Assembly: GCA_024639455.1 (NCBI GenBank)
Contig: JAHEIH010000003.1
Span: 85,276-149,275, forward strand
Length of the DNA: 64,000 nucleotides
Source of the DNA: Cellvibrionales bacterium
GTDB taxonomy: Bacteria; Pseudomonadota; Gammaproteobacteria; Pseudomonadales; JAHEIH01
Direction: 5' to 3'
Under the pieces are notes generated by a model. It saw only the letters and a program-made list of their open reading frames with translations. It did no database searches and was not told where the DNA came from. Positions 1 to 64,000 of this stretch are shown here, piece by piece; the first letter of the stretch is position 1, and every line of letters begins with the position of its first letter. Position numbers and translations under genes: made by a program.

Positions 1-7
1 GCACTAT

Positions 8-1249
8 TCATAAGGTAACCCCGAAGCGCTGGCAAACGTCTAGCGCACTGCGTAAACCATCTTCATGAAAACCGTTATACCAATAGGCGCCGCAGAAATG
101 GGTGCGATTGCGGCCACAAATCTTATCGCGTTGTCCTTGTGCCTCGATCATGGCCTCATCCATCACTGGGTGAGCGTAGCGATAGTGTCCAAGGACCTTG
201 TTAGGGTCGATGGCTTCTGTCTTGTTGAGCGTTACACAGAACGTTTCAGGCGCATCGATACCCTGCAAAATATTCATGTCGTAAGTCACTGAAGGTGGCG
301 CGTTTGTACCGCCGGCCAGGGAATAGTTCCAGCTGGCCCAGGCCGCACGACGCTTTGGAAGTATGGCGATATCCGTGTGCAGTGCCACATCGTTCATACG
401 GTATTTCATCTGACCCAAAATGGCGGTTTCGTCAACACTGGCATCGTCCAGCATGGCCAGCGCTTGATCGGAATGGCACGCTAACACGACCTCATCAAAA
501 CGTTCTACACCGCGATGCGTGGTGATATCAACGCCTTCATCGCCGCGACGAATGCTGCTAACGGGGCTTTCGGTTCTAATATCTTGCACTGGCGATAACA
601 AATGCGGAATGTAGCTATGGCTACCACCTGGAATAACATACCACTGTGGGCGATTTTCGATTTCGAGTAAGCCGTGATTGATGAAAAACTTTAGAAAAAA
701 CTTCAGCGGCATAATGCGCGCATCGTTGACCGAGGATGACCAAATCGCCGCTACCATAGGCAATATGTAGTGCAGACAAAAATAGTCTCCAAAACCGTGT
801 TGCGCTAAAAATTCACCGAGCGTACCTTCGTGGTTTCCGGAGGCGTGTGCCGACTTGGCCAATTTGTTAAAGCGAACAATGCTGTACAGAAAATGGTAGA
901 AACGAGGATTGACCCAGTTGCGACGTTGGGCAAATAAACTCAACAGGTTATTGCCGTTATACTCTAGGCCACTGGGGCTGTGGCAAACGCTAAAACTCAT
1001 TTCAGTAGGCTGTGTGTTCAAGCCTATAAGATCGAGAAGTTTTAGAAAGTTTGGATAGGTACGATCGTTACACACGATAAAGCCGGTATCGACGAAATAC
1101 TCGCCGCTGGGCACACGTACTTTTTTTGTGGCGGTGTGGCCACCGATATAGTCGTTGGCCTCGAATAGAGTCACCATGTGCTGTTGGCTAAGCAAGTAGG
1201 CGGCACTCATTCCCGATATGCCACTGCCGATAACGGCGATACGCTTCAT
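8..1249 (-). CDS. FAD/NAD(P)-binding amine-oxidase-like oxidoreductase
   Basis: Lies in ORF 8..1285. Dinucleotide-binding N-terminus MKRIAVIGSGISGMSAAYLL (GxGxxG). Start placed at ATG 1249 because it forms an ATGA overlap with the SDR stop (1246-1248). Its own stop TGA (8-10) overlaps an ATG (11-9) opening another minus-strand ORF that leaves the window. Confidence 0.8.
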   Translation of the reverse strand: MKRIAVIGSGISGMSAAYLLSQQHMVTLFEANDYIGGHTATKKVRVPSGEYFVDTGFIVCNDRTYPNFLKLLDLIGLNTQPTEMSFSVCHSPSGLEYNGNNLLSLFAQRRNWVNPRFYHFLYSIVRFNKLAKSAHASGNHEGTLGEFLAQHGFGDYFCLHYILPMVAAIWSSSVNDARIMPLKFFLKFFINHGLLEIENRPQWYVIPGGSHSYIPHLLSPVQDIRTESPVSSIRRGDEGVDITTHRGVERFDEVVLACHSDQALAMLDDASVDETAILGQMKYRMNDVALHTDIAILPKRRAAWASWNYSLAGGTNAPPSVTYDMNILQGIDAPETFCVTLNKTEAIDPNKVLGHYRYAHPVMDEAMIEAQGQRDKICGRNRTHFCGAYWYNGFHEDGLRSALDVCQRFGVTL

Positions 1250-1968
1250 GCGTTTTCCTCTTGTTGTTTTTGTAGACTCGCCCAAACATTAAAGGGCAAT
1301 AGTTGTAATAGTTTTAGCCCAAGTACAAAGATAGGCGTAAAAGCGATTTCGCGCTTACCTTTGGCTAGACCGCGGCGAATGTAATTGCTCGCCTGTGCCG
1401 CTGTAATCCTGCCGGGCATAGGGAAATTGTTTTTCTGTGTGAGCGGTGTGTCGACGAAGCAGGGTTTGATGTTGCTCACACGAATGTTTAACGGTTTGCA
1501 ATCTATTGCCAGGCTGTTGGCCAAGTAATCAATACCGGCTTTGCTGGCCCCATAAGCCTGTGCGCGTGAAAAGGGTAAGTAAGTGGCGGTAGAGCTCATC
1601 AAGGCGAGTTGGCCACCAGGGGCAATCTTTGGCATCAACGCTTCTAAGCAGTATCCCGTGCCGACGAGGTTGGCCCGCACAACGCGCTCAAAAAGTTCAC
1701 CGTCAAAATGTTTAACATCGTCGATGTATTCGCAGGTGCCTGCGTTAAGAATGACTAAATCGAGAGGTGGTAAGTCCGCACAAGCAGCGAGCACGGACGC
1801 GCGGTTGCCAATGTCAAAGCAAAGATGATGACAAGCCACATTGTCGAGAGCATGTTGGAGTTTAGCCGCATCCCTACCACAAGCGATCACCTGGTGATCA
1901 CGTGCGTAGTCGATAGCGAGTTGTAAGCCAATACCCGACGAGGCACCGGTAATAAGCACCCGCTTCAA
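1246..1968 (-). CDS. short-chain dehydrogenase/reductase (SDR) family oxidoreductase
   Basis: TGASSGIGLQLA (TGxxxGxG) cofactor motif and YGASK (YxxxK) catalytic motif. TTG start at 1968 overlaps the upstream stop (TTGA). Confidence 0.85.
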   Translation of the reverse strand: MKRVLITGASSGIGLQLAIDYARDHQVIACGRDAAKLQHALDNVACHHLCFDIGNRASVLAACADLPPLDLVILNAGTCEYIDDVKHFDGELFERVVRANLVGTGYCLEALMPKIAPGGQLALMSSTATYLPFSRAQAYGASKAGIDYLANSLAIDCKPLNIRVSNIKPCFVDTPLTQKNNFPMPGRITAAQASNYIRRGLAKGKREIAFTPIFVLGLKLLQLLPFNVWASLQKQQEENA

Positions 1969-2390
1969 GAGGCCAATCCCCGCTTGAGGTATCGCACCAT
2001 CCCACCAAGTAGCGGGATGTGTTCGTATAGCATTGCACCAAGATCAAAGTAGTCTCGGTGGAAGTCGATTTTTTTGTCGAAACGCACCAGTGTCATGCCA
2101 TCAACAGTAATTTTTTTGCCGCCCTTAAGTTTGGGATGGGCAATGGTCATGGCCCAGCAGAGCGTGGCACTTCCTTCAAGTTCGTGGATTTCCCGAATAT
2201 CGAATTGACAGAAACTGAGATCCGCCATCATGCCGTTGAAATAGTTAATGAGTGCATTGATGCCGTGAATATTGTGAGCGGGGTCAACAAACTCAATGTC
2301 GTTGCTGTAGACGTCAGCAATGATCGACATATCCACGCCAGCCAGATCGCGGCGATATAGATCAATAAATTGAGATAGGGCTGGGTGCAT
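1965..2390 (-). CDS. SnoaL-like / NTF2-fold protein
   Basis: 141-aa ORF with size and composition typical of SnoaL-like polyketide-cyclase-fold proteins. First gene of a 4-nt-overlap chain. The call rests on general resemblance only. Confidence 0.55.
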   Translation of the reverse strand: MHPALSQFIDLYRRDLAGVDMSIIADVYSNDIEFVDPAHNIHGINALINYFNGMMADLSFCQFDIREIHELEGSATLCWAMTIAHPKLKGGKKITVDGMTLVRFDKKIDFHRDYFDLGAMLYEHIPLLGGMVRYLKRGLAS

Positions 2391-2426
2391 ATTTCTTCCT
2401 CGCTATAAGCGAATTTTTAGAAGATT

Positions 2427-2453
2427 TTACGCGCTAACGGCCTTTCTGGATTC
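2427..2453 (-). promoter_or_regulatory. candidate ECF (ChrR-partner sigma) promoter: GAATCC-N16-CGTAA
   Basis: Minus strand reads GAATCC (2453-2448), a 16-nt spacer, then CGTAA (2431-2427), 37 nt upstream of the ATG at 2390. The same architecture occurs upstream of the sigma gene (3815-3843). Confidence 0.4.
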
Positions 2454-2466
2454 GAATTTAGATAAT

Positions 2467-2489
2467 AAAAAACCGCCCGAAGGCGGTTT
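2467..2489 (-). terminator. rho-independent terminator downstream of chrR
   Basis: Hairpin CCGCC-cgaa-GGCGG (2473-2486) flanked by an A-run (2467-2472). On the minus strand this A-run is the trailing T-run, immediately after the chrR stop at 2493. Confidence 0.7.
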
Positions 2490-2492
2490 GTT

Positions 2493-3155
2493 TTAGGCGG
2501 GATGCAATCCTAGTAAGGGGCGCATAAGCCAACCAACCACGCCGGGTATGCGAATGGGAGATTCCAGCGCAGAAAAACATATGCACTCACCATTTTTGGC
2601 ACCCATGGGTTGGTGCGACTCTCCGGCACGGCGGACTAAAAAGTCACCGGGCTTGTAAATGCCATCTTCATCAGAGAAACTGCCAGACAATACCACGGTG
2701 TACTCTTTACCGCTGTGATTGTGGTTGTATGTTTTGCCGCCAGCACAAATGCGATGAAGAGCTACTTCAAATTTTTCTTGCCCTGTTACAAGTCTGGCAA
2801 CATCCAGTGAAGACGTTAGTTTTTTCCACTTCGGACCATTGGTTTTAGCGATTAATTTCTGCACAAGCTGTGGGAAACCAGAACCATCGTCTTGGTTAGT
2901 TGGCGCAAGCGGCGCGGGCTGTTCACCATCGATACGTGCAAATAGCTTGTCCAAAGCGTCATCGTTAACACTAATGCTATTCTGATCTGCGAATATTTCC
3001 GCACCAAGCTCATTCAGCTGGGACACCCTGGCACGACAACGCTCACAGAAGTGGAGGTGGACAGAAACACACATCGATGGAACGGATTCAAGGGTGCCCG
3101 CAGAAAATTCGAGCAACATTTCTTCTTTGGGGTGGTGACTAACTGGGGTATTCAT
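2493..3155 (-). CDS. chrR: ChrR-family anti-sigma factor (zinc anti-sigma domain plus C-terminal cupin)
   Basis: N-terminal HLHFCERC (H-x3-C-x2-C zinc motif). 220 aa with a cupin-like C-terminus. 4-nt overlap with the upstream ECF sigma gene. Confidence 0.85.
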   Translation of the reverse strand: MNTPVSHHPKEEMLLEFSAGTLESVPSMCVSVHLHFCERCRARVSQLNELGAEIFADQNSISVNDDALDKLFARIDGEQPAPLAPTNQDDGSGFPQLVQKLIAKTNGPKWKKLTSSLDVARLVTGQEKFEVALHRICAGGKTYNHNHSGKEYTVVLSGSFSDEDGIYKPGDFLVRRAGESHQPMGAKNGECICFSALESPIRIPGVVGWLMRPLLGLHPA

Positions 3156-3787
3156 CGTGTAACCATTACTTGTAATTTGTCGAGTGCACGGCGAACGCGC
3201 GACTTGACGGTACCGAGTGGAAGATTCATGTCTTCAGAGACTTCAGACTGGCTCTTGCCCTCGAGGTAAATCTTTCTTAGCACATCGCCTTGTTCAGGAG
3301 GGAGCTGTGACAAACTATCGTGGATCACATCTTTAATTCGTCGACGAATAAGTTGTGATACCGGGGTTTCCTCATCGACGGGATGCCAGTAGTCATCGGC
3401 ATCCAATGTTTGTGTCGCTTGACGGTTTATTCTGCGCAACATATCTATTTTTGTGTTGCGCGCCATTGTATAGATCCAAGTTGTTGCCGCCGATTTCGTT
3501 GAATCGAACGATTGTGCCTTGTTCCACACCTTAATCATCACTTCTTGCACAAGTTCTTCTGACAATTGTTGACCGTCGTTATCGGGGGTTTCAAATCGAG
3601 CGAAACCTTTGATAAGTGGGCCAAAATGACTAAAAATCTCAGCAAAAGCTTTGCGGTCACGTTGGGTGGCTATTCTTTCAAGCCGCTCGGTCCACTCGTC
3701 ATCGCGCTTTTTAGGGCTGGTATTGTTATGCACTTTTCTGGACTCCACTGATTTTTTATTATCAGTGTAGCGTAAAACTGTGCTCAT
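3152..3787 (-). CDS. ECF-type RNA polymerase sigma-70 factor (partner of ChrR)
   Basis: Region 2 (LVQEVMIKVWNKA) and region 4 HTH (LPPEQGDVLRKIYLEGKSQSEVSEDMNLPLGTVKSRVRRAL). Overlaps chrR by 4 nt. Confidence 0.9.
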   Translation of the reverse strand: MSTVLRYTDNKKSVESRKVHNNTSPKKRDDEWTERLERIATQRDRKAFAEIFSHFGPLIKGFARFETPDNDGQQLSEELVQEVMIKVWNKAQSFDSTKSAATTWIYTMARNTKIDMLRRINRQATQTLDADDYWHPVDEETPVSQLIRRRIKDVIHDSLSQLPPEQGDVLRKIYLEGKSQSEVSEDMNLPLGTVKSRVRRALDKLQVMVTR

Positions 3788-3814
3788 ACTCCTACTCCTA
3801 TTGAATTTGCCAGT

Positions 3815-3843
3815 TTATACGGCGACAAAATAGGACTGGTTTC
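3815..3843 (-). promoter_or_regulatory. candidate autoregulatory ECF promoter: GAAACC-N16-CGTATAA
   Basis: Minus strand reads GAAACC (3843-3838), a 16-nt spacer, then CGTATAA (3821-3815), about 30 nt upstream of the sigma ATG at 3787. Same spacing and core as the 2427-2453 site. Confidence 0.4.
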
Positions 3844-3861
3844 GCGAGTTTGTCCTAATTT

Positions 3862-6111
3862 TTAGAACCACCATGGAGGAAGTAGAGACTTTATCTCGTC
3901 CTGCTCGAATCTTGGGTCGATTAGCTCGATAAGTCCTTGATCCGATTGGCTTCTTAGTAGCCGCCCAGCGGCCTGTACAATCTTGCGCATGGCTGGAAAA
4001 AGATAGGTGTAGCGGTAGCCATTGGCGCTGCCATAGCGGTGTGAAAAATATTTTTCGATCCGCCGATGAAAATCGTCGAAGGGAGGTAGTCCAAGGCTAA
4101 TAATGGTCACCCCGATGAGTTCGTCGCCGGGGAGATCGATGCCCTCACCAAAAATGCCGCCCAACGTTGCAAGCCCGATACGCCCGCGATGCTGGCGAAA
4201 TCCATGGATAAACTCGTGGCGAGAGGCCTCGTTCATGACAGGTGTTTGCATGACCAAGGGAAGCGAAAGTGGTAGTGAATCAAGGGCGTCTTGCAGCAAC
4301 TTCTGATAGGCAAAGCTTGGCGTGTATACCAAATAATTGCCTGGTGTGCGCGAGTACTGCCAAGCGATACGTTGGGCGATGCTTTGCACGGATTGTTGCC
4401 GGTATTTATAGCGTGTATCGATATCGCTTACCAATCGCAGTTCCAACTGATCGCGGCGAAAAGGGCTGTCGATAGCACGCAGCACCACATCCTCAATACC
4501 CAGCAGATCACGGTAGTATTCAAAGGGTTGCAAGGTGGCTGAAAACAATAACGCGCTGTGGCAGGCTAGCCAACGGGGGCGAATGTGCGTGTTAGGATCG
4601 ATATTTTGGATGGCTAGTTCTCCCCGGGCGTTGCGTGTGCCGGGCGGCATGTCTTGCCTAATTATCGCCAAACTGTGGTCCTCAAATTGCTCGCTCAGTC
4701 GTGCAAATCCAAGGTAGCTAAACATGAGTTCCTGAAGCTCGCCATCGCCTGGGTGGTCGACCATGTAATCGGCGGCTTGGCTGGCGAATTTAAGGCCGGC
4801 GCTAACGAGTGATGCAGGGGGGGACGATAAAAACTGTACCTCGCGGCTTGGTTGCTGTTTGATAATTTGCCGCCAGGCTTTTTTGAGCCCAACCAGCGCG
4901 GGCTTCAATGCACTGGGCGCGCGCTTGCCATATTCAACGATTGGCTGCTCAGAAATGGCCGCGCTATACATGCCTCTGGTACGTTCGATTAAGTTGTGGG
5001 CCTCGTCAATGCATATGGCGACGCGCCATTCTTCCTGCTGCTTTAGGGCGAAAAGAAGCGCTTGTTGGTCGAAGTAGTGATTCACATCGGCGATGATGAT
5101 GTCACACCAACGGGCCATCTCTTGTCCCAAGTAGTATCGACAAATACCGTGTGCTGCGGCGATATTGGCCAGCCCGTCGGTATCTAACCATTGCGCTTTG
5201 GCGGCGGCTTCGCGGGCGGCGGGTAGGCGATCAAAAAAGCCTAATGCTAAGGGGCAGCTCTCACCGTGGCAGGCGAGAGCGGGGTTGTCACATGCATTAT
5301 GGCGAGCATCTAACTGTATTACCCTGATATTGGTCGGCTCAAGTTGTTGTAGCGCCTCACGCCAAAGAGTTTTGCCGGTGTTGCGGTTGCTCAATAGGTA
5401 CAATCTATCGATGTTGTAGCGCGGCATGGCATTCAAATGTGGGTAGAGCACCCCCAATGTCTTACCGAGTCCGGTGGGCGCTTCGATCATTGCCACGCTT
5501 CCCGTTGCCACCGTTTTATAGGCGTCTTCGGCCAACTGGCGTTGACCGGGTCTAAAATCTGGATAACAAAAGCTAAGTGGCAATAGCGCGGCATCGCGCG
5601 CATGTCGATGTTGCTGTTCGCTGCTCTGCCAAGCAAGGTATGCGCGACACAGCTGTTTTGCATACGCTATCAATTCCTGCGCGCAATAACGCTGTGTTAG
5701 CGATTGCTCTCTGTCGCTGTCAATGTCAACGTAGCAAAGGTTTAAATCGACGTCGCTGTGGCCATCGCGCAAACAAAGTAGGGCACCGTACACCTTGAGT
5801 TGTGCCCAGTGGAGGTGTCGACGGTCGTTGTTTAGCCGGTCGAGGCTGCCACGGTGTGACTTTATTTCTTCCAAGAAAGGTGTGTCTTCGTTGCCCTTGG
5901 GGCGGTAGCCATCTGCTCGCCCGCGCAGCGCTACGCCTTCAATTTCTCCCTGGAGGGCGTATTCAGCCTGGTAGTTACCGGTACGGGATTGTTGCACGGT
6001 AGCATGGGCTACCCGGCCATCTTCGGCACTGGGGGCTGGGGTGTAGCGGTTGTCTAAACTGCCTCGCCGCGCGGTGAATTCGCAAAGGCCACGCACAGAA
6101 ACTCGCATCAT
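3862..6111 (-). CDS. ATP-dependent DNA helicase, XPD/DinG (Rad3) family, with N-terminal RecB/Cas4-like PD-(D/E)XK nuclease domain
   Basis: Nuclease motifs GRADGY, EEIKS (ExK) and QLKVY (QxxxY) in the first ~120 aa. Walker A APTGLGKT and DEAH box CIDEAHNL. Four Cys between them (ACD, ACH, SCP, ICR), consistent with an XPD-type Fe-S cluster. Confidence 0.8.
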   Translation of the reverse strand: MMRVSVRGLCEFTARRGSLDNRYTPAPSAEDGRVAHATVQQSRTGNYQAEYALQGEIEGVALRGRADGYRPKGNEDTPFLEEIKSHRGSLDRLNNDRRHLHWAQLKVYGALLCLRDGHSDVDLNLCYVDIDSDREQSLTQRYCAQELIAYAKQLCRAYLAWQSSEQQHRHARDAALLPLSFCYPDFRPGQRQLAEDAYKTVATGSVAMIEAPTGLGKTLGVLYPHLNAMPRYNIDRLYLLSNRNTGKTLWREALQQLEPTNIRVIQLDARHNACDNPALACHGESCPLALGFFDRLPAAREAAAKAQWLDTDGLANIAAAHGICRYYLGQEMARWCDIIIADVNHYFDQQALLFALKQQEEWRVAICIDEAHNLIERTRGMYSAAISEQPIVEYGKRAPSALKPALVGLKKAWRQIIKQQPSREVQFLSSPPASLVSAGLKFASQAADYMVDHPGDGELQELMFSYLGFARLSEQFEDHSLAIIRQDMPPGTRNARGELAIQNIDPNTHIRPRWLACHSALLFSATLQPFEYYRDLLGIEDVVLRAIDSPFRRDQLELRLVSDIDTRYKYRQQSVQSIAQRIAWQYSRTPGNYLVYTPSFAYQKLLQDALDSLPLSLPLVMQTPVMNEASRHEFIHGFRQHRGRIGLATLGGIFGEGIDLPGDELIGVTIISLGLPPFDDFHRRIEKYFSHRYGSANGYRYTYLFPAMRKIVQAAGRLLRSQSDQGLIELIDPRFEQDEIKSLLPPWWF

Positions 6112-7784
6112 GGCTGGTGCCAGCTAACGTGGCATACCACCGCCGGAATACCGTGTTGCTCGAAATAGGCCAGCCAACGCAGTTGATGGTCTTGCAGGCG
6201 ATCCCCGGGGCCTTTGATTTCAATCAGCTGATAAGTACCCGTCGTTAAATTGAACTGTATGAGATCAGGAAAACCGCTGCTGTGCTGACGTAGGTCGCTA
6301 AACATCCTTTCAAAAATAGCGGATAAGTGGGCTGAGGGGATGCACGTTAATGCCTGTTCGAGCAGTGTTTCGTCGAGTAGTCCCCAAATAGCAAAGGGAT
6401 TGGCGACGCCCGCTTTGTCGCGGTAGCGTGTCAGGATGTGTTGCGAGTAGTTGGGTTGGTGCATACTGTGCCAAGCCTTAGCGATAATGTCGCTGCGCCT
6501 TGCGGCGAAATCCTCCTGGTATAGGTCGGCGGCCCGGCGTTGGAAGGGGTTGAAAAAGGCGCCCGGTACAGGGGCGAATAATGCCTCCCAAAAAGTTAGT
6601 GCAAACAGCCCAGGTAGCAAGGCGTTTTCAACATAGTAACAGGGTTTTTCATCTTGATGAAAATGCTCCCGACTTACACGCTCCACGCTGTAGCTAGGTT
6701 TTTCTAATGCTATGTATTGCAGTTGCGGGCTGAAGCGCTGACGCTTAGGCAGGCTTTGGCCAATCTTGCGGGCGCTACGTACCCACACTTTTTCCGCGGC
6801 CTCACGCCAATCGGCGCGTTTGGCACGCTTGCTTAGCCAACCGGCGTATCTGGCGACTAAGGGTAATGGCAGTATTTTTTCCATCAAGCGAAGTTGGCGT
6901 ATCTTAGCTTCTCGATAGCCACAGCGGCGGTACAGCGTCAGAGCTTTTTGATGGCGGCCCTGCCTTTCTATGGCGTGGGAGGCGCGATACAGCAATTTTT
7001 GTCGGCGGTACTCTATCCACAGCTGCGCCTGTTTTTTTGGTAGATGCGCTAGCACTTGGTCAGGTGTGATAAGTTGCAGGTAATGCGCCTCACCCAAGGC
7101 GCTGATGGCGCTAAAAGCATCTAGCTCAGTACGATTAGCAAAGGCGCGATGCTGATCATCAAGATCGACTTTCTCGTAGCGCTGATGGCCCAGCTCGGTC
7201 AATACAAACGCTGACCAATCCTGCTGTGCATTGCCAAAGAACAGCATTTTCAAGATGTCGAAGATAGCTTGGCAGCGTAGCGAGATGAGTTGGAAAGGGG
7301 CCGTGGGCCACCACTCATCTAGCGGCCGAGATATTCCATCGTCGAGAGCGCTCAGCTGCAGTAGTAGAGCATCCTTTCCCTGAGGTGGTGGTCCCTCCGC
7401 GTGTATCGCCCACAGTTGCCGTAGTTCAGCGACGCGGCAAAGCGTGATCAGTTCGGTGAGTCGACACACCGCGGGATAATGAATGAGGTCGTGCTCCGCA
7501 AGGTGTCTAAGGGGCGTGTTTATGTCACCGATTTCTGGGTAGTTTAGCCTGTCATCGCGGAACCACTCCCCACGCCGCATGATGAGACGGCAGAGCGTGG
7601 CCCGGCTGGTGATGTCCAGCTGTTGAATAGTGTCTAGTAAGTACTGTTCATCGGCACTGAAGATATCTTCGTAGTGGTGGCGCACCCATTGTATGACGCT
7701 ATCGATGTTGTAAAGGTAGTAAAGAGGCTCCTCGAGAGAGGCAGCACGGATCTGAGAGGAGGCTGCTGCCACCTTAGTCTTCAC
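6108..7784 (-). CDS. FAN1-like VRR-NUC domain nuclease
   Basis: C-terminal VRR-NUC signature FPDLIQF...YQLIEIKGPGDRLQDHQLRWL (D...ExK). At 558 aa it is nearly the length I recall for P. aeruginosa FAN1. Its stop lies inside the helicase ATGATG start. Confidence 0.75.
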   Translation of the reverse strand: MKTKVAAASSQIRAASLEEPLYYLYNIDSVIQWVRHHYEDIFSADEQYLLDTIQQLDITSRATLCRLIMRRGEWFRDDRLNYPEIGDINTPLRHLAEHDLIHYPAVCRLTELITLCRVAELRQLWAIHAEGPPPQGKDALLLQLSALDDGISRPLDEWWPTAPFQLISLRCQAIFDILKMLFFGNAQQDWSAFVLTELGHQRYEKVDLDDQHRAFANRTELDAFSAISALGEAHYLQLITPDQVLAHLPKKQAQLWIEYRRQKLLYRASHAIERQGRHQKALTLYRRCGYREAKIRQLRLMEKILPLPLVARYAGWLSKRAKRADWREAAEKVWVRSARKIGQSLPKRQRFSPQLQYIALEKPSYSVERVSREHFHQDEKPCYYVENALLPGLFALTFWEALFAPVPGAFFNPFQRRAADLYQEDFAARRSDIIAKAWHSMHQPNYSQHILTRYRDKAGVANPFAIWGLLDETLLEQALTCIPSAHLSAIFERMFSDLRQHSSGFPDLIQFNLTTGTYQLIEIKGPGDRLQDHQLRWLAYFEQHGIPAVVCHVSWHQP

Positions 7785-9411
7785 CTTTGTCGAGCCACTG
7801 GCTAATGAGCATCACAGCGCCGTATTGCAGGCCGTTATCGGTTTCGCGTACCGCCATGATTTGGTTATCGCCCAACAATTTTGAGCCTTTCACAAAGTGC
7901 AGTTCAGGGTCGCGATCCACGCCGCTAATATCGATACCCATTTTGCCGCTCAACCAGTGCATCATTTCAAGGTGGCTGACCCATTGCTGTTGAACGATCT
8001 CGTCGAGGGCGCCCTCGGGCGCGTGTTTGGCCATCACCATCACTGGAACGTTGACCACCTCAGGGGTGAGTTGGTTGTGTCCCCAGCGCTGATCCTCACC
8101 GAGGAATTGACCGTGATCGCCCGTGAACACAAGGTAGCCTTCACCGGGTAGCGCTTCAAAGGTTTGGATGATGGATTCAATAGCTTGGTCTAACAACACC
8201 AGAGCGTTGTCGTAGGCGTTATTCTCGCGCTGTTCATGGTCGAGATCGCGACCGTCGGGCCACGGTGGGTTATCCATCAAGCCGCTGTAGTTACTGGCAT
8301 ATGGACTGTGAACCGTGCGCAAGTTGATGACGGCGAAACTTGGCGGTTGCCAGTTTTGATGTTCCACAATGTCAATCATGCCGAGGTCGCCCTTTTGGGC
8401 GAACAAAAGTGGCGCATCTTCATTAGTGGTGATGGCGTCGATGTAGTTGGTGCCCAAGAAGCTGAGTAATTTAGACTCTTGGCTCGATAACCACAGCGTT
8501 TGATACCCCTGGGCTTTGGCGTGACGATAGATATTTGCGTGGTGATTGGAAAGCATTTTTTGGCGGGCTGGATGATCCACCTGGTTGATCATGTGTGACA
8601 ACGTCACAATGGTCGATACACCAGCGGCAATACCCGGTTTGGCGAGCATTTGGCCGCTATCAACGCGGCCTCTTAAATGTGGCGTGGTGTCGCGCGAGTA
8701 GCCAAAGGTGCTCATGCGATCGGCGCGCAGTGAATCGGCAATCACCAGCCACACGTGGGTCGTTTGGCTATTCCGGTAGGTAATGGTCTCTAGCGGAACG
8801 CGGCCGGCATCGAGCACTCGGTCAGTATCACTAATATGCATGGCGAAGTAGGACCACGCATTGAGACTGTTATGAAGTGATGATCGCGTTGGCCCTGGCA
8901 TGAAAAATGCCATCGAGCGGTAGCTGGCACGGTAGGGCTTTGACGCCAAAATAGCGATAATGAGCACCAGACAGACCATTCGCCAGCGATGGTTAATGTC
9001 AAATCCCCGTCGGTTGTGAAGGTAATACAGTGCTACGAAAGGAATGAAGGTGAATAGCGGCACGCGCCAGTTGGTTGCCAGGCTGGCACTGCCTGTTTGC
9101 CAGACTTCGCCCAAGTCATTGAACAAGTTGGCCAAATCAGCGGGGTTAAGGGGTTGGCCAAAGTAAGCGATGTTGCCAATTTGCACAAAGCTAAACACCA
9201 TGAACATGGTGATTACGGTATTGCTTACCCAACGTGAATTAATGGTCCATAGGCAAAGGTTGAAGATCACCATCACCAACACAAAATTCCATTCTAATTC
9301 GGCTTGGTTGGCGGCCTTACTAAACCCTTGTTGCAGGAAGTCATCGCTGCTCATCAGCAACGTAGAGACAACAGCGAGCGGCAGCAACCATTTGTTGGAT
9401 ACTATAAGCAT
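7774..9411 (-). CDS. membrane-anchored sulfatase-family (phosphoethanolamine-transferase/LTA-synthase-like) protein
   Basis: Several N-terminal TM helices followed by the sulfatase-type metal site VWLVIADSLRADRMSTFGY. ATG 9411 preferred (GGGGA 4 nt upstream) over GTG 9447. Confidence 0.7.
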   Translation of the reverse strand: MLIVSNKWLLPLAVVSTLLMSSDDFLQQGFSKAANQAELEWNFVLVMVIFNLCLWTINSRWVSNTVITMFMVFSFVQIGNIAYFGQPLNPADLANLFNDLGEVWQTGSASLATNWRVPLFTFIPFVALYYLHNRRGFDINHRWRMVCLVLIIAILASKPYRASYRSMAFFMPGPTRSSLHNSLNAWSYFAMHISDTDRVLDAGRVPLETITYRNSQTTHVWLVIADSLRADRMSTFGYSRDTTPHLRGRVDSGQMLAKPGIAAGVSTIVTLSHMINQVDHPARQKMLSNHHANIYRHAKAQGYQTLWLSSQESKLLSFLGTNYIDAITTNEDAPLLFAQKGDLGMIDIVEHQNWQPPSFAVINLRTVHSPYASNYSGLMDNPPWPDGRDLDHEQRENNAYDNALVLLDQAIESIIQTFEALPGEGYLVFTGDHGQFLGEDQRWGHNQLTPEVVNVPVMVMAKHAPEGALDEIVQQQWVSHLEMMHWLSGKMGIDISGVDRDPELHFVKGSKLLGDNQIMAVRETDNGLQYGAVMLISQWLDKGED

Positions 9412-9479
9412 GAAATCCCCCAAGACAATTGAGCCGCAGTGTAACACAGCGAATCAAAAGTAGGGGCTACAGGGACGGG

Positions 9480-11231
9480 TTAAGAAACGGCGCGATCGTT
9501 GCCTTTTTCGCCATACAATACGTGACGATTGCGGCCATTGTTAATGGCAAGTAACAGCGCCTCGTTGGCGCGATTAAGCATCATTTGTGCGGTTTCAAAC
9601 TGTAAGTCATCGGCACTGTAAATACCAATAGACAGACTACATGACTCGCTGTCAATATTGCTCGAGAGTGCATTTATCGTGCTTTTGCGCATGATTTCAG
9701 CGCACTGATTTGCATTGTGACTGTCTGTTTCTGAAAGGATAACAATGAACTTTTGTCCGCCAAATCGAAATAGATAATCGGTGATTTTGATACATTGGCG
9801 CAGGCTTTCCGCGGTTCGCTGAATTAGGTCATCGCCTGCTTCTTGACCTAACTTGGCGGCAATGCTTTCAAAATGATCGATGTCTATCATCAATAATGAC
9901 AGTGGATGACGTTTGAGTTTGGCTAGTTCGATTTCGCGTGGCATTTGAATGTCGAAATATAAGCGGTTGTAGGCGCCGGTGAGCGGATCAAAATTGGTGT
10001 TTTGAGCACGCCGTACTTTGGATTCGCTAAATTCTGTAATATCGGTAATGGAGACAACCCAGATCATATCGTCATCTCTTGCAAACCGATTGGCTTTAAT
10101 TTGAAGGCTTTCAACATTGTCTAGGGCGTTAGCCTCGCATTCGATTTCCCATTGCTTAGGTCCATGCTGATTGAAACGACCCGTCAATTCGGGAATGAAC
10201 AGCGCAATGGATTTGCCTTTAATGACACTTTCAGTTTGATCGATGAGACGTTGAAAAGGGCTGTTAAAGGTTTGTATTTGACCGTTTTCGTTAGTGGTGA
10301 CAATTGGGCTCATAGCGTGGGCCAAGATGGCTTCAATGTCTCTGCCCTGCAAGGCTATGGCATCGACTTGATGGCGTACACGGCTTATTAAACTAGCGCT
10401 GTAGGCTATCACGATGGTTAGCGTGGCCACCAAGAACACCAAGCTGGTGAGAAAAAGATAGTCATCGGCAGGCATTGGAATGGTAAATTCGGCCGCTCCG
10501 CTGAAGCGACTGGCGGACATTCCAACATAGTGCATGCAGCTAATCGCAAGTCCCAGACCGACACCGCCAACACCAATATATTTCTCTTCACTCAAGGCGG
10601 CGTGATTGTGCATGCGTTGCAACATGAGAAGCGTGAGTGCCGACACCAAAACCGCGATAATAATTGACGCGATAAACATTGTGGGCTCGTAGGATCGAGT
10701 GGCATGCATCACCATGGCTTCCATGCCAATGTAGTGCATCAGACCAATACCGCTGCCCAAAACTAATGCGTGGGTAAGTAACTTAAAGGCGTCTTGGTTA
10801 GGATTGGCTAGCCATTTTTCAGCCCAAAAGCCTGCGACCACGGCGGGTAAAATAGATAGCAGAGTGATGGGGATATTGTAGGTGACTTGGGTGGTGACAG
10901 AAAATGCCAGCATGCCAACAAAGTGCATGCTCCATACCCCGCCAGCCAGTGCAATCGCGCCGGAAAAACGGATGTAACTTTTACTGGCCTTATTGGTGAT
11001 ATCTTTAAGTAATAGCGACTGCCATACCGCCAGACAACTTCCAGCGATGGCGAGTATTAATGATAAGCCAACCAGCGGCCATGAGTAGCTATACACCAAC
11101 TGATGCTGCAGAGAAAGGGTAAAGAAGTCGTTCACGTCATGCCCCGAGTTTGCTTTGCAATAAATATAGCCCAGCTTGGCAAAATCTCTAGTTATCACGG
11201 CCTGTAAGAGGTTATTTTGGGTCAGTCGCAT
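9480..11231 (-). CDS. MHYT-domain membrane sensor with PAS and degenerate GGDEF domain
   Basis: Three MHYT motifs (MHFVGMLAF, MHYIGMEAM, MHYVGMSAS) in TM helices. C-terminal GGDEF-fold domain whose signature reads RFGGQKF. Confidence 0.8.
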   Translation of the reverse strand: MRLTQNNLLQAVITRDFAKLGYIYCKANSGHDVNDFFTLSLQHQLVYSYSWPLVGLSLILAIAGSCLAVWQSLLLKDITNKASKSYIRFSGAIALAGGVWSMHFVGMLAFSVTTQVTYNIPITLLSILPAVVAGFWAEKWLANPNQDAFKLLTHALVLGSGIGLMHYIGMEAMVMHATRSYEPTMFIASIIIAVLVSALTLLMLQRMHNHAALSEEKYIGVGGVGLGLAISCMHYVGMSASRFSGAAEFTIPMPADDYLFLTSLVFLVATLTIVIAYSASLISRVRHQVDAIALQGRDIEAILAHAMSPIVTTNENGQIQTFNSPFQRLIDQTESVIKGKSIALFIPELTGRFNQHGPKQWEIECEANALDNVESLQIKANRFARDDDMIWVVSITDITEFSESKVRRAQNTNFDPLTGAYNRLYFDIQMPREIELAKLKRHPLSLLMIDIDHFESIAAKLGQEAGDDLIQRTAESLRQCIKITDYLFRFGGQKFIVILSETDSHNANQCAEIMRKSTINALSSNIDSESCSLSIGIYSADDLQFETAQMMLNRANEALLLAINNGRNRHVLYGEKGNDRAVS

Positions 11232-11293
11232 TGGGCTGACTTTGTGGCTCTGTATTAGCGTGGCAGACTCGAATTAGAAGACGGAGGGGTTTC

Positions 11294-12733
11294 ATGCAGC
11301 ACAATGTCGTTATCATCGGGGCAGGATTTGCCGGAATATGTATGGCAATTAAACTGTTGCAAGCGGGGATGAATAATTTTGTTATATTAGAAAAAGCTAA
11401 TGACGTAGGCGGTACCTGGTTCGCTAATCGCTACCCAGGGGCGGCTTGTGATGTTCCATCATGTGCTTATTCGTTCTCGTTTGAGCCCAATCCCCATTGG
11501 TCGAGACATTTTGCCACCCAACCGGAAATAGAAGCATACATTCATCGCTGTGTTGAAAAATATCAGTTGTCGCAATACATTCGCTGCAACTGTGCTGTTG
11601 TTTCTGCAACGTGGTGTGACGGCAACTGGGAGATCACCACCGAAACGGGAGAGACGTTGACGTCGCAGTTTGTTGTGAGTGCTGTGGGTCAGTTAAATAT
11701 TCCTTCTGTGCCAGCGATTGCGGGTGCTGAAACGTTTTCGGGTAGCGCTTTTCACAGCGCACGTTGGGATGACTCGATTGATTTAACGGGTAAGCGGGTA
11801 GCTGTCATCGGAAGTGCCGCTAGTGCAGTACAGTTGGTTCCTGAAGTGGCTAAAATGGCCACTCACTTAAAGGTTTATCAGCGTACCCCTAACTATTTAG
11901 TGCCTCGTTTTGACCGTCCGTATTTGGATATTGAACGCTGGTTGTTTAAGCATTTTCCCGGTGTGTTGTCTTTCTATCGATGGGTAGTGTTTAACCAAGG
12001 CGAGCAACTGTTCTTCCCTGTTATTCGTCGGGCGCGCTGGGCCCAGTCACTAGTTGGAATGCTGGCGCGTTGGCAGCTGAACCGGCAAATCAGTGACCCC
12101 GCACTGCGTGAGAAATTGACGCCAAATTACGAAATAGGCTGTAAGCGCATGCTGTTGTGCGATGATTACTATCCCGCCTTAATGCGCGCAAATGTCAGTT
12201 TAGATACTCATCCTATTTTATCCCTAACCGCAGAGGGTGTCATGACGGAAGAGGGGCAGTACGACTGCGATGTCATTATTTATGCCACCGGCTTTTCAAC
12301 CTCCACCTTTTTACAAGGACTCGATATTGTTGGCCGCGATGGGAAGCACCTGCATGACAAATGGAAAGTCACAACACCTACCTATCGCACGGTATGTGTG
12401 GCAGGTTTTCCCAACTTTTTCACCCTTTATGGGCCCAATAGTAATCTAGGTAGTAATTCTATTATTGCAATGATTGAAGCCCAAGTGGGTTTTGTTGTGC
12501 AGTGTTTGCTTGGGGTGGAGGGAGGTGTACGCCAGCAACTTGAGGTGGAGGAAGACGTTGTACAGCGCTACCAACAGTGGTTGCAAGACAGTCTAGCGGG
12601 CACGGTATGGATGCAAGACTGTAAAAGTTGGTATAAAAATGCTGAGGGTGGGTCAAATAACAATTGGCCTTGGTCAGTGCGCGAATACCAGCGCCACATG
12701 TCTAATGTTCCGTGGCAGGACTTTGCTGATTAA
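11294..12733 (+). CDS. flavin-dependent Baeyer-Villiger-type monooxygenase
   Basis: GAGFAGI FAD fold. BVMO fingerprint FSGSAFHSARWD (FxGxxxHxxxWD). Second Rossmann motif GSAASAVQ. Confidence 0.8.
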   Translation: MQHNVVIIGAGFAGICMAIKLLQAGMNNFVILEKANDVGGTWFANRYPGAACDVPSCAYSFSFEPNPHWSRHFATQPEIEAYIHRCVEKYQLSQYIRCNCAVVSATWCDGNWEITTETGETLTSQFVVSAVGQLNIPSVPAIAGAETFSGSAFHSARWDDSIDLTGKRVAVIGSAASAVQLVPEVAKMATHLKVYQRTPNYLVPRFDRPYLDIERWLFKHFPGVLSFYRWVVFNQGEQLFFPVIRRARWAQSLVGMLARWQLNRQISDPALREKLTPNYEIGCKRMLLCDDYYPALMRANVSLDTHPILSLTAEGVMTEEGQYDCDVIIYATGFSTSTFLQGLDIVGRDGKHLHDKWKVTTPTYRTVCVAGFPNFFTLYGPNSNLGSNSIIAMIEAQVGFVVQCLLGVEGGVRQQLEVEEDVVQRYQQWLQDSLAGTVWMQDCKSWYKNAEGGSNNNWPWSVREYQRHMSNVPWQDFAD

Positions 12734-13025
12734 TAGGCTGTCTGGACGCAACAAAGACATACAGGCATGCCAGTTGTGCCAATGCCAGCGTCCACTGACA
12801 TTTCACCATTTAATTCCCCGCAAAATGCACCGTCGCAAGCATTTTCGCCAGCATTATGAGCGTGAACAGCTGAATAAAGGTGTGATGATCTGCCGCTATT
12901 GCCACAGTGCGATCCATCGTCTGTATGATGAGATGACCCTCGCTAAGCACTTCGCGTCGCTTGAAGACCTGCTCGCTGACGCAGCCATTCAAAGGCATAT
13001 TGGTTGGGTAGTTAAAAAGCGTTAG
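12705..13025 (+). CDS. small HNH-endonuclease-family zinc-finger protein
   Basis: CQLC...FHHLIPRK...CRYCHSAIH (CxxC/HH/CxxC HNH core). The start is uncertain. ATG 12705 overlaps the upstream gene by 29 nt and lacks an RBS. CTG 12738 is an alternative. Confidence 0.55.
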
Positions 13026-13098
13026 GGCTGACCCCAAGCTCACCGGCTTCGTGTATAATGCCCCGCTTGTTCGAATAGGGACTCCACAGGAAAACACC

Positions 13099-14682
13099 AT
13101 GGCCAACGCCGAATTTATCGCCGCTGTTACCAAGCGTCGTACCTTCGCTATCATCTCTCACCCAGACGCCGGTAAGACTACCATGACCGAAAAGCTATTG
13201 CTGTTCGGAAACTTGATCCAGCTAGCCGGCTCGGTGAAGGGCAAAAAAGGCCCGCACGCGACCTCGGACTGGATGACCATGGAGCAGGAGCGGGGTATTT
13301 CGGTAACCTCCTCTGTGATGCAGTTCCCCTATAAAGAGCGCATGGTAAACCTACTTGATACACCCGGGCACGAGGACTTCTCTGAAGATACCTACCGTAC
13401 TTTAACCGCGGTAGATTCTGCCTTGATGGTAATAGACGGCGCCAAAGGTGTCGAAGATCGCACCATTAAATTAATGAATGTTTGTCGCATGCGAGACACG
13501 CCCATCCTTAGCTTTGTTAACAAAATGGACCGCGATATTCGCGACCCCATCGAATTGCTGGACGAAATTGAAGATGTGCTGAAAATTGCCGGTGCACCTA
13601 TTAACTGGCCGATTGGCATGGGCAAGGAATTCAAAGGGGTATACAACCTCTACACCAACACCATTCATGTCTATAAGACCGGTCAAGGGCACACCATTCC
13701 TGAAGATACTCAAATTCACGGGCTAGAAAGTGACGAAGCCAAGGCATTACTTGGTGTCTACTACGAAGACTTTCTTGATGAAATTGAGTTAGTGCGCGGC
13801 GCAAGCCACGAGTTCGACGTCGAGGAATTTCTAGCAGGGCGCTTGACCCCGGTATATTTCGGTACCGCATTGGGTAACTTTGGTGTTCGCGAATTACTCG
13901 ATGGGTTCGTTGAGATGGCTCCATCTCCTATTGGTCGTGCAACCGAAAGCCGCGAAGTCAATCCACAAGAGGAAGCCTTCTCGGGGTTTGTATTTAAAAT
14001 ACAGGCCAACATGGATCCCAAGCACCGTGACCGTATTGCTTTTATGCGCGTTTGCTCTGGCCGCTATGACAAGGGCATGAAAATGAAGCACGTTCGCACC
14101 GGTAAAGATGTGCGCATTGCGGACGCGGTGACCTTTAAAGCTGGCGAGCGCATTTTGGTGGAAGAGGCGTATTCTGGCGATATCATTGGCTTGCATAACC
14201 ACGGCACGATTCAAATTGGCGATACCTTTACCGTAGGAGAGGACCTGAAATATACCGGCATTCCCAACTTTGCGCCTGAGCTATTTCGTCGAATAAGGTT
14301 GAAAGATCCCTTAAAAATGAAGTCTTTACAGAAGGGTCTTCAGCAGCTTTCTGAAGAAGGATCTACCCAGGTATTCTTCCCTCTCAACAACAACGACATC
14401 GTTGTTGGCGCGGTGGGCGTACTGCAGTTTGAGGTGGTTGCTTATCGATTGAAGGATGAATACAAAGTCGAGGCTGTGTATGAGAATGTCAACGTGTATA
14501 CCGCCCGTTGGGTGGCGTGTGAAGACGCCAAGAAATTTGAAGAGTTTAAGCGTAAGGCTGCAGATAACCTTGCCATTGATGGCAGTGGCCATTTGACGTA
14601 TCTGGCGCCTACGCGAGTAAATTTATCGCTAGCGGAAGAGCGCTATCCCGATGTGCGATTCTTCTCAACCCGTGAACACTAA
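13099..14682 (+). CDS. prfC: peptide chain release factor 3
   Basis: [28 protein letters not shown] (G1 motif) and DTPGHEDF (G3). Start set at ATG 13099, the internal Met matching the family N-terminus. Confidence 0.95.
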
Positions 14683-14705
14683 AAAGGCGCCTCAGGCGCC
14701 TTTTT
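14683..14705. terminator. bidirectional rho-independent terminator between prfC and gpx
   Basis: AAAAA-GGCGCC-tca-GGCGCC-TTTTT. The loop tca is the gpx stop codon on the minus strand. Confidence 0.75.
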
Positions 14706-15183
14706 CAATTAAGTCGAGGATGTCTTCATCGATGTCCTCGGGTTTTGTCATTGGTGCATAACGCTGCACCACGTTGCCGTGTTGGTCTACCAAAAACTTG
14801 GTGAAATTCCACTTAATACTTTCTGAGCCAAACACGCCAGGTGCGGCATGTTTCAGGTGTTCAAATAAGGGGTGGGCGAGGGTGCCGCTGACATCAATTT
14901 TAGCGAACATGGGAAAACTGACGCCGTAGTTAGCCTGGCAAAAGCCGGCAATAGCATCGTTGCTTCCGGGGTCCTGACTACCAAATTGATTACACGGGAA
15001 GCCAAGTACTTCAAATTGTTGATCGCCGTATTTTTTGTACAACTTTTCAAGGCCATCAAACTGTGGCGTAAAACCGCATTTGCTAGCTGTGTTAACGATC
15101 AATAAAACTTTACCATCAAAATCGGCCAACGATACCTCGCTGCCGTCAATGCGTGTTGCTGTAAAATCGTAAACGCTTTTCAT
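14692..15183 (-). CDS. glutathione peroxidase (Cys-type)
   Basis: CGFTPQF active site, NQFG and KWNFTKFLV motifs. Confidence 0.9.
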
Positions 15184-15192
15184 GCTTACCTC

Positions 15193-16545
15193 TTAAGACA
15201 AACTTTGCCAGTACACCAAGCCTAACAAGACTGGGCAAACGAAACGGATGTAATTGGGCCAAACGCGCCAAAACAGGCTGTTGGCTACCTCGGGGTTGCC
15301 CTGAGCGAGTTCTTCCAGAACGCTATTACGGTGCCAAATCCAGCCGGCGTAGAGGCAAAATAAAATGCCGATCAGTGGCTGGCTTATTTGGGTGGTGAAA
15401 GCAATCACCAGGCCAAACAGGCTTTCAAAATTAAACAGGATCACAATCACCATCGCCGCTACAATCAACGCCAATAGGTAGGACGCGCGGTGGCGACTGG
15501 CGTGGAAATTACTGTTTTCAGATACATAGGCAACCGGCACTTCTAACATGGAAATGGATGAGGTGAGGGCGGCAATACTCAGCAGCGCGAAGAAGAACAG
15601 CGACAGTGGTATTTCAGCTGATCCAAGGCTGGCAAATAATTGCGGCAGCACGCTGAATACTAGCGTATCGCCGGACAACAATGCGCCGTCGGCGGCGTAG
15701 ATGCTGACACCATTGTGTTGAGCCACGTACATGGCAGGAATGATCAGTAAGCCTGCTAGCACTGCAATGGAGGTATCAAGCACGGCGACATAGGCCCCCA
15801 GTTTGATCATATTTTCTTTGCGGCTAACGTAGGAGCCGTAAATCATCATGGTACCAACACCGAGTGATAGGGAGAAAAAGGTTTGTCCCAGTGCGCTGAT
15901 CACCAAGTCGGGATCGAATACGCGGCTGAAGTCTGGGGTGAGGTATACACGTAAACCTTCCATTGCGCCGTCGAGGGTAAGTACATAGGCGATAAGGCCA
16001 ATAATAATGACGATCATCATCGGCATCAGGCGGCTTGACCAGGCCTCAATTCCATCCTTCACGCCGCGGTTGATGACCCATACGGTCAAAATCAGAAAGC
16101 TTAAGCCGGCCAACAGGTTGCGCTCTAAACTGAAGTTGGTCAGCCATGTCGCGGCATTGTCCAAGCCCATTAAGCGTGCCACCGGGTCAAGGAAAGATGT
16201 GAGCATCCAGCCCGCCACGATAGAATAAAAGCTGAGAATTAAACTCACTACCACCAAGGCATAAATCGAGATTACAATACTCGCTTTACGACTTGCCTCG
16301 CTATGGGAGATCTTGTTCAGGCTGCCCATGATATGTGTGCGCCCATGTCGTCCAATAAGCAGCTCTGCCATTAGCACGGGGTAGGCGAGTACAAAAGTAA
16401 GGAAAAGGTATACGAGGACGAAAGCGCCGCCCCCGTTTTCGGCGGTTTGGGTGGGGAATCCCCAAATATTACCGAGTCCCACCGCGCTGCCTGCGGCGGC
16501 CATCAAAAATCCAAAACGTGAGCTAAACTCGCTGCGTGTATCCAT
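15193..16545 (-). CDS. sodium-dependent transporter, SNF (neurotransmitter:sodium symporter) family
   Basis: GSAVGLGNIWGFP N-terminal signature and about 12 hydrophobic segments. 9 nt upstream of gpx. Confidence 0.85.
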   Translation of the reverse strand: MDTRSEFSSRFGFLMAAAGSAVGLGNIWGFPTQTAENGGGAFVLVYLFLTFVLAYPVLMAELLIGRHGRTHIMGSLNKISHSEASRKASIVISIYALVVVSLILSFYSIVAGWMLTSFLDPVARLMGLDNAATWLTNFSLERNLLAGLSFLILTVWVINRGVKDGIEAWSSRLMPMMIVIIIGLIAYVLTLDGAMEGLRVYLTPDFSRVFDPDLVISALGQTFFSLSLGVGTMMIYGSYVSRKENMIKLGAYVAVLDTSIAVLAGLLIIPAMYVAQHNGVSIYAADGALLSGDTLVFSVLPQLFASLGSAEIPLSLFFFALLSIAALTSSISMLEVPVAYVSENSNFHASRHRASYLLALIVAAMVIVILFNFESLFGLVIAFTTQISQPLIGILFCLYAGWIWHRNSVLEELAQGNPEVANSLFWRVWPNYIRFVCPVLLGLVYWQSLS

Positions 16546-16619
16546 GGTATCTTCTTATAGCGGGCAAAATATAAACTCTGCCCTGAAACCATTGGGAGTA
16601 CAAGATGCAATCCGTGTCA

Positions 16620-16982
16620 TTAGTGATTTAGCACGTCGTCTTTCACGCTCAAGGCAATGGTGGCGGCTTGTTGGATTTTGTCGCCCGGAACACCCAATTC
16701 TGTCAGTGTGGCACCCAAGTGGCCCATGATGGTGTCAAAATGCTCTTCCGACATGCCTTGTTCTACTTGCCGCCTGTGTGCAACACGCATGCTGCGCCCG
16801 TTGTACTCTGGGTGGCCACCAAAGGCGAAGGTCAGAAAGTGCTTTAGCATCGCTTTTTGCCGGTCCATAACCAGTCCATCAAAAAAATAGCTGACGCTGG
16901 GATCGTTCAAGACTTTGCCATAAAAAACCTCAACCGCGGCATCCACGGCAGGCTTGCCACCCAATTCGCTATATAGACTCAT
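16620..16982 (-). CDS. glbN: group 1 truncated haemoglobin
   Basis: 120 aa beginning MSLYSELGGKPAVDAAVEVFYGKVLNDPSVSYFF, typical of trHbN. Confidence 0.85.
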   Translation of the reverse strand: MSLYSELGGKPAVDAAVEVFYGKVLNDPSVSYFFDGLVMDRQKAMLKHFLTFAFGGHPEYNGRSMRVAHRRQVEQGMSEEHFDTIMGHLGATLTELGVPGDKIQQAATIALSVKDDVLNH

Positions 16983-17095
16983 TTTGCCACTCCTTGATTT
17001 AAATCAGTAGTTTCATCGGCAGTTTATCTAATTACTTGATGGCTTATTGTGGGCAACTACACTGTTATTAAGTAACCACTAATTGAGGAAAGGAT

Positions 17096-17359
17096 ATGAG
17101 CGAAGAGTTGAAAGCCAAATTGGCAGCGCTTTGCAGTGAATTGGATCGCGCCGACAACCCAGAATTGACTGAGCGGTTAAAGCCATTAATTACATCGATT
17201 GAACAACAGTTGTCTGCCGAAGGGGATGGCGCGACGTCTGACGAGGGCAGTGTGGTGACATTGGTAGATGAGCTGGTGGCAGAATTTGAAGTTGATCACC
17301 CTACACTTTCTAGGATTTTTGCCGATATCTCAATCAAATTAAGTAGCATGGGCATCTGA
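17096..17359 (+). CDS. DUF4404-family protein
   Basis: 87 aa, acidic and helical, with C-terminal FEVDHPTLSRIFADISIKLSSMGI resembling the DUF4404 signature as I remember it. Strong RBS GAGGAAAGGA. Confidence 0.6.
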   Translation: MSEELKAKLAALCSELDRADNPELTERLKPLITSIEQQLSAEGDGATSDEGSVVTLVDELVAEFEVDHPTLSRIFADISIKLSSMGI

Positions 17360-17361
17360 TT

Positions 17362-18495
17362 GTGACCGACGCACTCTCTATCTATGATCCTGATGGCAGT
17401 TTTGACGTTGCCTCTTTAGGGAACAATTTTGATACAACGACATTCAGCGATGTGGCTGCCATAGATGGCGATGCGACGCTGGTACTATGGTGCGGGTGCC
17501 AGGATATTAATGCATTAAAAGCGTTTGTAGATGATCGTGACGCCGACAAGGTGGCTACCGTTGTTTTAGCTGAAGGCCTTGATGTAGATGCCTGTGACGA
17601 CTTATTCGACGGTGGTATCTACGATGTGGTAGCGCCGGCTCAATTTGACGTGTTGGTAGCGCGACTTAAAAAAGCGGCTGCGGTGTTAAAAACCAAGGCA
17701 GACTTGCTGTTGCGCGCCACGCGTGCCAACGAAATGGCCTTTAGCGCCATGGCCAATACCGCAGATTTGGGTGCCTGCTTACAATTCTTTATGAAGAGTG
17801 TGGCATGCGAGGATTTTGTGTCTTTGGGTAAGCTGTTCTTCGAAACCATGAATCATTTCCACATCGAATGTGTGCTGCAAATACGCAGTGATTTTGGCGT
17901 GGTTAATTTGGCGCCTAAGGGTGAGCCTGGTGAATTTGAAGTGTTGTTGCTGAGTCATCTGAAAGATCGCGGGCGCTTCTTTGACCATAAGCAACGCACC
18001 ATTGTTAACTATGAAAACATCTCGCTGTTGATCAAAGACATGCCCGTCGAGGACCCCATAAAATATGGTCAGATTAAGGACAATATCCTGACGGTGGTCG
18101 AAGCAGTCGATATGAAAACCCGTGAATTGGATAACTTCCAAGCGCTGGCCAATGAAAAAGAATTGATGAAGCGCATCGTGCAGCGCGTCCAGACCATGGT
18201 GAAAGGCGTCGATGAATCCTTTAACAAGGTCATTAAAGATATTGCCGGCGTGGTGGAAGCCATGGTGCAAAGCACTGAGGAGATCATGCCTCAATTGATG
18301 ATGTCTGAAGAACAAGAGAGTTCTATTGAAGCCATCATGCAGCGCGGTATTACCGATACTCAGAGAGTCTTCAGTGATGGCCTCAAAGTGGACGAGGGCT
18401 TCCGTGACTTCCTGGAAGAATTGGGGCGCGTCACCGCTCAAACAAGCATCAGCCATGCCGAGATGGCCTCGCTGCTTGAAAAACTGCGCGATTAG
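17362..18495 (+). CDS. hypothetical protein (degenerate receiver-like N-terminus, helical/coiled-coil C-terminus)
   Basis: 377-aa ORF with a GTG start 3 nt after the DUF4404 stop. Composition is protein-like (D/E/K-rich). The 225-aa antisense ORF 17779-18456 is H/F-rich shadow. No family recognised. Confidence 0.6.
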   Translation: MTDALSIYDPDGSFDVASLGNNFDTTTFSDVAAIDGDATLVLWCGCQDINALKAFVDDRDADKVATVVLAEGLDVDACDDLFDGGIYDVVAPAQFDVLVARLKKAAAVLKTKADLLLRATRANEMAFSAMANTADLGACLQFFMKSVACEDFVSLGKLFFETMNHFHIECVLQIRSDFGVVNLAPKGEPGEFEVLLLSHLKDRGRFFDHKQRTIVNYENISLLIKDMPVEDPIKYGQIKDNILTVVEAVDMKTRELDNFQALANEKELMKRIVQRVQTMVKGVDESFNKVIKDIAGVVEAMVQSTEEIMPQLMMSEEQESSIEAIMQRGITDTQRVFSDGLKVDEGFRDFLEELGRVTAQTSISHAEMASLLEKLRD

Positions 18496-18498
18496 CCA

Positions 18499-19890
18499 CT
18501 AGGAAGAACACGATAGCGCGAGGCTTTTGTCCTCTTGTTTCGGTACTTCTAGCCACTGCGTATCTACAGGCATTGTGAACGGCTGCTGGAGCGCCTCAAA
18601 GAAACTATTTAATAGCGTGGTATTGCCCTGTTCAGCGGCGCCGATAACGCGTTGTGCGAGGTGGTTTCGCAACACAACGACGGGGTTTTTATTGCGTTGC
18701 GCCTCGCGCGCATCTTCGCCTGGAGTGCGTTTATCGCGATAGGCTGTTAACCAGTCCGTAGGGTCTTGGTTCTTGAATAGGGCGGCAAAATGTTGTTCGT
18801 CTTCAGCCAATGTTCGCATTGCATCGTGGTAGTCACAGGCTTCTTTTTCGAGCAGCGCTAACAGTTGTGCGATTAACTTTTCAGTATCTTCATCAATGTC
18901 ATTGGGCAGCCCCAAGCGTGCCGCCATGGCTTTCAAATAGGCGTCCACTAAGGTGGGCTCGTATTGTTCAAGGCTGTTTCGCAGATCGGCACCATCGATC
19001 AAGCTGCTTAGGGACATTGCCAAAGCATTCAAATTCCATAGGCCAATCGATGGCTGGCGATCAAAGGCGTAACGTCCTTGGTGGTCAGAGTGGTTGCAAA
19101 CAAAGTTAGCCACGTAGTCGTCAAGAAAACCATAGGGACCGTAATCGAGGGTGATCCCCAAAATCGACATATTGTCGGTGTTCATAACTCCGTGGGTAAA
19201 GCCCACCGCTTGCCATTGAGCCATTAGGTGAGCCGTGCGTTTGACCACTTCGGTGAACCAATCGGCGTATCCGTTGACGCCTGGAAAGTGTTTGCCGATC
19301 ACATAGTCGGCCAGTTCTTTGACTTTTTCGGGCTGGCGGCCGTAGTGGAAATGCTCGAAATGGCCAAAGCGGACATGGGATTCCGCGGTGCGAATAATCA
19401 TGGCGGCGGTCTCGTAGGATTCACGCCACACTGGTTCGCTGCTGCCTACCAAGGTGAGGGAACGCGAGGTAGAAACACCCAGTTGGTGCATGTATTCACC
19501 GCATAGGTACTCGCGAATACTAGAGCGTAGCACGGCGCGTCCATCGCCAAAGCGCGAATACGGGGTTTTGCCGGCGCCCTTGAGATGGAGGTCGTGTCCG
19601 TTGAGCTCGCCGAGTAAAATGCCGCGGCCATCGCCCAGTTGCCCGGCCCATTGACCAAACTGATGCCCTGAGTATACCTGTGACAGTGGTTGCATACCTG
19701 CTAACGGTGCGCCGCCGCTAGCGCAGACAAGCATTTCTTCGCTATGTAGCATTTCAGCGCTAATGCCAAGTTCTAAGGCAAGCGACGCGTTGGCGTGGAT
19801 CAGGTAGGCATCGCGAATGGGTGTAGGCGCAAGTAAGGTATAAAAGTCATCGCTCAGTGAGGCGTAACTGTTGTTAAAGGCGAGTGGCAT
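18499..19890 (-). CDS. selO: protein adenylyltransferase SelO (YdiU)
   Basis: GHQFGQWAGQLGDGRGILLGE and the rest of the SelO pseudokinase pattern. Start set at MPLAFNN (ATG 19890) to match the family N-terminus. Confidence 0.9.
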   Translation of the reverse strand: MPLAFNNSYASLSDDFYTLLAPTPIRDAYLIHANASLALELGISAEMLHSEEMLVCASGGAPLAGMQPLSQVYSGHQFGQWAGQLGDGRGILLGELNGHDLHLKGAGKTPYSRFGDGRAVLRSSIREYLCGEYMHQLGVSTSRSLTLVGSSEPVWRESYETAAMIIRTAESHVRFGHFEHFHYGRQPEKVKELADYVIGKHFPGVNGYADWFTEVVKRTAHLMAQWQAVGFTHGVMNTDNMSILGITLDYGPYGFLDDYVANFVCNHSDHQGRYAFDRQPSIGLWNLNALAMSLSSLIDGADLRNSLEQYEPTLVDAYLKAMAARLGLPNDIDEDTEKLIAQLLALLEKEACDYHDAMRTLAEDEQHFAALFKNQDPTDWLTAYRDKRTPGEDAREAQRNKNPVVVLRNHLAQRVIGAAEQGNTTLLNSFFEALQQPFTMPVDTQWLEVPKQEDKSLALSCSS

Positions 19891-20010
19891 AGTCGTGCTC
19901 AAATAGCTGTGTTTATATTTGTACGCATTATGGCACAGGCTGGCTGTCAAATCGTGGCTAAACCGTTATACTGAAAAGCAATTATATGCTTGAATTGGGA
20001 GCTGCCTGAC

Positions 20011-20988
20011 ATGGATTTACCGCTGCGTATGCGCCGTTTGAGACGTTCCGCTGGCCTTCGCGCGATGGTGCGTGAAAACCATATTTCGGTCGATGACCTT
20101 ATTCTGCCTCTGTTCGTGGAGGAGGGTATCGATAGCCCCATCCCCGTTGCCTCAATGCCGGGTGTTTATCGCTATCCCGAATCAGAGCTGGCTGCGCAGG
20201 TTAATCACGCTTGGCAGCGAGGTATTCGCGCCATTATTTTGTTTGGTGTTTCACACCACAAAGACGACGTGGGCAGCGACACGTGGTCAGACCAAGGTTT
20301 GATGGTGCGGATGATCCGCATCGCCAAGCAGACAGCCCCTAATATGCTAGTGATCAGCGATAATTGCTTCTGCGAATATACCGATCATGGCCACTGCGGG
20401 GTGGTTTGTGACGATGGACACGTCGATAATGACGCCACGCTAGATAACCTTCAACTTCAGGTGTTAGCGGCGGCGCGCGCCGGTGTAGATATGATTGCCC
20501 CTTCGGGGATGATGGACGGTATGATCGCCGCTATACGTGAGGCCTTGGATAGCCAGGGTTTTTCTCACATTCCGGTGATGTCTTACTCGTCGAAGTTCGC
20601 CTCGGCCTTTTATGGTCCCTTCCGCGACGCAGTGGATTCTAATTTCAAGGGTGATCGCAACGCCTACCAAATGGATCCGGCTAACGGTCGCGAGGCTTTA
20701 GCTGAATCGATGCAGGACGTCTACGAGGGAGCGGACATCTTGATGGTGAAGCCGGCCTTGGCTTATCTAGACGTGGTGACAAATATTCGCGCCAACACCG
20801 ATCGCCCATTAGCGGTTTACCATGTGAGCGGTGAGTACGCCATGGTGAAGGCCGCAGCGGCGGCTGGCGTTATCGATGAGCGTGCGGTGGTGATGGAAAC
20901 CATTCTCTCTTTTAAGCGCGCAGGTGCTGATTTGATCATTACCTACTACGCTCATGATATTGTGGATTGGTTGGAAGAGGGCGCCTAG
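20011..20988 (+). CDS. hemB: porphobilinogen synthase (delta-aminolevulinate dehydratase)
   Basis: MDLPLRMRRLRRSAGLRAMV N-terminus. Cys-rich metal site CFCEYTDHGHCG. GGGAG RBS upstream of ATG 20011. Confidence 0.95.
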   Translation: MDLPLRMRRLRRSAGLRAMVRENHISVDDLILPLFVEEGIDSPIPVASMPGVYRYPESELAAQVNHAWQRGIRAIILFGVSHHKDDVGSDTWSDQGLMVRMIRIAKQTAPNMLVISDNCFCEYTDHGHCGVVCDDGHVDNDATLDNLQLQVLAAARAGVDMIAPSGMMDGMIAAIREALDSQGFSHIPVMSYSSKFASAFYGPFRDAVDSNFKGDRNAYQMDPANGREALAESMQDVYEGADILMVKPALAYLDVVTNIRANTDRPLAVYHVSGEYAMVKAAAAAGVIDERAVVMETILSFKRAGADLIITYYAHDIVDWLEEGA

Positions 20989-20991
20989 CGC

Positions 20992-21627
20992 ATGCAAATT
21001 AAAGATCTCAGTGGATACAGCCAACAGGGCCTCGATCGCCTGCTCATGGCTATTCCTTTTTATAAGGAGATCAAGCAGGCTGATCGTTTGCAACTTGATT
21101 TGCTGCTCCAAAATAGCCGTATTGTGGAGCTTGAGCCCGGTGAGATCATCGTTAAGCGCGGCGATGTTGGGTTGTGGTTGTACTTTGTACTTAAAGGGAG
21201 CTTGTCGGTGTACCTGAATGAGCCGCACGGTGAGCCTATCAATCAGATCATTTCAGGCGAAACCTTTGGCGACTTGGCCATGCTCGCTGGCGGCGAGCGC
21301 CGCGCTACCGTGACCGCGGCGAAAAAGGGGCGAGGTGCCACGGTGTTAGGCCTGGATTTTAATGCCTTTGGTGAGCTGCATGACTTCTCGCAAATCCGAC
21401 TGGAAACTAAGCTGCAGTTTTATCGCTTGATGGTGTTTGGTATTCGCTGGAAATTAGAGCAAAAACGCCTCGCAAGCCCCTCGCATGCTAACGTTCAAAA
21501 AATGATGGCGACCCCTGTATCTGCAGGGCCTCGCGGCACCATGGAAGAGTTGCAAGGCCTGCATCAGCAGGCAACGGCGTTGGCGAACATCTTGATCGAT
21601 TGGAATAGCGAATCGCAGTTCTCGTAA
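20992..21627 (+). CDS. standalone cyclic-nucleotide-binding domain protein
   Basis: CNB core GEIIVKRGD...FGDLAMLAGGERRATVTA. No HTH or other output domain is recognisable. Confidence 0.75.
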   Translation: MQIKDLSGYSQQGLDRLLMAIPFYKEIKQADRLQLDLLLQNSRIVELEPGEIIVKRGDVGLWLYFVLKGSLSVYLNEPHGEPINQIISGETFGDLAMLAGGERRATVTAAKKGRGATVLGLDFNAFGELHDFSQIRLETKLQFYRLMVFGIRWKLEQKRLASPSHANVQKMMATPVSAGPRGTMEELQGLHQQATALANILIDWNSESQFS

Positions 21628-21717
21628 GCGTCACAATATGACTATTTTGGTCGCCGCCAGGGCCTCTGTGCGTGCTACAATCCGGCCTTTATGTACCTCA
21701 TGTCCACGGAGTCATAC

Positions 21718-23235
21718 ATGACCATTATTCGCCAAGACGATCTGATCGATAGCGTTGCAGATGCGCTGCAGTTTATCTCTTACTACCATCCCACCGATTT
21801 CATCCAGGCCGTAAACAAGGCCTATGAGCACGAAAAGAATCCCGCCGCCAAAGATGCCATGGCACAGATCCTTATCAACTCGCGCATGTCGGCCATGGGA
21901 CATCGCCCCATCTGCCAGGATACTGGTATCGTGACGGTCTTCGTTAAGATCGGTATGAATGTGCAGTGGGATGCCACCATGAGTGTCGATGACATGATTA
22001 ACGAAGGTGTGCGTCGTGCCTACCTGCACCCCGATAACGTGTTGCGTGCCTCAATTTTGGCGGATCCCGCCGGCGCACGTAAGAATACTAAAGACAACAC
22101 GCCTGCTGTGATCCACTACCAAATGGTGCCCGGTGACAAAGTAGAAGTAGACATTGCAGCCAAGGGTGGTGGTTCTGAGAACAAGACCAAGATGGTCATG
22201 CTCAATCCTTCGGACAGTATTGTCGACTGGGTGGTGAAAACTGTCCCCACCATGGGAGCGGGTTGGTGCCCACCAGGCATGCTCGGCATCGGCATCGGCG
22301 GCACTGCAGAAAAGGCCGCTGTGTTGGCCAAAGAAGCGCTTATGGAATCCATCGATATTCACGAGCTGCGCGAGCGTGGGCCTTCAAACCGCGCGGAAGA
22401 GCTGCGGTTAGAAATCATGGATGCCGTGAACAGTTTGGGGATTGGGGCGCAGGGCCTGGGTGGTTTGACCACCGTGCTGGATGTGAAAATCAAAGATTAC
22501 CCCACCCACGCGGCGTCATTACCTGTAGCGATGATTCCTAACTGTGCGGCGACACGCCACACCCACTTTGTGTTAGACGGTTCTGGTCCCGCGCTGCAAA
22601 CGCCACCTTCTATAGACGAATGGCCCGACATTACGTGGGAAGTGAGCGACAGCGTTAAGCGTGTCGATCTCAATACCATTACCAAAGAAGATGTTAAATC
22701 TTGGCAGCCCGGTGACACGCTGTTATTGAGCGGCAAGATGCTGACTGGCCGCGATGCTGCGCATAAGAAGATTGTCGACATGCTCAACAAAGGCGAGCAG
22801 TTGCCGGTCGATTTGGCGGGTCGATTCATCTACTACGTGGGGCCTGTGGATCCCGTGCGCGACGAAGTGGTTGGCCCCGCGGGTCCTACGACCGCGACCC
22901 GAATGGACAAATTCACTCGCCAAGTGTTGGCGGAAACTGGCCTGATGGGCATGATTGGTAAGGCCGAGCGAGGCCCCGTTGCCATCGAAGCGATCAAAGA
23001 ATTTGAATCGTCCTACCTGATGGCTGTGGGCGGTGCGGCCTACTTGGTGGCACAAGCGATTAAGCACGCCGAAGTTGTAGCCTTCCCTGAACTGGGTATG
23101 GAAGCGATCTACGAATTCGATGTGGTTGACATGCCCGTGACGGTGGCGGTAGACAGCAACGGTGAGTCGGTACACACCACTGGACCTCAACTCTGGCGCG
23201 CAAAGATCGAAGAGCAAAAGTTAGAATTGATATAA
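21718..23235 (+). CDS. class I (Fe-S) fumarate hydratase
   Basis: MTIIRQDDLIDSVADALQFISYYHP matches the Pseudomonas-type ~505-aa class I fumarase N-terminus. GGAG RBS before ATG 21718. Confidence 0.9.
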   Translation: MTIIRQDDLIDSVADALQFISYYHPTDFIQAVNKAYEHEKNPAAKDAMAQILINSRMSAMGHRPICQDTGIVTVFVKIGMNVQWDATMSVDDMINEGVRRAYLHPDNVLRASILADPAGARKNTKDNTPAVIHYQMVPGDKVEVDIAAKGGGSENKTKMVMLNPSDSIVDWVVKTVPTMGAGWCPPGMLGIGIGGTAEKAAVLAKEALMESIDIHELRERGPSNRAEELRLEIMDAVNSLGIGAQGLGGLTTVLDVKIKDYPTHAASLPVAMIPNCAATRHTHFVLDGSGPALQTPPSIDEWPDITWEVSDSVKRVDLNTITKEDVKSWQPGDTLLLSGKMLTGRDAAHKKIVDMLNKGEQLPVDLAGRFIYYVGPVDPVRDEVVGPAGPTTATRMDKFTRQVLAETGLMGMIGKAERGPVAIEAIKEFESSYLMAVGGAAYLVAQAIKHAEVVAFPELGMEAIYEFDVVDMPVTVAVDSNGESVHTTGPQLWRAKIEEQKLELI

Positions 23236-23262
23236 GGTTTGAAGCGTTAGCTATTTTTTGTA

Positions 23263-23290
23263 GGGGCGTTGTCAGTAGCGCCCCTTTTTT
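23263..23290 (+). terminator. rho-independent terminator after the fumarase gene
   Basis: GGGGCG (23263-68), a 10-nt loop, CGCCCC (23279-84), then TTTTTT (23285-90). Confidence 0.8.
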
Positions 23291-23304
23291 GTAAAGGATT
23301 CGTT

Positions 23305-24183
23305 GTGGTCGAGCAGGTCATAGGCATTGTTTTTCCGGTGTTTGCCATCGTGTTGGTGGGCTATGTCTATGGACGCTGGTATCGCCCAGATCTCGGGGCG
23401 GTAAATCGCATCAATATCGATGTTTTCGTGCCGGCGTTGATTTTTGCAGTATTGGCGGGTAAACCGATAGATCTGGCCGATTACCAATGGCTATTGCTCG
23501 GTGGGGCTTTCGTTGTGTTGCTGTCGGGGGTGTTGGTCTGGCCATTAGTCCGGTTATTGGGCTGGCAGAGCAAGACATTTATTCCGCCGGTGATGTTTAC
23601 CAATTCCGGCAACATGGGGCTGCCCTTGGTGCTGTTTGCTTTTGGCGAACATGCGCTTCCGGCGGCGGTGTTATTGTTCATCGTTGAAAATACGCTGCAT
23701 TTCACGGTGGGCATGAAAATGATGGATCGATCGTCCTCCATGCGACAGATCTTTCGCATGCCGATGCTATTGGCCACCGTCGCGGGTATTGCTGTTTCGG
23801 TGTTTGAGGTCACAGTCCCCGACGCCATTTATCGCCCCATAGACATGATTGGCCAGATCGCCATTCCTTTTATGTTGTTCGCCCTCGGTGTTCGGCTGGT
23901 CAGCGTCGAATTGCGCGATTGGAAGATTGGTATGGTGTCTGCCATTGCAACACCCGCCACCGGTTTGTTACTAGCGGCCATTTACTTGATGTGGATTGAA
24001 TTGCCGCCTGAGCAAGTGTCGTTATTGATATTGTTTGGGGCCTTGCCACCGGCGGTGCTGAATTTTATGGTGGCCGAAAAGTACCAACAGGAGCCTTCAA
24101 CGGTAGCTTCTATTGTGATGCTGGGGAATCTTGGTAGCGTGGTGGTCATTCCCAGCGTGCTGTATTTTATTCTGCCGCATTGA
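23305..24183 (+). CDS. AEC (auxin efflux carrier) family transporter
   Basis: About 10 TM segments in an AEC-like pattern. GTG 23305 chosen (AAAGGA RBS 6 nt upstream) because the ORF-track start 23269 lies inside the terminator hairpin. Confidence 0.75.
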   Translation: MVEQVIGIVFPVFAIVLVGYVYGRWYRPDLGAVNRINIDVFVPALIFAVLAGKPIDLADYQWLLLGGAFVVLLSGVLVWPLVRLLGWQSKTFIPPVMFTNSGNMGLPLVLFAFGEHALPAAVLLFIVENTLHFTVGMKMMDRSSSMRQIFRMPMLLATVAGIAVSVFEVTVPDAIYRPIDMIGQIAIPFMLFALGVRLVSVELRDWKIGMVSAIATPATGLLLAAIYLMWIELPPEQVSLLILFGALPPAVLNFMVAEKYQQEPSTVASIVMLGNLGSVVVIPSVLYFILPH

Positions 24184-24237
24184 TGCCTGCGCCACATGTC
24201 ACTAGCGATGTTGTTCGAAGTCTTGTAGATTGACGCC

Positions 24238-25674
24238 ATGAAAACTAACACGACCCTTTACTGGCACGATTATGAGACGTGGGGTGCCACGCCATCGCGC
24301 GATCGTCCTTCGCAATTTGCTGGTGTGCGCACCGACGAAGATTTTAATATTATCGGTAAGCCGCTGTGCATTTACTGCCGGCCATGCCCAGATGTGCTGC
24401 CTCACCCAGAAGCATGCTTAATTACCGGTATCACCCCGCAGAAAGCGATGGCCGAGGGCTACAGCGAGGCGGAATTTATCGCCACTATTCACGCTGAAAT
24501 GAGCCAGCCGGGCACCTGTGGTGTGGGATACAACAGTCTGCGTTTTGACGACGAAGTGACCCGTTATACCCTTTGGCGCAATTTCTACGACCCCTACGAG
24601 CGGGAGTGGAAGAATGGCAATAGTCGCTGGGATATTATCGATATGGTGCGTTTAACCTATGCGCTGCGCCCCGAGGGTATTGAGTGGCCCACCCGCCAAG
24701 ATGACCCGAGCTTGCCGAGTTTTAAATTGGAAGAGCTGTCTAAGGCTAATGGCATTGTGCACGAAGCAGCACACGACGCGATGTCGGATGTCTACGCCAC
24801 TATTGGCTTGGCGAAGATGATTAAAACCAAGCAGCCCAAGCTGTACGACTACGTGTTTCAGATGCGCGACAAACACAAGGTAGCTGAGCTGCTCAATTGG
24901 CGTGAGCAAAAGCCTGTGATCTATGTGTCTTCCATGGTGCCTGCATCTCAGGGTTGTTTGACCCTGTTAATGCCGATTGCTCAGCACCCGACACAAAAAA
25001 ACTCGGTGTTGTGTATCGATCTGCTGCAGGCGCCAGACGATGTATTGTCGATGGGGGCAGCGCAGTTGCGTGAGCTGATGTATACCCGAACTGAAGACTT
25101 GCCTGAGGGGCAGGGGCGCATCCCAATTGTGCAGATCAAGACCAATCAATGCCCAGTGATTGCAACCACGCAGTTGCTCAACGAGGCCAGTCAGCAGCGC
25201 TTGGGGATCGATATGAATCGCGCTCGCCAACACTGGAAACAATTGCACAATGCGGTGGGTCTGGAGCAAAAGTTACGCGATATATTTGCCGAGGAACGCG
25301 TGTTTGACTGCAAAGATCCGGAGCAAGCGCTGTATGGTGAATTTGTGCCCGCGCACGATAAGCCCACCATGCAGCAGGTCCGACAGGCCTCGGGCCAAGA
25401 CCTGGCAGAGACAACCTATACCTTTTACGACAAGCGTTTACAAGAAATGCTATTTCGCTATCGCGCGCGCAATTTTCCTGAGAGCCTCAGCGAACAAGAT
25501 CGGTTACAATGGGTGGACTTTTGTTTTCAGCGGCTAAGTGAGGGTTTATACCCTGGCGATTTGACACTGGAGGCCTTCCAACAAGTGATTGAAGAAAAGT
25601 GGCCCAATGCTACCGATGGCCAGCGCAGAATTTTACAAGCGCTAGCGAATTGGGGTGACGAACTGCTCTGCTAA
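24238..25674 (+). CDS. sbcB: exodeoxyribonuclease I
   Basis: LYWHDYETWGATPSRDRPSQFAGVRTD (DEDDh Exo I N-terminus), 478 aa. Confidence 0.9.
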   Translation: MKTNTTLYWHDYETWGATPSRDRPSQFAGVRTDEDFNIIGKPLCIYCRPCPDVLPHPEACLITGITPQKAMAEGYSEAEFIATIHAEMSQPGTCGVGYNSLRFDDEVTRYTLWRNFYDPYEREWKNGNSRWDIIDMVRLTYALRPEGIEWPTRQDDPSLPSFKLEELSKANGIVHEAAHDAMSDVYATIGLAKMIKTKQPKLYDYVFQMRDKHKVAELLNWREQKPVIYVSSMVPASQGCLTLLMPIAQHPTQKNSVLCIDLLQAPDDVLSMGAAQLRELMYTRTEDLPEGQGRIPIVQIKTNQCPVIATTQLLNEASQQRLGIDMNRARQHWKQLHNAVGLEQKLRDIFAEERVFDCKDPEQALYGEFVPAHDKPTMQQVRQASGQDLAETTYTFYDKRLQEMLFRYRARNFPESLSEQDRLQWVDFCFQRLSEGLYPGDLTLEAFQQVIEEKWPNATDGQRRILQALANWGDELLC

Positions 25675-25958
25675 TGGTCGGTAGTAACGAGCTCGATTCC
25701 AGCCCTTGGTTCGTATATATGATTCGCTGTCGCAGCGGCAAGTTGTACACCGGGGTAACGACGGATTTAGTGCGCCGTTGGCGTGAACACAACGGTGGCG
25801 CGCAAGGGGCGAAATATACCCGTGCGGATCCGCCCGAAGCTATGGTGTACCATGAGCCTCAGGCCGACCGTTCTAGCGCTTGTAAGCGCGAAGCCGCGAT
25901 AAAAAAACTCCCGCGTGCCGCCAAGTTGGCGCTTATTGCGGGCACGAGTAAGGAATAG
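25674..25958 (+). CDS. GIY-YIG nuclease-family protein (UPF0213/YhbQ-like)
   Basis: FVYMIRCRSGKLYTGVTTDLVRRWREHN (GIY...YTG motif). TAATG overlap with sbcB. Confidence 0.85.
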   Translation: MVGSNELDSSPWFVYMIRCRSGKLYTGVTTDLVRRWREHNGGAQGAKYTRADPPEAMVYHEPQADRSSACKREAAIKKLPRAAKLALIAGTSKE

Positions 25959-25961
25959 TGA

Positions 25962-27788
25962 ATGGCGCGTAAGTCGTCTGCTGAGGCCCCGGCCGAAGAA
26001 AGAGAAAAAAAGGTTAATATCCGCAAAATTGGTGCGCTAAAACCGGTGCTGGGGTTTCTAAAGCCCTATCGTATGCGCTTAGTGGGAGCGATGCTAGCAC
26101 TGGCGTTTACCGCCGGCGTCACCTTATCAATAGGTCAGGGTATTCGCTTGTTAATCGATGGTGGATTTACCTCTGATTCGAGTGCCCAATTAGCGGAGTC
26201 GGTCGAATTTTTCATGACCTTGGTGGTGCTGTTGGCTTTTGGTACCTTTGCGCGCTATTACTTAGTGTCGTGGATTGGCGAGCGCGTGACGGCAGATATG
26301 CGCAAGGCGGTATTTAGCCATATCATTTCGTTGCACCCGGGGTTCTTTGAATCGACCTCAAGCGGGGAAATTCAATCGCGGATCACTACCGATACCACGC
26401 TGATTCAAACCGTGGTTGGGTCCTCGGTATCCGTTGCGCTGCGCAACTTGCTGATGTTCATCGGCGGTATGATTTGGCTGTTCATCACTAACGCCAAATT
26501 CACCTTGATCCTACTGGGGACAATCCCACTGGTCATTGTGCCGATCATTGTCTTTGGCCGTCGTGTGCGCAACCTGTCGCGTAGCAGCCAAGATAAAATT
26601 GCCGACGTGGGAAGCTACGTCAACGAGTCGATCTCTAATATCAAAACTGTTCACGCCTTCAATCACCAGAGTGCTGATCGTACGCGCTTTGGCGAGCACG
26701 TCGAGGCGGCGTTTGATGTGGCCGTTACCCGTATTGCTCAGCGTGCTTGGTTGACCGTGGCGGTGATTATTTTGGTGTTTGGTGGCATCTCTGTGATGCT
26801 GTGGTGGGGCGGTCAAGATGTGCAAGCCGGTGTGATAAGCGGCGGCGACCTGGCGGCGTTTGTGTTCTACGCGATTATGGTGGCGGGGTCTATGGGCTCA
26901 ATAACCGAGGTGCTAGGCGATCTGCAACGCGCGGCTGGGGCGACCGAGCGCCTGATTGAATTGCTGCACATGGACAACCTCATTGTGGCGCCTGCTCAGC
27001 CTGCCCAATTGCCCGCCGATACCCAAGCCGATATAGAAATGCGCAACGTGTCGTTCAGTTACCCAACTCGCCCTGATCACTTGGCCGTGGATAATGTCTG
27101 CCTGCGCGTTGGCAAGGGTAAAACCCTTGCTTTGGTCGGTGCCTCAGGAGCGGGTAAGTCGACGATTATCGATTTGTTGCTGCGCTTCTACGATGTGCAA
27201 CAAGGTGAAATTCTATTCGATGGTGTTAATATCAGCTCGGTCGATCCGCTTGAGTTACGTCACCATATTGGCCTAGTGCCTCAGCAGCCTACGCTGTTTA
27301 GTGGTACTGTGATCGACAATATTCGCTACGGTAGCCCCGACGCCAGTGACCAAGATGTCTTTGCAGCGGCTAAATCGGCTTATGCGCACGACTTTATTGA
27401 GCGTTTACCCAATGGCTACGACAGTCAAGTGGGCGAGGCGGGTGTGCGACTTTCTGGCGGTCAACGCCAGCGCCTGGCGATTGCTCGCGCTATTCTTAAA
27501 AATCCCGATTTGCTGTTGCTCGATGAGGCCACCAGTGCCCTCGATGCAGACAGCGAATACATGGTGCAGAAGGCGCTCGATAGCCTCACCAAAGCGCGTA
27601 CTACCATTGTGATTGCCCACCGTTTGGCGACCGTGATTAACGCCGATCAAATAGCCGTGTTGGATCAAGGTAAGGTGGTGGCGACAGGTCAACACGACGA
27701 GTTACTCAAGCACAGCGATTTGTATCGTCGTTGGGCTGATTTGCAGTTTAAAATATCTGGCGCCGCGTTGAGCGGCGAAGCTGTTTAA
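25962..27788 (+). CDS. ABC transporter, fused permease/ATP-binding protein (ABCB/MsbA-like exporter)
   Basis: Six N-terminal TM helices. Walker A GASGAGKST, signature LSGGQRQR, Walker B LLLLDEATSALD. Confidence 0.9.
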   Translation: MARKSSAEAPAEEREKKVNIRKIGALKPVLGFLKPYRMRLVGAMLALAFTAGVTLSIGQGIRLLIDGGFTSDSSAQLAESVEFFMTLVVLLAFGTFARYYLVSWIGERVTADMRKAVFSHIISLHPGFFESTSSGEIQSRITTDTTLIQTVVGSSVSVALRNLLMFIGGMIWLFITNAKFTLILLGTIPLVIVPIIVFGRRVRNLSRSSQDKIADVGSYVNESISNIKTVHAFNHQSADRTRFGEHVEAAFDVAVTRIAQRAWLTVAVIILVFGGISVMLWWGGQDVQAGVISGGDLAAFVFYAIMVAGSMGSITEVLGDLQRAAGATERLIELLHMDNLIVAPAQPAQLPADTQADIEMRNVSFSYPTRPDHLAVDNVCLRVGKGKTLALVGASGAGKSTIIDLLLRFYDVQQGEILFDGVNISSVDPLELRHHIGLVPQQPTLFSGTVIDNIRYGSPDASDQDVFAAAKSAYAHDFIERLPNGYDSQVGEAGVRLSGGQRQRLAIARAILKNPDLLLLDEATSALDADSEYMVQKALDSLTKARTTIVIAHRLATVINADQIAVLDQGKVVATGQHDELLKHSDLYRRWADLQFKISGAALSGEAV

Positions 27789-27809
27789 CCGTTTTCTACG
27801 AGGTAGGCG

Positions 27810-28817
27810 ATGAACTTCATCGGACAACACATTCTTTCGGTTCAACAATTTGAGCGCGCCGACATTGATCGCCTCTTTTCGGTGGCGGACATGATGGAGC
27901 CCTACGCACGCCGTCAGCGCCTGACGAAGGTCCTCGACGGCGCTATTTTGGGCAACATGTTCTTTGAACCCAGCACCCGTACGCGTGTCAGTTTCGGCTG
28001 TGCCTTCAACCTGCTGGGTGGGGAAGTGCGTGAAACCACCGGTATTCAAAACTCGGCCTTAGCTAAGGGCGAATCGCTGTACGATACCGCCCGTGTATTG
28101 AGCGGTTACTCGGATATCATCGTGATGCGCCACCCCGAGGCCTTCTCGGTGGCGGAGTTTGCTAGTGCAAGCCGCGTACCCGTAATCAATGGCGGCGACG
28201 GTGCCAATGAACACCCCAGTCAAGCATTGCTCGACCTATACACCATTCGTAAGGAAGTGTCGGGGCAGGGCAAGAGCATCGACCACTTGCGTATCGCCAT
28301 GATTGGCGACTTAAAAAATGGCCGTACTGTGCATTCGTTATGCAAGCTTATGCGTCTTTATAATAATTTATACTTCACGATGGTGGCGCCCGCCGAACTG
28401 CAAATGCAGCAAGAAGTGGTGGAAATGCTACGCGAAGCGGGGCATACCGTGGTAGTGACCGACAAACTGGAAGAGAGCATTTCCAAGGTTGACATCGCCT
28501 ACTCAACACGCATTCAGGAAGAGCGCTTTGCCAGCAAAGAAGAGGCCGATCGCTACCGTGGTCGCTTCCGTTTGAACCAGTCGATCTACACTGAGTTTTG
28601 CGAACCCAACACGGTGATCATGCACCCCTTGCCACGTGATTCGCGCATGGAGGCCAATGAGTTGGACAACGATCTCAACGAAAATCCCAACTTGGCGATC
28701 TTCCGCCAAGCAGACAATGGCATCAATGTGCGCATGGCATTATTTGCCATGATTTTGGATGTGGTCGATCAGGTCGACAGCCACTCACGCTCAGTTAACT
28801 GGTACACCAATCGCTAA
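27810..28817 (+). CDS. pyrB: aspartate carbamoyltransferase catalytic chain (E. coli/archaeal type)
   Basis: STRTR, HPSQ (for HPTQ), STRIQEERF and HPLPR motifs, collinear with E. coli PyrB. No pyrI or pyrC-like gene is adjacent. Confidence 0.75.
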   Translation: MNFIGQHILSVQQFERADIDRLFSVADMMEPYARRQRLTKVLDGAILGNMFFEPSTRTRVSFGCAFNLLGGEVRETTGIQNSALAKGESLYDTARVLSGYSDIIVMRHPEAFSVAEFASASRVPVINGGDGANEHPSQALLDLYTIRKEVSGQGKSIDHLRIAMIGDLKNGRTVHSLCKLMRLYNNLYFTMVAPAELQMQQEVVEMLREAGHTVVVTDKLEESISKVDIAYSTRIQEERFASKEEADRYRGRFRLNQSIYTEFCEPNTVIMHPLPRDSRMEANELDNDLNENPNLAIFRQADNGINVRMALFAMILDVVDQVDSHSRSVNWYTNR

Positions 28818-29434
28818 TGGCTTTTGATCACGCTGACGTCAAATTGCTATCCCGTGTGGTAAATCATGCGGGATTTTTGCGTTTAGAGACGCGCGTAGTT
28901 GAGCACGCCTTATTTGCTGGCGGCGTTAGCGGCGACGTGCGGCGTGAACTGTTACTGCGTGGCGAGGCCGTTGGCGTTTTGCCTTACGATCCTATTCGCG
29001 ATGAGGTGCTGTTAATCGAGCAGTTCCGCATTGGTGTGACTCGCCAGCAGCACTCACCGTGGATGCTGGAGATTGTCGCTGGCATCGTGGAGCAGGGTGA
29101 GAGTTTTCAAGACGTTGCTGAACGCGAAGCGGTGGAAGAGTGTGGTTGTGAGGTGAGTCGTTTAGAACCCATTGTTGGCTACTATTCCAGCCCGGGTTTT
29201 ACTGACGAATTTTTGATGTTGTACTGCGGCCGCATAGAGACGGTAAACGCGGGTGGTGTGTTTGGTCTTGAGCATGAGCACGAAGATATCCGTGCGGCGG
29301 TATACAGTGCTGAGGCCTGTTTTGCCAAGCTGGCGGCGGGCGAAATTATCAACGCCTCGACGGTGATTTCACTGCAGTGGTTGCAATTGCACCGCGCGCG
29401 ATTGAGAAGTGAATGGGCGGGTATCGATGGCTGA
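28817..29434 (+). CDS. nudF: ADP-ribose pyrophosphatase-like Nudix hydrolase
   Basis: Nudix box GIVEQGESFQDVAEREAVEECG. TAATG overlap with the upstream gene. Confidence 0.7.
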   Translation: MAFDHADVKLLSRVVNHAGFLRLETRVVEHALFAGGVSGDVRRELLLRGEAVGVLPYDPIRDEVLLIEQFRIGVTRQQHSPWMLEIVAGIVEQGESFQDVAEREAVEECGCEVSRLEPIVGYYSSPGFTDEFLMLYCGRIETVNAGGVFGLEHEHEDIRAAVYSAEACFAKLAAGEIINASTVISLQWLQLHRARLRSEWAGIDG

Positions 29435-31025
29435 AGAGAACAACAAGCCATCCCTTGGTAAGGGCGAGGATTCTTCGCGAGGGCTCGCACGATCTGGTGC
29501 CATCTTCGGCAGCATGACAATGGCTTCGCGTGTGTTGGGCGTAGTGCGCGACATGGTAGTGGCGCGCTACTTCGGTGCCGATGCCGCGGCAGATGCTTTT
29601 TTTATCGCGTTTAAAATCCCCAATTTCATGCGCCGTTTGTTCGGCGAGGGTGCCTTTAGTCAGGCCTTTGTACCGGTGCTTTCCGAGTACCGCCAAACCC
29701 GTAGCTTGGATGAGGTCAAAGCGCTCATTGATCGAGTGGCCGGTGTGCTGGGTGGCATTTTAGCGCTGGTAACACTGCTGGCGACGCTGGGCGCGCCGGT
29801 GGTAGCGACTATTTTTGCACCGGGTTATGTGGTCGATGCCGAAAAGCAGACACTCGTTACCGACATGGTGCGCATTACCTTCCCCTATTTGATGTTTATT
29901 TCGCTGACCGGCTTCGCTGGGGGTATTCTCAACGCTTATGGCAAATTCGCTGTGCCCGCCTTCACGCCGGTGCTGTTAAATATTTTCTTAATTAGCGGTG
30001 CGTTTCTCAGTGGCTACTTCCCGGTGCCGATCTACGCGTTGGCGTGGGCGGTATTTGTTGCCGGAGCGATGCAGATGGTGTTTCAAATGCCGTTTTTAAA
30101 GCGCATGAATTTACTACCGCGGCCGCGCTGGGATACCCAGCACGAGGGTGTAAAACGGATTTTGGCCTTGATCGTCCCGGCCCTGTTTGGCGTGTCCGTC
30201 TCGCAGATCAACTTGCTGCTCGATACCGTGCTGGCGTCTTTCCTACCCACCGGTAGCGTGTCGTGGCTTTATTATTCCGACCGTTTGTGGGAGCTGCCGC
30301 TTGGGGTTTTTGGCGTAGCATTGGCGACGGTGATTTTACCCAGTTTGTCGCGCAAACACGCCGATCTTTCCAAGGAGGCCTTTTCCGCCACGATGGATTG
30401 GGCGATGCGGGTGGTTTTTTTGATAGCCATCCCCGCGGCGACGGCATTAATTGTGCTTGCTGAACCGATATTGATAAGTTTGTACCACTACGGTGCGATG
30501 ACTGAACGGGACATTGCTATGTCTGCCTTGAGCCTGCGCGCCTATTCGTTAGCCTTGTTGGCGTTTATGTTGATCAAGGTATTGGCGCCTGGCTACTACT
30601 CGCGGCAGGATACCAAGACGCCGGTGCGTATAGGTATTAAGGCCATGGTGGCGAATATGGTGTTGAACCTGTTGTTCGTTATTCCGCTGCATATGTACTT
30701 CAAAGTCGGCCACGTTGGTTTGGCGTTGGCGACCATGATGTCATCTTACTTTAACGCCTATTTATTGTATCGTGGGCTGCGTCATGACGGTGTCTTCATG
30801 CCTCAGCCTGGTTGGGTTTTGCTGGTGCTGCAGATTGCCTTTGCGACACTGGCGATGGGAGGGGTGCTTTGGTGGTTTAGCCCCGATACAGCACAGTGGT
30901 TTGCCGATGATTGGCGCGCCCGTGCCATGATGCTGTTGCCACTTTGTTTGGGGGGTATGTTGGTTTACGGCCTAGTGTTAGCGGCCAGCGGTGTGAAATT
31001 CCGCGACTTCGTCACAAAGCATTGA
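29427..31025 (+). CDS. murJ: lipid II flippase MurJ
   Basis: SMTMASRVLGVVRDMVVARYFGA matches the MurJ/MviN N-terminus, with about 14 TM segments. ATG 29427 overlaps the nudF stop by 8 nt (GTG 29409 is an alternative). Confidence 0.9.
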   Translation: MAEENNKPSLGKGEDSSRGLARSGAIFGSMTMASRVLGVVRDMVVARYFGADAAADAFFIAFKIPNFMRRLFGEGAFSQAFVPVLSEYRQTRSLDEVKALIDRVAGVLGGILALVTLLATLGAPVVATIFAPGYVVDAEKQTLVTDMVRITFPYLMFISLTGFAGGILNAYGKFAVPAFTPVLLNIFLISGAFLSGYFPVPIYALAWAVFVAGAMQMVFQMPFLKRMNLLPRPRWDTQHEGVKRILALIVPALFGVSVSQINLLLDTVLASFLPTGSVSWLYYSDRLWELPLGVFGVALATVILPSLSRKHADLSKEAFSATMDWAMRVVFLIAIPAATALIVLAEPILISLYHYGAMTERDIAMSALSLRAYSLALLAFMLIKVLAPGYYSRQDTKTPVRIGIKAMVANMVLNLLFVIPLHMYFKVGHVGLALATMMSSYFNAYLLYRGLRHDGVFMPQPGWVLLVLQIAFATLAMGGVLWWFSPDTAQWFADDWRARAMMLLPLCLGGMLVYGLVLAASGVKFRDFVTKH

Positions 31026-31113
31026 TCAATTAACGCTTTTTGCCCAGTTTAGGGTGCGTTCTACGCGTCATTCCCATATAATCGAGGCCATTTTTAATGA
31101 ACCCTGTGGCCCT

Positions 31114-32040
31114 ATGGAACTCATCCGCGATTTGCACAATATTCGCCCCGAACATCGCCCCTGTGTGGCGACTATCGGCGCGTTTGACGGTGTGCACCGC
31201 GGCCACCAATTGGTGATTAAAGAGTTGGTCGCTAGGGCCCGCGCGGCCGGGTTACCGTCGACGGTTATTTTGTTCGAGCCTTTGCCCCGCGAATACTTTT
31301 GCCCCCACGATGCGCCGCCACGTCTGACTAACTTTGCTGAGCGTTTTCGATTGCTGACGCAATTGGGTGTCGACCGGGTGCTGCGTATTCACTTTGTGGA
31401 TAGCATCCGTCAAATGAGCGCTGAGCAATTCATTCGTAAGGTTTTTGTTGAGAAACTCGGCGTGCAGCACTTGATTGTGGGTGACGATTTCGCCTTTGGT
31501 AAGGGCAGGGAAGGTAACTTCGAAACCCTAACCGAGATGGGTCTTAAATACGGCTACCGTGTGCAGGATACCGCCACGCTTGAACACGATGATGAGCGCG
31601 TAAGCAGTACCCGCATCCGCGAGGCCTTGGTGGATGGTGATTTCGGCTGTGTGGAGCACCTGCTCGGTCGCCCCTATAGCATGTCTGGACGCGTGGTTCA
31701 GGGGCAGCAATTGGGTCGTACCATTGGCGCACCGACAGCCAATATTCAACTGCGCCGTTTGCGCTCTCCACTGGCGGGTGTATACGCGGTGGAGATCGAC
31801 GGCATAAACGGCCAACGCTATCGTGGTGTTGCCAATGTCGGCACTCGCCCAACCATCGGCGACTTGAGTAAGGCCATACTGGAAGTTCATGTATTTGACT
31901 TCGATGGCGACCTTTACGGCAAACACCTGCAGGTGCTGTTTAGACACAAATTGCGCGACGAGAAAAAGTTCTCTTCGCTGGACGAATTAAAAGACAACAT
32001 TGCCCGCGACTTTGAGGCGGGGCGAGCCTACTTTGAGTGA
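31114..32040 (+). CDS. ribF: bifunctional riboflavin kinase / FAD synthetase
   Basis: MELIRDLHNI...ATIGAFDGVHRGHQ. Start set at the internal ATG 31114 matching the family N-terminus. Confidence 0.95.
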   Translation: MELIRDLHNIRPEHRPCVATIGAFDGVHRGHQLVIKELVARARAAGLPSTVILFEPLPREYFCPHDAPPRLTNFAERFRLLTQLGVDRVLRIHFVDSIRQMSAEQFIRKVFVEKLGVQHLIVGDDFAFGKGREGNFETLTEMGLKYGYRVQDTATLEHDDERVSSTRIREALVDGDFGCVEHLLGRPYSMSGRVVQGQQLGRTIGAPTANIQLRRLRSPLAGVYAVEIDGINGQRYRGVANVGTRPTIGDLSKAILEVHVFDFDGDLYGKHLQVLFRHKLRDEKKFSSLDELKDNIARDFEAGRAYFE

Positions 32041-32051
32041 TCTAGGACACT

Positions 32052-34838
32052 ATGACTGACTACAAATCGACGCTAAACCTGCCCGACACGACTTTCCCCA
32101 TGAAAGCGAGCCTGGCGCAACGCGAACCCGAGATGTTGAAAGCTTGGCAGCAGAGCGATATTTACGGCCAGATCCGTAAAGCGCGAGCAGGCCGCGAACA
32201 GTTCATCTTGCACGACGGCCCTCCGTACGCCAACGGCAATATTCACATCGGCCATGCAGTGAATAAGATCCTCAAGGATATCATTGTAAAATCGCGCACT
32301 TTGAGCGGTTTCGATGCGCCTTACGTTCCCGGTTGGGACTGCCACGGCCTGCCGATTGAACACAACGTTGAAAAGAAAATTGGCAAGGCGGGTGTCAAGG
32401 TGGACCACAAAACCTTCCGTCAGAAGTGCCGTGAATATGCCCGTAAACAGATCGACGGCCAAATGGTCGATTTTGTGCGTATGGGTGTTTTCGGCGAGTG
32501 GGATAATCCCTACTTGACCATGAATTATGTATTCGAAGCTGACATCATTCGCTCGCTTGGCAAAATCGTCGCCAATGGTCACCTGGATCGTGGCTTCAAG
32601 CCCGTGTACTGGTCGGTGGTGGGTGCCTCGGCGTTGGCCGAAGCAGAGGTCGAATACCAAGACAAAACGTCCTACTCGATCTACGTGAAGTACCCCGTTA
32701 TCGAGCAGGCGAACGTTGCCGAGATGATGGGCGCTAGCGGCGAAGGTGAGCTCAAGGTGGTGATTTGGACCACCACGCCTTGGACGCTGCCTTCTAGCCA
32801 AGCAGTTAGCTTGAACGCGGAATTGAACTACGTGTTATTGCAAGGGCAGAGTGAACGCTTGCTGGTAGCCGCTGAGTTGGCCGAGGCCGTGCAAAAAGCT
32901 GGCGATTTTGAAGCCGAGATCGTGGGTCGCTGCCGTGGTAGCCAACTGGAAGGCCAGTTATTACAGCATCCATTCTACGATAACGCGTTGCCCGTGTTAT
33001 TGGGTGATCACGTGACTATCGATGCGGGTACCGGCTGCGTTCACACCGCCCCCGATCACGGCGTAGAAGACTTTAACGTGGGCATGAAATATGGCCTTAG
33101 CACGTTGAATTACGTGGATGAAAACGGCATTTACCGCGATGTGGTAGATCTGTTCGCCGGTGAGCACGTGTACAAGGTCGACGACAAGATTGTCGCGCTG
33201 CTGGAAGAACGCGGCGTACTGTTGGCGCAAAGCAAATTCGTCCACAGCTATCCGCACTGCTGGCGTACGAAAACCCCATTGATCTACCGCGCCACGCCGC
33301 AGTGGTTTGTATCGATGCATAAAAATGGCCTGTTGGATGACGTAAAAGCGTCAGTCAAAGACGTGCGATGGGTACCCGGTTGGGGGCAAGCGCGTATCGA
33401 GGCGATGCTGGAATCAACCCCGGATTGGTGTATTTCGCGCCAGCGCACCTGGGGCGCGCCGATCACCTTGTTCGTACACAAAGACACCCAAGAATTGCAC
33501 CCCAACACGGCCGAATTGATTGAGCGTGTGGCGCAGTTGGTGGAAAAAGACGGGATGGATGCGTGGTTTGACCTCGACCCGCGCGAACTGCTGGGAGATG
33601 AAGCCGGCCAGTACAGCAAGGTAACCGACACCCTCGATGTTTGGTTTGACTCGGGCGTGACCCACGAAGCGGTATTGCAGCGTCGTGACTACCTTCGCTA
33701 CCCCGCAGACCTTTATCTTGAAGGCTCAGACCAACACCGCGGTTGGTTCCAGTCATCGTTGAAAACGGCCATCGCTATCAACGGCAATGCGCCCTACAAG
33801 GCGGTGTTGACCCACGGTTTCACCGTAGACGGTGACGGTCGCAAGATGTCGAAGTCGATCGGCAATACTATTTCTCCGCAAACCGTTATGAACAACCTGG
33901 GTGCCGATGTATTGCGCCTGTGGGTGGCGGCGACCGATTTTTCAGGGGAGATGAGCGTATCGGACGAGATTCTTAACCGCTCTGCTGACTCTTACCGCCG
34001 AATCCGCAATACCGCGCGCTTCCTGTTGTCGAATTTGAATGGCTTTAACCCTGCGACAGACGCGGTAGCGTTTGAGGACATGGTGGCGCTGGATCAGTGG
34101 GCAGTGGATCGTGCGGCGCAGTTACAGGCAGAGATCATCGACTGCTACGACAACTACAACTTCCACATGATCTACCAGAAATTGCACAAGTTCTGCGTGG
34201 TTGATATGGGGGGCTTCTACCTCGATATCATCAAAGATCGCCAGTACACCGCTAAGTCTGACGGCCATGCACGCCGCTCGTGCCAAAGCGCTATGCACAT
34301 TATCATCGAGGCGTTCACCCGCTGGATTGCGCCTATCTTGAGCTTTACCGCCGATGAGTTGTGGAAGGCCATGCCAGATGAGCGCGAAGCGAGTGTGTTT
34401 ATTGCCGAATGGATGGCTATTCCCACGTTAAATGACGCTTCTCAGCGTGAATTTTGGGCGCGCATCGCAGAGGCTAAGCACGCTTTCAACAAGGTGTTGG
34501 AAGGCAAGAAAAAGGATGGCATCAACAAGTCGCTGCAAGCGGAAGTGACCTTGTACGCCGCTGACGGTCTATACCAAGACTTGGCGTCACTGGGTGATGA
34601 ATTGCGCTTTGTGCTGATCGCATCCAAGGCTCAGGTGCTGCCATTGGCAGAGCGCACCGATGCTGATGCCACCGAGTTGGATGGTTTGAAAGTGTCATTG
34701 CAGAAAACCGAAGCCGAGCGCTGTGAACGCTGCTGGCACCACCGTGAAGACGTGGGTAGCCACGCCGGCCACGAGAGCATTTGCCAGCGTTGCGTCGACA
34801 ACATCGAAGGCGCAGGCGAAGAACGGAAATTCGCATAA
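32052..34838 (+). CDS. ileS: isoleucine--tRNA ligase
   Basis: HIGH region [19 protein letters not shown] loop, and a C-terminal zinc finger CERCWHH...CQRC. Confidence 0.97.
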
Positions 34839-35311
34839 TGCGCTTTCTTTGCTACTTGTTAGTATTGGTCGTCGTGTCGCTCGACCTGTGGACCAAAAAC
34901 ATGGCTGAGGCGTACTTAATGTATAACCAACCCGAGGTCATTTTGCCGGTGTTGGATTTTACCCTGCGCTACAATCCAGGGGCAGCGTTTAGCTTTTTGG
35001 CGGATCAGTCGGGTTGGCAGCGTTATTTTTTGAGTGGTTTAGCGGCAGTTGTTAGCTTGTTCTTGGTGGTGTGGATTTACCGTTTAAAACCACAGGAAAA
35101 GCTACTAGGTGTAGGCTTAGCACTTGTGTTAGGCGGCGCTTTAGGTAATTTGTACGACCGCGTAATACTGGGTCACGTGGTAGATTTTATCTCCTTCCAC
35201 TGGAATAACTGGTACTTCCCAGCCTTCAATATCGCCGATTCTGCGATTAGCGTAGGCGCAGTACTTCTGATCATCGATTCGTTTTTTGGTACGGAAAAGA
35301 CTTCTTCATGA
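34838..35311 (+). CDS. lspA: lipoprotein signal peptidase (signal peptidase II)
   Basis: [20 protein letters not shown] and FNIADS motifs. TAATG overlap with ileS. Confidence 0.9.
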   Translation: MRFLCYLLVLVVVSLDLWTKNMAEAYLMYNQPEVILPVLDFTLRYNPGAAFSFLADQSGWQRYFLSGLAAVVSLFLVVWIYRLKPQEKLLGVGLALVLGGALGNLYDRVILGHVVDFISFHWNNWYFPAFNIADSAISVGAVLLIIDSFFGTEKTSS

Positions 35312-35745
35312 CGACAACTATTTCGAGCAACAGCAAAGTTACCCTGCAGTTTGAAATTCGCCTCGACAACGGCGACGTGGTGGATTCGACCTTCGAAAAA
35401 GCGCCCGCAACCTTTGTGATGGGCGATGGATCATTGTTTGCTGGGTTTGAGCGCAAGTTGATCGGCATGGCCGCAGGTCAGCGTGCGACTTACCAAGTGG
35501 CTCCCGAAGATGCCTTTGGCCAGCCCAACCCCCATAATGTGCAAACCTTCAAGCGTTCACAGTTTGATAAAGATATGGAGATTGTGCCCGGTATGATGTT
35601 CTCCTTTGCCGATGCGCAAAACACCGAGCTGCCTGGCGTGGTAAAAGAAGTGACCGAGACCTTTGTCGACGTTGATTTCAACCACCCACTGGCGGGCAAG
35701 ATCCTTAATTTTGAAGTGCTGATTCACGCGGTGGAGGAAGCCTAA
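35308..35745 (+). CDS. fkpB: FKBP-type peptidyl-prolyl cis-trans isomerase
   Basis: 145-aa FKBP/SlyD-like sequence in the conserved lspA-fkpB-ispH position, with 4-nt overlap. Confidence 0.85.
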
Positions 35746-36692
35746 TGCATGTTCAACTCGCCAACCCACGCGGCTTTTGCGCTGGCGTAGACCGCGCCAT
35801 TGATATTGTTAATCGTGCCTTAGATATCTTTGGCGCGCCGGTGTTCGTGCGCCATGAAGTCGTGCACAACAAATTCGTAGTAGGGCAGTTGCGTGATCGC
35901 GGTGCGGTGTTCGTCGACGAACTGCACGAAGTTCCCGACGACGTCATCGTGATTTTCAGCGCCCACGGCGTCTCCAAAGCCGTGCGCGACGAAGCCGACC
36001 GCCGTGGTTTGAAAGTGTTCGATGCCACCTGCCCGCTGGTGACAAAGGTGCACCTCGAAGTGGTGAAGTATTCGCAAGAGGGCATGGAAACCATCCTCAT
36101 CGGCCACCAAGGCCACCCCGAGGTGGAAGGCACCATGGGCCAGTACGACGACAGCAATGGCGGCGTGATTTACTTGGTAGAAGACGAACATCAGGTGGCT
36201 CAACTGCAGGTGAAAGACCCCAATAATCTGGCTTACGTTACACAGACCACGCTTTCCATGGACGATACGGCTAAGGTGATTGCCGCCTTGCGACATCGTT
36301 TCCCCAATATCGTCGGCCCTCGCAAAGACGACATCTGCTACGCCACCCAAAATCGCCAAGACGCCGTGAAGACCCTGTCCCAGCAGTGCGATATGGTGTT
36401 GGTAGTCGGCTCGCCCAATAGCTCCAATTCGAACCGCCTGCGTGAACTGGCTGAGCGCAATGGTTGCGATGCCTACTTAATCGACGGCCCCGCCGATATC
36501 GACCCCAAATGGCTCGAAGGTAAGCAAGCTATTGGTGTGACCGCCGGCGCCAGTGCGCCTGAAGTACTGGTAAGGCAGGTGATCGAAGGCCTACAAGCCA
36601 TGGGGGCTAACGCCCCCGTGGAATTAGACGGCGCACGAGAAAACATTACCTTTTCCCTCCCCAAAGAGCTCCGCCTCGTCCCCGTCGACTAA
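35745..36692 (+). CDS. ispH: 4-hydroxy-3-methylbut-2-enyl diphosphate reductase
   Basis: [19 protein letters not shown] (first cluster Cys). 315 aa. Conserved operon position. Confidence 0.95.
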
Positions 36693-36701
36693 TTCAATTT
36701 C

Positions 36702-36740
36702 GAGATATGTGACCTAGGTCGCATATCTCAATTTATTCTT
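36702..36740 (+). terminator. hairpin terminator after the ribF-ispH operon
   Basis: 28-nt near-perfect palindrome GAGATATGTGAC-ctag-GTCGCATATCTC (36702-36729; 12-bp stem with one G.U pair), followed by AATTTATTCTT. Confidence 0.6.
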
Positions 36741-36826
36741 GGCTATCCTAGATAAAGCTCGGGCAAAACTTGTCAAAGCGACTATAGTTAAGGCTATGGA
36801 AAAATATCTGTAGCAAGGATAGTTAA

Positions 36827-37402
36827 GTGGTATTACGCCCCGCCCAACATAAGGGTTTTACCCTCATCGAACTGATGGTGACCATCGCCATCGCGGCCAT
36901 CCTGTTGACCATTGGTGTGCCCTCGCTGACGAGCTTTTTTGATCGGCAGAAGGTGATAGCGGCGGCTGAAGATATTTACGCAAATATTGCTTTAGCCAAG
37001 AGCCTAGCTATTTCATCCAATCAGGATGTGTCCTTTAAACTTTTCAACTACGACGCCGCCACCAAAGGATATTTTGGTGTGACCGATAATACAATTACTG
37101 ACTATGCAAGTGAATGTCGTGACGGCGTGACACTCGCCGACCTCAAAGTAGGGGATATGGTTTACAAAGTGTCGTCAGATAACCACGAGGGCGTGACATA
37201 TAAAATTGGAGGTGAATCAGGTTTAAGGGCATGGTGTGTTCAGTTTGATAATGTAAGAGGAGCTGTTACAACATTTACAAATTCTGGTGCCAAATATTAT
37301 GTCGACATTACCTATGATGAATTAGATATGCGTGTAAATGTATCACAGTTAGGCCGAATAAGTATTTGTAGTAATGATGTGGGTGGGTACTTGGCATGCT
37401 AA
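36827..37402 (+). CDS. GspH/FimU-FimT-family type IV pilus minor pilin (first gene of the cassette, fimU-like by position)
   Basis: Prepilin motif KG|FTLIELMVTIAIAAILLTIGVPS. GTG start with AAGGA RBS. Confidence 0.8.
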   Translation: MVLRPAQHKGFTLIELMVTIAIAAILLTIGVPSLTSFFDRQKVIAAAEDIYANIALAKSLAISSNQDVSFKLFNYDAATKGYFGVTDNTITDYASECRDGVTLADLKVGDMVYKVSSDNHEGVTYKIGGESGLRAWCVQFDNVRGAVTTFTNSGAKYYVDITYDELDMRVNVSQLGRISICSNDVGGYLAC

Positions 37403-38169
37403 AAAAACAGCGAATGCGATCTCAAAAGGGCTTTACATTAGTCGAACTGATCATCTCAGTGGCGCTGGGTATTGCTGCTGTTTCGGCGATTATGTTTTTT
37501 TATATATCAACGTTGAGTAGCAGTTATACCACTTTAAAGAGCAGTAAACTAAATCAAGAGCTTTCTACAGCCATAGCTATAGTCGTGCAAGATATAAAAC
37601 GTGCTGGATTTGTGGGTGGGACCATTGATCCAAAGTTAAATCCATTTAATGAATTCGGAGAGACATCACTTCGTTTATTTGATTCTAATGCCTCAACTAA
37701 GCCAGTTGCTCTTGCTGATATAAATTCTGCTTCTTTCACTACTGCAAATTGGTTTAGCGACTGTGTTTTATTTAGTTATGATCTGGATAAAGACCAAATT
37801 CTTGATGCAGATGAGTACTTTGGTTATCGAATGACTAGTGATGGAGACTTTCAAATTCATCTTTATAACGGAGTGCCTCCAGTAAATAGTTGCGCCAATA
37901 ATGCCAATTGGCAAAGCCTGATTGATAAAGATGAAATCATAGTTACTAACTTTGTTGTTAGTTTGGAGGACTCAAATTGTATAAACGTTGAAGCTTCAAA
38001 ATCATCTGCTGCCTACAATTGTTACATCATCGAGCCATCTATTGGTGACACTACTGTTGAAGAATTAGTTGTAGAGATTACATTAGATGGAAAATTAGTC
38101 GGTGATGATGTTTCGCTATCTCTTAATCAAAGAGCAAAAATTCGAAATCCAATTGTGAGGATTAGGTGA
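37396..38169 (+). CDS. pilW: PilW-like (GspJ-like) type IV pilus minor pilin
   Basis: KG|FTLVELIISVALG prepilin motif. 257 aa. 7-nt overlap with the upstream gene. Confidence 0.7.
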   Translation: MLKKQRMRSQKGFTLVELIISVALGIAAVSAIMFFYISTLSSSYTTLKSSKLNQELSTAIAIVVQDIKRAGFVGGTIDPKLNPFNEFGETSLRLFDSNASTKPVALADINSASFTTANWFSDCVLFSYDLDKDQILDADEYFGYRMTSDGDFQIHLYNGVPPVNSCANNANWQSLIDKDEIIVTNFVVSLEDSNCINVEASKSSAAYNCYIIEPSIGDTTVEELVVEITLDGKLVGDDVSLSLNQRAKIRNPIVRIR

Positions 38170-39458
38170 TGAAAAGCTCTCAACATGGAGCGGCAACGTT
38201 AATATTTTCTATCGTTGTATTGCTACTCGTAACATTTGTGACATTGTCAACCTCAACCTCTATTATTTCAGAACTAAAAATCGGTAATAATGATTATCGA
38301 TCCAAGCAGGCTTTCGAGGCAGCAGAAGCCGGTATTGCTGAAATTTTTCGGTTATTTGCAGAAGGAAAGCGTCCAGCTGTAGCTGGCGGTATGTTTGGGA
38401 CAATATCTTCGCCTCTCAACTCAGATACCCTAACGTTTACAAATTCTCTTGGTCAAATTTTTACAGCAAACCTTTCTGTTGATGGTGATTTTAATTTAAC
38501 GTCTGTTGGTTTTTCTGATGATTTGAGTGCAACAAAAACAATTACCATACGCGCTGCACTTCCTACGGCGATTAACAATTTACCTGAAAACCCGCTTACT
38601 GCAAGGGGTGCTGTAAATATAGGTGGTGCAGCAAATATCTATAATTCCGAAGGCGCGAGCACAATCTGGGCCGGGGGCGATGTTGCCGCAGGTGTAGGCA
38701 GGACTTATATTGCAAACCCTTCAACATCCGGTCGAAGTGTTACCCATTCATCTCCAGCAGTGGTGCCTGTTCCAGATGCTAATGGAGTTGGAGGCGTATC
38801 TAATTGTTCTGGTCAAACATGCACATTACTTCCTTATCCTCAGTGTCTTGAATATTCATTAACATGTGAATTGACCAAGGCTTCTGACGGAGAAAATGGT
38901 GTAGATGTCATTTCAAATGACAGTGCCTTAGCAGAATTGTCAAAAGATGAGGTTTTTATTAACTACACAGGAGAACCGCCGTCTCAGTTTAGAAATCAAA
39001 CAGCTAACGTTATTAGTTCTTATTCGAATTTTAATGATTTTTACACGAATAATCCCGATGACTCCGTTCAAAGAATAATATGGTTTGATGGAGATTCCTC
39101 TTCCTCGGGTGGTCCTACATTTGGTTGTTCGATTGATATGTCGGGTAACGATGGTGGTACGCAATATACAGAAGCTTTAACACGGTGTGAGTTGGGTGGC
39201 GGAACATTAAATCCTGTAATGATTGTTGTTGATGGCGATTTAACAGTTGCGGGTAACCTTTACATCTTCGGCGCATTAATCGTTCTGGGTGATCTAAAAG
39301 GAAGCGGTTCTGTTGATGTTACTGGTGCACTAGTCGTTACAGGAAGTGCTGCAGAAAGTGGCTCAAAGGATATTAGATTTAGTTCCAGGGCACTTCAGTT
39401 GATCAACGAGAATGCGGTAACGCCATATGCAGCATCAGGTGGCTGGAGTGATTTTTAG
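38166..39458 (+). CDS. pilX: PilX-like (GspK-like) minor pilin, long form
   Basis: PilX_N-type N-terminus QHGAATLIFSIVVLLLVTFVTLS...YRSKQAFEAAEAGIAE. 430 aa. The start overlaps the pilW stop. Confidence 0.7.
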   Translation: MMKSSQHGAATLIFSIVVLLLVTFVTLSTSTSIISELKIGNNDYRSKQAFEAAEAGIAEIFRLFAEGKRPAVAGGMFGTISSPLNSDTLTFTNSLGQIFTANLSVDGDFNLTSVGFSDDLSATKTITIRAALPTAINNLPENPLTARGAVNIGGAANIYNSEGASTIWAGGDVAAGVGRTYIANPSTSGRSVTHSSPAVVPVPDANGVGGVSNCSGQTCTLLPYPQCLEYSLTCELTKASDGENGVDVISNDSALAELSKDEVFINYTGEPPSQFRNQTANVISSYSNFNDFYTNNPDDSVQRIIWFDGDSSSSGGPTFGCSIDMSGNDGGTQYTEALTRCELGGGTLNPVMIVVDGDLTVAGNLYIFGALIVLGDLKGSGSVDVTGALVVTGSAAESGSKDIRFSSRALQLINENAVTPYAASGGWSDF

Positions 39459-39467
39459 GAGTTCTTT

Positions 39468-42356
39468 ATGAAAATATCAAGATCCTCTGGCTTTGGGCTT
39501 ATTGAAGTTATTATTGCTGTGGTAATTGTCTCATTTGGGGTTTTAGCCGTTGGGAAATTGCAAACTTCACTAATCTCTAGTAGTGCTGACTCCAAAGCAA
39601 GAAGTGAGGCGTTGGTTATTGCGCAAGCTCGTATGGAGTTGATGCGTGATTTTGCTTTTCTGACTGATACAGCCTCTAATTTTGTCGATGCTGAATCTTT
39701 CGGTGTAGCTTTTCTGGATGAATTTTCTTCAGGTGGTACTTATCAGGCTTATGGTACAAATGCAGTTTTCATAGTTAAGGATATTACTAGTGCTAATGGA
39801 AATTCTGTTAATGCAGAAGTATTGGTTAGCTGGGTAGCAAGTGATGCTGAGTTACAGTCTGTGAGCGTTAGCTCGGAAATTACCTATACAGATCCTGCAG
39901 GTACCTCTTATGAAGAGAAAGATAAGATTGAACCTTTTGTAGATGCACCAACTGGGAGGGCATTTATTGGTAAAGGTATAGTTGATGATTATTTAACAGC
40001 CGAAGATTGTGGCGGTCCTTGTGGTGATAATGTAGATGGTACTAAAGTGCTTGCTGTAGCAAGCAGTGGCGAGGAAACGACATCAAACCTTTTACTTGCG
40101 GTTGGAGATGACGTGGTACTAACCCTTGAGGAAGCTTGTGAAAGAACGATTTCTACTGATGCTCAAACGAGTGAAGAAAGTACCTATTTTTGTACAGATT
40201 TTGTGACGGTCTCTGGTCGGGTATATATACATGAGGATTATGATGCAAATCTACCTAGCCAGCATTTTGTCCTAGCATCGGATGCCGCTTTTTGTGCGAG
40301 ATACTTCACAAATGGTGAAGGAAATGTTGTTACTTTTGAGTCAGATACAAGCGTAGAAGGTTACTCTGGTCAAAAAACAATTGAGTTTAATGATTTAAAA
40401 AACAACCCATCTTCAGACTTTAGGTTTTTCGAATATACCTGTTATCTTGGCGGCGGTTGGCATGGAAATATTGGTGTTCTTTTTGATGAAGCTGATAACA
40501 AGCAGTTGGTTTGTGTTGGGGATCCTTCAAGTTCAGAAAATCCAGTAAGTAATCAATCACGTCGTGCCTACAGAGGAATGTTGTGGCGTTACTCTGAGAG
40601 CGATGTTGATAAAGCGCCTATTTTGTATCGTGCGGATGACAATGATGTAAAAGAACTAGATTTAGATGCCATTGTTGGTACTGTTAGGTATCACTCATGG
40701 GGTATTGCAGATGCCGCAGTGTTTCCAGGGGACATAACTGCTGAAACAGTTTTGAATCAAAAGAAACATGACTTTTTTGTTGCGGCTACTGATATTTCAG
40801 GTGTTTCTGGTTGTGCAGATGTCGCCGCTTTAGAACCGTCGCTTTTAGATAATAATAACGACGAGTTTTTCTGTTTAAATGAAGCAATGGTTGGTGCGGT
40901 AGGTATAGCTATTGAAGGATCTGCAGGTGGCTATAATTCCAGCCTAGATAGTGTTAGATATGACGACTTGGTTGAAAATGAGCGCGGTAGCTTTTATAAC
41001 CGGTTTTATGGCGAGTGTCCTTATGACCCAACAACCCCACCAAATTTTTTATACGTACTAAAAGGAAAATTTGTAGTAACTGGAGGTAATATTTTAGGTG
41101 GATCTTCAGATTTCCTTAATGCTGTGCTTGATGTAACAACTAGTAAAGGGAACAATTGTCAATTAACTGATGAAAGTTTTGATTTATCTTCAAGCGGTGG
41201 ATTTGACCTGGATTCATCTACAACATCGGATTCAACTGATTACGTCGCTTACTTTAGATGCAATTTATATGACCCCGGAGAAGAGCAAGGTGTTAACCTC
41301 AATCCTCTTGGTTGGGATGGCACTGTTGATGTTGTCATTGATGAGGCATCATCAGAGAATTTCACTTGTGAAACTGATGAAATTTCTTTAAGTAATATAA
41401 CTGCAGATCTTGAGGATCAATTGCTCAAATGTTCCTTGGATGTGGATATTGTGGTTGCGGAAGATGATTCAGTTGCTGTCCTTGAAGGTGGAGAGCAAAA
41501 TTATGTTCTGGGTGCAACTAGCATTACCGCTTTTGAAATAGATGTTTTAGCAAATGACACTTATCCGGGTGATTCACCAGTAATAACAAACGTATCGCTA
41601 ATTTCTGAATCACCTGATCCGGCTTTCAGTGGAAACGTTTATGCTGGTGTTGTTGAGGGCGGAAGTGGATATAGAGTCTACTATTCTCCATCAGCTTCAT
41701 ACTTGGGGCTAACTCAAATTACTTACACTATGAAGGAGAGTGAACTAGCGTTATCTTCCTATTCGGCTACGGTCACGATTAACGTAACATCTTCTGACAA
41801 CCCTGTTTATGCTGTTGATGATAGTGGTTACTTTGTAGCATCGGGCGCAACTTATGTTGCTATCCCGATCGTTGAACTCCTCTCGAACGACTCAGTACTA
41901 GATGGTGTTGCTTCAGTGGAGATAGAAGGTGACATTTACGATTCATCTGATACTTACAATTTTGTTCCCGAAATAAATTTTGGTTTAGACGAGTTTAATT
42001 ATTTAGTCTCTGATTCTGATGATGATAATGATTCGGCAACGGTTTATGTTGAGGTTAGAAAGAAATTTGTATTAGAAGTCCCATTAAATATTTTATCTGG
42101 TCAACTTAAATCGGTAGCTTCAACAGCAGGTGGTGCTTCTTGTGGTGACTGGGATACTTCAGATAAATGTTATTCTCCAGATGTATCAGAGCCTTGGTCA
42201 GGGACTGTTACAATTACTGCAAAATCTGCTAACTCTAGATTATGTGTGAACGGTAATAAATACGTTTCATATGATATAACGTTTACTGATATCACTGATG
42301 ATGCAACTTCAAATGTTGACATTTCATTAGTGTCAAACAACAAAGCTTGTCCATAG
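39468..42356 (+). CDS. pilV: giant PilV-like (GspI-like) minor pilin fused to a ~800-aa Cys-rich, cadherin-like adhesin extension
   Basis: N-terminus SSG|FGLIEVIIAVVIVSFGVLAVGKLQ plus a ~140-aa PilV-like core, then an uninterrupted ORF to 962 aa. 18 Cys, all after residue ~180. Two cadherin-like modules. AGGAG RBS. Confidence 0.75.
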   Translation: MKISRSSGFGLIEVIIAVVIVSFGVLAVGKLQTSLISSSADSKARSEALVIAQARMELMRDFAFLTDTASNFVDAESFGVAFLDEFSSGGTYQAYGTNAVFIVKDITSANGNSVNAEVLVSWVASDAELQSVSVSSEITYTDPAGTSYEEKDKIEPFVDAPTGRAFIGKGIVDDYLTAEDCGGPCGDNVDGTKVLAVASSGEETTSNLLLAVGDDVVLTLEEACERTISTDAQTSEESTYFCTDFVTVSGRVYIHEDYDANLPSQHFVLASDAAFCARYFTNGEGNVVTFESDTSVEGYSGQKTIEFNDLKNNPSSDFRFFEYTCYLGGGWHGNIGVLFDEADNKQLVCVGDPSSSENPVSNQSRRAYRGMLWRYSESDVDKAPILYRADDNDVKELDLDAIVGTVRYHSWGIADAAVFPGDITAETVLNQKKHDFFVAATDISGVSGCADVAALEPSLLDNNNDEFFCLNEAMVGAVGIAIEGSAGGYNSSLDSVRYDDLVENERGSFYNRFYGECPYDPTTPPNFLYVLKGKFVVTGGNILGGSSDFLNAVLDVTTSKGNNCQLTDESFDLSSSGGFDLDSSTTSDSTDYVAYFRCNLYDPGEEQGVNLNPLGWDGTVDVVIDEASSENFTCETDEISLSNITADLEDQLLKCSLDVDIVVAEDDSVAVLEGGEQNYVLGATSITAFEIDVLANDTYPGDSPVITNVSLISESPDPAFSGNVYAGVVEGGSGYRVYYSPSASYLGLTQITYTMKESELALSSYSATVTINVTSSDNPVYAVDDSGYFVASGATYVAIPIVELLSNDSVLDGVASVEIEGDIYDSSDTYNFVPEINFGLDEFNYLVSDSDDDNDSATVYVEVRKKFVLEVPLNILSGQLKSVASTAGGASCGDWDTSDKCYSPDVSEPWSGTVTITAKSANSRLCVNGNKYVSYDITFTDITDDATSNVDISLVSNNKACP
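41445..42056 (+). repeat. two tandem cadherin-like/bacterial Ig-like modules inside the giant PilV-like CDS
   Basis: Module 1 (41445-41798): VAEDDS...IDVLANDTYPGD...LTQITYTM...SATVTINV. Module 2 (41799-42056): YAVDDS...VELLSNDSVLDG...LDEFNYLV...SATVYVEV. The same motif order occurs in both. Confidence 0.6.
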
Positions 42357-42368
42357 GCGTTAATTTTT

Positions 42369-42770
42369 ATGAGAAGACAAACTGGTATTACTTTGTTAGA
42401 GCTAATGATAGTTGTTGCCATCATTGGTATATTGGCTGGGATTGCCTACCCATCTTATCAAAGCTCAGTGTTAAAAAGCCGTCGTGTTGAAGCCCACACT
42501 GATTTGTTTGCGCTTCAACTAGCAATGGAAAAAGCCAGGGGAAATTGTGCGACATATGCCTCAGCTTTTGGTACGGGTGGTTGTGCTTCTTCACAGGTTA
42601 ATTACACCGCGAATTCAAGTTACTACACATTATCGATTTCTGGAGCTTCTGGCGGCGACTACAAGCTGACTGCAACAGCTACTGGTGCCCAGGCCAGTGA
42701 CACTGACTGTGCTACGATCACGCTAACTCGTGACGGCACTCAAGGTGGCACTACTGCGAACTGCTGGTAA
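42369..42770 (+). CDS. pilE: PilE-like type IV pilin
   Basis: TG|ITLLELMIVVAIIGILAGIAYPSYQ. 133 aa with C-terminal Cys pair (DCATITL...NCW). Confidence 0.8.
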   Translation: MRRQTGITLLELMIVVAIIGILAGIAYPSYQSSVLKSRRVEAHTDLFALQLAMEKARGNCATYASAFGTGGCASSQVNYTANSSYYTLSISGASGGDYKLTATATGAQASDTDCATITLTRDGTQGGTTANCW

Positions 42771-43337
42771 TCAACACACCACATTATCCCCATCGACGGC
42801 ATTGACTATGCCGTCGCCATCTTCATCCTTGGCATCTCTCGCTCGGCCCATGCGGCTAATAATCAACCTTGTGGCATAAATCACATCCGCATGTCCTGGG
42901 CAGTACGTTATATGACCAAACTCTTTCACCGTGCCGTTGGGGCGGTGTCTAATATAGTGCCTGCCCACACTCATATTGAACAATACCTGCGCTTCGGCAT
43001 CGTCTAGCTTGGCAAATTCAACCGTTTCGCCGGGGTCGGCCTTGCGGTTTAGGTTTTTATCTTTAAACACCATGATCGTTTTATGTGCGCGGCGATTGCA
43101 GCTGTAAAGGTCATCACTGAAGCAGGTGGTGATTTCGGCATTTTGGGCGATGGCGTAGGCTCTGGCGAAGCGAATGGTTTGGGTGATGCGTTCGGTATCG
43201 GCGTCGCTGCGGGCGCGTTTGAACATGTTTTGGAAGCTAGGCACACCAATGTTGAGCAAGATCGCGAGTATGGCTACGGTGATGACCATTTCTATCAGGG
43301 TAAAGCCGCTCGCTTCGTGTGTCGTGCGCATCGTCAC
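42771..43337 (-). CDS. GspH/FimT-family minor pilin (fimT-like by position next to pilR)
   Basis: SG|FTLIEMVITVAILAILLNIGVPSF. 188 aa. Its stop codon abuts the pilE stop with no intergenic base. Confidence 0.8.
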   Translation of the reverse strand: MTMRTTHEASGFTLIEMVITVAILAILLNIGVPSFQNMFKRARSDADTERITQTIRFARAYAIAQNAEITTCFSDDLYSCNRRAHKTIMVFKDKNLNRKADPGETVEFAKLDDAEAQVLFNMSVGRHYIRHRPNGTVKEFGHITYCPGHADVIYATRLIISRMGRARDAKDEDGDGIVNAVDGDNVVC

Positions 43338-43406
43338 ATTCCTTGTGGTTGATCCTTTGATCAGCCTAGGAAATAGGGATGCGGAAATCTGCTGTCCTGT
43401 GGGACG

Positions 43407-44795
43407 TTATTCGATACCGAGTTTTTCGAGGCGGTAGCGCAGTGAGCGGAAGGTGAGGCCAAGTTTTTTGGCCGCGGCGGTGCGGTTCCAGCGGCAGGCG
43501 TCGAGAGTATCGGTGATGAGCTTTTTCTCAACTTCTCCAAGGTAGGCTTCAAGGTCGATATAGGCTTCGCCATCTTCGTTAATGTGTTGTTGCGGTGTCG
43601 GAAACGGGGCCTTTGCCTTTGCATTAGTGGCTGGTGTCTCCAACCTAGCGGCTTTTTGTAATTGGCTGTAGGCGTTGTTATTGAGCTGCAAGTCGTCTGT
43701 GTTTATCGTTTCGCCATCGCACAGGGCCACGGCGCGCTCAAGGATATTTTCTAGCTCGCGAATGTTACCTGGGAAGTCGTACTCGTGCAGGGCATGCAGG
43801 GCTTCTTGGCTGAGCAGGGTGTCGCTGTGACCCATTTTGGCGAGAATGTGTTTGGCCAGCAAGGGTATGTCGGCTTTGCGTTGGCGTAGCGCGGGGACGT
43901 TAATTTCGATGACATTCAAACGGAAAAACAAGTCGGCGCGGAATTGACCGTCGGCGACAAGCTGAGTCAAATCCTTGTGGGTTGCGCTCAACAGCCTTAC
44001 ATCCACATCAATTTCGCTGTGGCTTCCCACTGGCCTTACCTTTTTCTCTTGAATGGCGCGCAGCAATTTAACCTGCATATTAAGCGGCAGGTCGGCGATC
44101 TCATCGAGAAAAAGGGTGCCACCATTGGCCGCCTCGAACAATCCAGGTTTGTCGCTATTGGCGCCGGTAAAGGCCCCTTTTTTGTGGCCGAAAAATTCGC
44201 TTTCCATGAGTTCGCTGGGAATGGCGCCGCAGTTAATCGGTACAAACGGGCCGTCTTTGCGTGCGCCCATGTTATGTACCAGTCGCGCCACTAATTCTTT
44301 GCCACTGCCGGATTCGCCATGGATAAAAACGGGAGCTTGGTTGCGCGCCACTTTGGCAATGGTGTCGCGCAAGGCCTTGATGTTGGCTGCTTCGCCCAGC
44401 AGTTGTTGGCTGGCATCTAGGGGAGGAGTAACGGCGGATTTTAGGGCGCTTTCGACCAGTTTTTTAAGCCGAGGCATTTCCACTGGTTTATTCAGAAAAT
44501 CAAACGCGCCAAGTTTGAGAGCGTCGATGGCGGTTTCGACATCGCCATGGGCAGTGATCATGGCAATGGGTAGGCCTGGGCAGTGTTGCTGGCCATATTT
44601 GATCACGTCTATACCATCACCGTCCGGCAATCGCATGTCGGTAAGGCAAAGGTCATAGCGGTTGTTGGCCAATTTGTTGACGGCCGCGCGAACGCAGTTA
44701 GCGGTGTCTACGGTCAGCCCCATGCGAGACATGGTCATGCCCAGTAGTTCCAGCAGGTCGGGTTCGTCGTCGATAATCAATACGTGTTGAGACAT
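43407..44795 (-). CDS. pilR: sigma-54-dependent response regulator PilR
   Basis: REC (LIIDDEPD...LTDMRLPDG), AAA+ (GESGSGKE, GAFTGA) and a C-terminal Fis-type HTH. Located in the pil locus. Confidence 0.9.
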   Translation of the reverse strand: MSQHVLIIDDEPDLLELLGMTMSRMGLTVDTANCVRAAVNKLANNRYDLCLTDMRLPDGDGIDVIKYGQQHCPGLPIAMITAHGDVETAIDALKLGAFDFLNKPVEMPRLKKLVESALKSAVTPPLDASQQLLGEAANIKALRDTIAKVARNQAPVFIHGESGSGKELVARLVHNMGARKDGPFVPINCGAIPSELMESEFFGHKKGAFTGANSDKPGLFEAANGGTLFLDEIADLPLNMQVKLLRAIQEKKVRPVGSHSEIDVDVRLLSATHKDLTQLVADGQFRADLFFRLNVIEINVPALRQRKADIPLLAKHILAKMGHSDTLLSQEALHALHEYDFPGNIRELENILERAVALCDGETINTDDLQLNNNAYSQLQKAARLETPATNAKAKAPFPTPQQHINEDGEAYIDLEAYLGEVEKKLITDTLDACRWNRTAAAKKLGLTFRSLRYRLEKLGIE

Positions 44796-44901
44796 GCTTC
44801 GATTATAGCGTCTAATTTGCGTGATATCCCAGTGCTTTATAGAACGCGTTTAAAAGCATTATTACTGGTATACTGCGTGCAATTATTTAAGGCTAAGTGT
44901 T

Positions 44902-46281
44902 ATGTCTACTCCGTTTACTTCGCTGCCGCTACCCGCGGAACAACTCGCCGTTATTGCATCGCTAGGTTTTGATGTGATGACGCCCATCCAGCAGCAAAGC
45001 CTACCTGAAAGTCTGCAAGGTAAAGATGTCTTGGCCCAGGCGCCTACCGGTAGCGGTAAAACGGTGGCTTTTAGTTTGCCTTTGATTCAGAACCTGAAGC
45101 CACGCTCTTTCGCCGTGCAAGCCTTGGTGCTTTGTCCAACGCGTGAACTGGCGGGGCAGGTGGCGGATGAAATTCGTCGTTTGGCAAAATACCCTGGCAA
45201 TATCAAGGTGCTTACACTGTGCGGTGGGCAACCCATAGGTCCGCAGATTGGCTCGTTAGCCCATGGTGCTCATGTCATTGTAGGCACGCCTGGCCGTGTG
45301 TCGGACCATTTGCGGAAGAAAACCTTGGATCTTGCGAACGTTAATACGCTGGTCTTGGACGAAGCGGATCGGATGCTCGATATGGGGTTTAAGGATGATA
45401 TTCTCGCTATCGTCGCGCATACGCCCAAAGATCGCCAGTCACTGTTGTTCTCGGCGACTTACCCAAGTGATATTAAAGCGATGTCGGCGGAGGTGTTAAA
45501 TTCACCGCTACAGGTCAAGGTAAGTGCCGATGACGAAGCGCATACCGATATTGAGCAGCGCGTTTATCAAAAAGCTAGTCTTGATGATTTGCAGGCGCTA
45601 CTTGGGGTATTGAGCCACTACCAACCCGAAGCTGGCATTATCTTTTGTAATACCCGTGAGCAATGTAACGACCTGGGCGTCGACCTCAAGGCGCATGGCG
45701 TGAACGCCGGCGTACTGCACGGCGATATGGAGCAGCGCCAGCGCGACCAAATTTTGATTCGCTTTGCCAATGGTTCACTGCGCTTTTTGATCGCCACGGA
45801 CGTGGCGGCCCGCGGTTTAGATATTCCCCAAGTCGACTTGGTAATCAATGATGGCCTGCCACGAGACTTAGATGTTTTTACCCATCGCAGTGGTCGCACA
45901 GGCCGAGCGGGGCGCAAAGGGCTGGTGGTGTCGGTGATAGCCCCCAAGGAAACCCATAAACTAGAGCGCATCAATGATCAGTTTGGTATACATTTACACG
46001 CGGAACCTGCACCTGCTGTGGATATTTATCGCTTGTCGGAACTCAAGCCCACCATGCGCACGCTGGAAATCGATCGCGGGCGCAAGCACAAGATGCGCCC
46101 TGGCGATATTGTTGGCGCGTTGACGGCCACCAAAGAGATTGCTGGTGGTGATATTGGGCAGATAAACCTTCAGGATATGGCGAGCTACGTCGCGCTACCC
46201 AAGCGACTGGCGGATAAAGGGGTGGAGATACTGCGTTCTCGCCCAATTAAGGGGCGCGGTGTCAGGGCGCGTAAAATCTAA
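44902..46281 (+). CDS. dbpA: ATP-dependent RNA helicase DbpA
   Basis: AQAPTGSGKT, DEAD, SAT and HRSGRTGRAG motifs, plus the DbpA-type C-terminal RNA-binding domain (MRPGDIVGALT). Confidence 0.9.
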   Translation: MSTPFTSLPLPAEQLAVIASLGFDVMTPIQQQSLPESLQGKDVLAQAPTGSGKTVAFSLPLIQNLKPRSFAVQALVLCPTRELAGQVADEIRRLAKYPGNIKVLTLCGGQPIGPQIGSLAHGAHVIVGTPGRVSDHLRKKTLDLANVNTLVLDEADRMLDMGFKDDILAIVAHTPKDRQSLLFSATYPSDIKAMSAEVLNSPLQVKVSADDEAHTDIEQRVYQKASLDDLQALLGVLSHYQPEAGIIFCNTREQCNDLGVDLKAHGVNAGVLHGDMEQRQRDQILIRFANGSLRFLIATDVAARGLDIPQVDLVINDGLPRDLDVFTHRSGRTGRAGRKGLVVSVIAPKETHKLERINDQFGIHLHAEPAPAVDIYRLSELKPTMRTLEIDRGRKHKMRPGDIVGALTATKEIAGGDIGQINLQDMASYVALPKRLADKGVEILRSRPIKGRGVRARKI

Positions 46282-47843
46282 TTCTTGCCAAACAGTATGC
46301 TGAAGCTCTTGCGACGACGACCACCGTGTCGGTAGTCGAGCGCCGCTTGATTAGAAAGACATAGCTCACGGCAAATATAAAGACCTAGTCCGGTACCTTT
46401 GTGCTCGGTGGTGAAAAAGGGTTCAAACAGGTGTGGCACTTGGTCATCGGGTACCGGTTCACCGTAGTCTACCACTGCGAGTGCATAGCGTTGCAGGCGC
46501 TCTACATGTTGCAGGTGAAGCAACACGCCGTGGCCATCTTCCTGTGTCACCGTATAGCGCAGAGCATTGTTGCAAAGGTTGTCTAGTACTTGTTGTAACT
46601 GACTGGGATCAAAGCTGATCACCGCCTCTTGCGCCTCTATTTGACATTTAATCACACCTTGTTGGAGTTGGTTAAATTGTTCACAGAAGCTGTGCAGCCA
46701 TTCGGCTAACTGGATGGTTTGCATTGGCGTGGTTTGGCGCCGCGATAAACTCTGAATGTTTTCGATAATCTGATTCATGCGCCGACTTTGGTGTGCGATA
46801 ATCTCTAGTAATCGCTTGTCTTCATCACCATCGGCGGTTTCGTCGAGTAGTTCGGCTGCGTGTTTAATAGCCGCCAAGGGATTGCGTATTTCATGGGCGA
46901 TACTGGCGGTTAGGCGGCCGAGCGACGCTAGCTTTAACTGCTGAGCTTGTTGGCTAGCTTTGCGCGCGTTTTCTAGAAACACCATGGTATATTGCGCATC
47001 GTCACTGTTAACGTTTTTGAATTGCAAATGAAGTTCATGGTGATCGTGTTGGGTGGTAACCGTAGGTAAGGGCAGTTCAGGATTAGATTTCCACTGCAGG
47101 TATTGCTGCTGAAACATCTGCGGTAGCCGCTTGGGTTGGCCTTTACTCATATCGATATTTAGGGCGCGTTCAGCGCCTCTGTTTAAGGCCCGGACCTCAT
47201 CACCCTCTAATAAAATCACCCCAGTATTTAGTTGTTGAAGGATCAGTTGGTTGAGCTTTTCGGCGGCCGCTTTCTCGCGACTGCTTTTCGCCACCTGTTG
47301 TTCGGCAAGTCGTAGGTTTAGAGCAAAGCGATCCACCACCACGGCGGTAAGCATCAAAAACGCACTGAAAAGGCCGCTGCTGTAGAGATCGATGCGCTCT
47401 TCGCTAGGATAGCCCTGCGACACTAGGCCATCGGTCAGCAATCCTAAAACAAACAGTGACGCGACAACCAAGGCCAAGGGGTTGCCCAGTACCATTGTCG
47501 CAGACGCCACGGTGATCACACATAACAAACTCAACGCGGTAACACCGCTCACTGCGCTGGAATGCAGTGCAATGACCAAAAAGATGGTGTCAAACAAGAA
47601 ACCAGCAAACAGGGCTTGTCGCAGCCACTCGTTGGCGACGCGTTGCCAGTAGCGAATGGCAATAAGGGCGAGTACTACGTAAGTGCTAGAGGCTTGGATA
47701 AAGAGGCTGGGGGCACGTTGCCCCAGCATGCCCTCGCTGCCATTTAGCCAAAAGATTAATGCGAGGGAGACAGCAACAAGTAAACGATAAACACCATAGA
47801 TGTTTAGAAGAGTGGTGGTTGTGGCTCTAGTCTTGTTGATCAC
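46278..47843 (-). CDS. pilS: sensor histidine kinase PilS
   Basis: Multi-TM N-terminus. H-box GRLTASIAHEIRNPLAAIKHAAELL. HATPase GTGLGLYI. The maximal ORF reaches 47945, but GTG 47843 avoids a 119-nt same-strand overlap and gives a ~521-aa product, close to the length I recall for PilS (~530 aa). Confidence 0.85.
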   Translation of the reverse strand: MINKTRATTTTLLNIYGVYRLLVAVSLALIFWLNGSEGMLGQRAPSLFIQASSTYVVLALIAIRYWQRVANEWLRQALFAGFLFDTIFLVIALHSSAVSGVTALSLLCVITVASATMVLGNPLALVVASLFVLGLLTDGLVSQGYPSEERIDLYSSGLFSAFLMLTAVVVDRFALNLRLAEQQVAKSSREKAAAEKLNQLILQQLNTGVILLEGDEVRALNRGAERALNIDMSKGQPKRLPQMFQQQYLQWKSNPELPLPTVTTQHDHHELHLQFKNVNSDDAQYTMVFLENARKASQQAQQLKLASLGRLTASIAHEIRNPLAAIKHAAELLDETADGDEDKRLLEIIAHQSRRMNQIIENIQSLSRRQTTPMQTIQLAEWLHSFCEQFNQLQQGVIKCQIEAQEAVISFDPSQLQQVLDNLCNNALRYTVTQEDGHGVLLHLQHVERLQRYALAVVDYGEPVPDDQVPHLFEPFFTTEHKGTGLGLYICRELCLSNQAALDYRHGGRRRKSFSILFGKN

Positions 47844-48075
47844 TATCGTTTTTCTGCTCGAATTCCTTTTGATGAGCGCTGCAGCAGAACCATTGCGCCC
47901 CCGAGCTAATGGCTTTGTCCTTGGGGATGTAAGTGCCGCATTCACTACACTTAATCATAGTGCCGCTTTGCTTTTCTTGCCTGTCGTAGGCGCTCACGCG
48001 GGCTTTGTAGGCTTGATAGAACTTGTAGACTAACCAAATGGCTAGCCCAAAAACGATAACGCGAATTAGCCCCAT
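47827..48075 (-). CDS. PP0621-family small membrane zinc-ribbon protein
   Basis: 82 aa. N-terminal TM helix LIRVIVFGLAIWLVY. C-terminal CSECGTYIP...WFCCSAH. Immediately upstream of pilS. Confidence 0.65.
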   Translation of the reverse strand: MGLIRVIVFGLAIWLVYKFYQAYKARVSAYDRQEKQSGTMIKCSECGTYIPKDKAISSGAQWFCCSAHQKEFEQKNDSDQQD

Positions 48076-48078
48076 GGC

Positions 48079-48915
48079 TTAGGCCTCGTCGTAGATGGTG
48101 GGGATGGCTTGCCGCTTGTGCTGGGTACGGGTGTAAATTTCTACTAAGCGTTGTTCCACGTCGGCTGACACGGGCTTGCCCTCCAGGAAATCATCTATCT
48201 CGTCGTAGCTCAAACCTAGCACGTGTTCGTCGGCTTTTTGCGGTGCATCGCATTCCAAGTCCGCTGTGGGGGTTTTATCGACCAATTGAGCTGGCGCGCC
48301 TAAAAAAGCCGCCAATTGGCGTACCTGGCGTTTGCTCAAACCAAATAGGGGAGCTAAGTCGCAGGCACCGTCGCCCCATTTAGTATAAAAACCGGTGATA
48401 TTTTCCGCTGAATGATCGGTGCCAAGAACCAGGCCGCCCGTTAAGCCGGCCACCTCGTATTGAATCGCCATACGGGTGCGTGCTTTGACGTTGCCCTTTA
48501 CGAAGTCGATCGACGCGGTGGTATTGTTTAGCATGTTAGCGGCTTGCATGGCACCCAACACTTCTTGGTGGATCCCATCGGCACCTAGCTTTGCGTTAAC
48601 CGCCATGGATACGCTGGGTTGGATGAAGTCGACTGACATCTGCGCCTCGTGTTCATCGTGCTGAACACCGTAGGGTAGACGAACGGCAATAAACTGGTAG
48701 CCAGCGTCGTGATCTTGGTTGAGCTTATCTACCGCCGCCTGGGCTAATTTACCGCAAAGGCACGAATCAATACCTCCGCTAATACCAAGCACCAGGGTCT
48801 TGCTGTTGGCAGCAACTAACCGGTTAGCAATGAAGTCGCGGCGACGTTGACATTCTATTGCGAGGTCAATGTGGGGCAAAACGCGCATTTCTGCGACGAT
48901 CTTATTGCGATTCAT
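48079..48915 (-). CDS. nadE: ammonia-dependent NAD+ synthetase
   Basis: PP-loop [11 protein letters not shown]. 278 aa. Confidence 0.9.
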
Positions 48916-48930
48916 GATCCTGATTTCTCC

Positions 48931-49812
48931 TTAGCCGCCGTAAAGTTCACTGGTGTCGAATTTAGGGGGATTGGGAGGATCAATAAAACCAAAGCTAAGT
49001 TGGTTGATAAACGAGCGGTTGCCATCGACATCAAATTTACTGATAAACTGACCAGAGGCATCAATAGCAGGGTAGTCTGGAAAGTTAAGTTTTAGTACTT
49101 CCAACGATGAATTCGCCTGATCTTCTAATCCCATCGACTTATACGCTTGAATCATCACCGCTAGACCATCAGCCACCGCGGGTGTTTTGGGGAAGTTTTC
49201 CACCACGTACTGTCCGCGGCGCAACGCAGAAACAAAAGCGCGGCGTTTAAAGTAGTAGTTGGCGACGTGGATTTCGTGGCGCGCCAGTAGATTGCGCAAG
49301 TAGACCATTCGGGCGCGTGCATCGGCGGCAAAGTTGCTGCTGGGGAAACGCGACAACATTTCCGAGAAAGCACCAAACGACTGCAATGCAGGGCCAGGGT
49401 CGCGGCTCGCCACATCGCCGGGGATGAATCGGTCGAAAATCGAGGCGCCGTCGGTGAAGGCGGCGAGGCCTTTAATGTAATAGGCGTAGTCAACGTTTTC
49501 GTTACGTGGGTGCAGACGAATGAAGCGATCTGCAGCAGCCATGGCCTCAGCAAAATTGCTGCTGCGGTAGTGGGCGTAGATCAGTTCGAGTTGTGCTTGT
49601 TCGGCGTATTTACCGAAGGGAAAACGCGATTCCAATAACTGCAGCTTTTGCACAGCCATGGGGTAGTTTTCACCGCGCATGTGCGATTGGGCTTGCTCGT
49701 AGATACCGCGTTCGGTGCCGCGCATGGCATCTTCTTCTTCCACAGTAGAACAGGCGGTGAGTACAAGGCTGGAAGCGATGGCGAGACCGCTGATGAAACG
49801 TTTGATGTTCAA
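48931..49812 (-). CDS. bamD: outer membrane protein assembly factor BamD (ComL/YfiO)
   Basis: Lipobox LVLTAC and TPR-like repeats. TTG 49812 preferred (AAGGAAG RBS 4 nt upstream, giving a 21-aa lipoprotein signal peptide). ATG 49851 is the alternative. Confidence 0.85.
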   Translation of the reverse strand: MNIKRFISGLAIASSLVLTACSTVEEEDAMRGTERGIYEQAQSHMRGENYPMAVQKLQLLESRFPFGKYAEQAQLELIYAHYRSSNFAEAMAAADRFIRLHPRNENVDYAYYIKGLAAFTDGASIFDRFIPGDVASRDPGPALQSFGAFSEMLSRFPSSNFAADARARMVYLRNLLARHEIHVANYYFKRRAFVSALRRGQYVVENFPKTPAVADGLAVMIQAYKSMGLEDQANSSLEVLKLNFPDYPAIDASGQFISKFDVDGNRSFINQLSFGFIDPPNPPKFDTSELYGG

Positions 49813-49959
49813 AGTGTCTTCCTTAAAAGGGCTTAAATAAACGTTGCCCAAAAATAAAACCCGTATTTAACCACATAGCGATGAAAACCAAAACGCTAAC
49901 CATGGTAAACTTGGCAAAGTTTTCAACGACGGGGTGCTCCCGTCTGGCAAGGATCCCCA

Positions 49960-50913
49960 ATGAGCCAACAGATAGACATCCAAGCCGTTGTTCCGCCGAA
50001 TATGGACGAACAGCGTTTTGACCAAATTGCCGCACAATTGTTCCCCGATTATTCGCGTTCGCGGCTGCAAAGCTGGATCAAATCGGGTGAGTTAACCGTG
50101 GATGGCAAAACGTGTCGCGCTAAAGACAAGTTGTTCAGTGGCGTTACGCTGATCCTACACGCCACCCTTGAGGAAGAAATCAGCCTGCGACCACAGGATA
50201 TCCCGCTCGATATCGTCTACGAAGACGACGACCTTATTGTGCTTAACAAGCCCACAAATATGGTGGTGCACCCGGCCGCGGGCAACCCCGATGGGACCTT
50301 GTTAAACGCCTTGTTGCACCACGCACCTGCGCTGGCGCAGTTGCCACGCTGCGGCATTGTGCACCGGTTGGATAAAGACACCACCGGCATCATGGTGGTG
50401 GCTAAAACGCTACCAGCGCACGCCAGTTTGGTCGACCAGTTGCAATCACGCTCGGTGTCGCGCGACTATGAGGCAGTGACCGTAGGGGTTATGACCGGCG
50501 GCGGCACTGTCGACAAACCGATGGGGCGTCACCCCAAAGATCGCAAGAAGATGGCCGTCCTAGAATTTGGTGGAAAGCGCGCTATTACTCACTACCGTGT
50601 TGCGCACCGCTTCAAACACCACACCCATGTCTATGTGAGTCTGGAAACGGGCCGCACCCACCAAATCAGGGTGCACATGGCACATATAAAGTATCCGCTA
50701 GTGGGCGATGCCACCTATGCCGGCCGCCCGCGCATACCTCGCCAAGCGGAACAAGGGCTGGTAGATTTTCTGCAACAATTTCCTCGCCAAGCGTTACACG
50801 CGCGACGATTGAAATTGATTCACCCGCGTACCGGCAAAGAGATGTCGTGGAGCGTGCCCACCCCCGACGACTTCCTTGAATTGCTCGATATGTTGCAGCA
50901 GTTTGATGACTAA
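49960..50913 (+). CDS. rluD: 23S rRNA pseudouridine synthase RluD
   Basis: S4 domain plus HRLDKDTTG catalytic motif. Divergent from bamD, as in other gammaproteobacteria. Confidence 0.92.
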   Translation: MSQQIDIQAVVPPNMDEQRFDQIAAQLFPDYSRSRLQSWIKSGELTVDGKTCRAKDKLFSGVTLILHATLEEEISLRPQDIPLDIVYEDDDLIVLNKPTNMVVHPAAGNPDGTLLNALLHHAPALAQLPRCGIVHRLDKDTTGIMVVAKTLPAHASLVDQLQSRSVSRDYEAVTVGVMTGGGTVDKPMGRHPKDRKKMAVLEFGGKRAITHYRVAHRFKHHTHVYVSLETGRTHQIRVHMAHIKYPLVGDATYAGRPRIPRQAEQGLVDFLQQFPRQALHARRLKLIHPRTGKEMSWSVPTPDDFLELLDMLQQFDD

Positions 50914-51676
50914 GCCCACCTGGTTTACCCCTAAGTGGTCTACGCCCACGGGGGTTCACGCGCTGATTACCACACGTGGTGATGTCACCGATGACCCCAT
51001 GTCCGGGTTTAATATCGCTCTGCATGTCGGCGATGATGCCGCCAGCGTGACATCCAATCGGCAGACATTACTCGACAATATGCCCGGTGCTGAGCGCATC
51101 GCTTGGTTGGAACAAGTGCATGGAACTGAAGTGGTCGATTTGGCGGAGCATGATTGGCAGTGCACGCCACCAGCGGCGGATGCCTCAGTCACAAACCTGC
51201 CAGGGCAGGCATGTGCGGTGATGACCGCCGATTGCTTGCCGGTGTTGTTTTGCGATAAGCAGGGTGGGCAAGTGGCTGCCGCACACGCCGGTTGGCGTGG
51301 CTTGCAAGCGGGCATACTGGAAAACACGGTGGCCGCGTTTAAGGCTCCTAGTAGTGACCTTCAGGCCTTTTTAGGGCCTGCCATCAGCCAGTTGTACTTC
51401 GAGGTGGGTGGTGAAGTACGTGAAGCTTTTCTCGACGTCGCGCCCTCCGAGTTACACCATGCCATCGACGCGGCCTTTCTCCCCAGTGAAGAAAACGAAG
51501 GTAAGTATTTTGGCAATCTGTTTGCCCTTGCTCGGGTACGACTAAAGGCCTGTGGCGTTGAAAATATTCAGGGTGGCGGATTGTGTACGCATTTCCACGC
51601 GCCGAAGTTTTATTCCCATCGGCGCGAAGCGCGCAGCGGCCGTTTTGCCAGTTTGATCTACATCACGGCACATTAA
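50906..51676 (+). CDS. pgeF: peptidoglycan editing factor PgeF (YfiH, laccase-domain protein)
   Basis: ADCLPVLF and AHAGWRG motifs. ATG 50906 overlaps the rluD stop by 8 nt. Confidence 0.85.
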   Translation: MTKPTWFTPKWSTPTGVHALITTRGDVTDDPMSGFNIALHVGDDAASVTSNRQTLLDNMPGAERIAWLEQVHGTEVVDLAEHDWQCTPPAADASVTNLPGQACAVMTADCLPVLFCDKQGGQVAAAHAGWRGLQAGILENTVAAFKAPSSDLQAFLGPAISQLYFEVGGEVREAFLDVAPSELHHAIDAAFLPSEENEGKYFGNLFALARVRLKACGVENIQGGGLCTHFHAPKFYSHRREARSGRFASLIYITAH

Positions 51677-51713
51677 TTTCGATCAAAATATATCCATTTT
51701 TTTCTGTGGGTAA

Positions 51714-51741
51714 CTTGAAGTCCTGCGATCTGACCTAATAT
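51714..51741 (+). promoter_or_regulatory. candidate sigma-32 heat-shock promoter of clpB
   Basis: CTTGAA (51714-19), a 14-nt spacer, then CCTAATAT (51734-41), compared with the consensus CTTGAAA-N13-14-CCCCATNT. 37 nt upstream of the clpB ATG. Confidence 0.5.
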
Positions 51742-51777
51742 CAGTAGCAACTTAATTACTTTTTCGCAGGAAATACT

Positions 51778-54363
51778 ATGCGTTTAGATCGTTTGACGAA
51801 TCAACTTCAAGTCGCTTTGTCCGATGCTCAGTCATTGGCCGTGGGTCACGACCACAATTTTATTGAACCCGAACACCTGTTGTTGGCCATGGTCGACCAA
51901 CAGGGAAGTACTGCTATTCCCATTCTGGCGCAATCGGGCGCCAATGTGCGCAATTTGCGCAGTGCGCTTAAAGATAAGCTTAATGGCATGGCTAAAGTGG
52001 CTAACCACAGCGGCGATGTACACACCTCGAATGACTTGGTGCGCACCTTGAACCTGGCCGACAAACGCGCCCAACAGGGCGGAGATAAGTTCATCTCTAC
52101 TGAAGCGGTACTGTTGGCCATGCTATCTCAGCAAGGTGGAGTGGCAAAAATGCTGCATGATGCCGGGCTTGATGAAGAAAGCCTCGTCAACGTTGTTAAG
52201 TCGATGCGTGACGGTAAGTCAGTGGACGACCCTGAAGCCGAAGGCGCTCGCCAGGCACTGGAAAAATACACCATCGATCTGACCGAGCGCGCGGAAAAGG
52301 GCGCGCTCGATCCCGTTATTGGTCGCGACGACGAAATTCGACGCACCGTGCAAGTGTTGCAGCGTCGCACTAAAAACAATCCCGTCTTAATCGGTGAGCC
52401 CGGTGTCGGCAAAACGGCAATTGTCGAAGGCCTTGCGCAACGTATCGTTAATGGCGAAGTACCAGAAGGTCTCAAAAACAAGCGTTTGCTTTCGCTAGAT
52501 TTTGGGGCGCTGTTGGCCGGCGCTAAATTCCGTGGCGAGTTTGAAGAACGCCTAAAGGCGGTGTTAAACGAGCTCGCAAAAGAAGAGGGCAGAGTCATTC
52601 TGTTTATCGACGAGCTACATACCATGATGGGCGCTGGCAAGGCCGAGGGCTCTATGGATGCTGGCAATATGCTCAAGCCAGCGCTAGCACGTGGTGAACT
52701 GCATTGCGTCGGTGCCACTACGCTCGACGAGTACCGTAAATACGTCGAAAAAGACGCGGCGATGGAGCGCCGCTTCCAAAAGGTCTTGGTGGGTGAGCCC
52801 AGTGAAGAAGATACCATCGCCATTCTTCGAGGTCTCAAGGAGCGCTACGAGGTCCACCACGGCGTTGATATCACCGATGCGGCCATTATTGCGGCGACTA
52901 AATTGTCGCAGCGTTATATCACCGATCGTCAGTTACCCGACAAAGCCATTGACTTGATTGACGAGGCCGCTAGCCGTATTCGCATGGAAATCGACTCTAA
53001 ACCGGAGGAAATGGACAAATTAGAGCGGCGCCTGATCCAGCTTAAAATACAGCGCGAAGCCATGAAGAAGGATGACGATGAATCGTCTCGTAAGCGCTTA
53101 CAGAAATTAGATGAAGATATCACGGAGGTGGAGCGCCAATACGCCGGTCTCGATGAAATATGGCGCGCAGAGAAATTGGCGTTAACCGGTGCGCAAGAAA
53201 TTAAGAGCAAGCTCGAGCAAGCGCGCATAGAGCTTGATAACGCGCGTCGTGCAGGCAATCTTGAAAAGATGTCAGAACTACAGTATGGCCTGATACCAGA
53301 GCTGGAAAAAACGCTGCAAATGGCCGGCGATCTTGAAATAAGAGATATGCAATTGCTACGCAACAACGTCAGTGAGGAAGAGATTGCCGAGGTCGTTTCC
53401 AAATGGACAGGTATCCCAGTATCGAAGATGCTTGAAGGTGAGCGCGAAAAGTTGATCCAAATGGAAGCAGAGCTGCGCAAGCGCGTGGTGGGTCAAGATG
53501 AAGCATTAACAGCGGTAGCCAATGCCGTGCGTCGCTCGCGTGCGGGGCTGTCAGACCCCAATCGCCCCAATGGCTCTTTCTTGTTCCTTGGTCCTACCGG
53601 TGTGGGTAAAACCGAGCTTTGTAAAACCTTGGCGGAGTTTTTGTTTGACAGCAGCGAGGCCATGGTGCGCATCGATATGTCTGAGTTCATGGAAAAGCAT
53701 TCGGTGGCACGTTTAATCGGTGCGCCTCCTGGCTATGTGGGTTACGACGAAGGTGGCTATCTTACCGAAGCGGTGCGCCGTCGTCCTTATTCCGTGTTGT
53801 TACTTGATGAGGTGGAGAAAGCTCACCCCGATGTCTTCAATATTTTGCTGCAGGTGCTAGACGATGGTCGCTTAACCGATGGTCAGGGCCGCACGATAGA
53901 TTTCAGGAACACAGTGATTGTGATGACCTCGAATCTTGGCTCTGATGTGATTCAAGAACTCGCTGGTGAACAGAATTACGAGCATATGCGCGACGCGGTG
54001 ATGGGTGTGGTGGCTAAGCACTTCCGCCCTGAATTTATCAATCGTATCGACGAAAGCGTTGTGTTCCACCCTTTGCAAAAGGACCAGATAAAAGGCATTG
54101 CCAGTCTGCAATTGGATATTCTGCAGGGGCGCTTGGCCGACCGGGAGTTGCGAATAGAGCTGGCGGAAGACGCCTTGGATTATCTCGTCGAAGCAGGCTA
54201 CGACCCTATTTATGGGGCTAGGCCGCTGCGCCGAGCTATTCAGAAGTTGATCGAGAATCCGTTGGCGGAGGAAATTATTGCGGGTAAATACGTGCCCGGC
54301 AGCGTCATTGCGGTGTCGAGAGAAGGAGATGCGTTAGCCTTTAGTGCGGGGGCCGTGCACTAG
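51778..54363 (+). CDS. clpB: ATP-dependent chaperone/disaggregase ClpB
   Basis: Two AAA+ modules ([16 protein letters not shown]) and the middle coiled-coil domain. 861 aa. Confidence 0.97.
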
Positions 54364-54442
54364 ACTAGTCCTATAGTATTAGTTTACCGATAGGGGCGTT
54401 TACACTATCATTTGAATACAAAAATTATCACAATTATTCAAT

Positions 54443-55087
54443 ATGATGTCGAGTATGCGCGCCCTTATCGTAGACGATCACCACCTCATTCTTGCCGGTC
54501 TCTCAGAGTTAGTTGAAGGGGCTTTCGAAAACACCATTGTAGATGGTACCGATTCCGGCAAGCACGCCTTAGATTTATTGGCAGCTAATCAATATGATGT
54601 GCTCATCGCCGATCTGTTTATTCCCGGCGAACCAACCTTTCATTTTATTCGTGAAGTCTGCCAACGCTGGCCAGAGTTACCGACCATTGTGTTGTCAGGC
54701 TCTGATAGCGATACCTATGTGACCAAGTGTCTCGACGCTGGTGCACATGGTTTTGTCTCAAAATCCTCCTCTCAGGGCGCATTAGTGGCTGCCATTGAAA
54801 AGGTCTTGGCCGGAGGGGTAGCCAAGCCTCTAAACTACCGTAGTCAGCAGCGCCATCGCACCGCGGCTGAGGGCGAGGATGTTGACGCGTTGTTGGCTTC
54901 ACTATCTGACCGCCAGCTCGAGGTAGTGCGCGGTATTTTGCAGGGAAAATCTAACAAGGAAATTGCCTTTGATCTCGGCTTGTCTGAAAACACCGTAAAA
55001 GTTCATGTGAGCGCCATCATTAAAACGCTTGGCGTGGAAAATAGAACTAAAATCAGTGTCTTGGCGCAAAAAGCCAACCTAATTTAA
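54443..55087 (+). CDS. LuxR/NarL-family response regulator
   Basis: REC (LIVDDHH...LIADLFIPG) plus a C-terminal LuxR HTH (LSDRQLEVVRGILQGKSNKEIAFDLGLSENTVKVH). Confidence 0.88.
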   Translation: MMSSMRALIVDDHHLILAGLSELVEGAFENTIVDGTDSGKHALDLLAANQYDVLIADLFIPGEPTFHFIREVCQRWPELPTIVLSGSDSDTYVTKCLDAGAHGFVSKSSSQGALVAAIEKVLAGGVAKPLNYRSQQRHRTAAEGEDVDALLASLSDRQLEVVRGILQGKSNKEIAFDLGLSENTVKVHVSAIIKTLGVENRTKISVLAQKANLI

Positions 55088-55096
55088 AGAAAAAAT

Positions 55097-57130
55097 ATGA
55101 ATCAAAAAATCCTTTCTTCTGCTATTTCGACGGTGATATGTCTTATCGCGAACAATGCGTTGGCGGCAGATGATTTCTATGAAGACATTCCCTTAGTGAC
55201 CAGCGTGTCTAATTTTCCTCAAAAAATTAGCGAAGCGCCCGCTGCGGTAACCATCGTTACCCGCGATATGATCGCTGCGGCAGGTGTGGTCGACATCCAC
55301 GATATTTTTCATTTGGTGCCAGGGTTTGATAGCTACCGACAAAGCGGCTCCTTTGGTGCGGTGAGTTATGGTACCTATCCCAATGCCTACCCGAATAACC
55401 TAGAAATTAAGTTAGATGGTTTGTCTATTTACGAGGTATTTCTCAATACTACCAATTGGAATAGCTTAGGCATTGACGTTGAGGATATCGAGTTCATAGA
55501 AGTCGTGCGTGGAGCAAACGCTTCCGTCGATGGCGCTAACTCTTTCACCGGCGCCATCAATATCGTCACGGCGGCGCCATTAAAACAAACGCACCAAATG
55601 GTCCGAGCGCGACTTGGCAGCCGTGGTGAGCGGGATGTTAGCTTGCAATTGGGTTCCTACGGTGCCGGTACTGCCTATCAACTTACCTTAAAGAAGCGCA
55701 AACATGACGGATTCGCTGCTTATGAAGGTCAGCCCGTTGAGGATGCGCTAGATACCCATTCAATTCGCTTTAGGAGCAGTGTTACTCCAACGGCCCTAGA
55801 TACTCTCGATTTTCAAGCGGGTTTTGCTGATACCGATCTGGGTATGACCGGTGGCGGTAAAGAGGATACCGCCGATGAAACCGAACCCTACACCATGACG
55901 TCGTCTTATCTTGCGGCGACTTGGAAGCGTGAAAAAGGTGATAGCCAATACCAAGTGCGCGCTTATCGGACCAGTAACTCGGTGGAATACTATCAGTATA
56001 TAGGACCATTCACACAAGTGGTGGGGTTGCCGCCGCAGGTATTTTACCCCGATTTTCCCTATGCCGATTTTGATGTTGAATTGGATACTCGTGATCAATC
56101 CTCGCGCCGAATGGATGTCGAGTTTCGTCACAATCTCCGCATTGGCCACGACACTCGCTTTGGCTGGGGTGTCGGTCACCGCAATGACAGTGCGCGAAGT
56201 CGCTTGTTCTTCACCACGGATGACGCCATTAAAGAATCTACCAATCGAGCATTCGCAAACAGTGAAGTAAAATTTGGCGCGGTGACAACTAACTTAGGCG
56301 CTTCGTGGGAAGAAACAACCCAGGGTGATTCCGCGCTAAGTTTACGAGGCTCGATCAACGTTAAAGTGGCAGACAACACTACCCTGCGTTTTGCCCGAAA
56401 TAACGTTGACCGAGGGCCTTCGCTAATGGCGGCTAATGAGTACCGTACGCTCAGCTATGATGGATATGTGTTTGACCTTGATCGACTGTCTCACCCTAAC
56501 TTAGGAAAAGAGACCCTTCGCGTTACCGAAATTGGGGCTTACAGTGTGTTTTTTGACGGTGCCATGACGTTGGACGCCAAACTATATCGCGAAAAAGGTC
56601 GCGATTTGATCGAGGTTTATACCGTACGTCGCACACCACTCGATTTCGATCAGCGCATCGGCTACCGAGCTAATACGACTTTTGTCGATGTTGATGGCGT
56701 GGAGCTAGCGTTGAATTACAACGGCGATAAATGGCGATTATGGACGAATGCTACCTATCGAGACATCAGCGGCCAGGCCTTACGTGACACCGATATTGTT
56801 GATGGTCAGGAAATCACCGCCGTTGTCACCGATATGTACAACGCAGCCCCGGGGTTTATGGGATCAATGTTAATTGAGCGAGACATGGGTGACAGTACCA
56901 AGCTGTCTTTCAACTACCGCTTTAGGGACGATGTTGAATACCGGATTGGCGGCATACTTCCAGCTGCCTCCCGTTTAGACGCGACTGTTAGGAAGCAATG
57001 GTCGATGGGTGACAAAAATGTCCGTCTGGCGTTGTTAGTACACAACGTTTTTGATAGCACGGTACTAGATTACCAAGCCTTCAATGCTTTTGATCGCCGG
57101 GTGTATCTTCGCGCGGAATTAGATTTCTAA
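55097..57130 (+). CDS. TonB-dependent outer-membrane receptor
   Basis: Signal peptide ending ALA|AD. Plug-domain pattern (ISEAPAAVTIVTRDMI...). C-terminal beta-barrel ending in ...YLRAELDF (terminal Phe). Confidence 0.85.
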   Translation: MNQKILSSAISTVICLIANNALAADDFYEDIPLVTSVSNFPQKISEAPAAVTIVTRDMIAAAGVVDIHDIFHLVPGFDSYRQSGSFGAVSYGTYPNAYPNNLEIKLDGLSIYEVFLNTTNWNSLGIDVEDIEFIEVVRGANASVDGANSFTGAINIVTAAPLKQTHQMVRARLGSRGERDVSLQLGSYGAGTAYQLTLKKRKHDGFAAYEGQPVEDALDTHSIRFRSSVTPTALDTLDFQAGFADTDLGMTGGGKEDTADETEPYTMTSSYLAATWKREKGDSQYQVRAYRTSNSVEYYQYIGPFTQVVGLPPQVFYPDFPYADFDVELDTRDQSSRRMDVEFRHNLRIGHDTRFGWGVGHRNDSARSRLFFTTDDAIKESTNRAFANSEVKFGAVTTNLGASWEETTQGDSALSLRGSINVKVADNTTLRFARNNVDRGPSLMAANEYRTLSYDGYVFDLDRLSHPNLGKETLRVTEIGAYSVFFDGAMTLDAKLYREKGRDLIEVYTVRRTPLDFDQRIGYRANTTFVDVDGVELALNYNGDKWRLWTNATYRDISGQALRDTDIVDGQEITAVVTDMYNAAPGFMGSMLIERDMGDSTKLSFNYRFRDDVEYRIGGILPAASRLDATVRKQWSMGDKNVRLALLVHNVFDSTVLDYQAFNAFDRRVYLRAELDF

Positions 57131-57139
57131 CGGGGCCTT

Positions 57140-58042
57140 ATGGCACAGTGGGCAGAGCAGCATAGACGATATTTCTGCAGCGTCAAACGAGCGCTGTATG
57201 TTTTGTTGTGCCTGTTTTTTAGCGCTGCGCTTCACGCTCAATCAAATATCATTATTTTTGCACCTTCCGGCGATCAATTGGCTGATCGAACCGCCGGCGA
57301 TGTAAAACAACTCTTAGCTGAGCGTGACGTTTCAGCCAATATTGTTAACAGTATCGACGAACTTTCTGACCAGTTGGATGCCAATTCGCGCGTGCTCGCT
57401 ATTGGTAATCGAGCCTGCGACGCGGCCATGTTTGAGGTCGTTGGCGTCGAGGTGCTTTGTGGCCTGATTAATCATTACTTCCAGCCAGGTGATATTGGTT
57501 TAACGAACGTTGCTTATTTGCCACTTGAGGTGCCGTCCACGGAATATTTTAAATTAGCAAAACTGATGGTGCCCCAGGCCGAGACTGTCGGTGTATTGCT
57601 TGGCCCTGAATCCCACCATCGCGAAAGGTATTACAGCGCTTTAGCGCAAGCAGAGGGAATGCAAGCAGAGCTTTCATTGCTATCGCTCACATCTAATCCA
57701 GTGACCTCGTTAGATCCTGCCATGCGCAAGAGCCAAGTATTTATGGTGCTGCCTGATGCGGCGGATTTTAACCGAGCGGTAGCGCCCTGGGTATTGCAAC
57801 TGAGTTTACGTTACCGCATGCCCTTATTAGGTTACTCGTTTAACTATGCCAACGCGGGGGCTATAGCGTCGTTATACCAATCGCGCGAAGATTTAGCCGC
57901 CAATTTGGTGAATCGATTGTTTGACGCTAAGGCAATCATGCAATTTAGTATCCGTCTTAACTACGCGGTGGCGCAGAATTTAGGCATTGAATTGTTTTCT
58001 GAGCAGGAGTACCTCGAATTGCTGCGTGGTAAGCAGCCATGA
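57140..58042 (+). CDS. periplasmic substrate-binding-like protein (ABC_sub_bind/COG2984-like), orphan
   Basis: Signal peptide (LLCLFFSAALHA|Q). Alternating beta-alpha pattern resembling COG2984 binding proteins (..VLAIGNRA.., ..TVGVLLGP.., ..PLLGYSFNYANAGAIASL..). Family assignment is from memory only. Confidence 0.5.
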   Translation: MAQWAEQHRRYFCSVKRALYVLLCLFFSAALHAQSNIIIFAPSGDQLADRTAGDVKQLLAERDVSANIVNSIDELSDQLDANSRVLAIGNRACDAAMFEVVGVEVLCGLINHYFQPGDIGLTNVAYLPLEVPSTEYFKLAKLMVPQAETVGVLLGPESHHRERYYSALAQAEGMQAELSLLSLTSNPVTSLDPAMRKSQVFMVLPDAADFNRAVAPWVLQLSLRYRMPLLGYSFNYANAGAIASLYQSREDLAANLVNRLFDAKAIMQFSIRLNYAVAQNLGIELFSEQEYLELLRGKQP

Positions 58043-60690
58043 TCCTGCCTCAGTTACGTCGCATTCGCTGGATGATGGTGTTAATTGCCATCATCCCAGT
58101 GACGTTGGTGTCGCTGTTTTTTACTGTCTATATGTATCAACAGCGCAGTAGTGATGGCGAGGCAAATCTCATTAGTCGTGGCAGTGACAGCGTAAAATAC
58201 ATGGCTTCAAACGCCGAGTTGGCTGTTTTCTCTGGCAACGAAGAGGCCATGAGTAAGCTTGCCTCGCAAATGATGAAACTGCCGGATGTGCGAAATGTTG
58301 CCTACTTTAACAACCGTCGAGACATCTTATTTGAGAAAGGCGCCGTCGCACCGCTGAGCATTAGCGATCTTTTCCAGTGCAACACTAGCGGTGTTTATTA
58401 TCGCGAAAATCTCTTGTTTTTCTGTGAAGAGATCGTTGCAGAACTTCCCGTTATCGATGATTTTGGGGCGGGGCAACCCAACCTCTCCACCCGAATAGGC
58501 TGGGTGACACTCGCGCTCGATACTGAAAATCTACATATTTATCGGGGTGAAGTTTTAGTTGCCTCCATCCTTGCAGGTACCTTATTGATGCTGCTCGGGG
58601 CCTTACTTGCCGCACAGTTTTCATTTATTCTCGCCCGGCCGATTCACGCGCTCGCGCAACGAGTTCAACAAGTTGATAGATCTGAACCCAAGCCCAATAT
58701 GGGGCGTATGCCTGTGGAAGAGCTGGAGGTTCTCAGCGAAGCGATTGAAACGATGTTGCTAGATTCGGAGAAAAGCCAGGAACTACTTCGTAGCCAGGTG
58801 GATCAGGCGACTGAAGCGTTGCGCAAGGTGAATGAGGATCTGCTGCAACGCAACGTGTTATTGCAAGGTGCCCAGCAGAAGTTAGAAATGGCCGCTAAAT
58901 CCAAAGACATGTTTTTGGCGCGGGTGAGCCATGAACTTCGTTCGCCATTGACCACGGTGATGGGGTACGCCGGTTTGCTAAAAGATATGTCCCATAATAG
59001 CCAAGAGCACGAGTACATTAATAATATTTCGGTCGCAACCAAATCGCTGCTCTATATCATCGATGACATCCTGACGTTGTCTAAAGTGAGTGAAGGCAAG
59101 CTGGTGATTGACCAGCGCATGCATGATTTGGAAGAGTTTCTCTCTGCGCTGATCAGTCAGCATGCGTTTCGCGCCAGTGACAAGGGCATCGAGTTGTTGG
59201 TTAATATCGATCGCGAAGTGCCCAAAAAACTCTTCATTGATGACCAGCGCCTTCGACAGGTACTGAGTAATTTTATTAACAATTCTATCAAGTTTACCGA
59301 GCGAGGTGAAATCAGTATTGATGTGTGCCTGAGCACTGAAACTAACGAATTGTGTTTCACGGTGCGTGATAGTGGGATGGGAATTTCGCCGGAAACTATC
59401 GAAAAACTTTTCCAACCCTTTACCCAGGCAGACGAGAGCATTTCACGGCGCTTCGGAGGTTCGGGGCTAGGGTTGGCTATTTCAAAACAGCTCGCCCAGC
59501 TAATGAATGGGCGTATCGAATTGAAAAGCGAGCTAAACGAAGGGACAGAGGCATTTTTGTACATCGCTCTCGATGACGACTCCATGGCCAATATCGATCG
59601 TAGTCAACCTTTGAATGCCTTGATTCTTGCGTTTGATGAGTCGGCGGTGGTGCGTGCTTCGTGGCGACGCTTGCTAACACAAAAAGTATCTGATGTGATA
59701 CTTCCGGGGGCATGGGAAAAGGCGATCGGTCTGATGGATGAGCAGGCGGTGGACGTGGTGGTATTGGGTGTCTCTGGGCAAAATATAAAAAGTGACATTT
59801 TGCACGAAAAAATAGCGCAAGTGCGTAGTGTTCACGAAGGCCTTATCGCCATCAGTTATCCAGTGGGTCAAATCAAGGATGCCTCAATAGAAAAAATTCA
59901 GGGCGAATGTTCCGGCGTGCAATTTATGCAAAAGCCGCTTATGCCTCATGCCATTAGTGCTTTATTTAACAACGTTGATTCGATCGAAAATGACGACGCT
60001 ACTAGTGCACATAACGTGCTTCAAGGGCTGAAAATTTTATTGGTTGAAGATCAAGATATTATTCGTCGTTTTATTGCCTTATTACTGCAAAGCTATGGTG
60101 CAAAAGTGACCCCTTTTTCGCACGCCGAAGAGGCACTTGAGCACTATGAAGCGTCGGTGTGGGATGTGGTTTTATCTGATTTGCACATGCCCGACATTAA
60201 CGGCGAGGACTTTTTCACCCGTTTATCCTCTAGATGTAAAGATGTTCTTCCACCGTTTTATATCATTACCGCCGACAATGCAGCTAAAGAACACCGTCGC
60301 TTAGAGGCACTGGGTATTACTGGGGTTATATCTAAACCCATCAGCGAACAAGATTTCATCGCGACCCTGTCGCGCCATCAAACCACACATATTGGTGATG
60401 AAGTAGGTCAGCGAGGATTACTGGAGGGCCTTGTAGACCAAGCTGAGGTCGGCGCAGAGTTAAAGACGCTGTTAGACGCGGCTGCATCGTGCTTGGCGTC
60501 AGGGGATTGGCAGGGTTTGCGAGAAAATGCCCATAAGATCAAGGGCTTGGCCGGGGTTGGTCGCATGGTAGAGCTGTTGCCTCTCGCCTCGGCCTTGTCG
60601 GAAAAGGCCCATCGCCAAGATGTGGTGGGTATTACTACGTACCTTGATCAGTTGTTCGATTACACGTCTGAAGGCTCAACGCATGGCTAG
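58039..60690 (+). CDS. hybrid sensor histidine kinase (periplasmic sensor-HAMP-HisKA-HATPase-pseudoREC-REC-Hpt)
   Basis: Two TM helices flanking a ~150-aa periplasmic domain. H-box LARVSHELRSPL. GGSGLGLAISKQL. REC with VVLSDLHMPD. Hpt AHKIKGLAG. ATGA overlap with the upstream gene. Confidence 0.88.
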   Translation: MILPQLRRIRWMMVLIAIIPVTLVSLFFTVYMYQQRSSDGEANLISRGSDSVKYMASNAELAVFSGNEEAMSKLASQMMKLPDVRNVAYFNNRRDILFEKGAVAPLSISDLFQCNTSGVYYRENLLFFCEEIVAELPVIDDFGAGQPNLSTRIGWVTLALDTENLHIYRGEVLVASILAGTLLMLLGALLAAQFSFILARPIHALAQRVQQVDRSEPKPNMGRMPVEELEVLSEAIETMLLDSEKSQELLRSQVDQATEALRKVNEDLLQRNVLLQGAQQKLEMAAKSKDMFLARVSHELRSPLTTVMGYAGLLKDMSHNSQEHEYINNISVATKSLLYIIDDILTLSKVSEGKLVIDQRMHDLEEFLSALISQHAFRASDKGIELLVNIDREVPKKLFIDDQRLRQVLSNFINNSIKFTERGEISIDVCLSTETNELCFTVRDSGMGISPETIEKLFQPFTQADESISRRFGGSGLGLAISKQLAQLMNGRIELKSELNEGTEAFLYIALDDDSMANIDRSQPLNALILAFDESAVVRASWRRLLTQKVSDVILPGAWEKAIGLMDEQAVDVVVLGVSGQNIKSDILHEKIAQVRSVHEGLIAISYPVGQIKDASIEKIQGECSGVQFMQKPLMPHAISALFNNVDSIENDDATSAHNVLQGLKILLVEDQDIIRRFIALLLQSYGAKVTPFSHAEEALEHYEASVWDVVLSDLHMPDINGEDFFTRLSSRCKDVLPPFYIITADNAAKEHRRLEALGITGVISKPISEQDFIATLSRHQTTHIGDEVGQRGLLEGLVDQAEVGAELKTLLDAAASCLASGDWQGLRENAHKIKGLAGVGRMVELLPLASALSEKAHRQDVVGITTYLDQLFDYTSEGSTHG

Positions 60691-60996
60691 TCAATCGTAT
60701 TAATGCTATTGAGCTAACGCCTATGTATTTGTGCTAAATAACGATTTAATTTCCTACATGTTTTGACGATAATTTATTTGCGGTTCGGCAGGATGCCCTT
60801 TAAAGATGAACACTAGGATGGTGGGTAACGATCATCCACCCAAAGGACTGGGGGAAATTCCCTTCAAACAATCCATCTTTTCTAATAATTCTCACTAATG
60901 CAATTTTAGACACCTACGTGGCGTCGAATGACACATTCAATCCCCGCATCATGTAACTACAATCATACCCTCAATAAATCCAAGGAACAGACAACC

Positions 60997-64000
<3,004 letters not shown>

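Follow-up and report, generated by a model that had tools for sequence, protein, structure and literature searches.

The locus considered here lies in a 64,000-nt stretch of DNA from a Cellvibrionales bacterium (the window, a term that always denotes the whole stretch), in which five pilin genes occupy the plus strand from 36827 to 42770, between ispH and fimT-pilR. The conserved left flank is provided by ispH (lytB; 35745-36692, plus strand; PF02401 LYTB; GC3 0.67), the last gene of an ileS-lspA-fkpB-ispH group, the product of which shares 93-96% amino acid identity with its counterparts in relatives of the clade. The intergenic region that follows (36693-36826, plus strand) contains a terminator-like hairpin at 36702-36729, which alignment shows to be retained in other loci despite altered stem bases. 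This region is conserved beyond the synonymous sites of the flanking genes, with 93-98% nucleotide identity to the related locus L088 as against approximately 80% within ispH, and with 100% identity between loci L087 and L095. It presumably carries the promoter and 5′ leader of the cassette; a sigma-70 pattern scan listed no promoter-like site within it, and no sigma-54 −24/−12 arrangement is evident there by eye.

The first cassette gene (36827-37402, 191 aa) encodes a GspH/FimU/PpdA-like minor pilin with N_methyl and GspH matches, the latter just under the cutoff (E 5.9e-4), and a processing site, HKG/FTLIE, with the residues G-1, F+1 and E+5. Its first ~41-51 codons belong with the conserved flank and the sequence beyond them is specific to the allele, such that the protein is 92-93% identical in L087 and L088 and 38-42% identical in L095, L099, L102, and L094. 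Minor pilin 2 (37396-38169, 257 aa; QKG/FTLVE) is of the PpdB/PilW (GspJ) type, matching PF27121 PpdB and, below its cutoff, the NCBIfam model PRK10557 (E 1e-13), with PilW and PpdB as top BLASTP matches. Minor pilin 3 (38166-39458, 430 aa; PF14341 PilX_N, E 1.7e-9; QHG/AATLI) occupies the GspK position and lacks Glu at +5, as is typical of K-type proteins; its alleles are 34-43% identical. The fourth gene encodes a giant PilV-like pilin of 962 aa, comprising a pilin module (residues 1-145; 39468-39902; TIGR02523 PilV, E 3e-10, below cutoff; SSG/FGLIE), a conserved Cys-rich and beta-rich core module without a Pfam family (residues 157-665; 39936-41462), and a variable C-terminal beta-sandwich extension (41526-42356; PF17963 Big_9, NF012211). 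A PilE-like pilin of 133 aa (42369-42770; ComP_DUS and N_methyl; BLASTP matches to PilE; QTG/ITLLE) completes the cassette. The conserved right flank begins with fimT (42771-43337, minus strand, 188 aa; PF12019 GspH, E 7e-10; ASG/FTLIE; GC3 0.62), which is convergent with pilE, the two stop codons abutting, and the product of which has a full-length BLASTP match to FimU-type proteins and is 88-92% identical to those of relatives. It continues with pilR (43407-44795, minus strand), a sigma-54 response regulator gene assigned from the Pfam architecture of its identical copy in L003, with 80-86% identity to relatives.

The products of the cassette have the hallmarks of type IV pilins or pseudopilins, namely a short leader ending in Gly, a hydrophobic alpha1 helix and, gene 3 excepted, Glu at +5; N_methyl matches were obtained for genes 1, 2, 4, and 5 and for fimT. 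Pfam, NCBIfam, and BLASTP together identify GspH/FimU-like, PpdB/PilW-like, PilX_N, PilV N-terminal, and PilE types, so that one each of the core GspH/I/J/K (FimU/PilV/PilW/PilX) quartet is represented, the globular parts of genes 1 and 4 being too diverged for firm typing. The gene order H-J-K-I-E on the plus strand, and the pairing of a GspH-type fimT with pilR on the minus strand, are thus as originally predicted.

The 962-aa modular pilin is the most novel element of the locus. Its top BLASTP match is canonical PilV, and an AlphaFold2 model resolves the pilin module into an alpha1 helix (residues 11-60) and a four-stranded sheet (91-139), separated by a low-confidence linker (148-156) from beta-rich modules at 160-660 and 687-865. 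With its Big_9 and tandem-95 matches, the protein therefore has the composition of a modular pilin: a pilin module, a short linker, and non-pilin modules. The core module of 509 residues is predicted with confidence (pLDDT 89, pTM 0.84) and carries invariant Cys residues and the motifs YxCYLGGGWHGNIG and CPYDPTDPP. It has no Pfam signature and no sequence match in the PDB, and a Foldseek search of the PDB returned no solved-fold relative (best E 3.9e-3, TM 0.12). The family is small and uncharacterized, comprising 157 clusters among 1.84 billion representatives, and the module nearly always begins approximately 150-200 residues into the proteins that bear it. The extension, of Big_9, tandem-95, and cadherin-like character with Foldseek matches to cadherin ectodomain arrays, is present only in some alleles and includes mosaic blocks; from allele to allele the protein varies between 762 and 963 aa. 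Model confidence is low over the C-terminal 300 residues.

Modular pilins such as PilB and PilC of Streptococcus sanguinis, CofB of enterotoxigenic Escherichia coli, and ComZ of Thermus are regarded as tip adhesins analogous to PilY1 (PMC8179133). The giant pilin resembles them in that an N-terminal pilin module is followed, after a short linker, by bulky beta-rich modules, from which ligand binding at the tip would be expected; it differs in that the grafted core has neither a Pfam signature nor a relative of known fold, and in being a GspI/PilV-type core minor pilin of a diderm type IVa pilus (T4aP) that is hypervariable and allelic. With PilY1/PilC it shares the character of a large, tip-associated candidate adhesin encoded within a minor-pilin cluster and bearing variable ligand-facing domains. 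PilY1, however, is a non-pilin with a C-terminal beta-propeller, whereas the large protein here is a pilin; no propeller was found in it, the cassette proteins gave no PF05567 match, and tblastn found no PilY1 within the 64-kb window. Beyond the window, the genome could contain a pilY1 gene.

The pilin groups of Pseudomonas aeruginosa are associated with alternative allelic sets of fimU-pilVWXY1Y2E (Giltner et al., 2011, as cited in PMC11841053). The present cassette resembles these sets in its pilS-pilR-fimT ... ispH neighborhood, in the priming and tip roles expected of its products, and in being divergent and interchangeable among strains, lower in G+C than its flanks, and suspected of horizontal exchange. 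It departs from them in order (H-J-K-I-E, compared with H-I-J-K-Y1-Y2-E), in the absence of pilY1 and pilY2 from the locus, in its enlarged PilV, and in orientation. The PAO1-type arrangement described in the original prediction does occur in several Pseudomonas loci (L019, L035, L066, L080, and L085), and the cassette is indeed inverted relative to PAO1; this is no peculiarity of the genome, however, as 19 of 24 gammaproteobacterial species in the survey, most Marinobacter and some Pseudomonas among them, have the cassette co-directional with ispH and fimT beside pilR, leaving the so-called Pseudomonas layout as the minority orientation. Similarly, the H-J-K-I order is as first described, yet it does not represent a scrambled Pseudomonas operon, since it is the order of ppdA, ppdB, ygdB, and ppdC in the E. 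coli K-12 annotation. These four genes form the Sxy/CRP-S competence operon homologous to comNOPQ of Haemophilus influenzae (PMC12616744), with which the cassette shares the order of the four core types. The cassette proteins are two to nine times larger than those of E. coli (962 versus 107 aa for PpdC; 430 versus 135 aa for YgdB), a pilE gene is attached, and the site is ispH/pilR rather than thyA/recC.

The ppd-order set with a giant modular PilV is accordingly a different class of cassette from the PilY1-containing fimU-pilVWXY1E set. The five genes form one unit: they recur together at an unrelated locus in Microbulbifer (L106), and L092 and Colwellia (L107) carry them in tandem array with a canonical pilVWX-pilY1-pilE set, the PilY1-type and giant-PilV-type sets coexisting there as separate entities. 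Minor-pilin modules of these two classes can occupy the ispH/fimT-pilR slot singly or together.

The cassette is set apart from its surroundings by base composition. Its G+C content is 0.406, compared with 0.514 in the rest of the window, and nowhere else in the 64 kb does G+C stay below 0.46 over a sustained stretch (for the cassette, z = −6.0 against all other 5.9-kb segments); the composition gap of −11.5 points compares with a mean of −4.1 in 25 species. In a two-change-point maximum-likelihood fit (log-likelihood gain 119), the left boundary falls at 36690 (support 36680-36970) and the right one at 42640 (support 42435-42665). The drop falls mainly at third codon positions, with GC2 not lowered: GC3 is 0.43, 0.27, 0.28, 0.26, and 0.38 in the five genes, as against 0.45-0.67 in the other 44 open reading frames. 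Within pilin 1, GC3 passes from 0.65-0.80 over the first ~40 codons to 0.15-0.30 afterwards, and within pilE it rises from approximately 0.33 to approximately 0.45-0.50 past ~42609, and because of these shifts the compositional boundaries lie inside pilin genes. The original prediction of such intragenic breakpoints, made from nine hand counts on 60-nt lines in the cassette, the flanks, and the start of pilin 1 (36841), all of them exact to rounding, is thereby substantiated, and the GC and GC3 profiling that it had proposed reveals a drop specific to this locus within the window.

Comparison of the slot across relatives uncovered alternative cassettes between ispH and fimT/pilR, although the comparators are all metagenome contigs and their assignment to the same species rests on few linked genes. 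The clearest case is the pair L087/L095, in which the IleS and IspH proteins are 100% and FimT and PilR 99% identical, while the five cassette proteins are 41, 38, 40, 31, and 83% identical, the last figure being PilE, and the giant pilin has 963 aa in one member of the pair and 769 aa in its partner. Synonymous divergence (dS) is 0.002 in ileS and 0 in lspA and fkpB, and is raised around the swapped block, reaching 0.15 in ispH, 0.24 in fimT, 0.12 in pilR, and 0.07 in dbpA. At the left junction, identity falls from 100% to approximately 40% within tens of bases past the N-terminal helix of gene 1, and at the right a level of 97-100% is regained within the final third of pilE. Nucleotide alignments of this pair and of a second near-identical pair with junctions of the same kind (L099/L102), mapped to the window, put the left junctions at 36940-36985 (~36950 for alleles A′/C of L087/L095 and ~36980 for L099/L102), just 3′ of the codons for ...SFFDRQ(KVIAAAEDIY), and the right junction for A′/C inside pilE at ~42607. 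These positions coincide with the places at which composition changes. Between the window and L088, the left junction lies instead at ~37540, after the N-terminal helix of minor pilin 2, and the right at ~42750 in pilE; housekeeping dS is 1.5-3 in this comparison, that of gene 1 and fimT is ~0.75-0.78, and genes 2-4 are 32-45% identical. PilE identities are incongruent with those of the flanks, the divergences of PilE, gene 1, and fimT are likewise incongruent, and blocks of differing dS reveal sub-genic mosaicism in the giant pilin. In the window genome itself no replacement event was seen: its closest relative, L087 (IleS 97%), shares its allele, with cassette (dS 0.52-0.57) and flanks (~0.8) diverged to a roughly congruent degree, and the support for exchange comes from sister lineages. 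Horizontal replacement of the cassette, as originally proposed, is borne out in those lineages with breakpoints inside pilin genes, and close relatives do not uniformly share one cassette with a congruent phylogeny, the cassettes of L087 and L095 being different.

We therefore favor, at a probability of roughly 0.8, the reading that the locus is a five-gene T4aP minor-pilin module with AT-rich alleles exchanged by recombination and a putative tip-adhesin function. The module is self-contained and occupies the conserved ispH/fimT-pilR slot of an uncultured Cellvibrionales-like gammaproteobacterium. Five or more deeply diverged allelic lineages of it exist in this clade, all AT-rich at synonymous sites, and homologous recombination exchanges them among strains and across sister species. 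Crossovers fall in the sole stretches that remain similar between alleles, namely the flanking housekeeping and regulatory genes and the alpha1-helix codons of gene 1, gene 2, and pilE, and it is because of the use of these codons that both composition and identity break inside pilin genes. Surface-antigen loci such as O-antigen, capsule, and pilin islands are replaced by recombination in conserved flanks. The present cassette resembles such loci in its AT-rich, deeply diverged alleles, fixed chromosomal slot, raised divergence in adjacent flanks, and polymorphism shared across species, but differs in that crossovers fall within intragenic alpha1-helix codons, yielding mosaic first and last genes. 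The behavior itself is of a known kind, and expected given the exchanged pilin and minor-pilin cassettes of P. aeruginosa, while the breakpoints are unusually clean for a pilin locus and provide base-level examples of swapping, with alpha1-helix codons as crossover sites, that account for the intragenic changes in composition.

In functional terms, the priming of pilus assembly and the capping of the fiber would fall to the four core minor pilins. The giant PilV would present variable cadherin/Ig-like end domains on a disulfide-rich beta-sandwich stalk at the tip and would act there as an adhesin or receptor-binding element, as PilY1 does in Pseudomonas-type sets. Tip location, adhesin function, and substitution for PilY1 are all suggested by architecture. 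Frequency-dependent selection on an exposed tip by phage, grazers, or substrate specificity may maintain old alleles, and the very low GC3 might stem not from recent foreign origin but from weak codon selection and AT-biased mutation in a locus of low expression that is frequently swept, or alternatively from active selection for AT-richness. A bolder version, which we advance only tentatively, is that giant PilVs constitute an undescribed class of T4aP tip adhesin that replaces PilY1 and whose allelic diversity and extreme, stationary AT-richness are actively maintained. Under this proposal a GspI/PilV-type pilin fused to a disulfide-rich module of ~500 residues, with a fold absent from the PDB, would define a distinct five-gene module of marine Cellvibrionales and Alteromonadales, with maintenance perhaps by phage-driven frequency-dependent selection and silencer-type regulation. 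With its confident predicted structure, pilin anchor, and want of a solved relative, the core-module family is a candidate for adhesin display by PilY1-less type IVa pili, and the alleles offer a natural exchangeable set for testing surface, polymer, or phage specificity in marine polysaccharide degraders.

An alternative accepts the same genetics but has the cassette serve DNA uptake: its products would be the minor pilins of a competence pilus, equivalent to those of comNOPQ or ppdAB-ygdB-ppdC, instead of an adhesion or twitching tip. The gene order identical to that of E. coli, the match of PilE to the ComP_DUS family, and a C-terminal GRAR in the adjacent FimT, which fits the GRxR DNA-binding motif (PMC8897410), are in its favor, and genes 1 and 2 resemble the ppd set in matching the PpdA and PpdB models and, for gene 2, the PpdB Pfam family. 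These model matches are confined to the N-terminal ~75 residues, however, and fall far below the NCBIfam equivalog cutoffs (PRK10506 PpdA, 39.7 against 158; PRK10557 PpdB, 50.7 against 120); ComP_DUS is a general PilE-type fold family, and the giant beta-sandwich, cadherin-like module points to the binding of surfaces or polymers. We regard a competence pilus as unlikely on this evidence, if still a serious contender, and competence and adhesion roles are not mutually exclusive.

The AT-richness had been taken originally as a sign of acquisition, which holds for cassette exchange but not for recent foreign origin. A classical island, recently imported from a distant AT-rich donor (e.g., Colwelliaceae or other Alteromonadales) and as yet un-ameliorated, would fit the GC3 of 0.26-0.28 in the cassette as against ~0.6 in the host, the equality of module and host GC3 in Colwellia (0.23-0.31), and the partly ameliorated appearance of the Microbulbifer and L092 copies. 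Every relative in the uncultured Cellvibrionales-like clade, however, has a cassette in the same slot, all of its alleles are AT-rich, and in a neighbor-joining tree of the core module they form one group (95% bootstrap) apart from the Microbulbifer and Colwelliaceae sequences, which follow taxonomy; since the alleles are all AT-rich and form one clade, exchange among relatives is indicated over recent import from a distant donor. The top matches outside the clade are merely ~30-46% identical, and both copies of allele A keep a GC3 of 0.25-0.28 across a dS of ~0.5, which argues against an un-ameliorated import without separating mutation bias from selection. AT-richness thus appears compositionally stationary, a mark of the allele pool and not of recent arrival. 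Nor does the locus have the attributes of a mobile genomic island: there are no tRNA genes in the 64-kb window, the five cassette proteins match pilin families only, with no integrase or transposase domain, and no flanking direct repeats were found, the sole bracketing repeat being a 72% inverted repeat of pilin N-terminal-helix codons. We consider such an import improbable.

Still less credible is vertical inheritance coupled with very fast diversifying evolution and local AT mutation bias, with no transfer at all. That relatives share the architecture, position, and AT-richness, and that comparison of the A and A′ alleles gives a low dN/dS (0.04-0.13), would suit this explanation. In its purely vertical form it is already contradicted by L087 and L095, in which an ileS dS of 0.002 accompanies cassette proteins of 31-41% identity and giant pilins of unequal length; the knife-edged steps in identity, the raised dS in adjacent ispH, fimT, and pilR, and the grouping of allele C with allele F of a more distant host, and not with A′, also stand against it. 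An assembly or binning artefact, in which an AT-rich fragment of another organism was joined to the contig, can be dismissed as a negligible prospect, since although the window probably derives from a metagenome-assembled genome and contigs often break at the locus, both junctions recur at 99-100% identity in contigs assembled independently from different runs (L001 spanning ispH to gene 3, and L003 and L004 spanning gene 1 to pilR), and the same architecture occurs in JGI, ENA, and Logan contigs of relatives.

Of 12 contigs retrieved with IspH, six end within ~300 nt after ispH, a seventh ends inside gene 1, and two others end further in, in genes 2 and 3, a pattern that fits assembly breaks at a polymorphic site. 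The inverted repeat noted above, located by a repeat search, is 68 nt long, with arms at 36854-36921 in pilin 1 and 43240-43307 in fimT that consist of N-terminal-helix codons and bracket the cassette; it is a candidate substrate, and only that, for inversions between taxa.

The cassette of five AT-rich minor-pilin genes that lies between ispH and fimT-pilR (36827-42770) is an allelic unit exchanged via homologous recombination, with crossovers located in the flanks and in conserved alpha1-helix codons, and the first and last genes are therefore mosaic. The original prediction of cassette replacement or exchange is thus supported by pairs of related contigs (L087 and L095, L099 and L102) in which near-identical backgrounds carry diverged cassettes that are delimited by sharp junctions.

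The cassette is preceded on the plus strand by ileS, lspA, fkpB and ispH, and its genes, all on the plus strand, encode a GspH/FimU/PpdA-like protein of 191 aa (pilin 1, 36827-37402), a PpdB/PilW-type protein of 257 aa (pilin 2, 37396-38169), a PilX_N protein of 430 aa without Glu+5 (38166-39458), a giant pilin of 962 aa whose initial ~60 residues match PilV (39468-42356), and a PilE-type pilin of 133 aa (pilE, 42369-42770). The GspH-type gene fimT (42771-43337) lies on the minus strand, convergent with pilE, and the stop codons of the two genes abut with 0 intergenic bases and no terminator between them, so that read-through from the cassette would be antisense to fimT. The end of FimT (residues 164-188) carries GRAR, a fit to a GRxR motif, and then the acidic tail DAKDEDGDGIVNAVDGDNVVC; we take this tail to resemble a thrombospondin-type-3 or EF-hand-like calcium-binding loop. 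Beyond fimT, pilR (43407-44795) and pilS (46278-47945) occupy the minus strand and are separated by a DbpA-type DEAD-box helicase gene on the plus strand (dbpA, 44902-46281), the 3' end of which overlaps that of pilS by 4 nt. The pilR-dbpA-pilS arrangement is also found in the comparison loci L086, L088 and L095; pilS adjoins pilR in L090 and L091, and in L093 and L094 fimT lies beside neither gene and is accompanied by PEP-utilising and biotin-carboxylase genes instead. The remainder of the window consists of housekeeping genes, with no tRNA gene and no PADLOC match to a defence system. The five cassette proteins returned pilin-family matches only, with no integrase or transposase domain, and no PilY1 domain was detected at the locus nor any PilY1-like sequence across the whole 64-kb window.

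G+C content is 40.6% in 36827-42770 vs 51.4% in the remainder of the window, making the cassette the sole sustained stretch below 46% within 64 kb (z-score -6.0 against all other 5.9-kb windows); the nine hand-counted single-line values first reported for the region were each exact on recount. By a two-change-point likelihood fit, composition changes at 36690 (support 36680-36970) and again at 42640 (support 42435-42665). GC3 in the five genes, in order, is 0.43, 0.27, 0.28, 0.26 and 0.38, vs 0.45-0.67 in the other 44 ORFs, while GC2 is not lowered; the deficit sits at synonymous positions. As had been predicted, composition breaks within pilin genes: GC3 in pilin 1 is 0.65-0.80 across the ~40 initial codons and 0.15-0.30 thereafter, and in pilE it climbs past ~42609. 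Low G+C as a trait of surface-protein genes generally is disfavored by a TonB-dependent receptor gene (55097-57130), the only other gene of the window that clearly encodes an outer-membrane protein: its GC3, 0.49, is inside the normal range. Mild dips in G+C (0.46-0.49), far weaker than that of the cassette, occur at 2493-3787 and 9480-11231, over an ECF sigma factor/ChrR-type anti-sigma pair and an MHYT-GGDEF signalling gene, respectively.

Exact copies of the window proteins are confined to a few metagenome assemblies, and IleS is 83-97% identical to metagenomic sequences and ~70-73% identical to those of Cellvibrionaceae MAGs, Agaribacterium, Teredinibacter and Microbulbifer; the host is therefore placed in an uncultured Cellvibrionales-like clade. 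A PilR scan of GTDB species representatives found no close relative (nearest 71%, on a 5.8-kb contig; others ~55%) and supplied loci for the orientation and G+C survey, and a pilin 1 scan of JGI metagenomes yielded one 1.6-kb locus. Contigs of syntenic relatives were obtained by looking up exact proteins, namely homologues of the giant PilV and members of IspH clusters.

Between the clade relatives L087 and L095, the IleS and IspH proteins are 100% and FimT and PilR 99% identical, vs 41, 38, 40, 31 and 83% for the five cassette proteins, and the giant pilins differ in length (963 vs 769 aa). Values of dS are 0.002 for ileS, 0 for lspA and fkpB, 0.15 for ispH, 0.24 for fimT, 0.12 for pilR and 0.07 for dbpA, which is how an imported recombination tract with the cassette at its centre would look. 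In nucleotide alignment, identity of the two contigs stays at 100% until ~120 nt into pilin 1 (the ...SFFDRQ codons), the end of ispH and the intergenic region included; it falls to ~40% at the window equivalent of ~36950 and returns to 97-100% in the final third of pilE (~42607), onward into fimT. The same drop is seen past 189 nt of pilin 1 (~36980) between L099 and L102, which have identical IleS and IspH. The window itself differs from L088 by a housekeeping dS of 1.5-3; the two share pilin 1 (92% amino-acid identity, dS 0.75) and fimT (dS 0.78), and identity is 32-45% across the stretch that begins just past the pilin 2 N-terminal helix (~37540) and closes with pilE. PilE is also incongruent with the flanks: the window protein is 59% identical to that of L088 but reaches 75-82% against L095, L102 and L094. 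Sequence comparison further indicates segmental exchange inside one giant-pilin allele class. The giant-pilin genes of the window and L087 (8399-11290) differ by a dS of 1-2 in blocks at residues 176-275, 626-725 and 776-850 and by 0.2-0.5 elsewhere, and dN also jumps in the high-dS blocks.

Chimeric assembly of the window junctions was ruled out, since both are repeated at 99-100% identity in independent assemblies. Six contigs retrieved through IspH (L002, L097, L098, L101, L103 and L104) end no more than ~300 nt past ispH, and L100 ends inside pilin 1; early-ending metagenome contigs are as long as 84 kb. Contig ends near ispH fit assembly-graph breaks that would arise from co-existing cassette alleles in the sampled populations.

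In a neighbor-joining tree of the giant-pilin core, the clade alleles, in at least five deep lineages, all fall together (95% bootstrap support), and Microbulbifer and Colwelliaceae sequences group by taxon. The nearest relative of allele C, carried by L095, is not allele A' of the near-twin L087 but allele F, whose host is more distant (IleS 83-84%). Exchange is therefore among clade members and draws on an old allele pool, and nothing in the core tree points to a donor belonging to a different order.

All clade alleles are AT-rich relative to their own flanks, with GC3 of 0.24-0.28 vs 0.51-0.69, 0.35-0.39 vs 0.46-0.57, and 0.28-0.33 vs ~0.42. Because both copies of allele A (window and L087) have a GC3 of 0.25-0.28 despite lying at a dS of ~0.5-0.6 from one another, cassette composition looks stationary rather than ameliorating. 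A G+C-poor minor-pilin region is in fact a general phenomenon: among gammaproteobacteria with pilR linked to ispH, it is lower in G+C than the flanks in 22 of 25 species (mean difference -4.1 points, extreme -10.7), and the window, at -11.5 points by the same measure, lies at the extreme end. In Colwellia, the genome of which is 38% G+C, the same module shows no GC deficit. The low GC3 may reflect weak codon selection with AT-biased mutation, or else selection for AT-richness.

Inversion relative to Pseudomonas, as originally noted, proved to be common and not peculiar to this genome. A cassette co-directional with ispH, with fimT kept beside pilR, is found in 19 of 24 species, including most Marinobacter, Cellvibrionaceae, Saccharospirillum and several Pseudomonas, and the PAO1-type orientation in 5; judged from these layouts, orientation has clearly been flipped repeatedly between taxa. 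A 68-nt inverted repeat (36854-36921/43240-43307), whose arms consist of the codons for the N-terminal helices of pilin 1 and fimT, brackets the whole cassette; with a complementarity of 72%, it is only a possible, candidate substrate of such flips. The H-J-K-I gene order was correctly observed and is that of E. coli ppdA-ppdB-ygdB-ppdC, an operon homologous to the competence operon comNOPQ (PMC12616744). Neither orientation nor gene order thus lends weight to transfer. The ppd-order module and fimU-pilVWX-pilY1-pilE represent separate classes. Two complete minor-pilin sets, each with its own PilE, lie in tandem past ispH in L092 (5925-20959) and in the Colwellia locus L107 (5325-16563), a ppd-order set with giant PilV being followed by a canonical (fimU-)pilV-pilW-pilX-pilY1-pilE set. 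In Microbulbifer yueqingensis (FNFH01000003; locus L106, 5334-10457), the same five-gene module occupies an unrelated site flanked by a nitroreductase gene and an RND efflux operon, with a GC3 of 0.53-0.62 vs 0.79-0.86 in its neighbors (20-25 points lower).

In the AlphaFold model, the giant pilin has a small pilin module (alpha1 helix 11-60 and four-strand sheet 91-139), which a short linker of low confidence joins to a beta-rich core (160-660); a second linker leads to beta-sandwich domains that match Big_9 and tandem-95 and are modelled at lower confidence. This C-terminal extension is allele-dependent, being present in proteins of 908-963 aa and absent from those of 660-770 aa. Since Foldseek with the full-length model gave only generic matches to cadherin ectodomain arrays (TM 0.1-0.24), the core was re-modelled alone (pLDDT 89, pTM 0.84); it had no significant match among solved structures (best E 3.9e-3, TM 0.12), the weak matches being to stalks of Gram-positive and chaperone-usher pilus adhesins. 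A search for sequence relatives in the PDB found none for the core, the profile matching pilin N-termini only (E ~0.08). The core is conserved in an alignment of 96 homologues, with many invariant Cys and the motifs YxCYLGGGWHGNIG, RRxYRGM and CPYDPTDPP, and its family numbers 157 clusters among 1.84 billion representatives, nearly always starting 150-200 residues into the protein, i.e., past a pilin module. As modelled, the giant pilin fits the definition of modular pilins, for which a tip role paralleling that of PilY1 has been proposed (PMC8179133).

The four core minor pilins would prime assembly and cap the fibre, and the giant PilV would substitute for PilY1 by displaying an adhesin-like stalk; tip exposure could impose frequency-dependent selection, by which old alleles would be maintained. 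The module could alternatively serve a DNA-uptake pilus, a role compatible with that of a tip adhesin and suggested by the ppd/comNOPQ gene order and by the GRAR sequence of the adjoining FimT, GRxR being the DNA-binding motif described for Legionella FimT (PMC8897410). Exchange of the cassette among relatives is evolutionary behavior of a known kind, since P. aeruginosa is documented to have divergent minor-pilin sets that can be exchanged, as relayed in a later account (Giltner 2011, via PMC11841053). Three elements are new: intragenic junctions that are cleanly resolved, a second class of module, in ppd order, recognised in the ispH/pilR slot, and the uncharacterised giant PilV module.

The region between ispH and pilin 1 (36693-36826) is more conserved than synonymous sites of the adjoining genes, with 93-98% identity to L088 and 100% between L087 and L095, and probably combines the ispH terminator with the cassette promoter/leader. 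Scans for sigma-70 and terminator patterns gave matches at or below shuffle expectation, except for the hairpin 3' of ispH, and no sigma-54, PilR or AlgR site was assignable in this conserved region. The hairpin (36702-36729), which opens the region, has a 12-bp stem followed by a T-rich tail, and the stem is retained with altered bases in more distant loci.

What the first reader, a model, noticed from the sequence alone, without database searches (positions are those of the whole stretch)
39468..42356. A 962-aa PilV-like minor pilin carrying its own adhesin module, in a cluster with no PilY1
Seen directly in the sequence:
- The ORF opens with a class III (prepilin) signal and a PilV/GspI-type N-terminus (SSG|FGLIEVIIAVVIVSFGVLAVGKLQ), followed by a ~140-aa pilin-like core.
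- It then continues uninterrupted for about 800 further residues.
- That extension is very acidic and contains all 18 Cys of the protein (none occur in the first ~180 aa).
- It includes two cadherin-like modules.
- It ends in a Cys...Cys loop (RLC...KACP) reminiscent of a pilin D-region.

Established knowledge: PilV proteins are normally about 130-190 aa. In P. aeruginosa the tip adhesin/mechanosensor PilY1 is a separate non-pilin protein encoded after pilX. Here the four core minor pilins are present (GspH-, J-, K- and I-like), but there is no pilY1-like ORF, and the giant gene occupies the pilY1 position.

Inference: the adhesin has been grafted covalently onto the PilV subunit of the tip complex and replaces PilY1. 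Modular pilins are known, for example S. sanguinis PilB/PilC, ETEC CofB and V. cholerae TcpB. I do not know of a type IVa PilV fusion of this size and architecture.
Basis: partly seen in the sequence, partly recalled or inferred. Interest (0 to 1): 0.78.

Follow-up and report, generated by a model that had tools for sequence, protein, structure and literature searches.

The report
Giant PilV pilin carrying unknown module
This is a real 962-residue pilus-tip subunit, a small PilV-type pilin fused to a large, acidic, disulfide-rich domain of unknown fold, and it belongs to a widespread, unstudied family in marine and soil Gammaproteobacteria that may show how some type IV pili present a tip effector without the usual PilY1 protein.

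Summary
ORF 39468-42356 (+) is an uninterrupted 962-aa gene with a class III signal, a PilV/GspI-class pilin domain (res 9-145), a linker, a ~500-aa Cys-rich acidic beta module (160-660), two Big_9/cadherin-like domains (661-865) and a ~100-aa C-terminal domain ending in Cys-Pro.

It is not an assembly artefact. The identical protein was assembled in three separate sequencing runs, every domain has dN/dS of 0.08-0.19, and the module defines a family of at least 312 clusters in which it always follows a PilV pilin domain.

The gene is the fourth member of a conserved cassette, FimU-PilW-PilX(430 aa)-PilV-PilE. This is the gene order of the PilY1-less V. cholerae competence-pilus operon and of E. 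coli ppdA-ppdB-ygdB-ppdC. The gene therefore sits at pilV's native position, not at a vacated pilY1 slot.

The module shows no similarity to PilY1, Pfam, NCBIfam or any solved structure. Some genomes carry the cassette next to a canonical pilVWXY1E set, so "replaces PilY1" is unproven, and "adhesin" is inference.

The cassette has atypical composition (GC3 0.25-0.43 against 0.53-0.67 in the flanks) and is swapped between close relatives.

Verdict: a new variant of the known modular-pilin theme, carrying a novel domain. Moderate interest.

The parts
36827..37402 (+). G1: FimU/GspH-class minor pilin (191 aa), first gene of the cassette
   Evidence: Pfam N_methyl 35.7 bits and a sub-threshold GspH match. 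It is the best match of E. coli PpdA. It lies upstream of G2-G4 in every related locus whose flank reaches that far.
37396..38169 (+). G2: PilW/GspJ-class minor pilin (257 aa, PpdB-like)
   Evidence: NCBIfam PRK10557, E 1.3e-13. Precomputed Pfam PF27121 PpdB. Reciprocal best match with E. coli PpdB at 53 bits. Its start overlaps the end of G1 by 7 nt.
38166..39458 (+). G3: enlarged PilX/GspK-class capping pilin (430 aa), without Glu+5
   Evidence: Pfam PilX_N, E 1.7e-9. The N-terminus QHG|AATLIF lacks E5, which is the hallmark of the capping pilin (PMC12040237). Family members are 390-450 aa. Its start overlaps the end of G2 by 4 nt.
39468..39902 (+). G4 residues 1-145: class III leader (1-8) and PilV/GspI-class pilin domain
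   Evidence: N_methyl and TIGR02523 matches. 60 of 61 family members match TIGR02523 and 14 match GspI. AlphaFold2 gives alpha1 plus a 4-stranded sheet at pLDDT about 90.
39945..41447 (+). G4 residues 160-660: conserved acidic, Cys-rich, mostly beta module of unknown fold. This is the family-defining domain.
   Evidence: The AF2 module-only model has pLDDT 87 and pTM 0.83. It holds 14 Cys, 12 of them conserved, and the motifs PTGRA, ASDAAxC, YTCYLGGGWHGNIG, RRxYRGM and CPYDPTDPP. Pfam, NCBIfam, PDB and BFVD give no match. 312 library hits, always following a pilin domain.
41448..42062 (+). G4 residues 661-865: two Big_9/cadherin-like Ig-type spacer domains, an optional insertion within the family
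   Evidence: Big_9 24.8 bits for 687-771 and a weak tandem-95 match for 818-864. LAND and LSND motifs at residues 694 and 805. Such domains occur in only 8 of 61 relatives. This is the fastest-evolving part: 75% identity and dN/dS 0.19 against L061.
42063..42353 (+). G4 residues 866-962: C-terminal ~100-aa domain with 4 Cys, ending ...NNKACP
   Evidence: A segment of about 100 aa follows the module in most relatives (median 100 aa). The terminal Cys-Pro occurs in 54 of 119 relatives. The AF2 model is low-confidence here.
42369..42770 (+). G5: PilE-like pilin (133 aa)
   Evidence: Pfam ComP_DUS E 1e-19 and N_methyl. It follows G4 in most related loci.
42771..43337 (-). G6: FimT (GspH-class) with a C-terminal GRAR motif, convergent with the cassette
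   Evidence: Pfam GspH E 7e-10. The G-[RK]-x-[RK] motif is present here and in 21 of 23 orthologues. That motif is the DNA-binding motif of FimT (PMC12040237).
43407..47945 (-). pilR (43407-44795) and pilS (46278-47945), the type IV pilus two-component regulators, with a DbpA-type helicase (+) between them
   Evidence: Precomputed Pfam: Response_reg/Sigma54_activat/HTH_8 for pilR, and 6TM_PilS/HisKA/HATPase_c for pilS.

Best explanation
G4 is a bona fide modular minor pilin of a type IVa pilus.

Shown steps:
- An intact class III signal, a PilV/GspI-class N-terminal helix and a small pilin head are followed, in one reading frame under purifying selection, by a family-specific ~500-aa acidic disulfide-rich beta module. 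Two Ig-like spacers and a small C-terminal domain come after that.
- The gene is the I-class member of a co-inherited FimU-PilW-PilX-PilV(-PilE) cassette. The cassette lies at the conserved ileS-lspA-fkpB-ispH / fimT-pilR-pilS pilus locus.
- G1-G4 are exchanged as a unit between close relatives.

Inferred steps:
- After cleavage by the prepilin peptidase, the pilin domain assembles with G3 (cap), G2 and G1 into the priming/tip complex. In V. cholerae models PilV sits directly under the PilX cap.
- The flexible linker at residues 146-158 therefore places the module at the pilus tip.
- The conserved proximal half of the module (160-380, 48% mean identity) probably docks on the enlarged PilX or on the tip complex.
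- The more variable distal half, the optional Ig-like spacers and the C-terminal domain face the environment and bind a surface ligand.
- This gives a PilY1-less cassette a covalently anchored tip effector, most likely an adhesin. The effector would be oxidised in the periplasm (7 to 9 disulfides) before extrusion.
For: Real gene:
- The identical 962-aa product was assembled in SRR12825405, SRR12825407 and SRR12825408.
- An 87%-identical orthologue lies in the same context.
- dN/dS is 0.13 overall and 0.08-0.19 in every domain.

Pilin identity.

Family and obligate fusion:
- 161 hits in the first protein search.
- 54 GTDB loci.
- 312 representative clusters, with the module always starting at about residue 145-200. 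Apparent exceptions are N-terminally truncated gene calls that still carry pilin-head strands.

Cassette: the order G1-G2-G3-G4 holds in every related locus wherever the flanks are present. It matches V. cholerae FimT-PilW-PilX-PilV, in which the helical order from the cap is PilX > PilV > PilW > FimT (PMC12040237). It also matches E. coli ppdA-ppdB-ygdB-ppdC.

Only I-class subunit in the window.

Co-inheritance:
- Against L006, the flanks are 84-96% identical but G1-G4 only 35-42%.
- Against L061/L060, which are equally close by ispH (96%), G1-G4 are 87-96% identical.
- Cassette GC3 is 0.25-0.43 against 0.53-0.67 in the flanks.

Conservation gradient: helix 51%, module N-terminal half 48%, module C-terminal half 36%, C-terminal domain 23%.

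Adhesin-type accessories: Big_9/cadherin-like domains occur in 8 of 61 members. Big_9 is also catalogued in modular pilins and in PilY1 N-termini (PMC8179133 datasets).

Precedent: modular pilins present a grafted module on the filament (PMC8179133).
Against: - No experiment and no homology assigns any function to the module.
- Its many invariant polar residues (R164, S271, D272, H332, N334, R365, R366, Y368, R369, D415, H434, D435) would fit a specific ligand-binding or catalytic site as well as an adhesin surface.
- Tip location is inferred from models of other systems. No multimer model could be run.
- The first Ig-like domain (about residues 661-775) and the C-terminal domain are low-confidence in the structure model.
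- The adjacent FimT carries the DNA-binding motif, so the pilus may be mainly a competence pilus. An extremely acidic tip module would have no obvious role in that.
- Whether the source genome has PilY1 elsewhere could not be tested.
Confidence: 0.6

Rival explanations
1. The module is a specific ligand-binding or catalytic domain, such as a lectin or hydrolase for an anionic marine polysaccharide. The pilus would deliver it as a tip enzyme or receptor rather than as a generic adhesin.
For: The proximal half of the module is as conserved as the pilin helix (48% against 51%). It holds an invariant cluster of Arg, His, Asp, Ser and Tyr residues in the motifs ASDAAxC, GGGWHGN, RRxYRGM and HDF. 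Named hosts are Microbulbifer, Thalassotalea, Thalassomonas and Colwellia. From my own knowledge these are genera rich in polysaccharide degraders. Modular pilins with predicted peptidase or carbohydrate-binding modules are catalogued (PMC8179133).
Against: No enzyme or lectin family matches by sequence or fold. Without model coordinates I could not test whether the conserved residues cluster in space. Conservation could equally reflect docking onto the tip complex.
Confidence: 0.2
2. The cassette primes a DNA-uptake (competence) type IVa pilus like the V. cholerae operon it resembles. In that case the giant module is not the functional end-point. It would be, for example, a shield, a retraction or secretin-gating element, or a decoy under phage pressure.
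For: The gene order is the same as VC0858-0861. The adjacent FimT carries the GRAR DNA-binding motif. The cassette is hypervariable and exchanged between close relatives, as expected for phage- or predator-exposed surface structures.
Against: The DNA-binding FimT lies outside the variable unit and is conserved at 94%. The module is extremely acidic (pI about 4), which is unfavourable near DNA. Purifying selection acts on all domains, and the Ig-like spacers argue for an outward-facing binding role.
Confidence: 0.12
3. PilV-PilY1 fusion: the extension is a divergent PilY1/PilC that became fused to PilV and directly replaces PilY1.
For: No PilY1 gene lies in the cluster or the window. The gene lies after pilX and before pilE, as pilY1 does in P. 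aeruginosa.
Against: - hhalign of the module profile against a PilY1 alignment gives probability 0.4%.
- No PF05567 match in any of 61 members.
- The fold search returns no PilY1 propeller.
- The cassette coexists with a canonical PilY1 set in Colwellia 12G3, L044 and L047.
- The fourth position is pilV's own position in this operon type.
Confidence: 0.03
4. Assembly or annotation artefact: a normal pilV joined to a downstream gene by a sequencing error near 39.9-40.0 kb.
For: None beyond the unusual length.
Against: The identical protein occurs in three independent assemblies and an NCBI contig. Hundreds of relatives have the same fusion. The nearly invariant PTGRAxxGxG motif lies at the junction. 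Coding constraint holds on both sides of the junction.
Confidence: 0.01

Closest known systems
V. cholerae competence type IVa pilus minor-pilin operon FimT-PilW-PilX-PilV (VC0858-VC0861), and E. coli ppdA-ppdB-ygdB-ppdC
   Same: Same gene order H-J-K-I. The K subunit lacks Glu5. No PilY1 gene lies in the operon. PpdA, PpdB and PpdC are reciprocal best matches of G1, G2 and the G4 pilin domain (PMC12040237; PMC12918778).
   Different: There the I subunit is a plain small pilin (E. coli PpdC is 107 aa). Here it carries 500-1400 extra residues, and the K subunit is also enlarged (about 400-430 aa against 135 aa for YgdB).
Modular type IV pilins: S. sanguinis PilB (vWA module) and PilC (lectin module)
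   Same: A small pilin module is linked by a short linker to a bulky functional module that the filament presents. The architecture 'N_methyl + Big_9' is already listed among the 264 modular-pilin architectures (PMC8179133).
   Different: Those are monoderm pilins with recognisable modules. Here the carrier is the PilV/GspI-class core tip subunit of a diderm T4aP, and the main module matches no known domain.
PilY1/PilC tip adhesins of type IVa pili
   Same: Large, tip-associated and encoded in the minor-pilin operon. Their N-terminal parts are modular and sometimes contain Big_9. The role is presumably analogous.
   Different: PilY1 is not a pilin. It is held by beta-strand complementation of PilK/PilX through its C-terminus (PMC12918778) and has a C-terminal beta-propeller (PF05567). 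G4 has a pilin anchor, no PF05567 match and no profile similarity.
K-class modular subunits: T2SS GspK, Thermus ComZ (beta-solenoid), Caulobacter CpaL/TadG
   Same: A core tip-complex subunit is enlarged by an extra domain (PMC8179133; PMC12918778).
   Different: In those systems the K (cap) subunit is enlarged and the domain is inserted into the pilin sheet. Here the extension is on the I subunit and is appended after a complete pilin head. G3 in this cassette may be the ComZ-like counterpart, but the ComZ hit is not significant (E 0.35).
PilV adhesins of IncI plasmid thin pili (R64, TP114; type IVb)
   Same: A minor pilin named PilV whose variable C-terminal part is the adhesin that sets binding specificity (PMC9045228, abstract only). 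Variation arises by DNA exchange. The shufflon mechanism there is from my own knowledge; here variation is by cassette replacement.
   Different: That is a different pilus class (T4b conjugative pili), the sequence family is unrelated, and the shared name is coincidental.
T4b tip minor pilins CofB and TcpB
   Same: Pilin domain plus C-terminal beta-rich domains at the tip (PMC8179133 discussion).
   Different: They are the single minor pilin of their systems and form homotrimeric tips. Here the protein is one of four heterologous core subunits.

Membership tests
Type IV pilin (class III signal peptide / N_methyl) | A short polar leader ending in Gly, a hydrophobic residue at +1, Glu at +5, and an N-terminal helix with about 20 hydrophobic residues; Pfam PF07963 at or above the gathering score | tested here: met
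   MKISRSSG|FGLIEVIIAVVIVSFGVLAV. PF07963 scores 21.5 bits against 21.2. 51 of 61 relatives pass at E<=1e-3. AF2 gives a helix at 11-60.
PilV / GspI class of core minor pilins (TIGR02523) | Whole-protein score at or above the curated cut-off of the PilV equivalog model | tested here: not met
   40.6 bits against a cut-off of 52.2, with only profile positions 2-55 of 139 aligned. It is nevertheless the best pilin-class match. 60 of 61 relatives match it, 14 match GspI and 29 match ComGE, the PilV homologue of monoderms.
PilV / GspI class of core minor pilins | Operon position and partnership: the only I-class gene in a set with H, J and K subunits | tested here: met
   G1 is H-class, G2 is J-class and G3 is K-class (no E5). 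There is no other GxxxxE pilin of I type in the window. E. coli PpdC best matches the G4 pilin-domain profile, at a weak 19.4 bits.
PilV / GspI class of core minor pilins | Pilin head fold superimposable on solved GspI or PilV structures | tested here: inconclusive
PilY1/PilC tip adhesin | C-terminal beta-propeller domain (Pfam PF05567 / IPR008707) | tested here: not met
   No PF05567 match in the query or in any of 61 relatives. hhalign against a PilY1 alignment gives probability 0.4%. Foldseek against the PDB finds no propeller.
PilY1/PilC tip adhesin | C-terminal peptide that strand-complements the PilK/PilX pilin (PMC12918778) | not testable with these tools
   This needs a multimer structure prediction of G3 with G4.
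Modular pilin (sensu Raynaud et al. 2021) | An N-terminal pilin module joined by a short linker to one or more extra structural modules not specific to pilus biology | tested here: met
   Pilin 9-145, low-confidence linker 146-158, and an independently folding module (pTM 0.83 when modelled alone), followed by Big_9-type domains.
Modular pilin (sensu Raynaud et al. 2021) | The module has a direct role in a pilus-mediated function | not testable with these tools
   This requires genetics and biochemistry.
Big_9 / bacterial cadherin-like Ig domains | Pfam PF17963 (or Cadherin_4/5) at or above the gathering score | tested here: inconclusive
   Domain 1 scores 24.8 bits against 23.6, a marginal pass. 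Domain 2 has only a tandem-95 match of 26.5 bits against 90. Both carry the L(A/S)ND motif. Clear matches exist in 8 relatives, best E 1e-19.

The most novel reading that the evidence does not exclude
This family may define a distinct, PilY1-independent type IVa tip architecture. In it the I-class subunit (PilV) covalently carries the tip effector, a previously undescribed disulfide-rich fold of 400-550 residues. That subunit is paired with an enlarged PilX cap. G1-G4 (FimU-PilW-PilX-PilV) behave as a horizontally exchanged specificity cassette at the conserved pilus locus. The conserved proximal half or the Cys-Pro C-terminus of the protein may supply in cis the contacts, possibly beta-strand complementation of PilX, that PilY1 supplies in trans.
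Probability: 0.35. Interest if true: 0.72.

Novelty: new variant of a known kind. Interest (0 to 1): 0.55.

Why it matters
Two questions in type IV pilus biology are still open: how pili acquire binding specificity, and how tip complexes are built without PilY1. Known solutions are a separate PilY1/PilC held by strand complementation, enlarged K-class caps (GspK, ComZ, CpaL), and modular pilins in monoderms or T4b systems.

A widespread family in which the I-class core subunit carries a large module of unknown fold adds another solution. It also supplies a natural test case. The pilin part must keep its assembly role while the module varies, and close relatives carry cassette alleles only 35-42% identical.

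The family is common in environmental, largely marine Gammaproteobacteria, including genera I know as polysaccharide degraders. The module may therefore bear on particle or algal surface attachment. It is also an uncharacterised domain family that lacks a Pfam model.

Tried and rejected
Fold searches:
- Full-length model against the PDB (Foldseek): only spurious global alignments to integrins and cadherins, TM about 0.07. Discarded.
- Module-only model against the PDB and BFVD: nothing with TM above 0.13. The weak top hits (PitA, CupB6, Spy0128) only indicate elongated beta-sandwich adhesin-like shapes and are not evidence of homology.

Sequence searches:
- Family profiles against PDB sequences found only generic pilin helices for the whole family, and a chance cohesin hit (E 0.27) for the module.
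- PilY1 homology is rejected.
- The assembly artefact is rejected.
- A second short pilV or a pilY1 in the window: none found.

Other:
- The G3 profile against the PDB gave a non-significant ComZ hit (E 0.35). I kept it only as a lead.
- The sigma-70 promoter scan of the cassette found fewer sites than shuffled controls and nothing upstream of G1.
- I could not test whether the source genome, or the closest MAG (L006), encodes PilY1 elsewhere.
- Model coordinates are not exposed, so I could not check spatial clustering of conserved residues or disulfide pairing.
- The literature searches I ran turned up no paper describing this family.


Full report
1. THE OBSERVATION

The ORF at 39468-42356 (+) is real. 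It has 962 codons and no stop, and an AGGAG ribosome-binding site lies 7 nt before the ATG.

The N-terminus MKISRSSG|FGLIEVIIAVVIV has Gly-1, Phe+1 and Glu+5. Pfam N_methyl passes narrowly (21.5 bits against 21.2). The only pilin-class model that matches is TIGR02523 PilV (E 3.3e-10, 40.6 bits). That is under the 52.2 cut-off because only the first 55 of 139 positions align.

The protein has 18 Cys, at residues 181 to 961, and none before residue 181. Its pI is 4.05. Residues 151-962 hold 135 acidic against 41 basic residues.

Two Ig-type domains follow the central region. The first is a marginal Big_9 match (residues 687-771). The second has only a sub-threshold tandem-95 match (818-864). Both carry the L(A/S)ND motif typical of these domains, at residues 694 and 805.

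The C926...C961-Pro loop is present.

2. STRUCTURE PREDICTION

With a 61-sequence alignment, AlphaFold2 gives the following for the full protein (mean pLDDT 72):
- a pilin domain with an alpha1 helix (11-60) and a 4-stranded sheet (91-139) at pLDDT about 90;
- a disordered linker at 146-158;
- a confident, mostly beta region at 160-660;
- lower confidence in the first Ig-like domain (about 661-775) and in the last ~100 residues; the second Ig-like domain (about 788-864) is modelled at pLDDT about 75-90.

Modelled alone with 120 sequences, residues 155-662 fold confidently (pLDDT 87, pTM 0.83). The region is therefore an autonomous module.

3. NOT AN ARTEFACT

- The identical 962-aa product is called on contigs from three separate runs (SRR12825405, SRR12825407, SRR12825408), and it is also on record from NCBI with a longest contig of 178 kb.
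- An 87%-identical orthologue sits in the same context in two further runs.
- Against that orthologue, dN/dS is 0.13 for the whole gene and 0.08-0.19 in each of five segments. This compares with 0.03-0.04 for ileS, ispH and nadE.
- Both sides of the pilin-module junction are therefore under coding constraint.

4. A FAMILY, ALWAYS FUSED TO PilV

The first search found 161 relatives. Most are 630-700 aa and some are 750-1036 aa. Where named, they are annotated 'type IV pilus modification PilV family protein' in Microbulbifer, Thalassotalea, Thalassomonas and Colwellia.

A scan of GTDB species genomes found 54 loci in Gammaproteobacteria. They include Pseudohongiellaceae, Microbulbifer, Colwelliaceae, Thiohalomonadaceae, Woeseiaceae and several uncultured 'Pseudomonadales'.

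The common architecture is:
- about 150 aa of pilin;
- a 390-545 aa module;
- a C-terminal domain of about 100 aa;
- in a subset, one or two extra Ig-like domains between the module and the C-terminal domain.

A module-only profile searched against 1.84 billion representatives gave 312 hits at E<=1e-3 and 127 at E<=1e-30. In every full-length hit listed, the module starts at about residue 145-200. The few apparent exceptions are truncated gene calls that still contain pilin-head strands. The largest members reach 1462-1584 aa.

60 of 61 members match the PilV model, 14 match GspI and 29 match ComGE. None has any Pfam or NCBIfam match inside the module. Big_9/cadherin domains appear in 8 of 61.

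5. THE MODULE IS UNLIKE ANYTHING KNOWN

Conserved features include 12 Cys and the motifs PTGRAxLGxG, ASDAA(Y/F)C, YTCYLGGGWHGNIG, RRxYRGM, HDF and CPYDPTDPP.

Family profiles find nothing in PDB sequences beyond generic pilin helices. Foldseek against the PDB and BFVD gives no match with TM above 0.13. Profile-profile comparison with a PilY1 alignment gives probability 0.4%.

Across the family the proximal half of the module (160-380) is as conserved as the pilin helix, 48% against 51% mean pairwise identity. The pilin head is at 32%, the distal half of the module at 36% and the C-terminal domain at 23%.

6. GENOMIC CONTEXT

The gene is the fourth in a tightly packed cassette, with 4-7 nt overlaps and 9-12 nt gaps between genes:
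- G1: FimU/GspH-like, 191 aa;
- G2: PilW/PpdB-like, 257 aa;
- G3: PilX_N, 430 aa, no Glu5, so the capping K-class subunit;
- G4: the giant PilV;
- G5: PilE-like, 133 aa.

A convergent FimT follows, then pilR, a DbpA-type helicase and pilS. Upstream lie ileS-lspA-fkpB-ispH and a terminator-like hairpin. From my own knowledge, this is the neighbourhood of fimT-fimU-pilVWXY1Y2E in P. aeruginosa.

The order G1-G2-G3-G4 holds in every related locus wherever the flanks are present. It equals V. cholerae FimT-PilW-PilX-PilV (VC0858-0861). In models of that system the helical order from the cap is PilX > PilV > PilW > FimT (PMC12040237).

It also equals E. coli ppdA-ppdB-ygdB-ppdC. PpdA, PpdB and PpdC are best matched by G1, G2 and the G4 pilin domain, and PpdC is only 107 aa.

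The V. cholerae competence T4aP lacks PilY1, and its PilK-class subunit carries its own terminal strand (PMC12918778).

The giant gene is therefore at pilV's native position in a known PilY1-less operon type. It is not in an emptied pilY1 slot.

7. RELATION TO PilY1

- None of the ten large window ORFs scanned with Pfam matches the PilY1 domain, and no window ORF matches a Colwellia PilY1 in a phmmer search.
- The window has no second PilV-type pilin.
- In Colwellia sp. 12G3, L044 and L047 (Woeseiaceae), the giant-PilV cassette lies directly beside a canonical PilV-PilW-PilX-PilY1-PilE set.
- Thalassotalea litorea and T. mangrovi carry two giant cassettes in tandem.
- In the lineages closest to the window (L006, L021, L008, L017, L060/L061) it is the only set between ispH and fimT-pilRS.
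- Whether those genomes have PilY1 elsewhere could not be tested.

8. THE CASSETTE IS A MOBILE, HYPERVARIABLE UNIT

GC3 is 0.43, 0.27, 0.28, 0.26 and 0.38 for G1 to G5, against 0.53-0.67 for all the flanking genes.

Two relatives are equally close by ispH (96%) but differ sharply in the cassette:

| Relative | G1-G4 identity to the window | Flanks |
|---|---|---|
| L061/L060 | 87-96% | 85-97% |
| L006 | 35-42% | FimT 94%, PilS 92%, PilR 85%, PilE 84% |

L006's allele is also low in GC3. G1-G4 therefore recombine as a block. That fits four proteins that must fit each other in one complex and that face diversifying pressure.

9. MOST LIKELY MECHANISM

Shown: a modular PilV-class pilin, conserved as a fusion, co-inherited with its H, J and K partners at the pilus locus, and under purifying selection.

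Inferred:
- After prepilin-peptidase cleavage, the pilin domain takes the I position just under the enlarged PilX cap.
- The linker lets the module emerge at the tip.
- The conserved proximal half of the module docks on the tip complex.
- The variable distal half, the optional Ig-like spacers and the C-terminal domain contact the environment.

The many disulfides, the acidity and the Big_9/cadherin spacers are typical of extracellular adhesins. Big_9 also occurs in PilY1 N-termini and in catalogued modular pilins. I put about 0.6 on this overall: about 0.9 that it is a tip-complex modular pilin, and about 0.5 that the module's role is adhesion.

The main rival is a specific ligand-binding or catalytic module, given the invariant Arg, His, Asp and Ser residues. 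A second rival is that the pilus is primarily a DNA-uptake pilus, because the adjacent FimT has the G-R-A-R DNA-binding motif.

10. COMPARISON WITH KNOWN SYSTEMS AND NOVELTY

The concept is known. Modular pilins were defined for S. sanguinis PilB and PilC and shown to be widespread. The architecture N_methyl+Big_9 is listed among them (PMC8179133). Enlarged K-class subunits (GspK, ComZ, CpaL) and PilY1-less T4aP are also described (PMC12918778).

What I did not find described is three things:
- a PilV/GspI-class core subunit as the carrier;
- this module;
- the cassette with an enlarged PilX.

The finding is therefore a new variant of a known kind, with a novel domain family.

Interest is 0.55. 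A pilus specialist would find it noteworthy and testable. The adhesin role and the PilY1 replacement remain hypotheses.

Noticed in passing
window 36827-42770 (G1-G5), compared with flanks 32052-36692 and 42771-48915: The minor-pilin cassette is compositionally foreign: GC3 is 0.25-0.43 against 0.53-0.67 in the flanks. Its G1-G4 block is replaced as a unit between equally close relatives. The L006 allele is 35-42% identical while its flanks are 84-96% identical. L060/L061 carry the same allele as the window at 87-96%.
   Followed up: yes
window 42771-43337 (-): The FimT-like pilin convergent with the cassette ends in ...SRMGRARDAKDEDGDGIV.... It therefore carries the G-[RK]-x-[RK] motif shown elsewhere to bind DNA in competence pili, and 21 of 23 orthologues beside related cassettes have the motif. 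This suggests the pilus also takes up DNA.
   Followed up: partly
window 38166-39458 (+): The PilX-class cap subunit G3 is 430 aa, about twice the usual size, and is acidic (pI 4.3) with 6 Cys. Its C-terminus is Gly-rich and looks repetitive (VDGDLTVAGNLYIFGALIVLGDLKGSGSVDVTGALVVTG), which suggests a beta-helix. A family profile gives only a non-significant hit to Thermus ComZ (6qvi, E 0.35).
   Followed up: partly
L020, L029, L030 (Thalassotalea litorea, T. mangrovi); L005/L038 (Colwellia sp. 12G3); L044; L047: Some genomes carry two giant-PilV cassettes in tandem. Others carry one directly beside a canonical PilV-PilW-PilX-PilY1-PilE set. Several Colwelliaceae loci also have a second small-pilin set (PilV-PilW-PilX-PilE) with no PilY1 between PilX and PilE.
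   Followed up: partly
window 44902-46281 (+): A DbpA-type DEAD-box RNA helicase gene sits between pilR and pilS on the opposite strand. The same arrangement is found in the relatives L001, L060 and L006.
   Followed up: no
window 36702-36729 (+): A 12-bp-stem hairpin followed by a T-rich tail lies just after ispH. It is a likely terminator separating ispH from the cassette. No sigma-70-like promoter was found in the 134-bp gap before G1.
   Followed up: no
window 3862-7784 (-): A FAN1-like nuclease (FAN1_HTH, SAP and VRR-NUC domains, 558 aa) lies directly downstream of a DinG/XPD-type helicase (749 aa). This may be a bacterial interstrand-crosslink repair pair.
   Followed up: no
P0154 (1584 aa) and P0149 (1462 aa): The largest family members insert several hundred residues of Y-x-x-V-G-x-G-x-G-D-Y-type repeats between the module and the C-terminal domain. 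The position after the module therefore accepts very different spacer types.
   Followed up: no
window 47827-48075 (-): An 82-aa ORF lies between pilS and the NAD synthase gene. It has no Pfam match and is called at the same position in relatives L001 and L060.
   Followed up: no
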